From positions 310,001 through 374,000 of the forward strand of contig JABVCE010000029.1 of assembly GCA_014905635.1 (NCBI GenBank): DNA of 64,000 bases, written 5' to 3'. Position numbers and translations under genes: made by a program. The notes under the pieces were generated by a model. It was not told the DNA's origin. It made no database searches and saw nothing but the letters and a program-made list of their open reading frames with translations. This document shows positions 1 through 64,000 of the stretch, one piece after another. Position 1 is the first letter of the stretch, and each line of letters begins with the position of its first letter. Source of the stretch: Scenedesmus sp. PABB004. Its lineage: Eukaryota.

Positions 1-364
1 GGGCAGCGTCGGCACGCCGCCGGGCTTGAGCTGCGCGGGCGGCACGGCGCGGGGGGCGGGTGGGCGGCGGCGCGCGCGCGCTGCGCACCCCGCGCGCGTC
101 GGCCCGCGCGCCGCCGCCGCCGCCGCCGCGCCCGCCGCCTCACCTCGACCTGGCCGAGCATGTGCAGGCGCAGCTCGCGCAGCCCCGCGAGCGGCGCGCT
201 GCTGGTGCGCATGATCTTGCACAGCCCGGTGACGCAGACGTCGAGCCGCGCCAGCGCGCCCTGCCCCCGCAGCACGTCGCCGTACGGCGTGAGACCCGGC
301 GGCGCGTCGCTCAGCGGCGGCGGTGGCGGCGGCGGCGGCAGCTCCGCCTCGACCGCGGCCGCCG

Positions 365-402
<38 letters not shown>

Positions 403-2925
403 TGCTGCTGTTGCTGCTGGTGCTGCTGCTGCTGCTGCTGCTCCATGTGCTCCGCTGCCGCCGCCGCCGCCGCCATGAACGCCGCATGCGCCTCCTGCTG
501 CGCCGCAGGCGGCGCCTGCGCCTCCGCCTCCGCCGCCGCCGCCTGCGCCGGCGCCTGCGCCGCCGCCTGTGCCGCCGGCGGCGCCGCCGGCGCGAGCTGC
601 GCGAGCACCTCCGCTGGCCCGAGCTGCGCGACCAGGTCCAGCGCAAAGCCAGGCGCCAGCACCTGCGCGCGGCGCGGCGGTGGGCGGCGTGGGCGCCGTC
701 GGCGCGGGCGGCGGGCGCCGCCGCGCCCCGCCCCTCCTCACGCCAGTGCGGCGCCCGCTGGCAGCGCCGTGGTCGCTGCTGCGCGCGGCCCGCACCTGGT
801 CCAGGACGTCATTCTCAATCGCCTGCAGGTCTGCCAAGGCGAGCCCCTGCGCCACGCCCTGCTGCAGCGCCTGCTGGATGCCCTCGACCACCGCCGCCTG
901 CAGCGCCTCCTGCAGCTGCGCCGCGGCGGCCGCGGGGAGCGGCCCCGCCGCGCCGGCGGCGACGCCGCCGGCCGCCGCGCCGCCCGCCGCGACGCCGCCG
1001 GCCGCCGCGCCTGCCGCGGCGGCGTGGAAGCCGCCCTGCGGCGCGAGCGCGGCGCCCAGGAAGCCGCCGGGCTGGCCGCCGCCGGCCTGCAGGAAGCCGT
1101 CAAAGGCGGGCGGCAGCGCCTCCTGCTCCCAGTCCTGCGCGGCGCGGGCGGGCGGGCGCGGGCGGGGCGGGCGGGCGCCGCCGCGCGTGGGCGGCGGGCT
1201 GCGGCCGCGCCTGCCGCCGCCGCCACACGCTGCCCCCAGCCGCGCGCGCGTGCGCACCTGGAGGTCGGGCAGCACGAACGAGCCGTGCCCCACGTTGCGC
1301 AGGCGCTTATACGACACCTCCTCCAGCGCCGGCGCGAGCACCACGAGCGGCAGGCGCCACCAGAGCGTGCCGCAGCGCAGCACGCGCAGCCCGGGCAGCA
1401 GCGGCACGCGCACGCGCGCGCCGCTGACGACGAGCTCGCCAGGGCCGGCGCCGCCGATGCCGCCGCCTCCGGGGCTGCCGGCGCCGGCCGGGCTGTGCGG
1501 CGGCGGGCTGCCGCCGCCGCGGCCGGCGCGCGCCGCGGCCATCGCGGCGGCCACCGCCGCGGCCTCCTCGGGGGAGAGCCGGCTGCCGAGCTGGTCGTCC
1601 TGGCCCTCGGCGCTGTAGCCCATGACCAGCTCCGGCAGCACCAGGTTGGTGAGCGCGGCGCAGGCCGAGAGCGGCTGCAGCATGCGCAGGCTCGGCGCCC
1701 AGTGGCCGACCTCGACCGCGAGGCTCCGCAGCGCCGTCAGCGCGGCGACGCACTGCACCGCGCCGAGGGGCATCTGGTGGTGCGGGGCGAACCAGTCGTT
1801 CGGGGACGACGCGCGCAGCGCGAGGCGCGTGAGCGCGGCGAGCGCGGGCAGGGCGCAGAGCAGCGCGCCCGCCGCGGCGACGCCGCTCGCGCCGGCGTCG
1901 CCGTCGGCGCCGGCGTGCTGCAGCTTGAGCTCCAGGCGCCGCAGGCCCGCCGGCAGCGGCAGCGCCTCCTCCCCCGGCGCCAGCAGCAGCGGCGCGTCGA
2001 CCTCCAGCGCGCGCAGGCCGGCGAGCGGCGCGACCGCCGCCGCCCACTGCTGCGCCGTGAGCGCCTGCCCCGCGGGCGGGCTCGAGCCCGGCGCTGCCGC
2101 GGCGCGGCGAGCGCGAGCGCGGTGAGCTGGCTGAGCGCGCCCACGCGCGCCGCGCACTCGCCGCGGCAGGGCAGCGCGAGGCGCAGCGCGCGAAGGTGCG
2201 GGAGGCCGCGCAGCACGTCGAGCATGCGCGCGAGCTTGGCCAGCCAGCGGCTGCCGTGCCGCGGCCCCGCCACGAGCGTCACGCAGCGCAGGCACGGCCC
2301 CGCCGCGGCGCCCAGCCGCGCCGCCAGCCGCGACAGCCTGTGCGCAGCGGCGTGCGCGCGGCGTGCGCGGCGGCGGGGGGGGGGGGGGGGGGGGCGTGAG
2401 TGTCGCTCCTGCCGCTGCCGCCGCTCCCGCTGCCGCTGCCGCTGCCGCTGCCGCTGCCGCTGCCGCTGCCGCTGCCGCTGCCGCTGCCGCCGCTGCCGCT
2501 CCTGCTGCCGCTGCTGCGCCGCGCGCCGATCGTCCCGCTGAGCCCCCGCCCGGCGCGCACCGATAGTTGAGAACGGCGTGCTCCAGTGCGCTCCAGGCGC
2601 CGCCGGGGGCGGTGGCGGCGACCGCCCACTGCTGCCGCTGCTGCGCGCCCGGCGGCGCGAGCTCGAGGCAGTCCTGCAGCATCAGCGTGCGCACGCCGTC
2701 CGAGAGGGAGCTAAGCAGCGCCAGCCGGTCCTCACAGATGCGGCAGGCGCCAGCGCCCTGGGCTGCCTCGCCCGTGGCCTGCGGCAGCAGCACGAGGCCT
2801 CCATCGCCATCGCAGAGCGCGCGCAACTCGCGCGACACTGCTCGCAGAGCCAGTCGCGACGAGGGCGACGCGAACTGCAGCAGCTGGTGCAGCGCCGGGA
2901 GCGGCAGGTCGAGGAGCTTGGCCAT
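1..2925 (-). CDS. F-box protein with LRR-like repeats and polyA/polyQ tracts (multi-exon, 3' end off window)
   Basis: ATG at 2925 gives MAKLLDLPLPALHQLLQFASPSSRLALRAVSRELRAL (F-box-like). Later exons carry LxxLxxL repeats (LPHLRALRL, LTALRSLAV, LAGLRELRL) and a polyQ tract. Confidence 0.65.
367..441. repeat. (CTG)n microsatellite encoding polyQ on the minus strand
   Basis: About 24 CTG/TTG units, read directly. Confidence 0.9.
2409..2517. repeat. (CTGCCG)n hexamer microsatellite (polyAla in the F-box gene frame)
   Basis: Tandem CTGCCG units, read directly. Confidence 0.85.
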
Positions 2926-3170
2926 CGCAGCACCGCTGCTCGTGCTGCGGGCGGCAGCCGCCCCGCATGCATGCACCCCGCGATCACAGCATCGGGCAGC
3001 GCACGGGTGGGCGGCAGGGGGCGTGGGGCGGGAGCTTGAGCGGCGGCGGGGTTCGAGCGTCGCTTGGCACGTTGCCCCCCAGGGCCGCCGCGCAGCCCTG
3101 GACGGCGCACCAGTCAGCGCATCATCTCACCGCACTGCCACCACACCAGCCACAAGCCCCGGACTCACGC

Positions 3171-6100
3171 TCACAGCTCGCCGCCGCCGCCGCCGCCCAG
3201 CACGCGCGCGGCGAGCGCGCGCAGGCCCGCGAGCGCCGCGAGCGCCGCGGCCAGCGCGGCCATGGCGAGCACCGCGAGCAGCGCGACCGTGCGCACCGCC
3301 GCGCGGCGCTCGCGCGCGACGCGCTCCGCCTCGCGCGCCGCGGCCAGCGCGTCGCGCTCAGCGCGGGAGAGCTTCTTGGTGCCCTTGGCGCCGCCGCCGC
3401 CCGCGGCGGCCGCAGCTGCCGCCCGCGGCTCCGGCTGCGCGGGCTTGACCGGCGGCGCCGGCGCCGCCGCCGCCGCCGCTGCGTCGGGGCTGGCGCCCCT
3501 GTCGCCGCCGCGCGGCGGCGCCTTGGCCGCCGCCGCCGCCGCGCACTCGGCGTCGCAGGGCAGCAGCTTCAGCGCCGTCGAGCCGTCGTAGGCGCCGCCA
3601 GCGCCGGCGCCGCCGGCCGCGAGCGCGGCCCGCACCTTGGCGCACGGCCACTTCTGCTTGAGCCGCCTGCAGGCGCAGCGCACCGCCACCTCCTCGCCGC
3701 ACGCGTCGGCGCTCGGGCACGGCCCCGCGTGGCACGCGGCGGCGCACACGTGCGGGCAGCGCGGCAGCTGGCGGTGGCAGGGCTTGCCGCAGCACAGCGC
3801 GGCGCCGCCGCCGGCGCCGCCGCCGCCCTCCGCCCGCAGCGCCTCCAGCTCGACGCAGGGGAAGCGCAGCGTCGTCTTGCCGCAGTTGCAGCCCGCGCTC
3901 ACGGGCTCGCTGCACGGCGGGCAGGGCCCGGGGTGGCAGCCCCGCGCGCACGCGTGCGCGCAGGCGCGCGGCCGGCCGCAGGGCCGCGCGCACGCCTCGC
4001 ACGGCTCCGGCGGCGGCGCGGCCGCCGCGCCGGCGGCGGCCGCCGCGCCGCCCGCGACCGCGTGGCAGGGCTTGCCGCACGCGTGGTTGCCGCACGCCAG
4101 CGGCCGCCCGCACGCCTGCTCGCAGCTGAACGGCCGCAGCGCGTGGCACGGGAAGGTGCGCCGCCCGTGCCCGCCCACGCACGCCATCTCCACGGGCTGG
4201 CCGCAGGGCGGGCACGGCCGCTGCGCGCCGCCGCCCGCGGCCGCGGCCGCGGCGGCCGCGGCGGCAACCGCCGCGGGCGGCTGCTCGTGCTGCGGGCGCG
4301 GCTGGCCCTTCTTGGCCGCCGCCGCGGCCGCGGCCGCCGCCTGGGCCGTTGACAGCGGCGGCTTGGGCGGCTCAAACGGCGCGACCGCGGGCGGCACGGC
4401 GTCGTGGCAGCCCGCGCTGGAGCACGCGTGGCCGCAGCCCAGTGTGGTGCCGCAGGCGAGCCTGCGGGCGCGGGCGCGGCGGGGCGGCGCGGCGTCGGCG
4501 GCACGGCGACGGGGCCGGGGTGCCTGCGCGTGTGCGGCCGGCCCGACCGTCACGCGCGCGGCAACGCACGTGCAGGGCGGGCAGGGGCCAAAGTGACAGC
4601 GGTGCGGCTTGATGGCGGCCGCGTGCCGGCACGTGGGCGCAACGAGGCAGCGCTGGACGCAGTGCGGCGCCAGCGCGGCCGCCTCCGCGCCGCAGGGCAG
4701 CGTGTAGCCGGACCGCCCGCAGGCGCACTTGACCGTCTGCGCCAGCGGGCACGGCCTGCGAGCGGCGACACGCCGGCAGCTGGTCAGCGAGCCGCCGCCC
4801 CGCCGCCCCGCCGCGCCGCGCAGCGCCGCACCTGCAGGGCCCGCTGTGGCACGGCGCGGGGCAGCGGTGGTTGCGGCAGCGGAGCCACTTGTTGCAGACC
4901 TCCTCGCACGGCGGGCAGCTCTCGCCGTCGCAGCACTTGCGCTTGCACGCGTGGCGCCCGCACGCGCGCATCGCGCCGCACTTGGCCTCGCAGCGCACGT
5001 CGGCCGAGCAGAGCACGTTCTGCTTCTCGCTGCGCCCGCAGCGGCAGGGCTTGGTCACCAGCTCGCGGCACACCTGGCGGGGGGCGGGGCGCGCCGCGGG
5101 CGGCGGCGGCGGCGGCGGTGCGGCATCAGCGACGAGCGGCAGACCGTGCGTGCGCGGGCGGGCGGCTGGCCTGCGCGCCGCCACCGCCGCCCCGAGCGCG
5201 CGCCTTGGTGCAGGGGCCGTGGTGGCAGCGCTCCTGGCACGTGTGCGCGCCGCAGGCCAGCAGCTTCCCGCATGTGTCGCCGCACAGGGGGGACTGCTCG
5301 TCGCACTTCAAGTCTGGGAACAGCTCCGCGCCGCACGGGCAGCGCCGCTCGCCCTCCTGCGGGCAGCCCCCGCAGGGGCCGGCGTGGCACACCTGCGCCC
5401 GGGGCGCGGCGCCGTGGGCGGCGCGTGAGCCGGGCGCTGGCGGCGTGCGGCTCGGCAGCGGCCGGCGGTCGCCCGCTCAAGCAGCCGCCAGCCGCCGCCC
5501 TGCGCACGCGCGGTGACTCGCCTGCTCGCAGCGGTGCCGCTCGCACGCCAGGGGCTTGCCGCAGACGCGGTCGCACTGCCAGTCGGCCTGCCAGCAGGGC
5601 AGCTGCGCCGCCTCGGCGCCGCACGCGCAGCGGTGCGTGCCAAGCTGCGGGCGGGCGCAGGGACGGGCGAGCGCGTGAGCGCAAGTGAGGCCGCGGGGGA
5701 GGCCCCGTGCCGTCGCCGGTGGGCAGGGCCAGCGGCGGCTCACCTGCTGGCACGGCGCGCAGGGCCCCTTGTGGCAGGCGTCGGGGCAGGCGTGCCCGCA
5801 CGCGAGCTTGCGCCCGCACACGCCGCCGCAGCCAAACTCGTTGTGCCCGCAGCGCTGCTTCAGCCGCGCCTTGCCGCACCAGCACGCCGCGTCGACGAGC
5901 AGGGGGCAGGGCGGGCAGGGCCCCGGGTGACACAGCAGCATGCAGCGGTGGCTGCACCCGCCCGGCAGCTCCCTGCCGCGGCGCGGGCGCGCGCGGGCGA
6001 GCAGGCGTCGGCGGCGGCGCGGCCCACGGCCCGCGTCGCGCGCCCCCGGCCCCGCACTCACTTGCCGCACAGCTCGCCGCACGAGTGCGGCGCGAGCCAG

Positions 6101-6786
6101 GGGTCCCACTCCGGCTCGGGCTGCTTGCCGCAGAAGCAGGTGTATGCGCTGGGCAGCTGCTCCGCCGCGTACGCGCCGCGGCACTTGGGGCAGCCCCACT
6201 CGGCGGCCGCCGCGGCGCCGGCGCCGCCGCCGCCGGGCTCGCGGCTGGCCTTGTACGCCGCGGTCGACAGCTGGTTGCGTGCCCACTCCTGGATGCAGGG
6301 GAGGTGGAACAGCGCGTGGCACGACGATGCGCACGCCCAGACAGCGGCGGTGGGCTTGATGCCGCCGAGGCAGATGAGGCACACGGTCGAGTCGTGGCCG
6401 GCGCTGAGGTACTCCTTGACGCGCAGCAGCCCGCGCGCAAACACCGCGTCCCTGGCAGCACGCGGGGCAGCGGCGGCGGCGGCGGCGGCAGTGACGCGGC
6501 GGTGACGCGGGCGGCGGCGACGCGGGCGGCGGCGGCGCGAGCCGGGGCGGCGCGGCGCGGCGGCGCAGCGCACGTCGCCTCGTCGAGCTGCGCCTCGTCG
6601 CAGGCGTCCAGGTACTGCGCAAAGATGCTTGACTGGATCGCCTCGTCCTGGTCGCCGGCGTCCTGCAAGCGACGGCGCGCGGCGTGGCACGGGTGCAGCG
6701 CTGCTCGGGCAAGCACACGCGCGCCGCCGCCGCCGCCGCTGCGCGCGCACCTCGCCGGCGTAGCTGCCGCCCTCCGAGTCAGCCAT
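3171..6786 (-). CDS. NFXL1: NF-X1-type zinc finger protein (NFXL1/NFXL2-like): RING/PHD, many NF-X1 fingers, C-terminal TM helix
   Basis: Exons encode CLICLGGIKPTAAVWAC...FHLPCIQEW...WGCPKCR, YTCFCGK, PHSCGELC and repeated CGxHxCxxxCHxGPCxxC. Hydrophobic tail VALLAVLAMAALAAAL. Confidence 0.9.
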
Positions 6787-6902
6787 CGCGCCTCGCCCGC
6801 AGCCGCTGTGCCAGCGGGCGGCGGCAGTGAGCGGTCGGCCCGTGCCCGTGCGCGGCGGCCGGCCGCGCAGCGGCTGCCGCTCCGTCACCTAAATCTCGCC
6901 TA

Positions 6903-7260
6903 CTACTGGCCCTGCTGCTGCGGCTGCGGCGCCGCGGGGTCGTCCTGCTTCACGGGCAGGCGCTGCGGGGGCGCGGCAGCAGCAGCGCCGGCAGCGCGTG
7001 GCGGTGGCGGCGGTTGGCGGGCCGCGGCCGTGCCACCAGCGCACGCGCGACGGACACGCCGTTGCGCAAGGCACGCGGGCGCCTGCCGCCGCCACGCGAG
7101 GCAGCGGCTGCGCAGCAGCGGCGGCGGCCATTCGCCCGGCGCTCGCTCGCGTCGCGCCGGCGCTCGCTCGCACCAGGTCGGGGGCGTAGATCGCGTGCAC
7201 GCACGCCGCTCCCGCGAGCAGCGACGCCAGGGCGACGGCGTACGCCTTCAGCAAGCCCAT
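6903..7260 (-). CDS. 48-aa BRAWNIN/UQCC6 (C12orf73, DUF4516)-like mitochondrial microprotein; exons 7260-7174 and 6962-6903
   Basis: Spliced product MGLLKAYAVALASLLAGAACVHAIYAPDL|RLPVKQDDPAAPQPQQQGQ* via an in-frame GT-AG intron. Matches the GAxxVHxxYxPDLxxP family motif. Confidence 0.75.
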
Positions 7261-7467
7261 CCCGCGGCGGGCGCCGCTGCTGCGCGATCGCAGCTCGGCG
7301 GCGGCGGCGGGCGGTGCAGGCGGGCGCGTGTGCTGCAGGTTGCGTGCTTGCGGGCGAACATGGTGGTTGCCGACCGAATACCCCGCCTCGCTCATCGCTC
7401 AACCGCGAAAAACCGCTCGCCCCCCTCGCCGCTGCACTCGCTCGTGCCACTCGCTCGCTCGGCCGCG

Positions 7468-9508
7468 TCACACGGCGGTGCCGTCCTCACGCACGTGGAC
7501 GAACAGCGAGCCCTTGCTGCCGCGCGTGACGCGGAGCTCCTCGTCCAGGTACAGCCAGTCCACAAACCCGGTGCCCTGCGCGGGCGCGGCGCGGACACGT
7601 GACGTCGCGGCGGCGGTGCGGCGGCGGCGGCGGCGGCAGCGTCGTCGTCTGTGCGCGCGCGGCGCGCACCTTGATGCCGAGCGGCAGGCGGAGCGGCCCG
7701 GTGTTGAGCCCCGCGCCGCCGATGACGACGTCGGTGCGCACGTCGCTCAACGCCTCGCACGTCGCCTGCGCGCGCACCTGCGAGTGGCGCGGCGTGCGCG
7801 TTCGGCGGCGGCCCGCACGGAGCAGCAACGGAGCCGGCCTGCCGGGAAGCGGCGGCTGCCGGTGCGGCCGCACCTGCGTGATGCCGAGGTCCACCACGTT
7901 CTCGAGCGTGCCCGCCTCCGCGTCAATGATCTGATAGCTCTTGCTTTGCTTGGACCCCCACTTCTGCAGCGGGCTCGCGTCCTCGGCCTGCTGGCTCCAC
8001 ACAAGCCGCCACGTGCCGCCCACGAGCGGCGAGCGCGCGGGCGCGGGCGTGGGGTTGGCCGCCTCCAGCAGCTGCAGCAGCGCCAGCACCTCAGCGTCGT
8101 CGCCGCCGCCAATCGCCGCCATGAGCCGCGCCTTCAGCGGCACCTCCTTGCTCACTGCGCCGCGGCGGCCGGGGCGCGGGGCGTGCGTGCGTGTCGCGGC
8201 GCGCGCAGAGGGGCCGCGGCCCTCCGTGCCGCGCCGCGGGGTCAGTGACGCCGCGGCGCGCGGCGCGGCGCGCGGCGTGGGTTTGAAGGCACGCACGGAC
8301 AAAGAGGGTGCCCTTGTTGCCGCGCGCGAGGCGGAGCGTGCCGGCGGCGTTCATGTAGGTCGTGTCGATCCAGCCCTTGCGCTCGTCGCCGAGGAGGCGG
8401 AACGGCACGGGGTAGGGGATTTTGAACGGCAGGAACGCGAATTTGAACGCCGCGGTGTCAAACTGAAAGTCGATGCGCGCGTTGGGCCGCGCGGGCGGGT
8501 AGTTGGACGACTTGCCAAAGAGCGGGATCCCCGCGCCTTGCCTGCAGCGCGGCGGCGGGGCGGCACGGGCAGCGTGGGCGGCGGCGGCGGCGGCGGCTGG
8601 CCTCGGGCGGCGGCTGGCAACAGGCGGCGGCGGCGTGGGTGCGCCGCGCGCACCGCGGCGTAAAGCCCGGCAGCGGCCGCGACTCGGTGCTCGCCTCCGC
8701 CTCAACCTGCGCCGGCGCGGCGCGGGGGCGAGCGCGTTGCCGGCGCCGGTCAGCGCGCGCCGGTCGCGGCCCGAGCCCAGTGCTGCCGCGGCCGCCCGCC
8801 GTGCCAGCCAGGCACACACAGACCTTGAGGTAGCCAATGGAGGACCCAAACTCCACCACGTTGTTCACGCGCGGCGGCTGGTCGCCCGACAGCGCGACCT
8901 CCTGGAACACCGAGAAGGCCTCGGTGCTGACAAAGGCGCGCTGGATGGGCGACGCGCTGCCCGGGCGCGACGTGAAGAGCAGGCGCCAGCGGCCGTCAAT
9001 CTGCTCCAGCGCCGTGGGGTCCGGCACGCCGCCGTCGGCCTCGAGCGCCTCGACCGCCGCACTCAGCGCCGCCGTCTGCTCCTCCGACAGCCCCGCCTTG
9101 CCGCGGCCCCTGGCGCTCGCGAGCGCCGTCAGCAGCGCCGCCTCTGCCGCGTCGACCTGCGCGGCGGGCGGGTGCGCGCGCGGGCGGCGTTGTGCGGCGC
9201 GGCGCAGCGGCGGGCCGCGCCACGGCGCGGCGGAGGGCGTGGCGAGCCGGCTGCAGCACGGCAACCGGCTACTGCTACAGCTGCAGAGAGAGCTGCAGGG
9301 GAAGGCCGGGCCGGCGCGCCGCCTGGCGCGGCCGCGGGCGCCGCCAGCCACAGCAGCGCTCCGCCGGCGCTGCCCCGCGCCGCCGCGTCCGCACCCGCGC
9401 CGGCGTCGCCTTGCGCGTGGCGAGCTTGGCGCGGACCACGACCCCACGACGCGCCGGTCGCGCGGCTGCCACGCGCACGGGCGGCCCGCGCAGCAGTGGC
9501 GCTGCCAT
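7468..9508 (-). CDS. Plastid fibrillin with two PAP_fibrillin domains (FBN10-like)
   Basis: Transit peptide-like start (RRGVVVRA). Domain 1: IDGRWRLLFTSRPGSASPIQR...GWIDTTYM...RLARGNKGTLF. Domain 2: GTWRLVWS...FVDWLYLDEELRVTRGSKGSLFVH. Confidence 0.85.
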
Positions 9509-9871
9509 CGCCGACCTCCTGAGCGCGAGCGCGGGCGCGGGCTGCTGCGGAGGCTGCTGCGGAGCGCGAGGGGGCCGGAACGTGTGCTGGCGGTGCCGTG
9601 ACGCGCCGGCGTGTGCCTGCACGCCACCGCCGCACGGCGGGCGTGGAGGTCGTCGAGCGAGGTCTCACGGCGCTGCACCGCCGCCGGCTCTTGCCGCCGC
9701 GGTTCGCGACAGTCGTTTCATGCACAGGCCGCACGCCGGCCGGCAGAGGGCCGGCGGGCGAGGGGCGCGCGCGCGCTGCGGAGCGCACGGCGCGCAAGTC
9801 AAGGCACGCGGCCGAGCAAACAACTGCCTACGCCGGCCGCGTTCACGCCGCCGCCGCTCCGCCGCCGCCCC

Positions 9872-10154
9872 TCACGGGATCTGGCTGGAGAAGAGCTGCT
9901 CGCCCTCCTGCCACTCCGAGTTGTCGCAGCCTGCGCGCGGCGCGGCGCGGGCCGGGCGGCGCATCCAGGGCCGGCCGTTCCGGCGCCCGCCGCGAGGCGC
10001 TCCCCCGCGCGCACACCCGCCGTCCCGCGCCCGCCCGCCCCGCGCGCGCGCGCGCGCCGCACCGCTGCCGTAGGCGTATCGGTAGACGGATGAGAAGTCC
10101 TTGTCGCCCAGGCCCTCCGCCTCGACCTTGTCGTATAGCGCCTGCGGCGGCGGA

Positions 10155-10191
<37 letters not shown>

Positions 10192-12248
10192 GGCAGCCGT
10201 CAACGAGAGTCGGCGCAGGCACGCGCGGCCGCAGCCGCCGGCGCGCGCGGCGCCGCGCCGCGCCTGGATGGAGCGCGCGACGGGCGTGGGGCTGCGTGCC
10301 GTGTGCGCGGCCTCGAGCAGCAGGCGCAGGTGCTCGCCGATCGTGCTGGTGGGCAGGCCGGCGCGGTAGCCGCGGTTGCTGGGCAGCTCGGGGTCGCTCA
10401 GCACGCCCGGCACGGGGTTGTACTCCTCGCTGCTCCAGCAGCGCGCTGCGCCGTTGTTGATCACCTGCGCGCGCGCGGGTGGTGCGGAGACGGCCGAGCG
10501 CGCGCCCCTCTGAGCCGGAACCGGCGCGGGCGCCGGTTCTGGCCGCGCGCCCGCGCACGCCCCACGGCGGTCCGCGCGCGCGCGCCGGGCACGCACCTGC
10601 GTGAGCACCTTGGGCTCCAGGCCGAGGCGCTTCCCCAGCGCCAGCGCCTCCGAGAGCGCCGCCATGGTCGCCGCGAGCACCAGGCTGTTGCACATGCGCG
10701 CCGCGAGGCCCGCGCCGTGCCCGCCGCTGCGGCACGGCGCGCGGTGCGGCGCGCGGACGCGGGCGGCCCGCGTCAGGCGGCGCGCGGCACACGGCGCGAT
10801 GCGCGCGGCGGCAAGCCCCCCCCCCTGACTTGCGGCGCGCGCGCCCGCGCGCGGCTGCTCGCCAGTAGATGCTGTGCGGGCCCATCGCGCGCAGGATGGG
10901 CGTCGCCGCGTGCGCCGCGGCGGGGTGGCCGCCGACCATGAAGGTCAGGTCGCCGTGGGACGACCCCGTCACCGCGCCTGCGGGGCGAGCGTGGTTGCAG
11001 CGTGTGCTGCGTTGAAGGGCGTGCGCGCTGGCGGGGCTGGCGGGCTGGCCCGCTGGCGGGCTGGCGGGCTGGCGGGGTGGCGGCGCGGCGCGGCGCGCGG
11101 CGCGGCGGCGAGCGGCGGCGCTCACGCGTGACGGGCGCGTCGATGAGGTGCGGCTTGCCGTCGTGCAGCGTCAGCCCCGGCAGCGGCGGCGCGCTGGGCG
11201 CGAGGCGCAGCATGCCTGCCGCGGCGGCGAGCTGGCGCGTCGTCGCGGGGTCGACAGTCGTGCTGCGCGGCGCGGGCGCGCGAGGGGTTGAGCTGCTGCG
11301 CGCGGCTGTGCAGGACCCGCGCCGCGCCGCGCCGCGCGTCCTCGCGAGGCGCGGCTCGCAGGGCGCGCACCAGTCGATGAAGAGCGAGGCGGTGGGCCCG
11401 CCTGCGACCTTGAACAGGCCCTTGCTGCCGAGGTAGCACTCGCGCGCGTCGGGGCCGCTGTGCAGCATGCTGATGACGACCGGGACGTCCGGGTCGGACG
11501 AGATTTCTGCGGCGGGCGCAGGCTAAGAGCGCGCGGCGCGCGCGGGGAAAGGCGGCGGCGGCGCGGAGGGTGCGCGGCGCTCGCACCCGCGGGGCAGCTG
11601 CGCGCCTCGAGCGAGCCGCGCGGGTGGTCCTTGGCCACGTCGGCCGCGCGCGAGAGCGCCAGTCGGTTTGTGTCGTAGGCGACCACCACGGCGCCCTCGT
11701 CGAGGAGGTGGTTCACCATGCGGCTCCCCATCTTGCCCAGGCCGACGAAGCCAATCTGAGGAGGAGGAGAGGGACGAGGGGGAGTAGGCGAGCGGCGGCA
11801 CGGTTGCGACGCCCGCGCCCCCGCTGCGCGCGGCGGGCCCCAGCCGCCGGCCGCGCCGGCGCGCCGGCCGGCCGCGCCGGCGCGCCGCCCGGCCGCCGCC
11901 GCCACGCGCGCCGCAGCCGCCGCCCGTGCGCGGGGAGGTGTCGACGTCGCACTCCCGACCTAACGACCGCCGGCGGACCGCTGCTCGCGCGCCGCGGCGC
12001 CCCCGCGACCGCGCGGCGGCGAGCTGCCCGCCGCGCGCCGCTGCGGCGCCGTGCCGCCCCCGGGCGCCGCGGCCGGCGGTCCATCGGTGCGGGGATGCGG
12101 CCCGCTCGGTCCACGCACCCACCTTGTGACCAAACGCCGCGCCGGCGGCGGTCGACAGCATCGCCGCGCTCCCGGAGCCCGCCAGCGCTCCGCCCAGGGC
12201 GCGCGCGAGGCCGGCGCCCGCTGCCCGCATGACGGTGCCGCTGATCAT
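9872..12248 (-). CDS. 3-hydroxyisobutyrate dehydrogenase-like protein with degenerate active site (alternative start 12230)
   Basis: IGFVGLGKMG Rossmann motif, LTFMVGG, EALALGKRLGL, RCWSSEEYNPVPGV, KDFSSVY. Mitochondrial presequence-like N-terminus. Confidence 0.85.
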
Positions 12249-12590
12249 CTCAACAGCAGCGGCGTGGCGCCACGCCGCGGGCGCGCTGCTGCGCACGGAA
12301 GCGGCTGTCGCTGGCGCTGGGCGTTGAGGCTGCGCGGCGACGTGCGTGGCGCGTGACGGGCGGGCGGTGTGTGGCGCGGTAGGGGGCGCGGGCGCGCGGG
12401 CGCAGCGCCGCGCCGCGTCGCAGCCGCCGGTGGTTGTCGCTCGCGCGTTGCTCGCCCGCAAACGCCTCGCTCACCCCAAGCCCCTCTCGCTCACGACAGA
12501 CAGGACAAAACCGCGGCAGGCGCCGCGCTGCGCCGGGCCGCCGCCGCCGCCGCCGCGCGCTGCGCGACGCGCGTCGCGAATCGAGCGCGC

Positions 12591-14726
12591 TCACGCCGCG
12601 ACCGGCGCGGCCTCCTTCACGCTCAGCAGCTCGCTCAGCTGGCTCATGTAGTAGTCTGGGTGCACCTTGTTGTCGGGGCTGAGCAGCGTCTCCTCGTCCG
12701 TCACGCCTGCGAGTGGCGCGTGCGCGTGTGGCGCCCATCCGCGCGCCGCCGCCCGCGCCGCACCCCGCCGCCGCGCACCCGCCGCGCGCCGCCGCTGCAC
12801 GCGCGCGCTTACCCGAGAGCACGAGGCAGGTCGTGAGGCCGCCGTTCTTGCCAAACATGATGTCGGTGTCGAGGCGGTCGCCGACCATGCAGATCTGGCG
12901 CCGCTCGAGGCCAAACGCTGTCGCGATGTTCTCCAGCATGAACTCCGCCGGCTTGCCGACCGTGATCGGCTCGCGCTGCGTCGACCCCGCAATCGCGCCG
13001 ACCATCGCGCCGTTGCCCGCCCACTCCTGGCGGCGTCGGGGCGGGGCGTCGCGGGCGGGCGGGCGTCGGCGCGAGGCGCACGCGCGCGGGGCGCGGCGTC
13101 TGCCTGCCCCCCCAGCAGCGCCGCGCGGCGCGCCTGCGCGTCCGTTAGGTGCGTGACGGCGTCGCGGTTGGTCGCGATGAAGAGGCAGCCGGGGTTCTCG
13201 CGGATGCAGAGCGTCGCGTACTGCAGCTTGTAGTAGTTGATGTGGCGATCAAACCCAACCACAACCGCGCCAACCTGACGCGGGGCAAGGCGGGGCAGGG
13301 CGGGGCGGGGCCGGGGCGCGCGGCGCGTCAGCGGCTGCGGCGGCTGCGGCGGTGGGCGCGGGTGCGGCGGCTGCGGCGGGTGTGGCGGGCGCGGGCGCTG
13401 CCGCGGCCCGTCCTCCGTCGTCTCACGTCCTCGTCGTGCGTCATGTACTCCCCCGGCTTGAGCGTGACCGTCTTGGCCGCGTCGTCGGGGCCGCCCAGGT
13501 GCTGGATGCCCTTGAGGTCGAGCTCCTCCAGGATGCCCGCCTCGCCGATGACATACACCTGCGCGCGTGCGCGCGTGCGGCGACGGCAGCGACGGTGGCG
13601 GCGCGGCGGCGCGCGAGTCTGCGAGTCCTGGCCGCCGGCTGCCCGCTGGCGGCTCGCCGCCGCCGGCTGGCCGCCGGCTGCGGCGCGCTGGCGACGCCAC
13701 TGCCTGCCGCTGCCGCCGCGGCTGCGGCGGGTGCCCGCCTGTGTCTTGGCCGCCGCACCTTCTTCTTGAAGTCGATCGACTCCAGGTATGCCGCGGCGGC
13801 GTAGGAGGAGGAGTAGATCTCCTCCTGCAAGCAGCAGCAGCGGCGGCAGCGGCGGCGGCGGTGGACGCGGGTGTGAACGCGGGTCGGCCCCCCTGTGTGT
13901 GGCCGCACGGTGGCGGCGGCCCTCCGCGGGCCGGGCTGCGCGGGCGTGGATGACCGCGGCGCGGGGCGGCTCACCGCCTTGACGTTGAGGCCGAGCCCCG
14001 TGAACTTGCCGAGGTAGCCGGCGCGGCTCTTGGTGCTGTTGTTGGTCACAAACACGAGGCGCTTGCCCTGCGCGCGGCGCGGGCCGGGCGGGCTGGGCGG
14101 GAGGGGCGCCAGGGTGCGCCGCGCGGCCTTGCCTGCGGCGCTGCAAGCTCCTGCCCCTGCTGCTGCTCATCCTGCAGCCCTGCTCCCGTGCCGCCTGCTG
14201 CGGCGGCCGCCGCTGCCGCCGTCGCTGTCGCTGTTGCCGCGCACCATGCTGCGCAGCATGTCGAGCGTCTCCGGCACGCCGTCGATGACCGAGTCGCCGC
14301 GCCAGATGACGCCTGCGCGGTCGTGCCGCGCGGTCGTGCCGCGAGCTCCGGCGCCAGGGGCCGCGGAGCCGCGGCGGGGGCGGCAGGCGGCGCGCCGCGC
14401 GCGCGCAATTGCGGCGCCGGCGCGCGGCGCTGCTGCCGGCGGCGCGCGCACCGTCGCAGTCGAAGATGAAGCAGTCCACGCCGGCAATGAGCTTCATCTT
14501 GTCCTCGTCGCTCGCCCTGCGGGCTGCGGGGCGCGGAATGCCTCGGCATGCGCGCCTGCGGGCGCGGGCAGCACCCACCCGCGCCAGGGCCCCCGCGCTC
14601 ACGCTGGCTGGCGCCGTTTGCGCTGGCGCTGGCCGCCATCCTACGCGGCGCGCGTGGGATGCTGCGGGAGGGGGCGGCGCAGCTGCTGCGGGCCGCCTGA
14701 CTCCGCGCCAGGCCGCGCTGAAGCAT
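12591..14726 (-). CDS. PGP1: Phosphoglycolate phosphatase, HAD IIA, plastid-type
   Basis: FIFDCDG|VIWRG, FVTNNSTKSR, FIATNRD, VGKP, MVGDRLDTDIMFG. Transit peptide-like start. Confidence 0.92.
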
Positions 14727-15042
14727 CGATGCGGGCTGCTTCACCGGCGCGGGCTAGTGTGGGCACGGCGAGCGGCGTGGTGGACCTGGGCGACAAGCGG
14801 CGAGCTGTGGGCGGGCGCTGGCGGGCCGGCGCGGCCGGTGCAGCGCTGCGCGGCCGGTGCAGCGCTGCGCAGGTGTGGTATTTTCACCGCAGGCCGCGCC
14901 TGACAGAGCACGCGCGCGGGCCCCGCAGCCGCCCACCAGCTCGTCCGCCTAGGCAAAGCTCCACGCGCGCCCGCTACGGCCGCCGGCCCGCCGCCGCGCC
15001 GCACACTGGTCGCCGCGCGAGCGGGGCGACGCTGGCCGCCGC

Positions 15043-15811
15043 TCACGCGCCGCCGCCGCGCAGCAGGCCCGGGCGCAGTAGGTTGTTGCGGCTCTTGATC
15101 ACGCCCGCGCCCGTGGCGGTGCTGGCGAGGCAGAAGAGGCCCAGGTAGGGGCTCGCAGCGCCGGGCGGCGCCAGCAGGCGGTCGGGCAGCTCGAGCCGGC
15201 CCACCGCCAGCGCGTCGACGCCCTCCAGCGCGCCGCCGTCGCCCGCGACGTCGGTGAGCAGGTACAGCAGCCGCCGCGGCGCGTCGACGCCGCGCACGAG
15301 GCCGAGGCCGAGGCACTCCTGCAGCGCCGGCGGCGCCGCCGGCGGGGCGCCGCCGCCGCCACTACACTGCTCGCCGCCGCCGCCGCCGCGCACGAGGCCG
15401 ACGACCGCGCCGTTCAGCGCGCGTGGCAGCTCGCCCGGCGCGACCTGCGCGTGCAGCAGCTCCACGCGGACGTCACTGAAGGGCACCACGAGCGGCACCG
15501 CCGCGGCGAGGCCCGCCGCGGCGTCGGCAAACTCGTCGCCCGGCTCGCCACCCGCGGCGGCTGCGCCTGCGCCTGCGGCGCTGCCGCCGCCGCCGCCGCC
15601 GCCGTCCGGCCGCCGCTGCTGCGGCGACTGCGGCTGCGGCGGCTGCTGCGGCTGCTGCTGCTGGTCCAGGGCGACCACGCGCTGCGCCCAGGCGAGCCAG
15701 GACAGCGCGCGGCTGTCCACGGCCGACAGCCCGCGGCCGGGCTTGCTGCTGCCCCCGGCGGCGGTGGCAGTGTCGCCCGACTGCCCGCTGAAGCAGGAGG
15801 CGGTGGGCGCG

Positions 15812-15843
<32 letters not shown>

Positions 15844-17416
15844 TGCCGCGTCAGCCGCGACGCTGGGCAGCTGCAGCAGCACCGGCTCCGCGGCGCCGCC
15901 GGCCGCTGCGTCGGCCCACCAGCAGCCTGGCGGCAGGTTCTTCTTGCTGTTGCTGCTGCGCATGTCGACCACTGCAAGGGAGGGAGGGAGGCAGGCGCGG
16001 CCGCCGCCGTGAGCGCCGGATGTGCTGCGCGCGCGCCGCCCCGGCCGCCGTCCGGCGCGCGCGGCCGCCGCGCACCGTGCGTCGGCGCCGCGCAGCGCAG
16101 CGCCTCGCCCAGCAGCTCCAGGCCGAGGCCCGTGATCCAGCCGGGCGTGTTGACGACCAGCGGCGGCGCCGGCTGCCCGGCCGCCGCCGCGCCGGCCGCG
16201 AGCTCGTAGTAGCGCGCCACGAGCGCCTGCACGCACTGCAGGTAGCGCCCGGGGTCGGACTGCGACGACACGTCGCCCTGCGGCGCGACCGGGCAGAGAG
16301 GCACAGGGTGGGCGGAGCGGCGCAGGTCACGCTGCGCGGCGGCCGTCGCGGGGCGGCCCAGGGCCGGCTGCAGGCTCGTGCGCACAGACGGCGCGCCTGG
16401 AAGTACGCGAGCAGCGGCCGCCGCTGCTGCAGGTGCGCCGGGCCGAAGAGCGGCTGCTGCAGCACGTGCAGCGAGAGCAGGCCCTGCGGCGCGGCGCGCG
16501 GGCGCGTCGGCCGGAGCCAGTCCGCGGGCGCGCTGCGCTGGCCGGCGGCGGCCGCGCCATGCCGTGCAGCGCGGCAGCGCACCGCTGGCGTGAGCTCCGG
16601 CTGCCCTGGGTCGAGGTCCAGGAACGCCACGCCGCCGCCGCCGGGGCGGGAGCTGAGCAGCGCATTCACCGCGAGCCGGCCAAACGCAGACTTGCCGGAG
16701 CCCTTGCACCCGACGACCGCAACGACGAGCGGGCGCGCGCCTGCGCCGGCCGCTGCGGCCGCCGCCGCCGCGAGGCCGTCGGCCGCCGCCGCCCACGCGG
16801 GCGGGACCTGCCACGCCGGCGGAGCGTCGGCGCTCGCCGCGTCCGCCAGCGCGTGGCCGCCGCCGCCGGAGCCGCCGTCGCACGTCGGCAGCGCGTGCAG
16901 CACCGCCTTGACCGGCGCGCTCGGCGGCGCGCACGGCGCCCGCGCCTCGCCCGACGCCGCCGCGAGCAGCAGGCCGCGCCCCAGCTTGGCGGGCGCGTGC
17001 AGCCGCACGGCGCCGCACTCCGGCGTGAGCAGCGCGCTGCGCGGCGGCGGCGTGTGGGCGGCGCGTGGGCGGCGGCCGGGGCGGTGCGGCGGGGCCCCGG
17101 GCCCGCGGCGCGGTCGCACCCGAAAACCTGCAGGCAGCCCGCCGTGACCTCCAGCACCACGCCGCCGGTCAGCACCACGCCCTGCGCGGCACGTCGCGCG
17201 CCAGGTCGGCCGCGGCCGCGGCGGCGGCAGCAGCGCCGGCGGCGGCCGCGGGCGCGCGCGGCCCGACCGCCGCGCCTGCCCCGGCGCCAGCTCCAGAGAC
17301 GTGAAGTCGGGCCCCTCCCGCACCACCACGCCCGCCGGCTGCTCGGGCGCCGTCTGCTCGGGCGCGGCCTTGCGGCGCTTGCCGCCCGGCCGCGCCTCGC
17401 CGCTCTTGCGCTTCAT
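15043..17416 (-). CDS. NOL9: Polynucleotide 5'-hydroxyl kinase NOL9/Grc3
   Basis: P-loop GCKGSGKS, FLDLDPGQPELT, LVVNTPGWITGLG, C-terminal CLGLGLVRGVD...LYLLT. NLS-like start MKRKS...KRRK. Confidence 0.85.
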
Positions 17417-17628
17417 GGCGTGCACTATCGCCTGGCGCGATCGACGGTGGCGCGCGCGGGGCTGCGGTCTCTGGTTTCCGGCTGGGGCGGCAGCGCGCAG
17501 CGCGGGGTCGGCGGCGCCGCGTGCGGTTTACGGGTGAGGCCCTGGAGCGCGCCGCAGGTCGCGCCGGCTGCCTGGCACGTCCTGGAGCTCCAGCACGCTG
17601 CCGACCAACCGCCAGGCCCGCGTTGAGC

Positions 17629-17633
17629 TTACA
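17629..17633 (-). promoter_or_regulatory. TGTAA chlorophyte polyadenylation signal
   Basis: TGTAA on the minus strand about 20 nt downstream of the stop at 17653. Confidence 0.6.
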
Positions 17634-17652
17634 GCGCCGCCGGCGCCGCGCC

Positions 17653-18739
17653 TCACAGCTCCACGATCATGGGGCGCTTGGCCTTGACCTTGCGCCGCTT
17701 GCCGCCCGCCGCAGGCGCCCGCTGCTGCTGCTGCGACGGCGGCGGCTGCCCGCCGCCAGCAGCCGCCCCGCCCGCCGCGCCGGCGCTGCTGCCGGCTGCG
17801 CCCTGCCGCGCACCGCCCGGCCGGCCGCCTGCTCGCTCGCCGGCCTCCTCCTCCTCCTCTTCGCTCTCGCCGCTGTTGCTGCTGCCGCTGTCGTCGTCGT
17901 TGCTGCTGCCGCTCGCATGGTGCGGCTCCACCGCCACGTCGCCGCCCGCCGCGATGGCGCGCTCCGCCGCCGCCAGCGCCGCGTCGTCGTGCAGGTCCAG
18001 CAGCCCGCACGCGAGGTCCTGCTCGCGCGGGCGCGGGCGCGGCGGGGGCGGCGGCGGCGGCGGCGCGGTCACGCGCACCCGCGGTCGGCGGCCGGCACAC
18101 GGCGACGCCCGCGCTGCCTCGCGCAGCCGCACGCCCGCGCCGGCGCACCATCTGGATGACCTGGCCCTCCCCGCCGCGCGGCAGGTGCTCGATGTCCAGC
18201 TCGGCCGGGTCGCACGACTGCGCCGCGGCGGCGGCGGGCGCCGACGGCGAGGCGCGCGCGGTGGGCAGCGGTGACGCGGTCGGCGGTGGGCGGCGGCGGC
18301 TGCAGCACCAGGTCCCCCGGCGGGCCCGGCGGGCGCGCGGGCGCCGCGGCGGCGGCCCGCACCTGCAGGCGCTGCTCCAGCGCCGCGTTGGCCTGCTGCA
18401 GCTGCGGCAGGAAGCTCTTCACCTTGGACAGCACTGCGCGGGCGGCAGGGCGCGTGACGCTGCAGCGTTCACGGCGCGCAGCGGCCCTCGCGGCGCGGCC
18501 GCGCGGCCGCACCAGAGCTGGGCGGCAGGGCCGCGATGTTGGGGCGGCCCTGCCCGCTCGGCCCGCCCACCAGCAGCGCCCGTTCTGCGCGTGGCGGTGC
18601 GCGAGAGTTGGACCGACGTGACGCGCGCCCGCCGGCAGCGGTGCGGCGCGCCCGCGCGGCGCCCGGCCCCGCGCCGCGAGCGCGCACCCAGCGGCGACAG
18701 CGCCGGCGGCTCCAGGCGCTCCCGCTGCTGCGCCGACAT
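17653..18739 (-). CDS. DUF4598 / NOPCHAP1 (C12orf45)-like protein
   Basis: Spliced: MSAQQRERLEPP...SVLSKVKSFLPQLQQANAAL...LDIEHL...VIQM|DLACGLLD..., acidic tract, ending KRPMIVEL*. Confidence 0.7.
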
Positions 18740-19318
18740 GGCGGGGGACTGTGGCAAGCGTGGGGCCGCCGCCGGCCGCGCGCCGCTGCCGCTGCCGCTG
18801 CCGCCGCTGCTGCCGCCGCTGCTGCTGCGTGCGCCGGGCTGCTGCTGCGAGCGTGCCGGTGCAAGCGTCGACAGGAGGTGTGCGGCTCAGACGGCGGCAG
18901 CGGCGCAGCGGCCTAGGAGCGGCGGCGGCGGCGCGTGCCCGGGGCTCAGCGGCGGCCGGCGAGCGCCGGCGGTGCTCGGCTGCAACTGGCTTCTGCGGCA
19001 TGCGCTCCAAGTTCGCGCTGCTGCCGTCGGCACCGCCGTTCAGGGCAGCGCACTGCTGCGACCGAAGCGTCGCGGTCCAGGCGCGCGCGGTGCCGCGAAA
19101 GCCCGCCCCGCCTCGCACGCGGCCCCCGCGGCCCCCGCAGTCCGCACCCCGCTCCAGCGTCGACTGGGCCGCGTCGTCGCCGCCAGAGCTCGCCGCCCCA
19201 CGCGCGCAGGCCCCGCCGGCGAGGCCATCACTCCCGCCACCGCGCCCGGCGCGCCCCCTGCCGACCTTGCGGCCCGCCCGGCGAGCGCGGAGGCGCGTGA
19301 TCGGCCCGATCCGGCGCC

Positions 19319-22300
19319 ATGGCGATGGGCATGCCCTACGGGCTGCAGGCCATGCTCAAGGAGGGGCACAAGCACTTCAGCGGCGTCGAGGAGGCCGTCG
19401 TGAAGAACATCGAGGCCTGCAAGGCCCTCGCGCAGATGACCAAGACCTCGCTGGGGCCCAACGGTGCGCCGCCGGCGCGGCGCGGGCGCGGCGCGCGCCG
19501 CGGCGCCCGCGAGCGGCGCAGCAGCGGCGGCGCGCCGCGCGCCGGGCGCCGCCGCGGCCCATGCGCGCGCGCGCCGCCGCGCGGGCCCGCGCCCCGATCA
19601 GCCTTGAGAGGCGCCGCCGGGCCGCGACCGTCGCCGGCGCGGCGCGGCGCGGCGCGGGCCGCCCGCCGCCGCCGCCGCGCCGCGGCGCTCGCCCAAACCG
19701 CTCGCCCCAACCGCTCGCCACGCAACGCCCGCCTCCTTCCCTGTCTATCCCAGGCATGAACAAGATGGTGATCAACCACCTTGAGAAGCTGTTTGTGACG
19801 AGCGACGCGAGCACGATCGTGACCGAGATGGATGTGTACCACCCCGCCGCCAAGCTGCTCGTCATGGCCGCCAAGGCCCAGGCGGGCGAGGTCGGGGACG
19901 GGACCAACCTGGTGCGCGGCTGCGGGGCGCGGCGCGGCGCGGGGAGGGAGGAGCGGGAGGGAGGGACGACGGGAGGGAGGGAGGAGCGGGCGGGGAGGGA
20001 GGAGCGGGAGGAGCGGGGGAGGGGGAGGATGAGAGGGAGGAGAGGCGCTGAGCGCGGCGGCGCGCGGCGGCGCCGCGCGCAGGTGCTCACGCTCGCGGGC
20101 GAGCTGCTGGGCAACGCGGAGGCGCTGCTGCGCGACGGGCTGCACACGTCGGAGATCGCGGACGGCTACCAGCGCGCCGCCGACAAGGTGCGGGGGGCGC
20201 GAGCGCGCGAGCGCGGGCGCTGCGCCGGCGGCGGCAGCGCGCGCGCTCGCGCCAGCCGCGCGCGGGTGCGGGGCGGCGGCGACGTCGGGCTGCGCGCCAG
20301 GCGACTGAGCGCGCCGCGCCGCCGCCGCTGCCGCCGCCGCCGCTGCGGCGACCGGCAGGCGCTGGAGGTGCTGGAGTCGCTGGTGCTGCCCGGCACTGAG
20401 ACGCTCGACGTCAAGGACAAGGCCGCGGTGCGGCGGCCGGCGGCAGGGTGGCCTGGGCCTGGGCCTCGGCCTCGGGGGCGGCGGCGGGCGCAGGCCGCGC
20501 CGCCGCTGCCCCACAACCCCACACCACACACACGCGCGCCTGACTGGCTCCGCCGCCCCGCCGCTCCCCCCCCCCCGCCGCTTCTGCTGCAGGTCGCAAC
20601 GCGGCTGCGCGGCGCGATCAGCAGCAAGCAGCTCGGCTACGAGGACCTGCTGGCGCCGCTGATCGCGGAGGCGTGCATCGACGTGGTGCCCAAGAACCCG
20701 GCCAACTTCAATGTCGACAACGTGCGCATCGTCAAGATCATGGGCGGCGGCCTGCCCGACAGCGCCGTGGTCAAGGGCATGCTGCTCAAGCGCGACGCCG
20801 AGGGGACCGTCAAGGCGGCGACCGACGCCAAGGTCGCCGTCTACGCCCAGGTGCGGCGGCGGCCGCGGCGGCGGCCTGGCCGGCCGGGCGTGCGCGCGGG
20901 GTGCTGGTGGCTGGGGCGCTCCGGGGCGAAAGAGGCTGCTCGGGCGTGGGGCGCCGGCGCGCGCGGGCGCCAGGGGCTGGGGAGGAGCAGGGCAGGGCCC
21001 TCGCGCCGGCCCTCCTCGCCCGCCCACGCCGCCGCCGCCGCGGCGCGCAGGGCGTGGACACGTCTGGCCCCGAGACGAAGGGCACGGTGCTCATCAAGTC
21101 GGCGCAGGAGCTGGAGAGCTACTCGCGGTGCGGCGGCGGCGCCGCGCCGCGCTGCGCTCCGTCCCTTTCTCCCTCTGCCCCCCTCCCTCCCTCCTTCCCT
21201 CCCTCTCGTCTCCCTCTCTCACGCCCACCCACCCACACGCACGCCCACCACACGCGCCCACCCTCCAGGTCGGAGGAGGACACGCTGGAGGGGTACATCA
21301 AGGCGGTGGCCGACGCGGGCGCGCGCGTGCTCGTGTCGGGCGGCGCGGTCGGCGAGATGGCGATGCACTTTGCCGAGAAGTATGGCCTGCTGGTGCTGCG
21401 CATCCCGAGCAAGTTTGACCTGCGCCGCTTCTGCCGCGCGACCGGCGCGGTCGCGCTCGTCAAGCTCCAGCCCCCGCAGCCCGACGAGCTCGGCTTCGCC
21501 AAGCAGGCGCGGCCGCGCGGCGGGGGGCTGAGGCTTGAGGCTGAGCGGGGCGCGGCGCGGGCTGGCTGGGCGGGCGCGCGGCGCGCGGGGCTGGGCTGGG
21601 TGCGCGGGGCGGTCGGCGCCGCAGCCCTGCGCTCCCTCGCGTGGACACGCGCTGGCCGCCAACCCCCGCCCCCCACACACACACACGCACGCACACCGCG
21701 CGCAGATTGAGGTGCAGGAGGTCGGCGGCGCCAACTGCGTCGTGCTGCGCCAGGACGCGGCGCTGGGCAGCGTGTCGACGATCGTGCTGCGCGGCGGGAC
21801 GGAGGGCTTCCTGGACGACGTGGAGCGCGCGGTCGACGACGGCATCAACGCTTACAAGGCGCGGCGGCGCCCCGGGGGGGAGGGTTTAGGGGGCGTGGGC
21901 GGCGTCGAGGAGGGGTGAGGAGGTCCCGAGCGGCGGGCCGCCGCCGACGCCCGCGCCCCGCGCCGCCGCTCCGCTCCGCGCCGCCGCAGGCGCTCTGCCG
22001 CGACGCGCGCTGCGTGCCCGCGGGCGGCGCGTCCGAGGTCGAGATGGCGCGCCAGGTGCGCGCGTCGCCGGCGCTGCCGCACGCCCGCGCGCCCGCGCCC
22101 CTGCGCGCACATCCAGCACCACTGACCACGCCTCTCAAACCTCCGCACACACTCCCCGCCTACCACCACACACACACACCCCCGCCCCGCCCCAACAGGT
22201 CGCCGAGTTTGGCAAGAAGGCCACTGGGCTGGACCAGTACGCCATCGCGCGCTACGCGGAGGCGCTCGAGGTCGTGCCGCGCACGATCGCGGAGAACAGC

Positions 22301-22941
22301 GGCCTCCAGGCGGGCGACGTGCTCGCGCGCCTCCACGCCGCGCACGCCGCGGGCCAGGTGCGCGTGTGCGCGCGTGCATGCGGCGGCGGCGCGGCCCTGG
22401 GGGCGCCGCGACGGCGGGGCGCCGCCGGTTGGGTGTCGCGCGCGCCGCCGCGTCGTCCGCGCCGCATCTCACGCCCGCCGCCGCGTGCTGCGCGCGCCGC
22501 CGCGCCACGTCGCGCCGCCAGGCCAACGCGGGCGTTGACATCGAGGGCGGCGCGCCGAAGGACCTGTCGGCGGAGGGCATCATGGACGTGTTTGCCGCCA
22601 AGTGGTGGGCGGTCAAGCTCGCGACGGACGCGGTCGTCACGGTGCTCAAGGTGCGCGGCGGCACGCGCGCAGCACGCACAGCACGCGGCGATGAGGGCAG
22701 GGGAGAGTTGGAGAGAGCTGGGGAGCAGCATGTGCGGGTGCTGCTGGGGCGGCGGCGGCGCGGAGCTCGGGGTCACGGGCGCTGGTGGGGGTGAGGGCGC
22801 GCTGGACCACGCCGCCGCTGCCACAGCAGCCGACCGTGCCGCCGCCGCCTCCCCCTTTCCTCCCCGCAGGTCGACCAGATCATCATGGCCAAGCAGGCCG
22901 GCGGGCCCAAGCCCCGCGGCGGCGACGGCGACGACGACTGA
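19319..22941 (+). CDS. CCT8: T-complex protein 1 subunit theta
   Basis: MLKEGHKHFSG, TSLGPNG|MNKMVINHLEKLFVT, GDGTN, FNVDNVR, SKFDLRRFC, DDVERAVDDG, VDQIIMAKQAGGP. Confidence 0.95.
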
Positions 22942-23216
22942 CTGAGCGCGCGGACGAGGCGTGCCGGGGGGGGGGGGGGGTTTGGGCGGCGCGCCCCGCG
23001 GCGCGGCGCGGGCGGGCGAGGGGCGGGCCGGGGCCGGGCGCAGCCGCCGCAGCCGGCGGCGGCGCGCCGGGCGGGCGGGGCGTGCGGCGCGCGCGCATGC
23101 TGGGACAGGCATGCGGCGCGCACGGCCGTTGTGCAGCGGTGTACAGGCAGCGCGCGGGGGGCGCGGGCGGCCGTAAGCGCAGGTCGTGCCGCAGAGCGGA
23201 GAGTGTGCGTTCGCGC

Positions 23217-25490
23217 AGCCACCGCCGCCGCCAGCGGTCGCCGCCCGACCCTCCAGCGCTGCCCTAACACTGTGACCGGAGCTGTCCAGCAGCTCCGCAC
23301 ACTGCCGGCCGGCCGCCGCGCGCGCGACGGCCCGGGAGGTCAGCGCGCCGCCCGAACCCCTTCGGCCCTGGCCCGGCTGCGCCCCGGCGCGCCGCCGCCT
23401 CCGCCGCAGGCCCGCCCCCGCCCGGTCCTCACGCCCTCGCCGCAGGGCTCACCGCATCACGGCGAGCGGCCCCCGGCCCCCGGCTGTCTGTGCCGCCGCC
23501 GCCGCTCCGCGCCCGATGCTGCTCGCCCGCGCCACCGCCGCGCCCCTGGCGGCCCGCCACCATGGTTGTGGGACTGTTTCGATCCCGCCACGGCCGGTGC
23601 CGGCGCGCCTGGGCCGCCGGGCGCTGAGCTGCGGTGGGTGCTGCGCCGCGCAGCCATCACCGGGCCCCCAGCACGCGTGCGGCGCGCGGGCCAGCCCGGC
23701 AGCGCGGCTGCGGGCGATTGCAAGCACATCGATTCCAGATGGGCGCTCGCAGACCCGGACGCGCGCCCGGCAGCATGCTGGCCGCCCGGCAGCGCACGCC
23801 GCTGCTGCCGCCTGGGCCGCGCCGCCCTCGCCTCACCCCACTGCGCCTGCTGCGTCTGCCCTGCGGCACACGCAGAGGCGGCGGCGCCTCGGCGCGGCGG
23901 CAGCGGCGGCGGTCGTGGCGGCGGCAGGGGCAGCGGGCGGCAGGCGCGGGAGCGCATCGACGCCAGGGAGGCGCCGCAGAGCACGGTGCGGCGCCGCTGA
24001 CTGCAGCGAGCCGGGCGCTCACAGGGCTGTGGACAGGGCACGAACCTCTGTCCGCGCCACAGGCCTCGGCGCTGGCCAAGACCATCACCGTCATGATCCG
24101 CGACGCTGAGGGCCTGCCGGAACTGGAGAGCGTGCTGCAGGAGTGGGGCGGCAGCTTTGACGCCATCCACGCGGCAGCGGCCTTCACCAAGGCGGCCAAG
24201 CTGGCGGGACGGCGGCCGGCAGATGTCAGGGCCCTGCTGGCGCGGCTGGCGCCGCTTTGGGACGCGCTGGAGCCTGGGTGGACGATGCAGGGCATGGCCA
24301 ACGTGCTGTGGGCGGCCGGCAAGGTGGGCTGCGCTGACGACCGCCTGTGGAGCGGCACGCTGGCGGCATACCTGGAACACGTGGCGGCTGAGGAGCACGG
24401 CCAGCACCTCACCAATGCCGTGTACGGCCTGTCGGCGGTCGCCGCTGGCAACAAGGGCGCCGTGCCGGGCGTGCCGCGGCAGGAGCTGGAGGCGGCGGTG
24501 GCAGCGCTGGTGGAGCGGCTGTGGATCCTGGCGACCAGCCCTGACGGCGTTCAGTCGCATCACACCTCTAACGCCCTGTACGGCTGCGCCAGGCTGCGGC
24601 TCAACCCGGGCGACGCCCAGGTGTCTGGCCTGCTGCAGGCGCTCGCACGGCCGGCCATGTTGGGGCGTGCGAAGCCCCAGGAACTGGCCAACGTGCTGTG
24701 GGCGGCGAGCGAGCTGCAGCTGCGTTGCGGCTGGCAGCCGGCAGTCAGGGAAGCGGCCTGGCGGCAGCTGCTGGGCGAGGCTGGCTTGGAGCGTGTGGCG
24801 GACAAGGGCGACCCTCAAGGGGCAGCCAACGCCGCCCTTGCACTGGCGCGGCTGGCGACGGCGGAGCCGCCGGCCATCGACCGCGAGCTGGCGACAGAGG
24901 GCGTGCAACGGTTGCTGGAGGGCGCGGTGGGACAGCAGCTGGGAGGCTGGGATGCACAGAATGTTGCAAACGTCATGTGGGTGTGCGCCAGACTGGGCTT
25001 GCGTGGGCAGGGCTTTCTGCAGTGCGCGGCAGACGCGGCGCCGGGCTGGCTGCCTGGCGCGGTTGCGCCAAACCTCAACCAAGCTGCCTGGGCGTGCGCC
25101 ATGCTGCGCTTTGAGCACCCCCAGCTGCTGGCGGCGCTGGTGGCGCGCGCGCGGCAGTTGCTGGCGCCGGGCGAGAGCCGCAGGCGGCTGACCCAGAGCA
25201 ATGCTGCTGGGCTCGTGTCAACTGTGGGCTGGGCCGTGGCGGTGCTGGACCAGGCGCAGCTGGCAGAGGGCGCGCGGGGCTTGGTCGTGGCGAGCGGGGC
25301 GCAGCGTCTGGGCGCCAAGCTGCACCCCGCTCACGGCGAGCGGCTGTGGGTGCTGCACGCCTGGCTGCTGCGCCGCGGCCTGCTGGACGGCCGCGGCCTG
25401 GCGGGCGCGCTGAGCGCCGCCCAGCTGGCCGCGTGCGAGGCAGCAGTGCGCAGCGACCCCGCCGTGCCGCTGCCGGGCGGCGAGTGAGTG
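23217..25490 (+). repeat. Dispersed ~2.3 kb duplication (upstream region plus OPR-like gene); homologous to 31057-33415 (-) and 62693-64000 (+)
   Basis: Shared non-coding blocks such as gccagcggtcgcc...gaccctccagcgctgccc and similar intron sequences. Confidence 0.9.
23516..25487 (+). CDS. OPR-like helical-repeat protein, copy 1 (exons 23516-23633, 23876-23985, 24063-25487); transit peptide-like start, no RAP domain seen
   Basis: Degenerate ~38-50 aa repeats (QGMANVLWAAGKVG, PQELANVLWAASEL, AQNVANVMWVCARLG). Both GT-AG introns keep frame. Confidence 0.75.
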
Positions 25491-25619
25491 GTCAAGGTTG
25501 GATGCACGAGGCGTTGCAACCGAGTCATCGCCACCCCGCCGCTCGACCCCCCGCTTGCTCCGCGTGCCGCAGCACTCGGCCGCTCACTCCTCTCAGCACG
25601 CGCTGCGCCAGCGCCCCGC

Positions 25620-28600
25620 TCAGCGCTGGTGGTGCCCCCCAGGCGGCGGCGCCCCCGCCTGCCGCGGCTGCTGCTGCCCCGCGCCGCCCCCGCCGCCCTG
25701 CTGCTCCAGCAGCTCCTGCAGCGACAGCGTCGAGCCGGGGCGGCTCGTGCTCGCGGCGCTGGCGCCGTCGCCGTCGCGGTGCGCCTGCTTGGACCAGAGC
25801 TCGGCGTAGAGCCCGCCCGCCGCGAGCAGCTCGCCGTGCGTGCCCGACTCCGTGACCACGCCCTCGCGCAGCACCACGATCAGGTCGGCGTCCGCGACCG
25901 TGCTCAGGCGGTGCGCGACGATGAAGGTCGTGCGCGCGCTGCGGCTGGCCGCGAGCGACGCCTGCGTTGGTCGCGGGCGGCGGGACGCGCGGCAGCGGCG
26001 AGTCGGCGCGGTGGCGGTGAGGCTGTGTCGCGGCGGCCGAGCCGGCGCCCAGGGCGGGGCGGCCGCGCAGGGGCGGCGCCGCGCCTGTATCTTTTTCTCT
26101 GTGATTGTGTCCAGCGCGCTCGTCGCCTCGTCGAGCACGAGAAGGGGCGGGTTCTTGAGCAGCGCCCTGCGCGTGGTCGGCGGCCGGTCGGCGGTCGGTC
26201 GGCGGTGCGCTGTGCGCGGGAGCAGGGGGCAGGCGGGGTGCGGGGTGCGTGCGGTGTGCGGTGTCCGCACCGCGCAAACGCGACGCGCTGCTTCTCGCCG
26301 CCCGACAGCCGCAGCCCGCGCTCGCCGACGACGGTGTCGTAGCCCTGCGAGCGCGGCGGCGGGCGGCCGCGGAGGGCGAGGCTGACGCGGCGGGCGCGGG
26401 GTCGCGCGCTCGCGCGTCGAGCGAGGCCGGCGGGCGCAGCCGCCACAGCGGCCAGCCGCGTGCGCGCCGCCGCGGCGCGCCTTGGGGAAGCGCGTGGTGA
26501 TGGGGTCGTGGATGCAGGCCGCGTCGGCGGCGGCCTCGACCTCGGCGTCGGTCGCGTCGTTGCGGCCGTAGCGGATGTTGTAGCGAATGGTGTCGTTGAA
26601 CAGCACGCAGTCCTGCATCAGGCGCAGAGAGTTGAGTGTGTGTGAGTGTGTTGAGTGATGAGCTGCCCCAGGGCGCGGGCCCTGGCCCGCAGCGCGGCGC
26701 GGCGCCGCCGCGCGCCCCGCGGCGCCGGCGGCGGCGCGCGCCTGCGGCACCATGCCGATCACGCGCCGCAGGCTGGCCTGGGTGATGGACCGCAGGTCCT
26801 GCCCGTCCACCAGGATCGCGCCGCCGCTGACGTCGAAGAACCTGCGGGGGCGCGGCCGGGGCGGGCGGGCGGGCGCATGAGCGGCGGCCGTGGAGGGGTG
26901 CGCAAGGAGGCCCAGCCCGGGTGCCGCCGACGCAGCCGCGCGCGCGCGCCTGAACAGCAGGCGCGTGAGCGTGGACTTGCCGCTGCCCGTGGCGCCGACG
27001 AACGCGACGGTGGAGCCGCCGGGGACGCTGAAGGACACCTGGCGGCGGCGGCGCCCGGGGAGGGGGGCGGGGTGAGTGGCCCTGGCCGCCTGCGCACGGC
27101 CTGCGCGTGCAGGCATTCGCCGCAAGACCCATCCGACCCTGCAGACGCCCCCCCCCCTCGGCCCCGACCACGCACCCCCTTGAGCACGCTCGCGCCCGGC
27201 TCGTAGCCGAACGAGACGTCCCGGAAATCCACCGACCCGCCGCGCAGCACGAGGTCGCGCGCGCCGGGCGCGTCGGTCACCTGCGCACGCGCCGCTAGGC
27301 GCGCCGGCGTGGGGCCGTGCGCGGGGCGGCGCGGCGCGCCGCGCGCCCCGCCGCCTGCGCCCCAGTGCCCCCCGGGAGCGGTGGGCTTGCAGCGGGCGCC
27401 ACGCGCCTTGCCGGGCGTGTCGAGGAGGCCCAGGAGGTTCTCCATGTCAATCATGTACTGCTGGATCACGCTGTGGCGCGGCGTGGTGTGACGTGGCGTG
27501 ATGAGGGAGGGTTCAGGGCGCGGCAGGGCTCAGACGCCGAGGCCGGGCGGCCCAGCGAGCGGGCGCCACCCTCCCGGCTCCCGCGCAAGCCACGCCACGC
27601 CGGGCTCACCGGTAGTAGGTGCCGAAGAAGTTGAGGGGCCCGTAGAGCTGCGCCATGAGCGTGAGGAAGAGCACCGTGTCGCCCACAGTCAGCGCGCCCT
27701 GTGGCAGCACCAGGTGGCACGGGATCAGAGTGTCAAGGGCAGGAAGCGAGGGCGGCGGGCAGCGGGCAGCGGGCGCAGGCGGCGGCGGCGGGCGGGCGGC
27801 GGCGTGCGGCGCGCCTTGGCGACGCCCGCGGTGCAGGCGAGCACGCCGGCGGAGATGCCTGCAAACATGATGCCGCTCTGGACCACGTTGAGGACGTTGA
27901 GGCTCGACAGGAAGCGGTACTCGGCAGACTGGGTTTAGGGGTTCGGGGCGGGGCAGCGTGGGGGCATCGGTCGGCCGCGGCACACGCCCACGACCCCGCC
28001 CACGCCCGCCCACACGCGCCCAACACGCGCACACGCCCCACACACCCTCTCACGCGCCCGCGCACCTGGTACTCGTCGATCGCCTCCCCGTAGCGTGCCT
28101 GCTCGAGGGGCTCGTTGGTGAAGTACTTGACCGTCTCCCAGTTGAGCAGCGCGTCGGTCACGCGCGCGCTGCGCGCGTTCTCGGTGCGGTTCATGTCGCG
28201 CCGGAACGTGCCGCGCCACTCTGCGGGGTTTAACGGGGCGGGCGCGCGGAGTTTTGGTGGGAGTGCGGGGCGCGGGGGCGGACAGAGACAGAGTGCGGCC
28301 GCAGCGTGCAGCACATAGCATGCAGCGCGCACAGCACGCGCAGCACGCACAGCACAGCGCGGCGCAGCGCACCCGTGACGATGATGGTGAGTGGGATGTA
28401 CGACCCGATCGTCACAAACACGATCAGCGCGACCCACGGCTCCAGCGCGCCCGCGAGGTACGTCGCCGCCGCGAGCATGTCCACGATCTGTGCGGCGCGC
28501 GGCACGGGCACAGGGCGGCGGCGGCGGCGGCGGCGGCGCAGGCTCGGGACGGCCGCGCATCGCGCGCCCTGCTGGCCTCACAGCCGCGCACTGTGAGTCT

Positions 28601-30674
28601 GCGTCCCGGGCGGGGCGCGCGCGTGCGGGGCGTGCCTGGGGCGCGATGGAGAAGAGGATGGTTGACAGCACGTTTTGGATGGCCGCGGTGCCGCGGTCGA
28701 CGACCTTGGTGACCTCCCCGGTCTTGCGTGAGAGGTGGAAGGAGAGGTCCAGGTCCAGCACGTGCCCAAAGACGGCGAGGCTCACGCGCCTGCGGCACGG
28801 CACGGCAGTGCGCGGGAGGCGGCACCCGTCAAGCTCAGCTCCAAGCGCCGTCCGAGTCCCTGCCCGCCGCGCGCGGCTGGAACATGCGAGAGGGGACCAC
28901 ATGCCCCGCACCGGTAGGCGTCCTGCGTGACTGGGATCCAGAGCCACTGGCGGAGGTTGTTCACAAAGCCCGTGATGCCACCGCCCGCGCCGCCCTGGAA
29001 GAAGATGGCGGCGAGGTAGAGCAGCTCCCTGCGTGGCCAGGGGCGACGGGGGGAAGGGGCGCAGGCGGGAGGCGCGAGGTGAGAAGTGGCATGTGTGCGG
29101 GCGGCGTGCAAGAGAGCTTGCACGGGCGGGCCGGCCGTCGCCGCGGCTGTGCAGCAGCCGGCCAGCCGCTGCGGCCGCCAAGGGCCCCGCCCGCAGTCAC
29201 ACGGCGCACCAGGGCTCCAGCAGCGTGAGGAAGCTCGGGCGCTCCCCCGGCGCGGCGCTCGTCGCGGCGGCGAGCTGGTCCACGAGGCGCTTGTAGGTGA
29301 TGGGCACCGCGAGGTTCAGCACGCGCATGATCACCAGCAGCAGCACGCACGCGAGCACGCGTGCCTGCAGCGCCGGCGCCGTCGGCCACGCGTACCTGCG
29401 CGCGGCAGCGGCGGCACGGCGTGGCGGCGCAGGCGGAGGGTGTGCGGCCGCGCCCTGGCTGCGCTGCCGACCCCCGCTGCTTTTTTTGGCGCCGCCTCCG
29501 TCCGCCGAGCCCGGTGCCAGCCCCCTGCCGCGCTCAATGCCGCACTTGCAGGCGTCCAGGAACAGCGTCGTCCAGGTGTGCCCGCCCTCGCCGCCCGCCG
29601 CGGCGGCAGCCTCGATGTCGCCCGGCAGCGCCGCGTAGCCGTCGCCGCGCGCGGCCGCCCGCGACTGCGCGCCGCGTTGCGGTGCGGCGCGGCCGGGCGT
29701 CAGCGGCGAGCCGCTGAGGGTCGCGCCGCCGGGCACGCTGAGCACGCGGTGCTGGCGCACGCGTCGCCGCGCCGCCGCGCCTGCTGGACCTCCATCGTCA
29801 GCACGAGCGCCGCGAGCGCTGCGGCCATCATGCAGGCCCAGATGTAGCTGCGCATGTAGGCGGGCGGGAAGAGCGAGCCGTCAAGGTACAGCACCATGCC
29901 GGCATACACGCTGCGGTTTAGGGAGGTTGAGGGCGGTTCAGGGCGGCGGCGGGGCAGGTCGGCCAGCGGCGGCGCAGGGCGGGGCGAGGAGCGGCGGCCG
30001 GGCGCGAGCGAGGAGTGCACACGCGCGCCAGGGGCCGGTCGGCGGGCCGGCAGCGGCGCCAGGCAGCAGGTGCGTGCCTGTATACGTAGAGGCCCAGCGC
30101 CGCGACGACGAGGGGGCGCAGCCAGCGCAGCGGCGCGTGCGCCCGCCGCGCGGCGCGGCCGGCGCTCGCGGCGGCGAGCGCCCAGACGCCCGCGAGCGCG
30201 GCGTGGTGCGCGGTGTGGAAGGGCAGGCCGGGGAGCAGGATCCAGGAGGCGAGCGTGAAGGCGGCGTGGATGAGCACGAGCAGACCCGCTGCGAGCAGCA
30301 GCGCCGTCTCGCGCCCGACCAGGCCGGGCTTCGCCGCCGGCGCGCGCGCCGCCCAGGCGCGGCTGGACGCGTCTGCGCGTTCGAGAGGGAGGCGGGGTGG
30401 GAGCGGGCGGGCCGCGGCGGCGGCGGCCGGCGGCGCGCGGCGCACGGCGCACGGCAGCAGCGGCGCCGCCGCTCGGAGGGCCGCGCCGGCGCGCGCGACC
30501 GCCGGCTGCCGGCGCCGCTGGTCTCAGCGCTCCTTCGTTCCCCCCTGACCACGCCCGCGCACCCTGGGCGACCGCCAGCGCCACGCCGACCGCGAGCAGG
30601 GCGCCTGACGAGATGGTCTCCGCCCAGCACGGGCTGAACGCCGCCCGGCCCGCATCGCCGCACCACGCGTCCAT
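25620..30674 (-). CDS. Half-size ABC transporter B family, HMT1/ABCB6-type (N-terminal hydrophobic extension, TMD, NBD)
   Basis: FHLSRKTGEV, DALLNWETVKYF, QLYGPLNFFGTYYR, Walker A GATGSGKST, LSGGEKQR, LVLDEATSALD, IVAHRLST. Confidence 0.9.
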
Positions 30675-31059
30675 GGCGGAGGCGGGGCTCAGGCCAGCGC
30701 CTCGATCAGGGCCCGCCCGGCAGCCGCGAGCGCGGCGGCGACGCTGTCGTGGGCAGCAGCGGCGCGAGGAGAGGCTGCGGCCGCGCGGCTGGGGCGGGCT
30801 CAGCGTGGAGCGCTGGCGTGAGGGGGCCGGCCGGGCACCGCGTCTGACGGGCCAGCGGCGGCGGCGCGCGGCGATGCGGGGGCGTTGCGAGGGCCTGTCA
30901 CGCGGCGGGGTTCGCGCGGCAGGGCCCAGCCGAGCACCGCTGCTGGCGGCCCGGCGCAGCCGCACGCCGGCGTGCACCGCTCCACCACCGCTGCAAGCGC
31001 CGGCCGCCGGCCCACACCACGCTGCGCCTCCCTCCAACCTCACACCACGCACGCACCGC

Positions 31060-33024
31060 TCACTCGCCGCCCGGCAGCACCGCGGCGGGGTCGCTGCGTG
31101 CCGCCGCTGCCTCGCAAGACGCCAGCTGGGCGGCACTCAGCGCGCCCGCCAGGCCGCGGCCGTCCAGCAGGCTGCGGCGCAGCAGCCAGGAGTGCAGCAC
31201 CCACAGCCGCTCGCCGTGAGCGGGGTGCAGCTTGGCGCCCAGCCGCTGCGCCCCGCTCACCACGACCAGCCCCCGCACGCCCTCCGCCAGCTGCGCCTGG
31301 TCCAGAACCGCCACGGCCCAGCATACTGTGGACGCAAGCCGTGCGTCCACAGCTTCTGCCAGGGGCACCCCCCTGCTGCCACCGCCCGGCACCAGCAGCT
31401 GCTGCGCACGCGCGACCAGCGCCGCCAGCAGCTGCGGGTGCTCAAAGCGCAGCGTGGCGCACGCCCAGGCAGCTTGGGTGAGATTTGGCGCAACCGCGCC
31501 AGGCAACCAACCCGGCGCCGAGTCCGCCGCGCGCTGCAGAAAGTTCTGCTCGCTCAGGCGCAGCTTGACGCACACCCACAGAGCGTTCGACACCGCCTGT
31601 GCGTCCCAGCCTCCCAGCTGCTGTGCCCCCGCGCCCTCCAGCAGCCGCTGCACGCCCTCGGTCGCCAGCTCGCGGCAGATGGCCGGCGGCTCCGCCGTCG
31701 CCAGCCGTGCCAGCGCAAGAGCGACACTGGCCACTTCTTGAGGGGTGCCGTCACCCTCCACGCGCTCCAGGCCCCCCTCGCCCAGCAGCTGCCGCCAGGC
31801 CGCCTCCCTGACCGCCGGCCGCCAGCCGCAGCGCAGCTGCAGCTTGCTCGCCGCCCACAGCGAGTTGCAAATGTGCTGAAGGTCGGTACGCTCCAGGGTG
31901 GCCGGCCGTGCGAGCGCCTGCAGCAGGCCCGACAGCTCGGCGTCGCCCGGGTTGAGCCGCAGCCTGGCGCAGCCGTACAGGGCGTTTGAGATGTCTTGAG
32001 GTTGCACGCCATCTGGACTGGTTGCAAGGATCCACAGCCGCTCCACCAGCGCTGCCACCGCCGCCTCCAGCTCCGGCCGCGGCACGCCGGGCACGGTGCC
32101 CTTGTGGGCAGCGGCGACCGCCGACAGGCCGTACACGGCGTTGGCAATGTCTTGACCGCTGGCCTGTCCAAGCGTGTCGAGGCATGCCGCCAGCGTACCG
32201 CTCCACAGGCGGTCGTCGGCATAGCCCACCTTGCCGGCCGCCCACAGCACGTTGGCCAAGCCCTGCATCGTCCAGCCAGGCTCCAGCGCGTCCCACAGCG
32301 GCGCCAGGCGTGCCAGCAGGGCCCTGACATCTGCCGGCCGCCGTCCCGCCAGCTTGGCCGCCTTGGTGAAGGCCGCTGCCGCGTGGATGGCGTCAAAGCT
32401 GCCGCCCCACTCCTGCAGCACGCCCTCCAGCTCCGGCAGGCTCTCAGCGTCGCGGATCATGATGGTGATGGTCTTGGTCAGCGCCGAGGCCTGTGCGGCG
32501 CGGACAGCAGGTTTGAGGCACAGCCCTGCGAGCGGCCGCGCCCAGCCCGCCGCAGTCTGAGCGCCGCACCGTGCTCTGCGGCGCCTCCCTGGCGTCGATG
32601 CTCTCGCGCCGGCCGCGCGCTGCTCCAGCCGCCGCCACGACCGCCGCCGCTGCCGCCACGCTTGGGCGCCGCGGCCTCTGCTTGTGCAGCATGGCAGACG
32701 CAGCAGGCGCAGTGGGGTGAGGCGAGGGCGGCGCGGCCCAGGCGGCAGCAGCAGCAGCGTGCGCTGGCGGGCGGCCAGCATGCTGCCGGGCGCGCGGCCG
32801 GGTCTGGAGCGCAGCACCACGGAAGCAAAGTGCTTCCAGTCGCCCGCAGGCGCGCTGCCGGGCTGGCCCGCGCGCCGCACGCGCGCAGGGGGGCCGCTGA
32901 TGGCTGCGCGGCGCAGCACCCACCGCGGCTCAGCGCCCGGCGGCGGCCGTGGCGGGATAGAAACAGTCCCATAACCATGGTGGCGGGCCGCCAGGGGCGC
33001 GGCGCTGGCGCGGGCGAGCAGCAT
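31060..33024 (-). CDS. OPR-like helical-repeat protein, copy 2 (5' exons carry small deletions; possible pseudogene or altered splicing)
   Basis: The 654-aa unspliced ORF has a main exon (32490-31060) nearly collinear with copy 1. Confidence 0.7.
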   Translation of the reverse strand: MLLARASAAPLAARHHGYGTVSIPPRPPPGAEPRWVLRRAAISGPPARVRRAGQPGSAPAGDWKHFASVVLRSRPGRAPGSMLAARQRTLLLLPPGPRRPRLTPLRLLRLPCCTSRGRGAQAWRQRRRSWRRLEQRAAGARASTPGRRRRARCGAQTAAGWARPLAGLCLKPAVRAAQASALTKTITIMIRDAESLPELEGVLQEWGGSFDAIHAAAAFTKAAKLAGRRPADVRALLARLAPLWDALEPGWTMQGLANVLWAAGKVGYADDRLWSGTLAACLDTLGQASGQDIANAVYGLSAVAAAHKGTVPGVPRPELEAAVAALVERLWILATSPDGVQPQDISNALYGCARLRLNPGDAELSGLLQALARPATLERTDLQHICNSLWAASKLQLRCGWRPAVREAAWRQLLGEGGLERVEGDGTPQEVASVALALARLATAEPPAICRELATEGVQRLLEGAGAQQLGGWDAQAVSNALWVCVKLRLSEQNFLQRAADSAPGWLPGAVAPNLTQAAWACATLRFEHPQLLAALVARAQQLLVPGGGSRGVPLAEAVDARLASTVCWAVAVLDQAQLAEGVRGLVVVSGAQRLGAKLHPAHGERLWVLHSWLLRRSLLDGRGLAGALSAAQLASCEAAAARSDPAAVLPGGE

Positions 33025-33466
33025 CGGGCGCGGAGCGGCGGCGGCACAGACAGCCGGGGGCGGGGGGCCAACGACGGCCGCTCGCCGTGATGTGGTGAGG
33101 CCTGCGGCGAGGGCGTGAGGACCGGGCGGGTCCAGGCCGGTCTGGCGGGACTGCCCCGGCGGCGGCGGCGCGCCGGGGCGCAGCGGGCCAGCGGGTTCGG
33201 GCGGCGCGCGCTGGCGCCCGGGCCGTTGCGCGCGCGGCGGCTGGCCGGCAGTGTGCGAAGCTGCTGGACAGCTCCTTTCACAGCGCTAGGGCAGCGCTGG
33301 AGGGTCGGGAGGCGACCGCTGGCGGCGGCGGTAGCTGAGGACCGAGCGCGCGCTGGTCGGCGGCGCAGCCGGCCGCTGGCTCTCTCGCCCTTGCACACGC
33401 TCGCTCACGCCTTAACCAACCGACTCCCAGTCATGCATAACGCCGTTCGGCTCACTGGCAGTGAGA

Positions 33467-35050
33467 CTACAGCCGGAGCAGGCACGCCGCGGCGGCCAGG
33501 AGGCAGGCCAGCAGCAGTCCGGCGCTGCCGCTCGCAGCACCCGCACTGTCAGGCACGGGCCGCGGCAGCGGCATGGCCGGCGGCGCCGGCGCCGACTCCA
33601 GCGCGGCCTCGGCCTCTGCGGCGGTCTGCGCCGCGCTCGCCTCCAGCTTGCCAGCCTCCAGCAGCGCATCCCACACGCCCACATCGGCCGCGTCCGCGGC
33701 GTCGCTGGCACCGACAGCGCCTGCGGCTGTCGGCGGGCGCGGCGGCGGTGGGGTGAGCTCGCACCCGACGCGGCTGGCGCGACGAGCGAGCGCCAGCAGC
33801 AGCGCACGCCCGCCGCGCTCACCGGCCGGCTCCGTGCCCTGGACCTCGGACGGCGCGTAGTCGGGCGCGGTGACGTCCGCCAGGCTGTACACGACCGCCG
33901 GCTGCGGCACGCCCGACACCCAGCCCTGCTGGTTGCCTGCCAGCGGCAGCAGTGGGCGTGGCGGCGCAGGGATCAAACGCCAGGTGTGAGCAAGCGCCCG
34001 GCCAGCAAGGTGCCATGCGTGTGCCGCAGCGGCGCCCGGTGCCGCCGCGCGCACCCTTCTCGAGCGGCGGCGTGGACATGAGCTTGCCGGGCGCGAGGTA
34101 CTTGAGCGTGCACGTCCCGTACGGCCACGCGCCGCCGGCGGTGCACGCGTGCGCGGGGTTGAGGCGGTCTGGCATGTCCTTGGGGCCGATGTTGCTGCGG
34201 CGCGGTTGCAGGGCAGGCAGGGGCGGCGCGGGCGGTGGTCGGCCGTGCCGCGTGCCGGCGGCGTGCCGAGCGGCGGCACTCGCGGCCGGCTGCTGCTCCC
34301 AGGCCTGCCGTGCAGCCCGTCCGCGCGCCCCGCTCACCCGGCAAAGGGGAAGACGCTCTTGGCAAAGTTGTGCGCCGCGGCGTCGCAGCCGGTGCCGCAG
34401 CCGAGGGCAGAGTTGCAGTAGGACCAGGCGTTGCAGCCGCGCGTCGCGGCGCACACGCGGCAGCACTCCGGCACGCTCAGCGCCTGCAGCGTGCACTCCG
34501 CGCCCTGCACTGCAAAGGCGTCCAGCGCGACGACCGCGTCGGCGGCGATGTTGCCCTGCACGGCGCCGCACGACGCCGCCGCGCAGCCGGCGTACGGCGG
34601 GCAGCCCTCGTCGGTGCAGCGCGGGTCGCCCGTGAAGGGCTCGGGGCAGGCGTAGTTGCGCAGGTTGGGCGGCGAGCAGGTCCACAGCGGCGGCGGCGCT
34701 GCGCGCGGCGGGCGGGGCGCGGCGCGGCGGGCGGCGACGCCGGCGTCAGCGCTGGCTGCTGCGCGCCCGCGCCGCCCCGCTGCCGCCGGCTCCGCGAGCC
34801 GACCGCGCGGCCTGGCTGCGACGCTTGCAGCTGCCAAAGCCTCCCCGAGCTGCTCTCAGGGCGTGCCGTGCGCGCCACGGGCTGGGCGGCCGCTCCGCGC
34901 CATCCCTCAACTGCCCCCGCGCACAGCGCCCGCCCGCCCTGGCTACTAGGCGCGCTGTTCCCGGCAACTCAGCCCCGCACCCTCCGCGGCGTGTGCGCAG
35001 CCCAGAGCGAGGCAGGTGAGGCCGAGCAGCACTACTTGCCGGGCGCCCAT
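33467..35050 (-). CDS. Secreted Cys-rich PAN/apple-like protein with hydrophobic (GPI-signal-like) C-terminus
   Basis: Signal peptide MGARQVVLLGLTCLALGCAHA, then ECCRVCAATRGCNAWSYC...GTCTLK...GWVSG. Ends SAGLLLACLLAAAACLLRL*. Confidence 0.65.
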
Positions 35051-35246
35051 CCTGTGCAGCGCGCTGTGTGCGGCTCGCGGTGCGGTTCCGGGATGGGGCG
35101 ACTCCCTCGAGTGCGATGTGGCGCTGGCCGCGAGCTCAGCGCCGCGGGCGGCCGGGCTGGACAGCTGCGGCGCGCGTCACTTGCCGCCTGGCTCCGGCGG
35201 CGGCAGCATGTTGCAGCTGCTCGCCACGCCGCCACGTGCTCGCCCG

Positions 35247-37053
35247 TCACCAGGCGTCAAAGTTGGCCATGGGCTGCCCGCCGACGCGCGCCTTCTTGGC
35301 CGCCGGCGCCGCTGCCGCCTCGCCGCTGGCGCCCGCCGCGTCGGCGCCGCCGGCGGCCTTGGCCCCGAGCGGCGCGTCCAGGGCGCTCTGCTGCACGTAC
35401 TTGCCCACGCCGGCGCGCACGGGTGCGGCCGTGGCGCCGGCGCCCGGGTTGGTGAACCACGTGCCGCGCTGGTTCTCCGGCTCGTCCGGGTCGCCCGCCG
35501 CCTCCTGCGCGCGGGGGGCGCGATCGACGCGGCGGCCGGCGGCAGGGGTCAGCAGCGGCCGCGAGCGCGGCAGGTGGCCGCCGCCGCCCCGCAGGGCGCG
35601 GCAGCAGGCACGGCAGCGTGCGCGGCGGCAGGCGCGGGCAGTGCACGCACCGCCTTGGCCGCCTTGTCCGCCGCGGCCTTCTCCTCCTCCTCCATCTCGG
35701 CAAAGGGGTTGGTGAAGATCGTGGCGCCCGTGATCTTGATCTCCTGCCGGGGGGCGCACAGCGCAGGGCACGCGCGCGCGCGCGCGCGGGCAGCGCACAC
35801 GTCAGCGCGCGGCGCGCGCGGCGCACGAGCGTGCCCGGCGGCGGCGCCCGGCCCGCGGCGCGCCTGCAGCGGGCGGTCCTCGTCGTCGGTCGGCGTGCGC
35901 TCCATCGCTGAGAGCACGTCGAGGCCGCCCACGACGCGGCCAAACACGCTGTGCTTGTAGTTGAGGTGCGGCGCGCTCTTGTACATGATGAAAAACTGGC
36001 TGCGCCGCCGCGGGGAGAGGCGGCGGCGGCGGCGGCGGCGGAGAGGGGCGGCGGCGGCGGGGGCTGTGGGCGGACGAGGGAAGCAACGGCGGCGCGCGGC
36101 GCGGTGGCAGTCCCGGGGCCCCCCCCCCCCCCCCCCCCAGGGCCCGCCCGTGCGCGCCTGCCGTTGGTGCCGGGCCCCGAGTTGGCCATCGAGAGCACGC
36201 CGCGCCCGTTGTGCAGGAGGCGCGAGTCGAGCTCGTCCTTGAACGTGGGGCCGTAGATGGACTCACCGCCCATGCCCGTGCCCGTGGGGTCGCCGCCCTG
36301 CAAACGGCGGCGCGGACGCGGCGGCGGCGCGGGGCTGGGCCCTCTCTCCGCTGCCGCTGGCTGCGCCGCCCGCCGCCCGCCGCCCGCCGCCGCAGCTCCC
36401 CCGCGAGCGCCTCCTGCCGCCGGCGCCCCCTGCCGCCGGCGCCCTCGTCCGCCGCCCCCTCGAGCCGCCGCCCCGCCGCCCCGCCGCCCTCTCCGCCGCC
36501 CTCTCCGCCGCCGTGCCTGGATCATGAAGTTCTTGATGCTCCGGTGGAAGGGCGTGCCGTCGTAGTAGCCCATGGCGCAGAGGTAGATGAAGTTCTCACA
36601 CGTCCGCGGCGCGATGTCGGCGTGGAGCTCGACGTTGAGGTCGCCCAGGCTCGTGTGCAGGCGCACGTAGCCCTTCTTGGACGGGCACCGCTCCACGAGC
36701 GCGAGCGTGCGTTCGCTCTTGGTCGCCGCGACGGCGATCGTCGACGTAAACGCGCGCGCCGTCGCGCCGGTCGTGTGCGCGCCCGCGACGTAGCGCGCGT
36801 GGTGCGCGTCGTACCAGGCCTTGGGCACCGGCCGCGCCGCGAGCGCGGCCGCGCCCGCCGCGCCGCCCGCGGCCGCGGCCTTGGCCGCCGCCGCGTCGGC
36901 GCGCAGCTTGGCGGCCGCCGCGCTGCTGTAGTCGTCGGTGTCCCACGTCACCGCGCCGGGCTTGAAGTCGGGCAGCTCCTTGCGCGCCGGCGCGGTCAGG
37001 CGCCAGTCCTTGGCCGGCTTGTCCGCCCCCGCACCGCCGCCGCCAGCGGGTGC

Positions 37054-37085
<32 letters not shown>

Positions 37086-37587
37086 GCCCGCTCGTGCTCG
37101 CCGCGGCGCCCGATGCGCGGCGCACGGCCGCCTCGGCGAGCAGGCGCTTCGCCTCGGCGCGCTTGCCGCCGCCGCCGGCGCGGAAGGCGTCGGCCGCCTC
37201 GGCCGTGCCGAGCGCGCCGAGCGCGCGCTGCATGTCGACGTTGACGTTGCGCAGGCTGCTGCTCTCCTCCTCCGGCCCGTCGTCCGCCTCGAGCGCCTGC
37301 GCGCGGCGCGGCGCGGTGCGTGCAGCGCGGCGCGCTTCAGCCCCGGGGGCCCGCGCCGCACATGCCTCCGCTCCGCCGACCTGCACGCCCCGGCGCCGCC
37401 CCGCGCGCCGCCGCGCCGCGTTGCGCCGCGCTGCACCGCCGGGCCGCCGCGTCGCCGTGCCCGGCGGGGCTCTCGCTCACGTGTTTGACGTGGTGGAACT
37501 CGCCCACGAGGCGGCCCGACACGTTGAGGGGGTCCTGGATCTGGATGATGTCCTTGCGCTTGAACGGCTCGTCTGTGAGTGTGCGTG

Positions 37588-37622
<35 letters not shown>

Positions 37623-38579
37623 TGTGGGGTGCGCGGCGAGCACGTGGCGGCGTCCGCGAGGGCCCCGCAGCGCGCGGCGAGCCAAGCCGCCGCAACGGGC
37701 CGGCTCGCCAGCGGGCCGGCACAGCAGGCCGACGGCCGCGCGCGAGCGCCCCGGCGGCGCCGCGCATGCACCGGTGAGGAGGTCCTTCCAGGACTTGGGC
37801 TTGACGCAGAGCTCGTCGACCGCGTCGTAGCTGTAGACGTTGCCCGTGGGCTTGACCGCGACGATGTGGCTGTGCGGCGTGAAGACCTTGCCCGTCACGG
37901 GGCAGCAGTACTCGCCGTCTGCGGCGCGGCGCGGCGGCGGCGGCGCAGGGGGGCGGCGGCGCGGTGGGCCGGCCGGCGTCCGCTGCCGGCGCGCCCCTGC
38001 CGCCGCTCGCCCCGCCGCGGCCGCCTCCGCCGCCGCACAGCGCCGCGCAGCCGGCCGCCCTGCTGCTTAACCCCTGCTTAACCCCTGCCGCGCACCCGCG
38101 TTCTTGTGGAAGTTGAGGCGTATGAGGTCGCCGAGCTCCAGCGGCGCGCCGCTCACGGGGTGGCGGCCGTGCTTGCGGATGTAGGGCACCACGTTGACGA
38201 TGTCATACACCGTGCCGTCCTCTGCGCGTGTGGGGGCGTGTGGGCGGCGGGCGCGGCTGTGCAGCGGCGCAGGGAGCAGGGCGGCGGCGGCGGCGCTGCC
38301 GCCGCCGCTGGTAGCAGCAGCGGCTGCCCGTGGCGGCGGCGGCCGGCCCCGCAGCCCAGCCGCCGCCGGGCGGGCGAGGGGCAGGGGGTGGCCCGGCCGG
38401 CCGGCGCGGGACGCACCGGTGCACACGGGGTCCTCAAACGGCGTGAACGTGATCGCGCAGCAGTTGAACGGCAGCCGCGCAAACGGCGCGGCCTTCTTCT
38501 CCTTGTAGCCGCCCCACTCCTCGCGGTGCTCCTTGTTGGTGATGTAGCCGCGGTCCTTCTGGCTCCGCTTCTTGCCCAT
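35247..38579 (-). CDS. PPIL2: U-box/cyclophilin PPIL2 (CYP65)
   Basis: [74 protein letters not shown], ending NFDAW*. Confidence 0.93.
37590..37618. repeat. (GT)n dinucleotide microsatellite in a PPIL2 intron
   Basis: Read directly. Confidence 0.85.
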
Positions 38580-40283
38580 GGCGCCCGCGGCTGGGCGCGC
38601 GGCCGCCGCCGCTGCTGCTGCTGCGGGCGCCGCCGCCGCCGCTCCGCGCCGCTGCCGCCGCCTGCTCGCGTGCGATCTGCTCTGGCGTCAGGGCTCACAG
38701 GCGGCGATCGGGCGGCGTCGCGCGGGCGTGCTGCTGCTGCGGCAGAGGGGTGCGGCCGCCTGCTGCGGTCGTGCGTGCGGGAGCGACGCGCGTGAGTGGC
38801 TATGCGAGTTGGCGCGCGTGCGCGCTCAACGGCGCGCTCGGCGAGCGCGGTGACTGCGGAGCAGGTCCCCGGCGCGCAGAGCCCGCAGGGCGGGCGGGGG
38901 AGCGCGCCCAGCTGGTCAGGTCAGCTCCTGGACGGGCGGCCCAGCTCAGGGCCGCGCGCGCGCCAGCTGCGGCGACGCGGCGGCGCCGGCAGCGGCGCGG
39001 CCAGGGCGGCGCGCGAGCTTGCGCAGGCGGACTTTTGCAGCTCTTGGTGGTTACCCAGAAGCTTCCTCTAGGGTCATCCCCGCCACCGAGTCAGAGCGCC
39101 GACGCGTCGCCGCCGCCCGGCCGGGCGCCGCATGCCGACCTGTGTGCCGGATGCGAGCGCCGCACGCGCCGGGCGGCGGCCGCGTCGCCGCATGTTGTTA
39201 TGGAGCACCGCCGCCGGGGGCGACGGCGCCGCCGGCCGCAGGCTGCTGCGGCCGGCCGAGCCCTGCGCTAGTGTGTGCCAGACCAGCCAAGACGCTCACG
39301 ACGCTCGCACGCAATCACTCTCGCCAGCACAAGACAGAGCAGACGCGCGGGGCACCATTGGATGAAATGCCGCCAGCGGCGGCCTCAGTGCGCGTTAGGG
39401 GTGTTTGTGTGTGTCGAGTGGTCAGCGGTGCCGTCGCCGCGCAGCGCAGGCCAGAGGCGCCAAGCAGGCGCCAAGCAGGCGCCAGCTGGAGCGTCACCAT
39501 CGTGGTCGGTCGCCGTGGGGACCTCGTCGGGTGTGTGCAGACCCGGCGGCCAGCCGCAGAGCTGGCCGCGGCCGCAGTGTTCGCAGTGGTCGTCGTCGCG
39601 GAAGCGAGCAGCACAGAGCAGGAGCGCGCGCGCGTGCAATCTGCACAGGCGCAGGCCGAGCGGATCCACACACACGCACCCGCCCGCGCCCGCGGGCGCG
39701 GGCTTATCTCCGTCTCCATGTCCTCCAACCCTAGGGTGTACAAGGCCACAGCGCGCGCAGCATGGGATGCAGCAGCGACGCCACAAGATAGAACCGCACG
39801 GCTCCCGGTGCCCGCCCGCCGGCGCATCCCTGGGAAGCTCAAAAACAGCGGCCTCGGCGCCGCGGCCACGGCGCCAGCAGGCACGGCGGCGCGCAGCGCC
39901 GCCGCGCCCGCGGCGCCAGCACGGCGGGCACGTCGCTGGCACGCGGCCCCGCGGAGTTGGTTTGTGAGAGGCCCCCAGGCAGACGGGGCCGGGACGGCGG
40001 CCGCCGGCGGGGGCGGCCCGCGCCGCGCCCCGCCGGCCGGCGGCGCCGCGCCCGGCCCCTGCCCAGCCTCCGCCCCAGCGGCGCCGGCCTCTTGCAGGCC
40101 GGCGGCGGCGCTGGGCCCGCGCCGCGCGCCCCCCAGAACCTCACGGCTCCGTCATGTGCTGCCCCCCCACAGCATGTGCAACGTGCGACCGCCCCCCACC
40201 CGCCCGTGGCGCGCCGCGCGGGGCCGTGTGCTCCCGCCGTCGTCGCACGCAACGGCCCCGCGCGGCGCGCCCGGCGCCCGGGC

Positions 40284-41832
40284 TCACCAGCCGAGCAGCG
40301 TGCTCAGCAGGCTGCGCCGCCGGCGCGTCGCGCGGCGCCGGCTGTACTCGCCCATTTTGTACGCCTTGGGCGTGCCGTACTTGGCCGACTGCAGCGAGAT
40401 CTTGGACTCCCACAGCGGCGCGGCGCTGCCAGACCCGCTCTCGTTCAGCGCCGCGCGCGACGCCGCGTCCACGATGCGAACGTCGGCGCAGTTCCAAAAC
40501 CTGGCGGCGCGGCGCGGGTCGGCGGCGAGGGTCGGCGCGGGTCAGCGCAGGTCGGCGCGGCGGCAGCGCAGGGCGGAGCGGACCACGCGGCCCCGCTGCC
40601 GCCGCGCGGCGGGCGCGGGCGGGGGCGCGGCGGCGCGGGCGCGGGCGCCACTCACTCCTCCGGGTATCCCACGCCCTCGCTGCCGCAGGTCGGGTAGACC
40701 TGCACGTTGGTGCAGCTCGCGTCGCCCTTGTTGCTGTCGGGGCAGGGCGGCCAGCACACGTGCGCGGTGAGGTAGTGCCACTGGAGCTTGCACTGCCGGC
40801 AGGAGTAGCCCTTGGGCAGGCGCCAGGCGGTGCGATACACGACCATGTCGGTAAACTGGTTGCACCGCTCCTGCTTGCGGCAGCCCTCGCCGCCGTAGAC
40901 GGGCGGCATAACGTACGTCGAGAAGCTGCCGTCGTTGTACGCCGGCGCGACGTAGCCCGCGTTGCCGCCGGTCCAGTTGGCAAGGAAGGGCATGTACCAG
41001 AGCGAGCCCTTGCCGTCCACGCTGCGGGGGCGCGGCGGGGGGGACGCGGCGGGGTGAGCGCGGCGAGCGCGGCGGGGCACGCAGCGGAGCACGCAGCGGC
41101 GTCGGCGGGGCGGCCGAGGCGGCGGCGCGCCGGGGCGGGCGGGCGGCGGCGCGCGCGCACCGCTCGAGGTTGGTGCACTTCTTGTCCCCCGGCTTGGCGT
41201 CGAGGTCGCAGATGGTCATGTCGACGCGGCCCATGTGGTTCACGGCGATGACAAAGTCAACGCTGATGTCCTGGCCCTGCATGTACGTCGCCTGCACCGG
41301 GCCGGGCTTGTCCCAGCGCGTCTCGCCGGCCGCGTCGCCGCAGTAGCCGTGCTTGCCGTTGGGCCACTTGAGCTTCTGCTTCTGCGATACCAGGTCCGTG
41401 CCTGCGTGACGCGGAGGGGGCGGCGGACGACGCCGCGTGGGCCGCCGCGCGTGCGCGTGCGCTGCCGACCACGCGGCGCGCTGGCGTCGCCGCCGCGCGC
41501 CCGTGCCCTGCGCGCCCCGGCGCCGCGCCTCACCGCCGGCGTTGAGGCCGTGGCTCATGTAGTAGCTGTTTTCAAGGTAGTCGATCCAGTTGCGGCTGCG
41601 CGGCTGCAGCAGCACGCCGTGGCCTGGGCGCGAGAGCGGCGCGCGCGGGTGACGCCGGGCGCGCGGGGCCCGGCGGGGGCGCGGCGCGCGCAGGCGCGGG
41701 CCGCAAACGACGCCAGCCGGCCGGCGCCCGCGCTGGCGCCGGTGGCGCCCTGCCGCTGCGGCGGCGCGCACCAGTGACGGCCGCGAGCTGCAGCAGCAAC
41801 AGCAGCACGCCCGCTGTCAGTGTTCGACGCAT
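40284..41832 (-). CDS. Secreted lytic polysaccharide monooxygenase-like protein (LPMO_10/Chitin_bind_3 fold)
   Basis: Signal peptide MRRTLTAGVLLLLLQLAAVTG, then mature HGVLLQPRSRN; CGD; AVNHMG; WRLPKGYSCRQCKLQWHY; EE|FWNCADV. Confidence 0.85.
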
Positions 41833-43008
41833 GGCTGCGAGCGCTCTGCGATGCAAAGGAGGCGAGGGGACCGACGGCGCGTGAGCGCGGGAGCGGCATC
41901 ACCCAGCCCGACGGCTGCTGCCCGACGCGCGGCGCCGCCGGGCCGGCTGGCGCGCGGAGCGGCCGAGGCAATGCCCGGTGGTCCAGGGGCGACCGCCTGC
42001 GCGGCCGCAGGGCGGCGCCAGGCGCGGTCGCAGCTCAAACTTGCGCGGCCCACCTGCCAGGGCGCGTTGCCGGGGCCTGCCGTCCGGCTGAAAAGGTCTC
42101 CGGTCGTTTGAGCGTGCCGATGCGCCGGGCGGCGCCTGCGTTCCGGCGCTGGGCGAGCGGGGAACGGGCAGGGGTTGCACGATTGGGCGCGTGCGCTGTG
42201 GGCGTGGCTGAGGCGTGAAGGAAGCTGAGGGGCGCAGGGAGTCGTGGGCAGAGCGGTGGGGCTCGCAGAGCGGGCGCAGCCGAGAACACCGCTCGCTGCT
42301 GCTCCCGACGCCCGACTAGTCCGACCCACGGTGGCGGCCCGTGATTTTCGGCCGGGGCCGCGCCCGGCGTGCTCGCCACAGTCGGTCCTACCTCGGAGAA
42401 ACGCGCCGCGGCCTGGGCCGACTCCCGCGCCCGGTGCGGCCGGGTGACGACGACGATGACGCCCCGCGCGCTGCGCCCGTGGCCCGCCCCGGCAGCGCGC
42501 GGCGCTGGCTCGCTGCTTCTAGGTTCTGCGAGCTTGGTGCGACCTCCGGCTGGCGCGTTGCGGCTGTGTCACCCGGCCACATGCCTGCTGCTGCCGCCGC
42601 GCAAAGGCGCCCTGTGGCGAGCTCGCAGGCGCGCCAGCACTCGGTTGCATCACCACACCAACGCACCACGCACACCACGCGCCGCTCGCCGGCAGCCGCC
42701 GGCGGCGCCTGACGCGGCCAGACGCGGCACGCCGCCAGCGACCGCTCCACACAGAGCCCCTCAACTAGGCGCAGCCCCCTAGGACCAGACAGGAAAAAAG
42801 AGCGGCGCTGGCAGGCGCCAACCTAGACACACGCGCCGCCTTGAGGCCGGGCGGCTGCCTCGCAGGGCGGCGCGGGCGCTGCGAGAGCGCAGCGCACCGC
42901 GCGCCCCGCCTCACGGGCCGCGGCGCCGCCAGTCGCCGCGCCGTCGCCGTCGCCGTCGCCGCGCCGCCGCGCGGGCGCGGGGGCGCGGGGTGCGCCGCCC
43001 TCGCCACG

Positions 43009-46000
43009 TCACAGGATGCGCTTGCGCTGCGTGTAGCGCATGATGGCGAGGAAGATGTAGAAGCAGCCGACCACGATCGCGCCCGTGACGCCCCAAAACC
43101 CCAGGACGCTGAGCTCGAGGTTGCTGCGCATGTTCATGCCGAAGATGCCCGCCACCATCGCGCCGAGCGCGGCCGCAAAGCTGCCCATGGAGAGCATGAG
43201 CTCCAGGCGGTTCACCTCGTACCTGGCGTGCCAGACGCGGCGGGCGCGGGAGGCGGCGGCGGCGGGAGGTGGCGGCGGCGGGAGGCGCGGGGCGTGAGGC
43301 GCGCGCAGGGAGAGAGAGAGGGGGAGAGAGTGGGCGAGAGGCGGGGCAGCCCTGCATTTGCTGCGTCACCGCGCGGCGGCTGCGCGCGCGCCGTGCCGCG
43401 CGGCGGCGCGCACCGCCGCGCGGAGAGCGAGACGCCGATCGACTCCTCCAGGTCGCGCGCGCCCTCGAGCAGGCGCTCCGCCTCGCTCTGCGTCGCGCTC
43501 GCGCGCTGGAGGTAGTACTCGAGCAGGTCCTCCACCTGGGTGTGGGTGTGTGGGTGTGTGTGTGTGTGCGCGTGTGTGTGGGAGGGGGGGGGGGGGGGGG
43601 CGCCGCGGGCGGCAGGGGTGGGCTTAGCATTGTGGCTGGGCGGCCACTCAGCGGATGGGCGGCCGCCCAGCCGCGGCGGCGGCGGCGGCGGCGGCGGCCG
43701 GCCGCGCAACGGAGCAGAGCAGGGCGGGGCGGGCCGCGGCGCCCGTGCGCGCGCGGGTGCGGCGCGGCGGCGCACGCGCCTCCTCGAGCTCCTCCTCCTC
43801 CTCCTCCTGCTCCGCGAGCTCCTCCAGCGCGTCCTGCGCGTCCTGGAAGTCCTCCTCCGGGTCGCCCTCGCGGTCGCGGTCGCGGTCGCGCTCGCGCTCA
43901 CCGCGCGGCAACTCGCGGTCGCGGTCGCGCTCGCCGCCGCGCTCGGGCCTGCGGCGACGGCGGCGGCGGCGGCGGCGCGGGGCTCGTGGGCGAGCGGGCG
44001 GCGGCGGCGGCCGCGGCGGCGGCGCGCCCCGGGCGGCACGGGCGGTGCGTGGGCGCGCACCGCCACCAGCGCTGCTCCTCCTCGCGCGGCTGCTTGTCGC
44101 GCCCGCGCGGCGGCACGATGACGCCCCCCGGGCCGCGCTTGAAGCCGTGCTTGGCGTAGAGCTCGGCCAGCCGCTCGCGCCGCGCCGCGGCCGCGGCGGC
44201 CGCCGACGCGGCCGACGCCTCGGCCGCGCTGGTGAAGACGCGGCCGGGGCTGGCGCTGCCGCTGCCGCGGCCGCCGGGCGTGCCGGGCGGGCTGGGCGGC
44301 GCGAGCGGCACAAAGGAGAGCGGGTACGGCGGCGACAGCGGCGCCCACGCCGCGCCCGGCGGCTGCTGCGGTCCCGGCGGCGCCAGCTGCGCCGCGGTCG
44401 CGTGGCCCCCGCCGTTGCCGAGGTCGGGCTGCTGCGGGGCGCCGCTGCCGCCGCCGCTGCTGCCGTTGCTGCTGCTGCTGCTGCTGCTGGCGCCGCTGCG
44501 CCGCTCGTCGTCCTCCAGGTTGCTGCGCCGCGTCTGCTCCATCTCCTCGCGCGCCCTGCGGCGGCGGCGGCGGCACCAGCGGCGGTGAGCACCGCGCGCG
44601 GCAGCGCGTCGCCCCCTCAGCGGCGCTCCGCGCAGCGCCGCGCCGCGCACCGCGTGAGCTGGCGCTCCATGCGGTCGCGCTCGCGCTGCTTGCGCCGCTC
44701 CTCGCGGCGCGGGCGGCTGCTGAGGTTGAGCTCGCGCAGCTCGTCCTCGTCGTCCATAATCTGCTCCAGCATCTCACGCAGCGTGTCGGCCTGGCCGCAG
44801 GGCGCGAGCGGTGCGGCGGCGCGGCGGGGTGAGGCCGGCGGCGCGCGCCGCGCGCCGCGCCGCGCGCCACCACAGCGCGCCCCTCCCACGCCCCGGCCGC
44901 CCGCGCGCGCGGCGGCGTGCCTTGTTCTCGAGCTCCACCAGCGCCTGCTTGATGCGGCGCAGCTCCTCCAGGTTGACCGGGTTGATCTCACGCGGCAGCT
45001 TCTGCAGCAGCTCGCCCACGCGCCGGGTCACCGACAGCACCTCAGCGTCGAGCCGGCCTGGCGCACGCGGGCGGTGGGCGGACGACGCGGGGTGTGGGCG
45101 CGCGGGCGGTGCCGCCTTGCGCCGCCGCTGCGTGGCGTGGCGGCTGCCCCAGCAGCATGCGCGGCCGCGCGCACCTGTGGCGACCATGAGCACGCCCTCC
45201 AGCACCTCCAGCTCAAACGGCGGCGCCCTGCGCGGCGGCGGCAGCCGCAGCGGCGTCGGCCTTGCCGCCGGCCGCCCGCTGCGCTGCTGCTGCTGCTGCA
45301 GCGCGCGCGCGGCAGCGCCCCCGCCGCAGCGGCGCCAGCTGCCGTCCGGCCGCGCGCACCGTGAGCCCGCCTGCCGCGCCTCCCGCCGGTACGACTCGCT
45401 CTCGTGCCCCTCGCCGGCGCCGCCCGCGGCCTGCTGCTTTGCGAGCATGCGCTGCCCCGCGCTCGCCTGCGCGGCCGTGGGGCGGCGCCGCGTGAGTACG
45501 GGCGGGCGCCGCCGCCACTGCCGCCGGCGGCGTCGCGCGCTCGCTCGTGCAGTGGCCGCGGCAGCGGCGCACCTGCAGGCGCGGCACGAGCTGGTCCAGC
45601 AGCTTGCGGGTGTTGTTGGACGCCGGCTCAAACAGCAGGCCCTTGTCCGCGGTGACGATCGCGCTGCGGCGGCGCGCGGGCGGCGGCGGCGGAGGCGTCA
45701 AACCCCCGGCGCGCCGCCGCTCTGGCTGCAGCCGCCGGCGCTGGCGCCGCCGCCGCCGCCGCTGCCGCGGGGCGCCCCGTGCAAGCAGCCGCCCGTGCCG
45801 CGCCGCGCCGGCGCGGCGTGCGCGCGCGCGGCGCACCGGATGCCGCCGAGGTTGAGCAGCAGCACGTCCTCCTTGATGGTGATGCTGGGCGAGGCCTTGG
45901 TGAAGTCGATGGTCGGGTCGATGCGCCGCAGGTCGCGCGGCTGCAGGCCGTGCTCGCGCAGCAGGTCGCGGCGCTTGATGCGCAGCCGCCGCACCGCGCC

Positions 46001-46681
46001 GGCCTCGTCGAGGCGCAACACCTGGCGCGCGGCGCGGCGCGGCGCCGCTCAGCCGCTGCTGCTGCGCGGCCGGGACCCGGGGTTCGGTGCTGCGCGCGGC
46101 CGCGCCCGCTCCGCGCCCGTCCCGCACGCTGCCGCCGCCGCCGGCTGCGCGCCGCGACCGCGCGCCGCCCGCCGCACCTCGTAGTTTGCCTTTACGATGT
46201 GCGCCGTCGCGGGCGTGCCCGCCACGCCGAGCTCCTCCAGCGAGTCCATGCCCTCCACGTCGTCCATGGTCGACGTCGGCTCGCGCGGCTCAAACATATC
46301 AAGGCTGTGCACCGCCGTCTGCAGGAGCTGCTTTGCGCTCGCGCCCACGAGCGCGCCGGGGCCCGGCCCCAGGCCGCCGCTGTCGAGCATAGAGGAGCTG
46401 CCGCTGCTGCCGCCGGCGGACAGGCCCGCGCCGCCCGACGACGCGCCGTTGTTGGCCGCTGGCAGCGGCGCGCCGCGCTGCTGCGGCCCGCCGCCGCCCC
46501 GCCGCTGCCCGCGCAGGCTCGCCAGCGCCTCCGCCGCCCAGTGCGCGCCGCCGGGGGGCTGCCCCGCGCGCCGCGGGCCCGGCCCGCGCGCAGGGGGCGC
46601 GGGACGACGCCCCGCCCAGCTGCTGTCGACGCGGGGCGCGCCCTGCAGGCGCCCCAGGCGCGCTGCGCCGGCCAGGGGCAT
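43009..46681 (-). CDS. MRS2: MRS2/CorA magnesium transporter (MRS2-11-like; start uncertain)
   Basis: LQPRDLRRID, PFELEVLE, LEELRRIKQALVEL, VEDLLEYY, LSARR..VNRLEL, GIFGMN plus two TM helices. Confidence 0.9.
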
Positions 46682-47093
46682 GGCGCCGCCGCCGCCACGC
46701 CCCCGGTCGAGCAATGCATGGGAAGAACGCGACCCCTCAGGCCGCGCGGCGCGCTGCGAGGGCGGCCATGGCGCTGCGCGCGCGACCGGGCGAGCTTGGG
46801 GCGCGCTGGCGCAAGGGGCGTGGTGTGCGATGTGGCGCGCGCAGGCACGTGGCGGCCGATCGCGGGGGCACGCGGCAGCGAAGCGGGCGGTCGCGCCGCG
46901 AGCGCGGGGCGCAAGGGCGCAGCGTGGGCGCGCGGGCGCTGGGCGGGATCGGCCGCCCCCGGTCCCCAGACCGACGCTGCGCCGACTGGTCACGCTTGCG
47001 CGCCATCTGCGCCGCACCGCCGCGTGGCGCGCCGCTGCCGCTGCTGCTGCCGCGCCCGCCGCCGCCGCCGCGCGGCGCGCCGTCGCCGTCGCC

Positions 47094-48781
47094 ATGTCGC
47101 GGCTGCGCGAGGAGCTGAACGCCTACCTCAGTGTCCCCGGGGCGCTGTGCTGCGTCGCGGGCGGCTGGCTGTGGCTCGCCGCGGCCCACTGCAACGAAGA
47201 GGCGCGCCGCGTGGCGCAGGCGTACGTCCTGGACGCGCTGTCGGGTGCGCCACGGCGCCACGGGAGCGCGTGCCAGGCGCCGGCAGTGCATGCGGCGCGC
47301 GGGACGGGCGGGCGGCGCCGCGGCGCGCACCGCGGCGCGCGCTGCTCCCGGCGCCGCTACGCACGCCGCTGCCGACGCCGGCGCCGCCGGTGCGCAGACG
47401 CGCGCAAGCTGGACAAGCTGCTCCCGATGCTGGTCGCGCTGCGGGGGCGCGTGGAGTCGGGCGACCCCAAGAAGTGCGAGCTGAGCGACCGGCGCTGCGT
47501 GATCCACGAGGTGCACGAGGAGGACATCCTGCTGGTCAAGGGCCCCAGCGGCGCGCCCGAGCGCAAGCCATTTGACACGCGGCACGAGACCACCGAGCGC
47601 GAGTGGCACTTGGTGCGGCGGCGGCCGCTGCGGGGGCGCCCGCGGCGCGCGGGGCGGCCAGCGGCCGCGGCGCGCCGCTTGGTTGCCGTCGGACGCACGC
47701 GCGCGCTGGCATGTGCGCGCCCCCGCGCCGACCGCCGCCGCCGCCGCGCCGCGCGCGCCTGTGCCCCCCGCGCGCAGGAGGATGACTCGCGCACGGCGAT
47801 CAAGGTCATGCGCGGGCGCGAGGCGTCGCAGGGCGAGCTCGCGAGCGTGCTCGAGGTGGCCCAGGAGTACCACGAGCGCCGCGAGGGCCACCAGTCGGCG
47901 ATGCAGACCGTCAGCCAGATCATCACGTGAGCAGAGCAGGGCCTGCCAGCCGCGCGGCCGCCGCGCGCGCCTGCTGTGGGCGCGGCGCCGACGCCGACGC
48001 CAGCCCAACCGCGGCGGTGGCCGCGCGCCCACCCACTCGCGCCCACCCACTCGCGCCACGCCGCGCCGCGCCGCGCCGCCGCGCGCAGCGGCGGGCGCTA
48101 CCAGGGGCACAAGCGCACCGAGAAGTTCCTGCCCGTCGGCGCGGTCGTCACGGTGGTCGGCGAGCTCGCGCGCAACACGGTCGCCGCGGGCGGCGGCGCG
48201 GCGCTGCGCTACCTGCTGCGCCCGCCCAGCCCCGACGGCCGGCCCTTTGTCATCACCAACAAGACCATCGCCGAGCTGCACACCAGCCTCGCGGCGCGCG
48301 CGCGCGCGTACCGGGTGCGCCGCGCGGCGCGGCGCGGCGCGGCAGGGCGGACGGGCGGCGCGGCGGGGGCCGGCGCCGACCGGGGCCTCGCCCTCCCGCC
48401 GTCGCGCCGCAGCGGCTCGCGCTCTGCCTCGGCGGCGTCGGCGCGTTCCTGGTCCTGCGCAAGGTGGCGCGGCAGGCGTGGCTGCGTCACAAGGAGCGCC
48501 AGGCGCGCGAGCGCGTGCGCAAGGCGCTCGCGCAGCACGCCGCGGCCGCAGCGGCCGGCGGCGGCGCCGCGGCGGGCGACGTCGAGGCCGGCGGCGGCGG
48601 CGCCGGCGCCGGCGACCGCGACGCGGGCGTGTGCGTGGTGTGCCTGAGCGCGCCGAGCGAGATGGTGTACACGCGCTGCGGGCACATGTGCTGCTGCGGG
48701 CGCTGCGCGACGGCGCTCGCGGCCAAGCGCTGCCCCGTGTGCCGCGCCGAGGGGCCGGCCATCAAGGTCTTCCGCACCTGA
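47094..48781 (+). CDS. SP1/MUL1-like GIDE-domain RING E3 ligase
   Basis: N-terminal TM, VALRGRV, KRTEKFLPVGAVVTVVGE, second TM, and C3HC4 RING CVVC...CGHMCCCGRC...CPVCR. Confidence 0.8.
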
Positions 48782-49053
48782 CCGGGTGGTGGGCCCGCAA
48801 GTGGGCCGCGACCGAAACGCCCGGCCGACGCCCGGCCGCCGCGGCCGGGCGGCTGTACCATACCACGCGTCCCGCGCCGCCGCCGCCGCCCGCGCGCCCG
48901 CTGCAAGAGTGCGGCCGCCGGGGGCGCGCGCGCGTGCGTTGCTTGCCAACAACACGCGCGCAACGAGGGACTCTTGTTCGTTACCCGCGGCCCCGTGCCC
49001 CGCGCCCGCCGCCCGCGCGCCCGCCCGGCCCGCCGGGCCCGGCCCGGCCCGGC

Positions 49054-50194
49054 TCAGCTCGCGCCGCCGACGCGGCGCTTGTAGCCCTCCAGCGTGTTCT
49101 GCAGCAGCATCGCGATCGTCATCGGGCCCACGCCGCCGGGCACGGGCGTGATGAGGCTCGCAACGGCCGCCGCCTCGTCAAACGCGACGTCGCCGACCAG
49201 GCGGTAGCCGCGCTTGGCGGACGCGTCGTCGACGGCGTTGATGCCGACGTCGATCACGGCCGCGCCGGGTTTGATCCAGGACCCCCGCACCATCTCGGCG
49301 CGCCCGCACGCCGCGATGACGACGTCGGCGCGGCGCACGACGGCCTCCGCGTTGGGCGTGCGCGAGTGCACCATCGTGACCGTCGCGTCGGCGTTCTGCA
49401 GCAGCAGCGCGGCGGGGAGGCCGACGATGTTGCTCCGCCCGACGACGACCGCGGTCTTGCCCGCGAGCGCGACGCCGCTGCGCTTGAGCAGCTCGAGGCA
49501 GCCCTTGGGCGTGCACGACACGAACAGCGGCGCGCGGCCGCGCATCGCGAGCGAGCCGATGTTGGTGGGGTGGAAGCCGTCGACGTCCTTGTCCAGCGAG
49601 ATCGCGTCCAGCACCGCGCGCTCGTCGATGTGCCCCGGCAGCGGCAGCTGCACGAGGATGCCGTCGACCTGCGGGTGGGGGTGGGGGGGGGGGGGGGGCG
49701 TGCGGCGTGTGAGCGCGCGGCGCGCGGACGGCCCGGGCGCGCGCCGCGCGCGGCTCAGCGCCGAGGCCCGCCGCGCGCCGCCGCCGCCGCGCCTTGGGGT
49801 CTGCGTTGTACTGCGCGACGACCTGCAGCAGCGCCTCCTGGCTCACGTCGTCGGGCAGGTCGGTGCCGAAGCTCTCGAAGCCCACCTCGGCGCAGGCCTT
49901 CTTCTTGCTGCGCACGTAGGTCTCGCTGTCCTTGCGCGCGCCGACCAGCACGACGGCGAGCCCCGGCGCGCGGCCCGCGGCCGGCGCGAGCGCCGCGACC
50001 TCGGCCGCGATCTCCTTGCGGATGTCCTCCGCGATGCGCTTGCCGTCGATCAGCCCCGCGCGCGCCGCGCCCGGCGCGGCGGCGGCCGCGGCGGCGGGCG
50101 GAGCCGCGCGGCGCGGCGCGGCGGCGCCGCGCCGGGACGGGCGCAGCGGGGCCGCCGCCGCGCGGGCGCGCGCCTGCTGCTGCGCGGCCTGCAT
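49054..50194 (-). CDS. folD: Bifunctional methylenetetrahydrofolate dehydrogenase/cyclohydrolase (organellar)
   Basis: [51 protein letters not shown]. Confidence 0.95.
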
Positions 50195-50926
50195 GCTGCT
50201 GCTGTGAGTGGGGGTGAGCTTTCGGGCGGCCTGCGGGCGGGCGGGCAGCGCGGGCGCGGGTCGGCGGCCCGGCAGCGGCGGCGGCCGGCGCTGCCGCCGC
50301 GCGGGGCCGCTGCAGCAGGCCGCTGGCAAGCAGGCCGCTGGCCAGCGCGCCACGTGTGCTCAGCCTCTCAGCCTCTCACCGGGTGGCGCGGCGCCGCGTG
50401 GGCGGGCTCGCGACCTGCTGCTGTCGGCGGTGCTGCCGCAGCGGCTGTGCGGTGGCCGGCGGGTGCAGCTGACGCGCTGGGAGGCTCAGGCGCACTGGCG
50501 CGGCGCCGGGAGCGGCGCGGCACAAGGCGCGGCTCAAGGCGCGCGGCACACGAGGGCGAGCACGCCTTCACGCGGCCGCTCAGTTCCTCACGCCCTCGAG
50601 CGTGCGCGACCGGCCTGCGCGCGCCGGGGGAGTTGCCCGGCCTCGCGCCAGCCCGACGCGCCAGCGAGCCGCCCCGCCCGCCGCCGCGGCCGGCCGCGAC
50701 GCTGCGGCGCACCCACCGCCGCCCGGCCCGCCGGCGGCCGCGTCTCCGGCCGCGCGGTCCGAGGGCGAGCCCCTACCTGCTGCTGCCCTCCTCCCTCCCG
50801 GCCCTCCCTCTCTCCCCGCCCGCGCCGGCGCGGTAGCCCTGGGAGGCCAGCGGCGGCGCAACCCCCGCAGTCAAACGTCAGCCGCCGTGCGACACACCGC
50901 AGCCAGCTGCTGCGGGCGCATCATCG

Positions 50927-52129
50927 TCAGTGCATCTTGGTCGTCTTCCACAGCGCGTCGTTGAGGTGGTGCATAAGCTCCACGCCGATGCCCTTGTTGA
51001 CGTCCCGCATCTCCGCCGTGCTCAGCGTCGTGAGGCCGACCGCCATCGCGTGCTCCTTGTCCTCCGCGTAGATCGCGACCGGCGTGCCCGCGTCGACCTG
51101 CGCGCCGCGCCGGGCCGGGCGCGCGGCGTCAGGCGCGGGGGCGCGGGGGCGCGGCGCCGCCGCCGGGCGCTGCTCGCGAGCCGTCCCCGCCTCGCCACCG
51201 CGTGTCGCCAGCCCCGCCTCGCCGGTCGCTGCGCGCCAGCCGCGCCTCGCCGGCCGCCGCGCCGCACCTCGTCGTGCATCGTCGCGCCGGGGCTGGTGAG
51301 CCCCGGGCACATGATGTTGGCGCCGGAGAGCACAAACTTGATCGCGCCCTTGTCGGTGCGCAGCTTGGGCATCATGTCCGGGTACTGCGCCAGGGATAGG
51401 GGCGGGCAGCAGGGCAGCAGGGCGGCAGCGTGATGTGGGGGGCGCGGCTGGTCGTGGGCCAGAGCCGGTGCTGCCGCCGGCGAGCGCGCACGGAGCGTCC
51501 GCGCCGCCAAGCGCAGCAGCCGCGCCTGGTGCAGGATGCGCAGCGTGGGGAACCAGTGGCCGTCGCGGTCGCTGTAGAAGAGGGGGACCTCGTTGATGAA
51601 GGCCACCTGCATGTAGCTCGACCTGCGCACCGCCGGCGGGGTGGCGCGGGTTGCCGCCGCGGCTGCTGCTGCCACTGCGCGCGCCGGCTGCCGCTGGGCC
51701 GCAGCGCCATTCATCCTCGAGCTGCCGACGGCGCCAGCGGCCGGCCAGCGGCGCCAGCAGCAGCGACGGCAGCAGCGCCGGCAGCAGCGGCGGCGGCAGC
51801 AGCGGCCGCGCCCGCCGCGCCGCCGCGTCGCCGGCGGGCCCGCTGCGCGCTCCGCGGCGCGGCCTCACGTTTTGGCGACGAACATGGGGTCCTTCTTGGG
51901 CATCAGCGCATCGAGCACGCCGCTGTCCGCGAGGAAGGGGTACTGCTCGCCGATGGAGGCTGCGGGCGGGCGGCACGGGCGTGCGGGCGGCGCGCTCGGC
52001 ACGGCAGCGGACGCAGCAGGAGCCCGGCCACCACCACGCGCCGCCGCGCGCACAGCGGATGCCGCGCGCCACGGAGGCCTTGACTTGCGTGTAGCCGCTG
52101 ATTTCTGAGTTGCCAAACTTCTTAAACAT
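50927..52129 (-). CDS. MCTS1: MCTS1/TMA20 PUA-domain translation reinitiation factor
   Basis: MFKKF...QVKASVARGIR, FPTLRILHQ|YP, DKGAIKFVLSGANIMCPGLTS, NKGIGVELMHHLNDALW. Confidence 0.93.
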   Translation of the reverse strand: MFKKFGNSEISGYTQVKASVARGIRCARGGAWWWPGSCCVRCRAERAARTPVPPARSLHRRAVPLPRGQRRARCADAQEGPHVRRQNVRPRRGARSGPAGDAAARRARPLLPPPLLPALLPSLLLAPLAGRWRRRQLEDEWRCGPAAAGARSGSSSRGGNPRHPAGGAQVELHAGGLHQRGPPLLQRPRRPLVPHAAHPAPGAAAALGGADAPCALAGGSTGSGPRPAAPPTSRCRPAALLPAPIPGAVPGHDAQAAHRQGRDQVCALRRQHHVPGAHQPRRDDARRGAARRPARRGWRAATGEAGLATRGGEAGTAREQRPAAAPRPRAPAPDAARPARRGAQVDAGTPVAIYAEDKEHAMAVGLTTLSTAEMRDVNKGIGVELMHHLNDALWKTTKMH

Positions 52130-52323
52130 GGTGCCCTGCCGGCCTAGTGCGTGCTCCCAGGGCTGGCACGGGGGCTGGGCATGACCCGACCCGGTCTGCA
52201 GGCCGCCGCGGGCAGGGAGTGCGGTGCGCCGGGGGCGCCGGTGCGGGTGTCGCTGCCAGCCGCGTCGGGGCGCGGCGCGCTGAACCTCGGCCGCCAACGC
52301 GCGGTTGCCGCGTGCGCGCGCCG

Positions 52324-55300
52324 TCACCGCGCGGCGCCGCCGTCCTCCCCGCCCGGCAGCGCCGCGGCCAGCCACGCGCGCCGGCCCGCCTCGCCGCCAG
52401 CCAGCGCGGGCTGGCGCGCGCGCCGCGGCGGCGAGGCGCTCCCCGCCTTCAGCGCCCCCGCCGCGGCGCTGGGCGACTGGTCGTGCTCGCCGCAGTCCGC
52501 CGAGCTGCGTCGCAGCGCGAGCACGGCCTTCCGCCCGCCGCCGCCGGGCTCGTGCGGCGCGGCGTCGAGGCTGCTGCTCGCGGCGGCCAGGCGGCTGGGG
52601 CTGCCGCCGCGCCCGCCGGCCGCGTTGGCCGCCGCCGCCGCCGCGTTCAGCGCGCCACAGCTGCTGCTGCTGCGGGCGCCCAGCCGCCGCGTGGCGCCGG
52701 CGCCGGGGCTCTCGCTGCCGCCCCGGCGGCCGGCGGCGGCGCTCGGCGAGCCCTGCGCGCTCTCTGCGCTCCAGACCACGCCGCCGTCGCTGAGGCTCGC
52801 CGCGGCGCACTGGTGCTGCTTGGGCGAGCCCGCCAGCACGCCGCCGTCGCTCGCGCTCACCGGCGCGCCGCGCTGCCAGGGCCGGCCCCCGCTGCTGCTG
52901 CGGCCCGGCGACTGCGCCGCTGCCAGCACGCCGCCCGGAAGCTCCTGCGAGGCGTTCAGCGAGCGGCGCATGTGGCCGCGATATGCTGCCAGCTTGGCCG
53001 CAAGCCTGCTGCTCGGCGACGACTGCTCGTCCGCCGCCTCCTGCTCCGCCGTGGGCTCGGGCGGGCGCGGCCCCACCTCCTCCTGCTGCTGCTGCTGCTG
53101 CTGGCTCTGCTGCGGATGCTGCTGCCGCTGCTGCGGATGCTGCTGCTGCGTCTGGCCCTGGGCAAGGCACGCCACCAGCTCCGCGAGCTGGGGCCCACCG
53201 GGCCGCGGCACGGCCGCCGCTCCCCGCTGGGCGGCGGGCAGCGCCTGCCCCAGCCGCGCCAGCACCGCGGCGGCCGCCGCTGCCACCTTGGTGCCGCTGG
53301 GCGGGCCCGCGCCTGCGCCCGCGGGGGTGCTGCTGCCTGCGGCCACGAGGCGCGCCCGGGGCTGGTGGCTGTGCGCCATCAGCGCCATGACGCGCCGCTC
53401 GTGCTCGGCCGCCAGGTCGGCCAGGGCGGCCGCGTGCTGGTGCTGCACGGCGCCCAGCGCCGCGCGGGCCTCTTCGAGCTGCTGCTCCCGCTCCGCAAGC
53501 TCCAGCGCCAGCTGCCCCGTCTGCGTGAGCGGCGGGCGGCGCTCAGGGGGCGGCGAGCTGCGCGTGCAACGCAGCCCGCCGCTCTCGCGCGCCCCTCACC
53601 ACCACGCACCTTTGTGGCCGCCTCGTGCTGCGCGCCGCCCTGGCTCGCGAGCTCGTCGAGCGCCGCCGCCAGCAGCGCCGCGAGCTGCCCGGGCGGCAGG
53701 CGCGGCGCCTGCGCGCCCAGCTGCGCCGCGGCCGCGCTCGCCGCGGCCGCGGCCGCCTCCTGCTGCTCGGCCTGGCGGCGCATCAGGGCCATCTCGGCTG
53801 CTGAGCCGTCGAGCTGATCTTCCAGCCCCTCCAGCAGGCACTGCTCCATCGGCCCCAGGCCGCCGGCGTCCGCGCCGTCGTCGCCGTCGTCGCCGTCCGC
53901 GGCGGCGTCCCCGCCGCCTCGCCGCCGCAGGCGCCTGATGTCCAGCTGCGCCTTTGCCGACACCAGGTGCTCGTGCTGCGCCGCCGCGTCGTCCAGGCGG
54001 CGCCGCAGCCGCGCCGCCGCCTCGGTCGCCGCCCTGCGCTCCGCCAGCAGCTGCACCTGGCGGCGCACCCACTCGCTGTCGGGCTGCTGCTGCGCCGAGG
54101 ACGCCTGGCCGGGCTTGAGCGCCGCCGTGCTGCCGCGCAGCGAGCCGGCGCCGAGGACCCCGAGGCTGCCCCCCTGGCTGCCGCGGCCGCCGGCCCGCCG
54201 CCCGCCGCCGCCACCCCACGGCGGCGGGCTCGGGCTGCTGCTGCTGCGCCGCGGCGACGACGGCGCGCTGTGCCGCGGGCTGGGCGACAGGGCCTGCCGG
54301 CTGCGCGTGAGCGAGCCCTGCACGGCCAGCTGGCGCAGCTGGCGCTGCGCCGCGGCCGCCTCCTCGCTGCGCGCGCGCAGCGCCGAGCGCTGCCGCAGAT
54401 TCTCCGCCTCCAGCTCCGACACGCGCCGCTTGGCCGCATCGGCTGTGCGCGGCCGCGGCGGCGGCGGCGTGAGCGCGGGCAAGCAACGCGCGCCGGCCAG
54501 CGCAGCTCGCGGAGCCCCCGCCCCCGCCCGCGCGCCGCTCACCGGCTTTGCGCAGCGCCGCCAGCTCCCGCGCCTTGTCCGCCGAGGCCTTCTCCTGCGC
54601 CGCGAGGCGCTCCGCCAGGCGCCGCCGCAGCGCGTCCTGCTCCGCGCGCATGCTCGCCAGCGTTGTCTGCAGCTGCGACACGCGCCCGGCAGCGCGCTGG
54701 CGCTCCCGCTCCAGCCGCGCCGCGTCCTGCGGCGCGCGGCGCGCGGCGGCATTCGCGTCGACGGGGCCCCAAGCGCCGCCCGCCCCCTCACGCGAGCGCC
54801 GCCTCGCGCCGCCGCCGCTGCCGCCCGCGCGTGCACTCGCACCTGCCCGCGCAGCTGCTGCCTCACGCCGCCCATCTGCGCCGCCACGGCGGCGATGCGT
54901 GCCTCGTACTCCGCCCGCATCGCCGCCTTGGCCTCGGCGCTCGCCGCGGCGTCGGCCTCCACGCGCGCGAGCGCGGCCTGCAGCTCCTCCATGTCGAGGC
55001 TCAGCTCGGCCAGCTCCGTCTCGAGCTCGCGGCACCGATCCTGCGCGGCAGGGGCGGCGGCAGCGGCGCCGCGGGGTGTGGGGGCTCCGCGCGCTCCGCG
55101 CCCGGCGCGGCGTGGCCACTGCTGCCGCCGCTGCAGCGCGCGCGCGCCGGCAGCCCACCCACCAGGTAGACAGCGCCCAGCTCGCGCGCCTCGGCCTCGC
55201 TGCTCTGCAGCGTCGCGATCAGGCCCTCCTGGCTGGCGATGGCGCCCGCGAGCGTCGCGAGCTGCGCCTCGAGCGCCGCGCGCGAGCGCTCAAACGCGCG

Positions 55301-58300
55301 CGCCGCCGCCGCGGCCTCGGCCTGCGGCGCCGCGCGGCGGCGTCGGGGAGCGCCGTGGGCGCCCGGGGCTCGGCTGCAGGTGGCTCGCAGCGCCCGCAGC
55401 GGCGTGCGTGCGGGGCTGCAGTGTGGCCGCGCGCAGCAGCTGGGGCGCGCCGCGCACCTGCGCGGCGGCCTTCTCGTCCTCCAGCGCCGCCTTGTCTGCC
55501 AGCACGACCTGCAGCTCGGCCAGCAGGTGGCCGTCCTCCTGCGGCGCGTGCGGCGCGTGGCGACGGTGAGCGCGGGGAGGGCTGCGCTGCGCGTTGTGTT
55601 GTTGCCCTGCCGCGCGCGCGAACCTCAAAGCTCGGCGCGGCGAGGTCGGCCAGGTCTGAGTCGCTGATGCAGCTGGCCAGCTCGTCATCATACAGCACCT
55701 GCCGCGCGGCCGGGGCGGCGGCGGCGTGGTCGGCGCGGCCGTGGCCGGCTCGGCGGAGGCCGCTGGCTGCGCAGGCCTGCGCAGCCCGCCCCCCGAGGCA
55801 GCGCTCGCCCACCTGGTCCTCGCCGTCGTCGCCGCCAGGCGGCTGCTCGTCGTCGAAGCCAGCCTCGTCGCCCGCGCGCTCCGTCGGCACGGGCGTCGGC
55901 GTCTCCGCCGCGGCGCCGGCGTCGTGCGCCGAGGGCAGTGCGGCAAGGCTGAGCTCGCCTGCCAGGGCCTTGTCCGGGCTGCCCGGCGCGCGGGCGCCAT
56001 CGCCGGGGGCGGCCGTCTGCAGCGCGAGCGCGCGGCCGCGCCACCGCCGCAGCTCCGCATGCAGCGCCGCTGCGCGCGCGCCGCCGGTCTCGCGCTCGGC
56101 CGCCGCCGCAGCCTCGGCGGCGGCCAGCTGGTCGCGCAGCTTCGCCGCCTCGCGCACGCGCTCCCCGAAAATCTCCTCGTCGCGCGCCAGGTCTGCCTTT
56201 GCAAGCGCCAGCTCTGCCTCCGTCTGCGCCAGCTGCGCGCGCGCCGCTTCGAGTTGCTGCGGCGCGGCGCGGCGCGGGGCGGCTCGGCGTTGGCGGCGCG
56301 GACGGCTGAGAGCGCGAGCGCCGAGCGCGGCGCCGCGCCCGCACCTGGCGCAGCTCCTGCGGCTCGTGGTCGCTGCCAGCGCCGCCGGCCGCGGCCGCGG
56401 CCGCCGCGCGGATGGTCGCGGCCAGGCCCTGGTCGCAGCTCGCGTCCACGCTCAGCGCCGGCAGCGGGTGGCTCTGCACGTCCAGCAGGCGCCTGTGCCG
56501 CGGCGGGCTCGCCGGCGCGGCGGCGGCGGCGGGCGGCTCCGGCCTGCGCCCCTGCTCCTCCAGCTGCAGCTCGAGCACCGCCGCCTGCGCGTGCGCCGTC
56601 GCGAGGTGGACCTCCAGGTCAGCCACCTGCTGCTGCAGCGCCTCGAGCTGCGCCTGCTGCGCCTGCTGCGCTGCGTCGTGCCGCCGCACGTCCGCCAGCA
56701 CGCCTGGCGGTGTGCGTGTTTGGTGGGGGAGGGCGGAGAGCAGGGCGGGCGCAGCGCCGCGCTCAGCGGTTCCCGGCGCCGGCGCGCGCCGCCTCGGGCG
56801 ACGGCGGGGTGAGCGCGCGGCGCACCGTCATCCAGCGCGAGCGCCGGCCCCGCCGCGAGCTCCTGCAGTCCCTGGAGCAGCCGCAGCGCGTCCGCGTCGC
56901 TGCAGCGCGCCGCGTCGGTCAGCAGCTGCTCCGGCAGCACCCGGAAGGTGAGCGGGCCCAGCACGGCGGCCGCGAAGCGGCGCAGCAGCAGCAGCTGCAG
57001 CGCCTGCGCGTCTCCCGCGACGCCGCCGGCCCCGGCGCCGAGGCGCCGCCGGTTGGCCACGGGCGTGTTGCGCACACGGCGGGCGCGCGCGGCATATTTG
57101 AGCGTCGTCAGGCTCTCCGCCAGCGCCTCGTCGGCGGCGCTCACGCATGCGATCATCAGCGTCTTGGCGCTGCCGCCGAGCGAGTCCTGGGGGCGCACGT
57201 GCGGCGGCAACCCAGCGGCGTCCCGGCAGCGGCTCAGCGGCGGGCCGCGGCGCCGGCGCGCGCTCTGCCGCCGGCCGGCAGCAAGCTGGCGGCCGGCGGC
57301 GCCGCGCCGGGGCCCGCACCTGCAGCAGGCGCGTGAGCTTGGAGTCGCGGTACGGCACGTGGCGCCCGCCCCGTCGCTCGTCGCTGAGCGCGCTGATGAC
57401 CTTACCCAGCGCGAGCAGGCCCTGTGCGCGCGGCGCGGCGTGGCGGCACGGCGGCGGCAGCGCGCTCGGGGCATGGGCGCACCGGCGGGCCGGCCGCGGC
57501 GCCGCAACAACCACCGCGCCGGTCCCCGCCCCAGACGGAGCAGGGGCGGCACCGCCGCGCTCGCTCGCCTGGTTGATGGTCACCGTCTCGCGGAGCGCCG
57601 CCCCGACCACGCCCGTGCGCTTGGTGCGCTCGCTGCCGGCGAGGTCGACAAGGTGGAACTTGGCGCACCGCACCTCCACGCCGCCGCCGCCGCTGCCGCT
57701 GCCGCCGTCGGGCTGCTGCTGGGGCTGCTGCTGGGGCTGCTCCGCGGTCGCCGCGGCGCCCGCCCCGCCGCCGCGGAGGCTCTGCTCGACTATGATGGTG
57801 AAGATGGCGTGGCTGCGGCTGGAGGCCTCGTTGAGCGACGTCGCGCCCGTCGCGCGCGCGAGCGCACCGCGGTCCAGCAGCGCCGCCAGGTCCTCGCAGC
57901 GCGCCGCCGCCTCCTCGCGCGCGCCTGCGCCGCGCGGCGCGGCGCGGCGGGGCGGCGGCGGCGGCAGCGGCGGCGGCGCGGTCGGCGCCGAGGCCTGGTG
58001 GCTGCGCCGAGGCCGAGCCCGCCGCCGCGGCCGCGGCCGCCGCACCCGTGACGACGATCTGGCCGTCGGGGCACTCCCGGATCGCGATGCCGCCGCGCTG
58101 CGCACCGCCCCCGCCGGCGCCGCCCGCGCCGCCGGCGCTGGCGCTGAACGCGCTGCCGGCGCCGCCGGTGCCGCCGGCGGCCGGCGCGGCGCAGGGTGGC
58201 GCCAGCAGGTCGCGCAGCTCCTCGTTGTGGATCTCTAGGAACTGCGCGCGCACCGCAAAGCTGCCGCCGCGCTGCGCCGCCGACGCCCCCAGCGCCTCGA

Positions 58301-58312
58301 ACAGCCGCCTGC

Positions 58313-58349
<37 letters not shown>

Positions 58350-58969
58350 GGTCGCTCAGGGGCGGCCGCCACGGCCGCCGGCATGCCGCGGCCTGACGCG
58401 CGGGGGAGTGCGCGCAGCGGCCGGGCGCACGTGATGACGCGCGGGATGATGCCCTGCTGCTCCGGCATGCAGTGCAGCGCGCTGCTTGACCCCATGGTGT
58501 AGGTCTTGCCCGACCCTGCGGCAGCGGCGGCGTGCGGTGAGCTGCCACAGCGACGCACTGTTGGCCAGCCGGCCCAGCCAGCCGTGGCCCAGCCAGCCCG
58601 TGCTCCGCTGCGCGCGGCCGCCGCCCAGACGCGCGCGCCCGTGGGGCCGTATGCGAGGACCGTCGCGTTGAAGCCCTCCACCACAGCGTCGACGAGGTCG
58701 GCCACGCACGCGCTGAACACCGCCTCCTGCGCCGCGCCCGGCCCAAACGCGTGGTCGAACGCCCACCCCCGCGCGCCGCCGAGCACGACGCCGCCGCCGC
58801 GCTCGTCCACCGCGACGCACGCGCGCGCGCCGGCGAGGCGCTCGCGCGCGGAGAGCGGCCGCGCGCGCAGGGCGACGCGCACGGCGGCCGTGCCGGCGGC
58901 CGCGCCGGCGGCCGCGCCGGCGGGCGCGGGGGCGTCGCCGCCGCCGCAGCCGCTGGCATGATCGGCCAT
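52324..58969 (-). CDS. Kinesin-4-like motor with long coiled-coil and low-complexity tail
   Basis: VRVALRARP, LAYGPTG|SGKTYTMG, NEASSRSHAIF, LVDLAGSER, HVPYRDSKLTRLLQ|DSLGG. Tail exon structure is approximate. Confidence 0.88.
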
Positions 58970-59457
58970 GCTGCGCCTGTTGCCGCCGACGACCGGGAGC
59001 TCACGCCGCGCGCGGCGGCGCTCGCGGCGCAGCGGTGACCCCGGTCGACTGCATGCGCTGCGGCCTCGGTGAGCGTAGCTGAGGACGGCCCGGGGCGGCG
59101 CGCCGCGAGCAGCAACCGCCGTCGTTCGCGTCGGTTTCGCCGGCCTCGCTGCTCAGCAGAGCCGCCGCTGGCTGAGCGATGCGCGTGCGTGGCGATGCGT
59201 GAAAGCTGTCGCGGAGTGGCGGGCGGCGCCTCCGCGGCGCCAGACGTCGGCCGGCCGACCAGCGAGGGCTCAGGCGCGCGCCCCTGCGCCTGCCGGCCCG
59301 CGCCGCCGCTCCGCACCTGCCCGCATCCGGGGCAGCAGCACCCCCATTCCGCCGCCCCTGCGCAAACACCCGGACCCAGCCGAGCGCCAGGGCCGCGCGC
59401 GCAGCAGCAGCAGCAGCGGCCGGCGGCGGCGGCGGCTGCCGCTCGGCGCGGCGCGCC

Positions 59458-59799
59458 ATGCTCAAGCACCTCAAGCGCGTGTTCATCAGCTTCCACCCCG
59501 CCGACCCCAAGGCCACGGCGGCGCGGGCGCTGCTGGCAGCAGTGGGCAACGCCGCCGCGCGGGAGAGCAACCCCTCCTGCGTCGTGGAGCATGTCGTCGT
59601 GGAGACGGCGGCGGTGCCGCGGTCGTGCGTCGAGCTGCTCTTCGCGGACGGCGAGTCGCACACGCTCTACACGGCCGACCTGAAGGTGGCGGACATCGTG
59701 AAGATGATCGACGTCAAAGCCACGGAGATGGAGCTCCGCAGCGTGCTGAAGGACGTCGCCTACGACCCCTTCGCCGCCAAGAGCGGCGGCGCTCGCTAG
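59458..59799 (+). CDS. Mitochondrial ribosomal protein mL53-like (intronless)
   Basis: 113 aa: MLKHLKRVFISFHPADPKATAARALL...ESNPSC...VELLFADG, with typical coding codon bias. Confidence 0.75.
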   Translation: MLKHLKRVFISFHPADPKATAARALLAAVGNAAARESNPSCVVEHVVVETAAVPRSCVELLFADGESHTLYTADLKVADIVKMIDVKATEMELRSVLKDVAYDPFAAKSGGAR

Positions 59800-60022
59800 C
59801 GGCAAAACGGCGCGGCGGCAGCAGCAGATGCTGCTGCCACGGCCGCGAGCGGCGTGCGCAGCGAGAGTGCAGCAGCTGAGACTTGCCGTGGGTTGCGGGC
59901 GGGCGGCACTGTCGATCTGGCCGGCGAGGGGCGCGCCGCTGCAACACGCGGTGCTCGGACAGCGGCGCGTTGCAACCGCGGCGCACGCACCGAGCCCACA
60001 AGCCCCGCGCCCCCCGCGCCGC

Positions 60023-62289
60023 TCAGAAGAGGAACACGATGCCGTCGTTGATGCGCGACTTCTGGTCCTGCGGGGGCCGCGGCGCGGGCGCGCGCGCAGA
60101 GCTCAGCCGCCGCCGCCACTCGCTGCGCGCCGCGCGGCACGCCCCGCCGCGCCCAGCGCCCGCCCAACACGCGCCGAGCGCCTCTCTCGCTCTCACCTGC
60201 GCGACGCACTCGCTGACCCACATGATGTTGCGGATCTCCTGCTCGCGCAGCTTCATGTAGGCGTAGAAGACGCCGTAGTGAAACTGCTGCTCGAAGCACG
60301 CCGCGCAGCGCTTGACCTCCTCCTCGTACAGCAGCTTGTCCAGCATCTGCGCCTCGCCGTACCCGAGCTGCGGCGGCGGGAGAGGGGCGCGCGCGCGGGC
60401 GGGCGGGTGAGTGCGAGCAGGCGCGTGTGCGGCGGGCGCGGCGCGGCGCGGCGCGGCGCGGCGCGGCGCGGCGCGGGCGGCGGTGCAGCGCCCCGCGCGG
60501 CGCGGCGGGTGCGGCGGCGGGCGGCACACCTTGTTGAACACGCCCGCGTATGCGGGCACCTTCTCCATGGCGGCGCGGATCTGGTCAAAGTCCTCCGCGA
60601 TGCTCAGCTCGTTGTGCCTGGGCGGCGGCGCGGCGGCGGCAGCGTCGGGGCGGGCGCGGGGCGGGCGCGCCACGTTCGCGCAGCCCTCCCGCAGCCCTCC
60701 TCCCGCAGCCCTCCTCCGGCAGCCCTCCTCCCGCGCCCCGCAGCCCTCCCGCGCCCCTCCCGCAGCCCCGCGCGCGCACCCGTGCGGGTAGAGGAGGCCA
60801 AAGTTGGAGTAGAGCTTCTTGCGGTCGTCGCGCGTGAGCTCGGTGCCGATGCTGTTGAGCGTGATGTTCAGCGCGCGGCGGTCGGCCTCAAACGCGAGCA
60901 GGTCGGACATGACCTCGCCCGTCGTGCCGCCGAGCGTCGCGCAGTAGGCAGCAAAGTCGTCGAGGTAGGCCTTGTACAGCGTGTTGCGCATGATCTGGTG
61001 CGCGTGGGCGCATGGGTGTGGGTGGTGGGCGGCGCGTGGGCGGCGTGGGTGTGGGCGGGTGTGCGGGCGCGGCGGCGGCAGCGCGGCCGGCGGCTGCGCA
61101 GGTGCGGGTCCGCGCGCGCGCCGCGTGCGTGCGCGAGCGTACAGCGCAGCGCCTGCTGCCTGGCCGCCCCGCCGCACCTCGATGTTCATCTCGTCGAGGT
61201 CCTCGTGCGTGAGGTTCTCGCTGAAGTAGGGCGCGAGCGGCGTGTCGACGAGCACGAGGCGGTACAGCTCCCGCATGTTGGCCGCGACCGCGAGCGTCGC
61301 GATGCTGTCAAACATGCCCAGCGGGTGGCACTTGTCCAGCAGCTCCTGCAAGCGCGGCGCGACGACGCGGCGGGGTCGGTGCGGCCGCAGGGCGCGGCCG
61401 ACGGCGCAGGCGCGGCGCGGCGCGGGAGGAAGGGAGGCTTGCAGGACGCGGCGCGGCGCTCCCCGCCGCGCGCTCCGCGCCGCACTGCCCCGCTGCCGCG
61501 CGCGCCTGGACGTCGCGCTCGTGCAGCGTGCCGGTGACGATGAGGACGACGTTGTCGATCATGTGGCCGTACGTGCAAAAGTCAAGGAAGCGCGCGAGCG
61601 ACTCGTCCGCCTGCGCGCGCAGCGCGCACGCGTGCAGCAGCGCGGCAGGGGAAGGGGCGCAGGCGTCGGCAGCGGCGGCGGCGCGCCCGACCGACCGACT
61701 GCGCTGCCGCGCGGGCGCTGCTGCCGACCGCCCGCTGCCGCTGCCGACCGCCCGCTGTTGCAGCAGCCGCCACCCCGCCGCGGCGCGCCTGGCAGCGCAT
61801 CGCGTTCCAGTCGTCGACGAGCTTCTGCGTGCAGCGGTCGACAAGCGTGGAGGTGTAGAGCGGCGACGCCTCGTTGGCCAGGTAGGAGCCATAGTCGCTC
61901 GCCGTCTGCGGGGCCGGGCAGGGCGGCGGCGGCGCACCGGGGTCGCGGCCGCGGGCGCGGCGGCGCAGATGCCCCGCGCGGCGCCGCCGATGCTGCTCGC
62001 GCGGCGCCGCTGCTGCTGCGACTGCTGCGCCGCACCAGGTTGAGCTTGATGTCGTCGAGCGCCTCGCACTGCGTGAGGTTGTTGTAGTCCGGCACCGTCA
62101 GCAGGCCCGACTTGTGCCCCCGCACGATCGCCTCTGCGCGCGGCGCGGCGCGGCACGGCGGAGCAGCAGACGTCGGCGCCGCGCGGTGCGCTCCGCCGCG
62201 GGCCCGGCGCGCCGCCGCGGGCCCCGGATCTGCGGCCCACCTAGGTAGCCGTCCTTGATGTTGAAGTAGAGCTGCTCCCAGCCCCACAT
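60023..62289 (-). CDS. V-type H+-ATPase V0 subunit d
   Basis: FNIKDGYL|EAIVRG, YGHMIDNV, KCHPLG, EIMRNTLYKAYL, FEADRR, EQEIRNIMWVSEC. Confidence 0.96.
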
Positions 62290-63087
62290 GGCGCCGGGCC
62301 GGGCGCCCGAGCGGGCCCGAGCACGCCTGGCGCCCGGATCCGGGCCGGAGCGGGTCGCGCCGCGCGCGTGGAGAACGCTGCTGGCGTTGCGGACAGCCCG
62401 GAGCCGCGTCCCGGGCGCGAGCGGCGCGGGGCACGCGCGGGCGGGGGCGCCTAGATGGCCTGCGCTCGCGGGTCGAGGACGGCGCGGGGAGGGTGGGCGG
62501 TCGGTCCGGATGTGTGCCGGCGGGAGCGGCGGGCGTTGTGGAGGAGCGGGCGCACTCGGCGGCGGCGCGCGCTGCAGCGGCGGCGGCGCAGCGCGGGGCC
62601 GCAACCCTAGCGCCGCCCGCGGGTGCCGCCGTCGATCGGCGGTGGCGGCGTGCAGAGTGGGAGCTCGCTGGGCCACCACCACCGCCGGTGAATTAAGAGG
62701 TGGGCGAGCGTGCGCAAGAGCAGAGAGCAGCGGGGCGCCTGGCTGCGCCGCCGACCAGCGCGCGCTCGGTCTGCCGCCGCCTCTGCCAGCGGTCGCCTCC
62801 CCCGACCCTCCAGCGCTGCCCCACGGCTGTGCCAGGCGCTAGCCGGCAGCTTTGCGCACACTGCCGGCCGGCCGCCGCGCGCGACGGCCCGGCCGGTCAG
62901 AGCGCGCCGCCCGAACCCCGCTGGTCGGCTGCGCGCCGGCGCGCCGCCGCCGCCGCCGCAGGCCCGCCAGACCGGCCTGGCCCCGCCCGGTCCTCACCCC
63001 CTCGCCGCAGGCCTCACCACATCACGGCGAGCGGCCGTCGTTGGCCCCCCGCCCCCGGCTGTCTGTGCCGCCGCCGCTTGGCGCCCG

Positions 63088-64000
63088 ATGCTGCTCGCCC
63101 GCGCCACCGCCGCGCCCCTGGCGGCCCGTCACCATGCCTCTGGGACTGCTCTCGCCCCGCCACGACCGGCGCCGGCGTGGCTGGGCCGCCGGGCGCTGAG
63201 CTGCGGTGGGTGCTGCGCCGCGCGGCCATCAGCGGGCCCCCAGCGCGCGTGCGGCGCGCGGGCCAGCCCGGCAGCGCGTCGGCGGGCGGCTCGTAGCATT
63301 CTGTTTTTGTGGCGATACGCGCCAGACCCGGCCGCGCGCCCGGCAGCATGCTGGCCGCCCGGCAGCGCACGCCGCTGCCGCCTGGGCCGCGCCGCCCTCG
63401 CCTCACCCCACTGAGCCTGCTGCTGCTGCCCTGCTGTGTAAGCAGCCTCAACTGCGCCCCGGCGCGACGGCAGCGGCGGCGGCCGTGGCGGCGGCTGGAG
63501 CAGCGCGCGGGCGCCGCGGGAGCGCATCGACGCCAGGGAGGCGCCGCAGAGCACGGTGCGGCGCCGCAGACTGCTGTGGGCTGGGCGCAGCCACTCGCAG
63601 GGCCACGACACTAACCTGATGTACCCGCCGTGCAGGCCTCACCTCTGGCCAAGACCATCGGCATCATGATCCGCGACGTTGAGAGCCTGCCGGAGCTGGA
63701 GGGTGTGCTGCAGGAGTGGGGCGGCAGCTTTGACGCCGTCCACGCGGCGGCGGCCTTCGCCAAGGCAGCCAAGATGGCGGGGCGGCAGCCCGCAGATGTC
63801 AGGGACCTGCTGGCACGCCTGGCGCCACTGTGGGGGGCGCTGGAGCCTGGCTGGACGGTGCAGGGCATGGCCAACGTGCTGTGGGCGGCCGGCAAGGTGG
63901 GCTGCGCTGACGACCGCCTGTGGAGCGGCACGCTGGCGGCGTGCCTTGACACTCTCGGACAGGCCAACGACCAAGACATGGCCAACGTGGTGTACGGGCT
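63088..64000 (+). CDS. OPR-like helical-repeat protein, copy 3 (exons 63088-63205, 63446-63555, 63636->end; partial)
   Basis: Exon sizes match copy 1 (118 and 110 nt). Intron 2 has a CTAAC branch point. Exon 3 reads IMIRDVESLPELEGVLQEWGGSFDAVH. Confidence 0.8.

Follow-up and report, generated by a model that had tools for sequence, protein, structure and literature searches.

We found that four closely related genes within ~125 kb of one contig of Scenedesmus sp. PABB004 encode OPR-type α-solenoids without a RAP domain, that these copies vary preferentially at the starts of their repeats, and that they share tracts of sequence in different pairings. We consider it rather probable that they are imported proteins that bind short single-stranded organellar RNA, one base per repeat, and act by occupancy, while duplication, gene conversion and substitution at repeat positions 3, 6, 8 and 10 change their specificities.

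The window, the whole stretch of 64,000 nucleotides that was analysed (contig C23:310001-374000), belongs to a genome assembly (G000) of 39.97 Mb in 80 contigs, and its GC content is 74-82%, that of the genome being 78%. The flagged open reading frame (P0001, 474 aa, window 24063-25487, + strand) has a TCP-1/CCT chaperonin gene on one side and, on the other, a convergent ABC-transporter gene separated from it by ~130 bp. By tblastn, three close copies lie inside the window and a fourth lies outside it on C23; a distant family member (39%) is located at C23:105 kb. The duplicated unit of copy 1 (23216-25492, + strand, ~2.3 kb) comprises the 5′ region, exons and introns, and ends a few bases from the stop codon. 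The unit of copy 2 occupies 31055-33337 on the − strand, with exon 3 open at about 32490-31060. The 5′ part of the copy 3 unit occupies 62693-64000 on the + strand (ATG at 63088, exon 3 from 63636), and the unit runs past the window to C23:375057; copy 4 is at C23:252216-250811. The units are 85-89% identical in DNA (86% for copies 1 and 2) and the proteins 79-87% identical across the four copies (387 of 473 residues for copies 1 and 2). A mobile element was considered and rejected: the 5′ 830 bp of the copy 1 unit have exactly four full matches in the whole genome (a count to be taken as a lower bound), the flanks differ among the copies and are shared over unequal lengths, and terminal repeats and target-site duplications were assessed only by visual inspection of the aligned units.

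The copies would be spliced from three exons (23516-23633, 23876-23985 and 24063-25487 in copy 1, all on the + strand), giving a protein of 550 aa whose start matches the public model P0003 of copy 4. Predicted exon 1, with its ATG and GT donor kept in all four copies, encodes an Arg/Ala/Pro-rich, transit-peptide-like N-terminus; its first 39 residues include no acidic one, and the N-termini of homologs are similar. Predicted exon 2 encodes a Gly/Arg-rich linker between an AG acceptor and a GT donor, and its frame links exons 1 and 3 in copies 1, 3 and 4. Predicted intron 2 (23986-24062, 77 bp, GT...CAG) has a mean divergence of 27% among the copies versus 13% in exon 3, and contains an in-frame stop in copy 3; non-coding divergence also peaks at 23711-23770. 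Exon 3 carries the whole OPR solenoid, with seven canonical repeats and capping helical pairs in 474 aa, and terminates before any RAP domain. The three-exon frame of copy 2 is disrupted by deletions of 17 and 2 nt in its first two predicted exons, and copy 4 has a 1-nt deletion inside exon 3. Under the three-exon model, copies 1 and 3 therefore look intact, and copies 2 and 4 look broken. We judged less likely a reading without introns that begins with the ATG at ~23775: copies 1 and 2 keep it open, but it meets a stop in copy 3 and its frame shifts among the copies. Under that reading, copy 2 would count as intact.

The copy 1 protein is an OPR-type α-solenoid by motif, fold and profile, as the original prediction held. 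Pfam, which has no OPR model (PMC13126933), returned no family for P0001 itself at E≤1. In contrast, a family profile (A2, 38 sequences) matches mL115 (6e-23), RESC6 (2e-14) and mL123 (8e-13), a search with a seven-sequence profile yields 140 representatives at E≤1e-30, and FAST_1 is above the cut-off in two homologs. The AlphaFold model is all-helical (pLDDT 94.6, pTM 0.91), and the top Foldseek ranks are RESC6, 7pkt_O and chains of the Polytomella mitoribosome, with mL115 at 1.7e-6; sequence identity to these chains is 12-18%. The ESM Atlas gives RESC6/FAST_1-bearing Chlorophyta clusters at 0.91, a lead only. According to the available text of PMC8660880, mL115 is an ASA2-like/OPR protein that binds the single-stranded 3′ end of an rRNA fragment, and OPR-rRNA contacts are charge-based. 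By family membership, the proteins encoded by the copies may likewise bind RNA. ASA2, which is among the solved OPR-like relatives, has a non-RNA role; this and the charge-based nature of the rRNA contacts count against the base-reading mechanism proposed below. The best-studied OPR proteins are plastid proteins; the solved relatives of the present subfamily are mitochondrial.

The seven repeats were anchored on a conserved N/Q, taken as position 9, at aa 80, 118, 170, 210, 256, 303 and 340. Their spacing is irregular (37-52 aa), and Q5, N9 and W12 dominate across 59 homologs. The OPR signature PQ-x-x-[AS]-N-x-L-W-A is present, in degenerate helix-turn-helix repeats of ~38 aa. In the AlphaFold model, each variable patch (positions 3-10) forms the N-cap and the first two turns of helix A, and positions 6, 9 and 10 would lie in the inner groove of the solenoid. 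We take position 6 to be the base-determining residue of the OPR repeat, as it reportedly is in Boulouis 2015 and related work. The recognition code is unsettled: PMC13126933 expects one repeat position to be the primary base determinant, with contributions from the preceding three, credits this determinant to a thesis and gives no position number in its text. Our numbering is consistent with the position-12 anchor and the 16-20 linker of that paper, and with P22 in the available text of PMC12691811. The PPPEW-like motif after the first helix occurs in degenerate forms alone, with P at 21-22 in some repeats and W at 25 in repeat 1; the same available text of PMC12691811 calls this motif unrecognisable in about one quarter of motifs.

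The proposed absence of RAP was borne out. PF08373 has 12 matches in the genome and none on contig C23 at E≤0.1; no RAP was found in copies 1-3, P0003 or P0004-P0016, and among the 34 proteins scanned it occurred only in four longer ones that match the family more weakly. The terminal motif is seen in 40 of the 59 homologs, and 37 of these 40 end within 34 aa of it. A hidden RAP exon, reached through a GTGAG over the stop codon, was rejected: C23 has no RAP match, and transcript-derived ORFs of Enallax stop at the same place. The genome also contains an OPR-RAP family of ~8 genes on contigs C10 and C42; hhalign (probability 100) aligns the subfamily with it over the full length, as far as the helix that immediately precedes RAP. 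This alignment suggests that the subfamily is an OPR-RAP chassis stopping short of RAP. The C10/C42 family resembles it further in that position 6 is the most variable, and differs in its regular, near-identical 38-aa repeats of varying number and in its RAP-like C-terminus (one match over and six under the Pfam cut-off).

Members elsewhere comprise four Tetradesmus obliquus models, two Scenedesmus sp. models and Enallax transcript ORFs marked complete. In a FastTree tree of 64 sequences, the four PABB004 copies form one clade with a support of 1.0, and other tight clades are present, which points to repeated local duplication across lineages. The subfamily is thus old, RAP-less and multi-copy across the Scenedesmaceae (Tetradesmus, Scenedesmus, Enallax), and not a novelty of one genome. 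An independent expansion had been proposed. Its independence of the Chlamydomonas NCL genes agrees with the RAP absence and the range, but in this genome it is small, with four close copies that belong to an old Scenedesmaceae subfamily. Our literature search found no description of the subfamily; Tetradesmus is not named in the main text of PMC13126933, whose supplements may list these proteins, and which reports that species-specific OPR expansions are common.

Where do the four copies differ? The five quoted pairs of repeat-start motifs and the copy 3 motif, from which a clustering at the start of every repeat had been predicted, were all recovered at their places. Among the 468 ungapped of 477 columns, 37 of 56 are variable at repeat positions 3-10, a window chosen after seeing the data, versus 107 of 412 elsewhere (Fisher 6e-9; odds ratio 5.6). 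When the anchors were jittered and the best offset was taken each time, p was 0.0014 for 8-codon windows and 0.0046 for a single position; an even spread of the variation, which had been named as refuting, was not seen. The clustering does not extend to every repeat: repeat 1 (positions 3-10 at 24282-24305, + strand) is almost fixed, and extra divergent zones lie outside the patches at aa ~304-321 and ~371-387. The variable patches, all on the + strand, are those of repeat 2 (24396-24419; position 6 H/D/D/D across the four copies), repeat 3 (24552-24575; H/D/A/D), repeat 4 (24672-24695; E/H/E/H), repeat 5 (24810-24833; G/E/Q/E), repeat 6 (24951-24974; N/A/D/A) and repeat 7 (25062-25085; N/N/A/D). 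The minimum number of changes over the seven repeats is ten at position 6, nine at position 3, eight at position 8 and seven at position 10, and two each at Q5 and N9; positions 3, 6 and 8 are variable in six of the seven repeats and position 10 in five. The peak of variation thereby falls at the start of helix A. The intact pair alone, copies 1 and 3, differs in 26 of the 56 patch columns versus 68 of 412 elsewhere; these two proteins are 80% identical, and position 6 is different in six of their seven repeats. After correction for column tolerance in 34 family members, the patch excess persists (p=1.4e-8; entropy 2.24 in the patches versus 2.13). No repeat was gained or lost among the four copies.

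The positional bias recurs, in a weaker form, outside the four copies. The 59 outside homologs, a selection from all the matches, consist of 22 of the best near-full-length matches of the homolog searches and P0155-P0191, and yield 23 disjoint pairs that are 50-98% identical, orthologs and paralogs being pooled. In these pairs, the patches differ at 392 of 1071 sites versus 2060 of 6938 in the rest (p=7e-6), an enrichment that is modest compared to the four copies (odds ratio 1.4 versus 5.6). The patches exceed the rest in 20 of the 23 pairs, and the opposite holds in three. The positions that differ most often are 6 (74/134) and 3 (70/134), with position 1 next. Position 6 is restricted mainly to D, A, N, H, E, G and Q, and its seven-letter strings are distinct in 44 cases among the 45 members ungapped there. 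In the C10/C42 family, 18 distinct repeats show the highest variability at positions 6, 24 and 3, position 24 being nearly as variable as position 6.

The copies are recombinant mosaics, subject to the accuracy of the assembly, a point absent from the original prediction. Strong clustering is seen among the 80 informative sites (p=5e-5). Over 339 bp (24356-24694 in copy 1 coordinates), copies 2 and 4 match at 84 polymorphic sites in a row, and copy 2 at ~32197-31862 is identical to copy 4 except for the 1-nt deletion of the latter. An unbroken run of 20 polymorphic sites at which copies 1 and 3 are alike (24658-24711) covers the repeat 4 patch, and copies 1, 2 and 4 share a tract around 25314-25359. 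Allowing segment-wise branch lengths gains 73 log-likelihood units for 10 parameters. The repeat starts are shared whole, and the combinations of shared starts differ between the copies.

The codon make-up of the patches, equally absent from the original prediction, is also unusual. In every copy, GC3 is lower in the patches than elsewhere (0.67 versus 0.88; jitter p=0.0014), and glutamine is encoded by 16 CAA and 14 CAG codons in the patches versus 3 and 75 elsewhere. A GC3 dip at positions 1-6 is also seen in the C10/C42 family; one neighbouring exon has a GC3 of 0.99. Among scaffold singletons, 56 synonymous changes go from G/C to A/T versus six in reverse. No donor cassettes appeared when two patch sequences were searched with two mismatches, both matching only the copies themselves, and the 13 C>T events in the patches spread over four contexts with none preferred. 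In our reading, the low patch GC3 reflects in part the quick turnover of codons that homogenisation does not reach.

The scans of metagenome loci for homolog DNA gave 45 and 161 pattern matches and no confirmed locus; the dN/dS estimates therefore rest on four sequences. The NG86 ω is 0.64 in the patches and 0.40 elsewhere. Under GY-type models, positions 3-10 have an ω of 0.68, and positions 3/6/8/10, when given a separate synonymous rate, have 1.02-1.25; the values are 0.31-0.39 for positions 4/5/7/9 (0.39 with F3x4) and 0.21-0.47 for the remaining scaffold (0.21 with F3x4). With a shared synonymous rate, positions 3/6/8/10, chosen post hoc, reach 1.66 (p=0.014, F3x4) or 2.39 (equal frequencies). 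The comparison of M1a with M2a on the four sequences is non-significant (p=0.27; p=0.08 with three segments), and none of the tests run on these sequences gives ω significantly above 1 unless the sites are chosen post hoc. The NG86 pS is 0.35 in the patches versus 0.19 elsewhere; the raised synonymous rate has p=0.06 under F3x4, and p=0.001 only with equal codon frequencies. The synonymous divergence of same-residue pairs is 0.18 near the patches versus 0.11 (p=0.20). About half of the private scaffold changes are non-synonymous in all four copies and two copies are frame-broken; therefore, the constraint is not tight. Positions 3/6/8/10 are at least released from constraint, with ω about 1.

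Two known repertoires invite comparison. As portrayed in the available literature, the Chlamydomonas NCL OPR-RAP family likewise consists of OPR-repeat proteins whose genes duplicated recently within a single chromosomal region and whose native targets are not identified; the available parts of PMC8635915, PMC8226300 and bioRxiv 10.1101/2022.06.16.496473 describe single substitutions in NCC1/NCC2 that lead to new RNA targets. Unlike the NCL proteins so portrayed, the present copies have no RAP, and four of them are dispersed over ~125 kb versus 32-49 NCL genes. The available text of PMC8226300 describes the NCL orthogroup as Chlamydomonas-specific, whereas the present subfamily occurs in Tetradesmus, Scenedesmus and Enallax. 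Judged by this description of the NCL genes, the copies fall outside that family in both RAP and range. The RFL-PPR genes of flowering plants are the best evolutionary analogue: in the available text of PMC5075784, they encode RNA-binding proteins of organelles that are built from helical repeats and lack a catalytic domain, their base-reading residues are substituted fast on a conserved scaffold, and chimeric genes arise through recombination and conversion. The present proteins differ in being OPR and not PPR, in the fixed repeat number among the four copies, and in ω of about 1 where positive selection is established for RFL; nor is a conflict comparable to male sterility known for them.

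The main competing explanation is drift in a redundant family that is partly in decay: with no essential target, the specificity residues would be free to change, the fold and gene conversion would hold the scaffold, and the variety would be non-adaptive. We regard this as possible, though clearly short of probable. It fits the ω values of 0.68-1.25 with non-significant site tests, the two broken copies, the G/C to A/T decay of the scaffold singletons and the location of position 3 in an N-cap/loop, where helical repeats of any kind can accommodate change (entropy 3.0). However, the patch columns are far more variable than equally tolerant columns elsewhere, position 6 is confined to a small, mostly polar set of residues, and several genera retain multiple copies, those of Enallax being represented by complete transcripts. 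Moreover, the 339-bp conversion tracts cover three patches, and conversion alone would erase the patches. A structural or protein-binding solenoid, similar to mitoribosomal proteins or ASA2, whose variable face follows changes in a bound protein or rRNA fragment and not a base code, seems improbable to us. The closest solved relatives are indeed mitoribosome subunits (mL115, mL123 and mS107 among them), RESC6 and ASA2, and mL115, mL123, mS107 and the trypanosome RESC6, the nearest by profile and fold, have an N-terminal capping module similar to that of the subfamily. Nevertheless, the low identity to the mitoribosome and RESC6 chains separates them from the subfamily, those proteins are subunits of stable complexes, and core ribosomal subunits would not be expected as fast-changing, lineage-specific multi-copy genes with nearly as many position-6 strings as members.

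Two further explanations concern how the DNA came to look as it does, and we give little credence to either. A directed diversifier, acting by conversion from silent donors or by local mutagenesis, would rewrite the repeat starts and account for the low patch GC3, the CAA-rich glutamine codons and the dip in the C10/C42 family. Against it stand the search with two patch sequences, which found no donors, the scattered C>T contexts and the same-residue synonymous divergence, which is not significantly raised; rapid codon turnover without time for re-optimisation would be a simpler cause of the dip. A partial assembly artefact, in which polishing with paralog reads created the identical tracts and small indels, is about as improbable: the 78% GC of the genome, the single-base deletion in copy 4 and the perfect 339-bp tract speak for it, but the flanks differ, the proteins are only 79-87% identical, the tracts are shared in three different pairings, a 17-nt deletion is atypical as a read error, and the positional bias is repeated in the outside homologs and in copies 1 versus 3 alone.

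Considering these alternatives, we propose the following mechanism for an organellar RNA-binding repertoire. The OPR protein would be imported into an organelle without a nuclease-like RAP domain, and in each helical pair the first residues of helix A, position 6 and its neighbours, would read roughly one base of a single-stranded RNA. Binding alone may then shield an RNA end, or block or open a site. The old Scenedesmaceae subfamily, its scaffold fixed, would duplicate repeatedly in each lineage, and the four neighbouring copies would exchange DNA through gene conversion or crossover. Such exchange may keep the scaffold about 80-87% alike and reassort entire repeat-start “cassettes”. The code residues would meanwhile turn over at, or a little above, approximately the neutral rate, so that each copy would have a different predicted RNA target. 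The loose constraint, the divergence peaks in non-coding parts, the modest enrichment in the outside homologs, the irregular repeat spacing, the lack of a Pfam match for P0001 and the variability of position 24 in the C10/C42 family weigh against this mechanism. A stronger version is rather doubtful: that a recombining RAP-less OPR repertoire on one fixed scaffold serves the adaptive surveillance or suppression of fast-changing organellar RNAs (mobile introns, new ORFs, fragment ends, RNA parasites) in scenedesmacean algae, as a counterpart of the plant restorer-of-fertility genes, with broken copies donating repeat-start cassettes and A/T-rich codons marking selected sites that escape homogenisation.

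The four copies combine variation at the specificity positions with recombination between paralogs, the latter subject to assembly accuracy, and both are the marks of a diversifying RNA-recognition family. In this subfamily, a single scaffold comes in many natural versions, which become a dataset for the OPR code only once their targets are measured. The evolutionary theme is already known, so the surprise is moderate: a third lineage, this one lacking RAP, shows the combination of specificity-residue turnover and paralog recombination that is described for RFL-PPR and NCL genes. The best reading of these genes is therefore offered by analogy with those two families, as a repertoire of organellar RNA binders whose scaffold would be homogenised while the code residues turn over.

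The stretch at 23231-23562 of the window and most of the predicted intron 1 of copy 1 (23634-23875) are presumed to be non-coding, yet they are less diverged among the four copies of the RAP-less OPR-type genes than exon 3 is, with a divergence of 7% upstream as compared to 13% in exon 3. This otherwise well-conserved sequence is interrupted by a single sharp peak of divergence, which spans 23711-23770. All four copies also retain a second ATG near position 23775; it opens an Arg/Pro/Leu-rich frame and could possibly serve as an alternative start or exon. At the other end, copies 2 and 3 have about 280 bp of 3′ flank in common (window ~30400-31060 and ~375.1-375.4 kb of the same contig, C23), which copies 1 and 4 lack. 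Despite this match, the nearest relative of copy 2 in the coding region is copy 4. This mismatch between flank and coding sequence is a further sign of a mosaic history among the copies.

The codon make-up of the repeats is also distinctive. At window 24282-25085, A/T-ending codons (CAA, CCT, GCA, and AAT) are concentrated at the repeat starts (positions 3-10), in contrast to the rest of the genome, where nearly all codons end in G/C. The GC3 of an old single-copy subfamily member at 105 kb on C23 is 0.97. The neighboring genes in the window—fibrillin (8094-8864, minus strand), a CLP1 P-loop protein (15417-17168, minus), a TCP-1/CCT chaperonin (18622-22940, plus), and an ABC transporter (25623-27446, minus)—are ordinary and rich in introns.

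The locus L018 (C23:105455-106957) is a distant member of the RAP-less subfamily, with 37-39% identity, and its public gene model (P0006, 1206 aa) appears to join it to unrelated downstream exons. The accession numbers of three Tetradesmus obliquus members (P0162, P0172, and P0175) are at most 33 apart, a hint that the subfamily genes are locally clustered in that species as well.

Another OPR family, which comprises about eight genes and includes loci L019-L023, resides on contigs C10 (about 8-10, 21-23, 52-54, 67-70, 74-76, and 240-242 kb) and C42 (47-49 and 73-75 kb). Its 38-aa repeats are regular and near-identical, and their number varies from gene to gene. Two of the loci, L022 and L023, are inverted copies, 98% identical and about 5 kb apart, and the longest repeat array contains an in-frame TAG mid-way (L020:4894-4896; C10 ~9.9 kb, minus strand). 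A/T-ending codons likewise accumulate in these repeats, at positions 1-6, and the variability is highest at positions 6, 24, and 3. The proteins have a RAP-like C-terminus. This family is nearer to the NCL architecture than the RAP-less family is, and it is perhaps the cleaner dataset for the OPR code.
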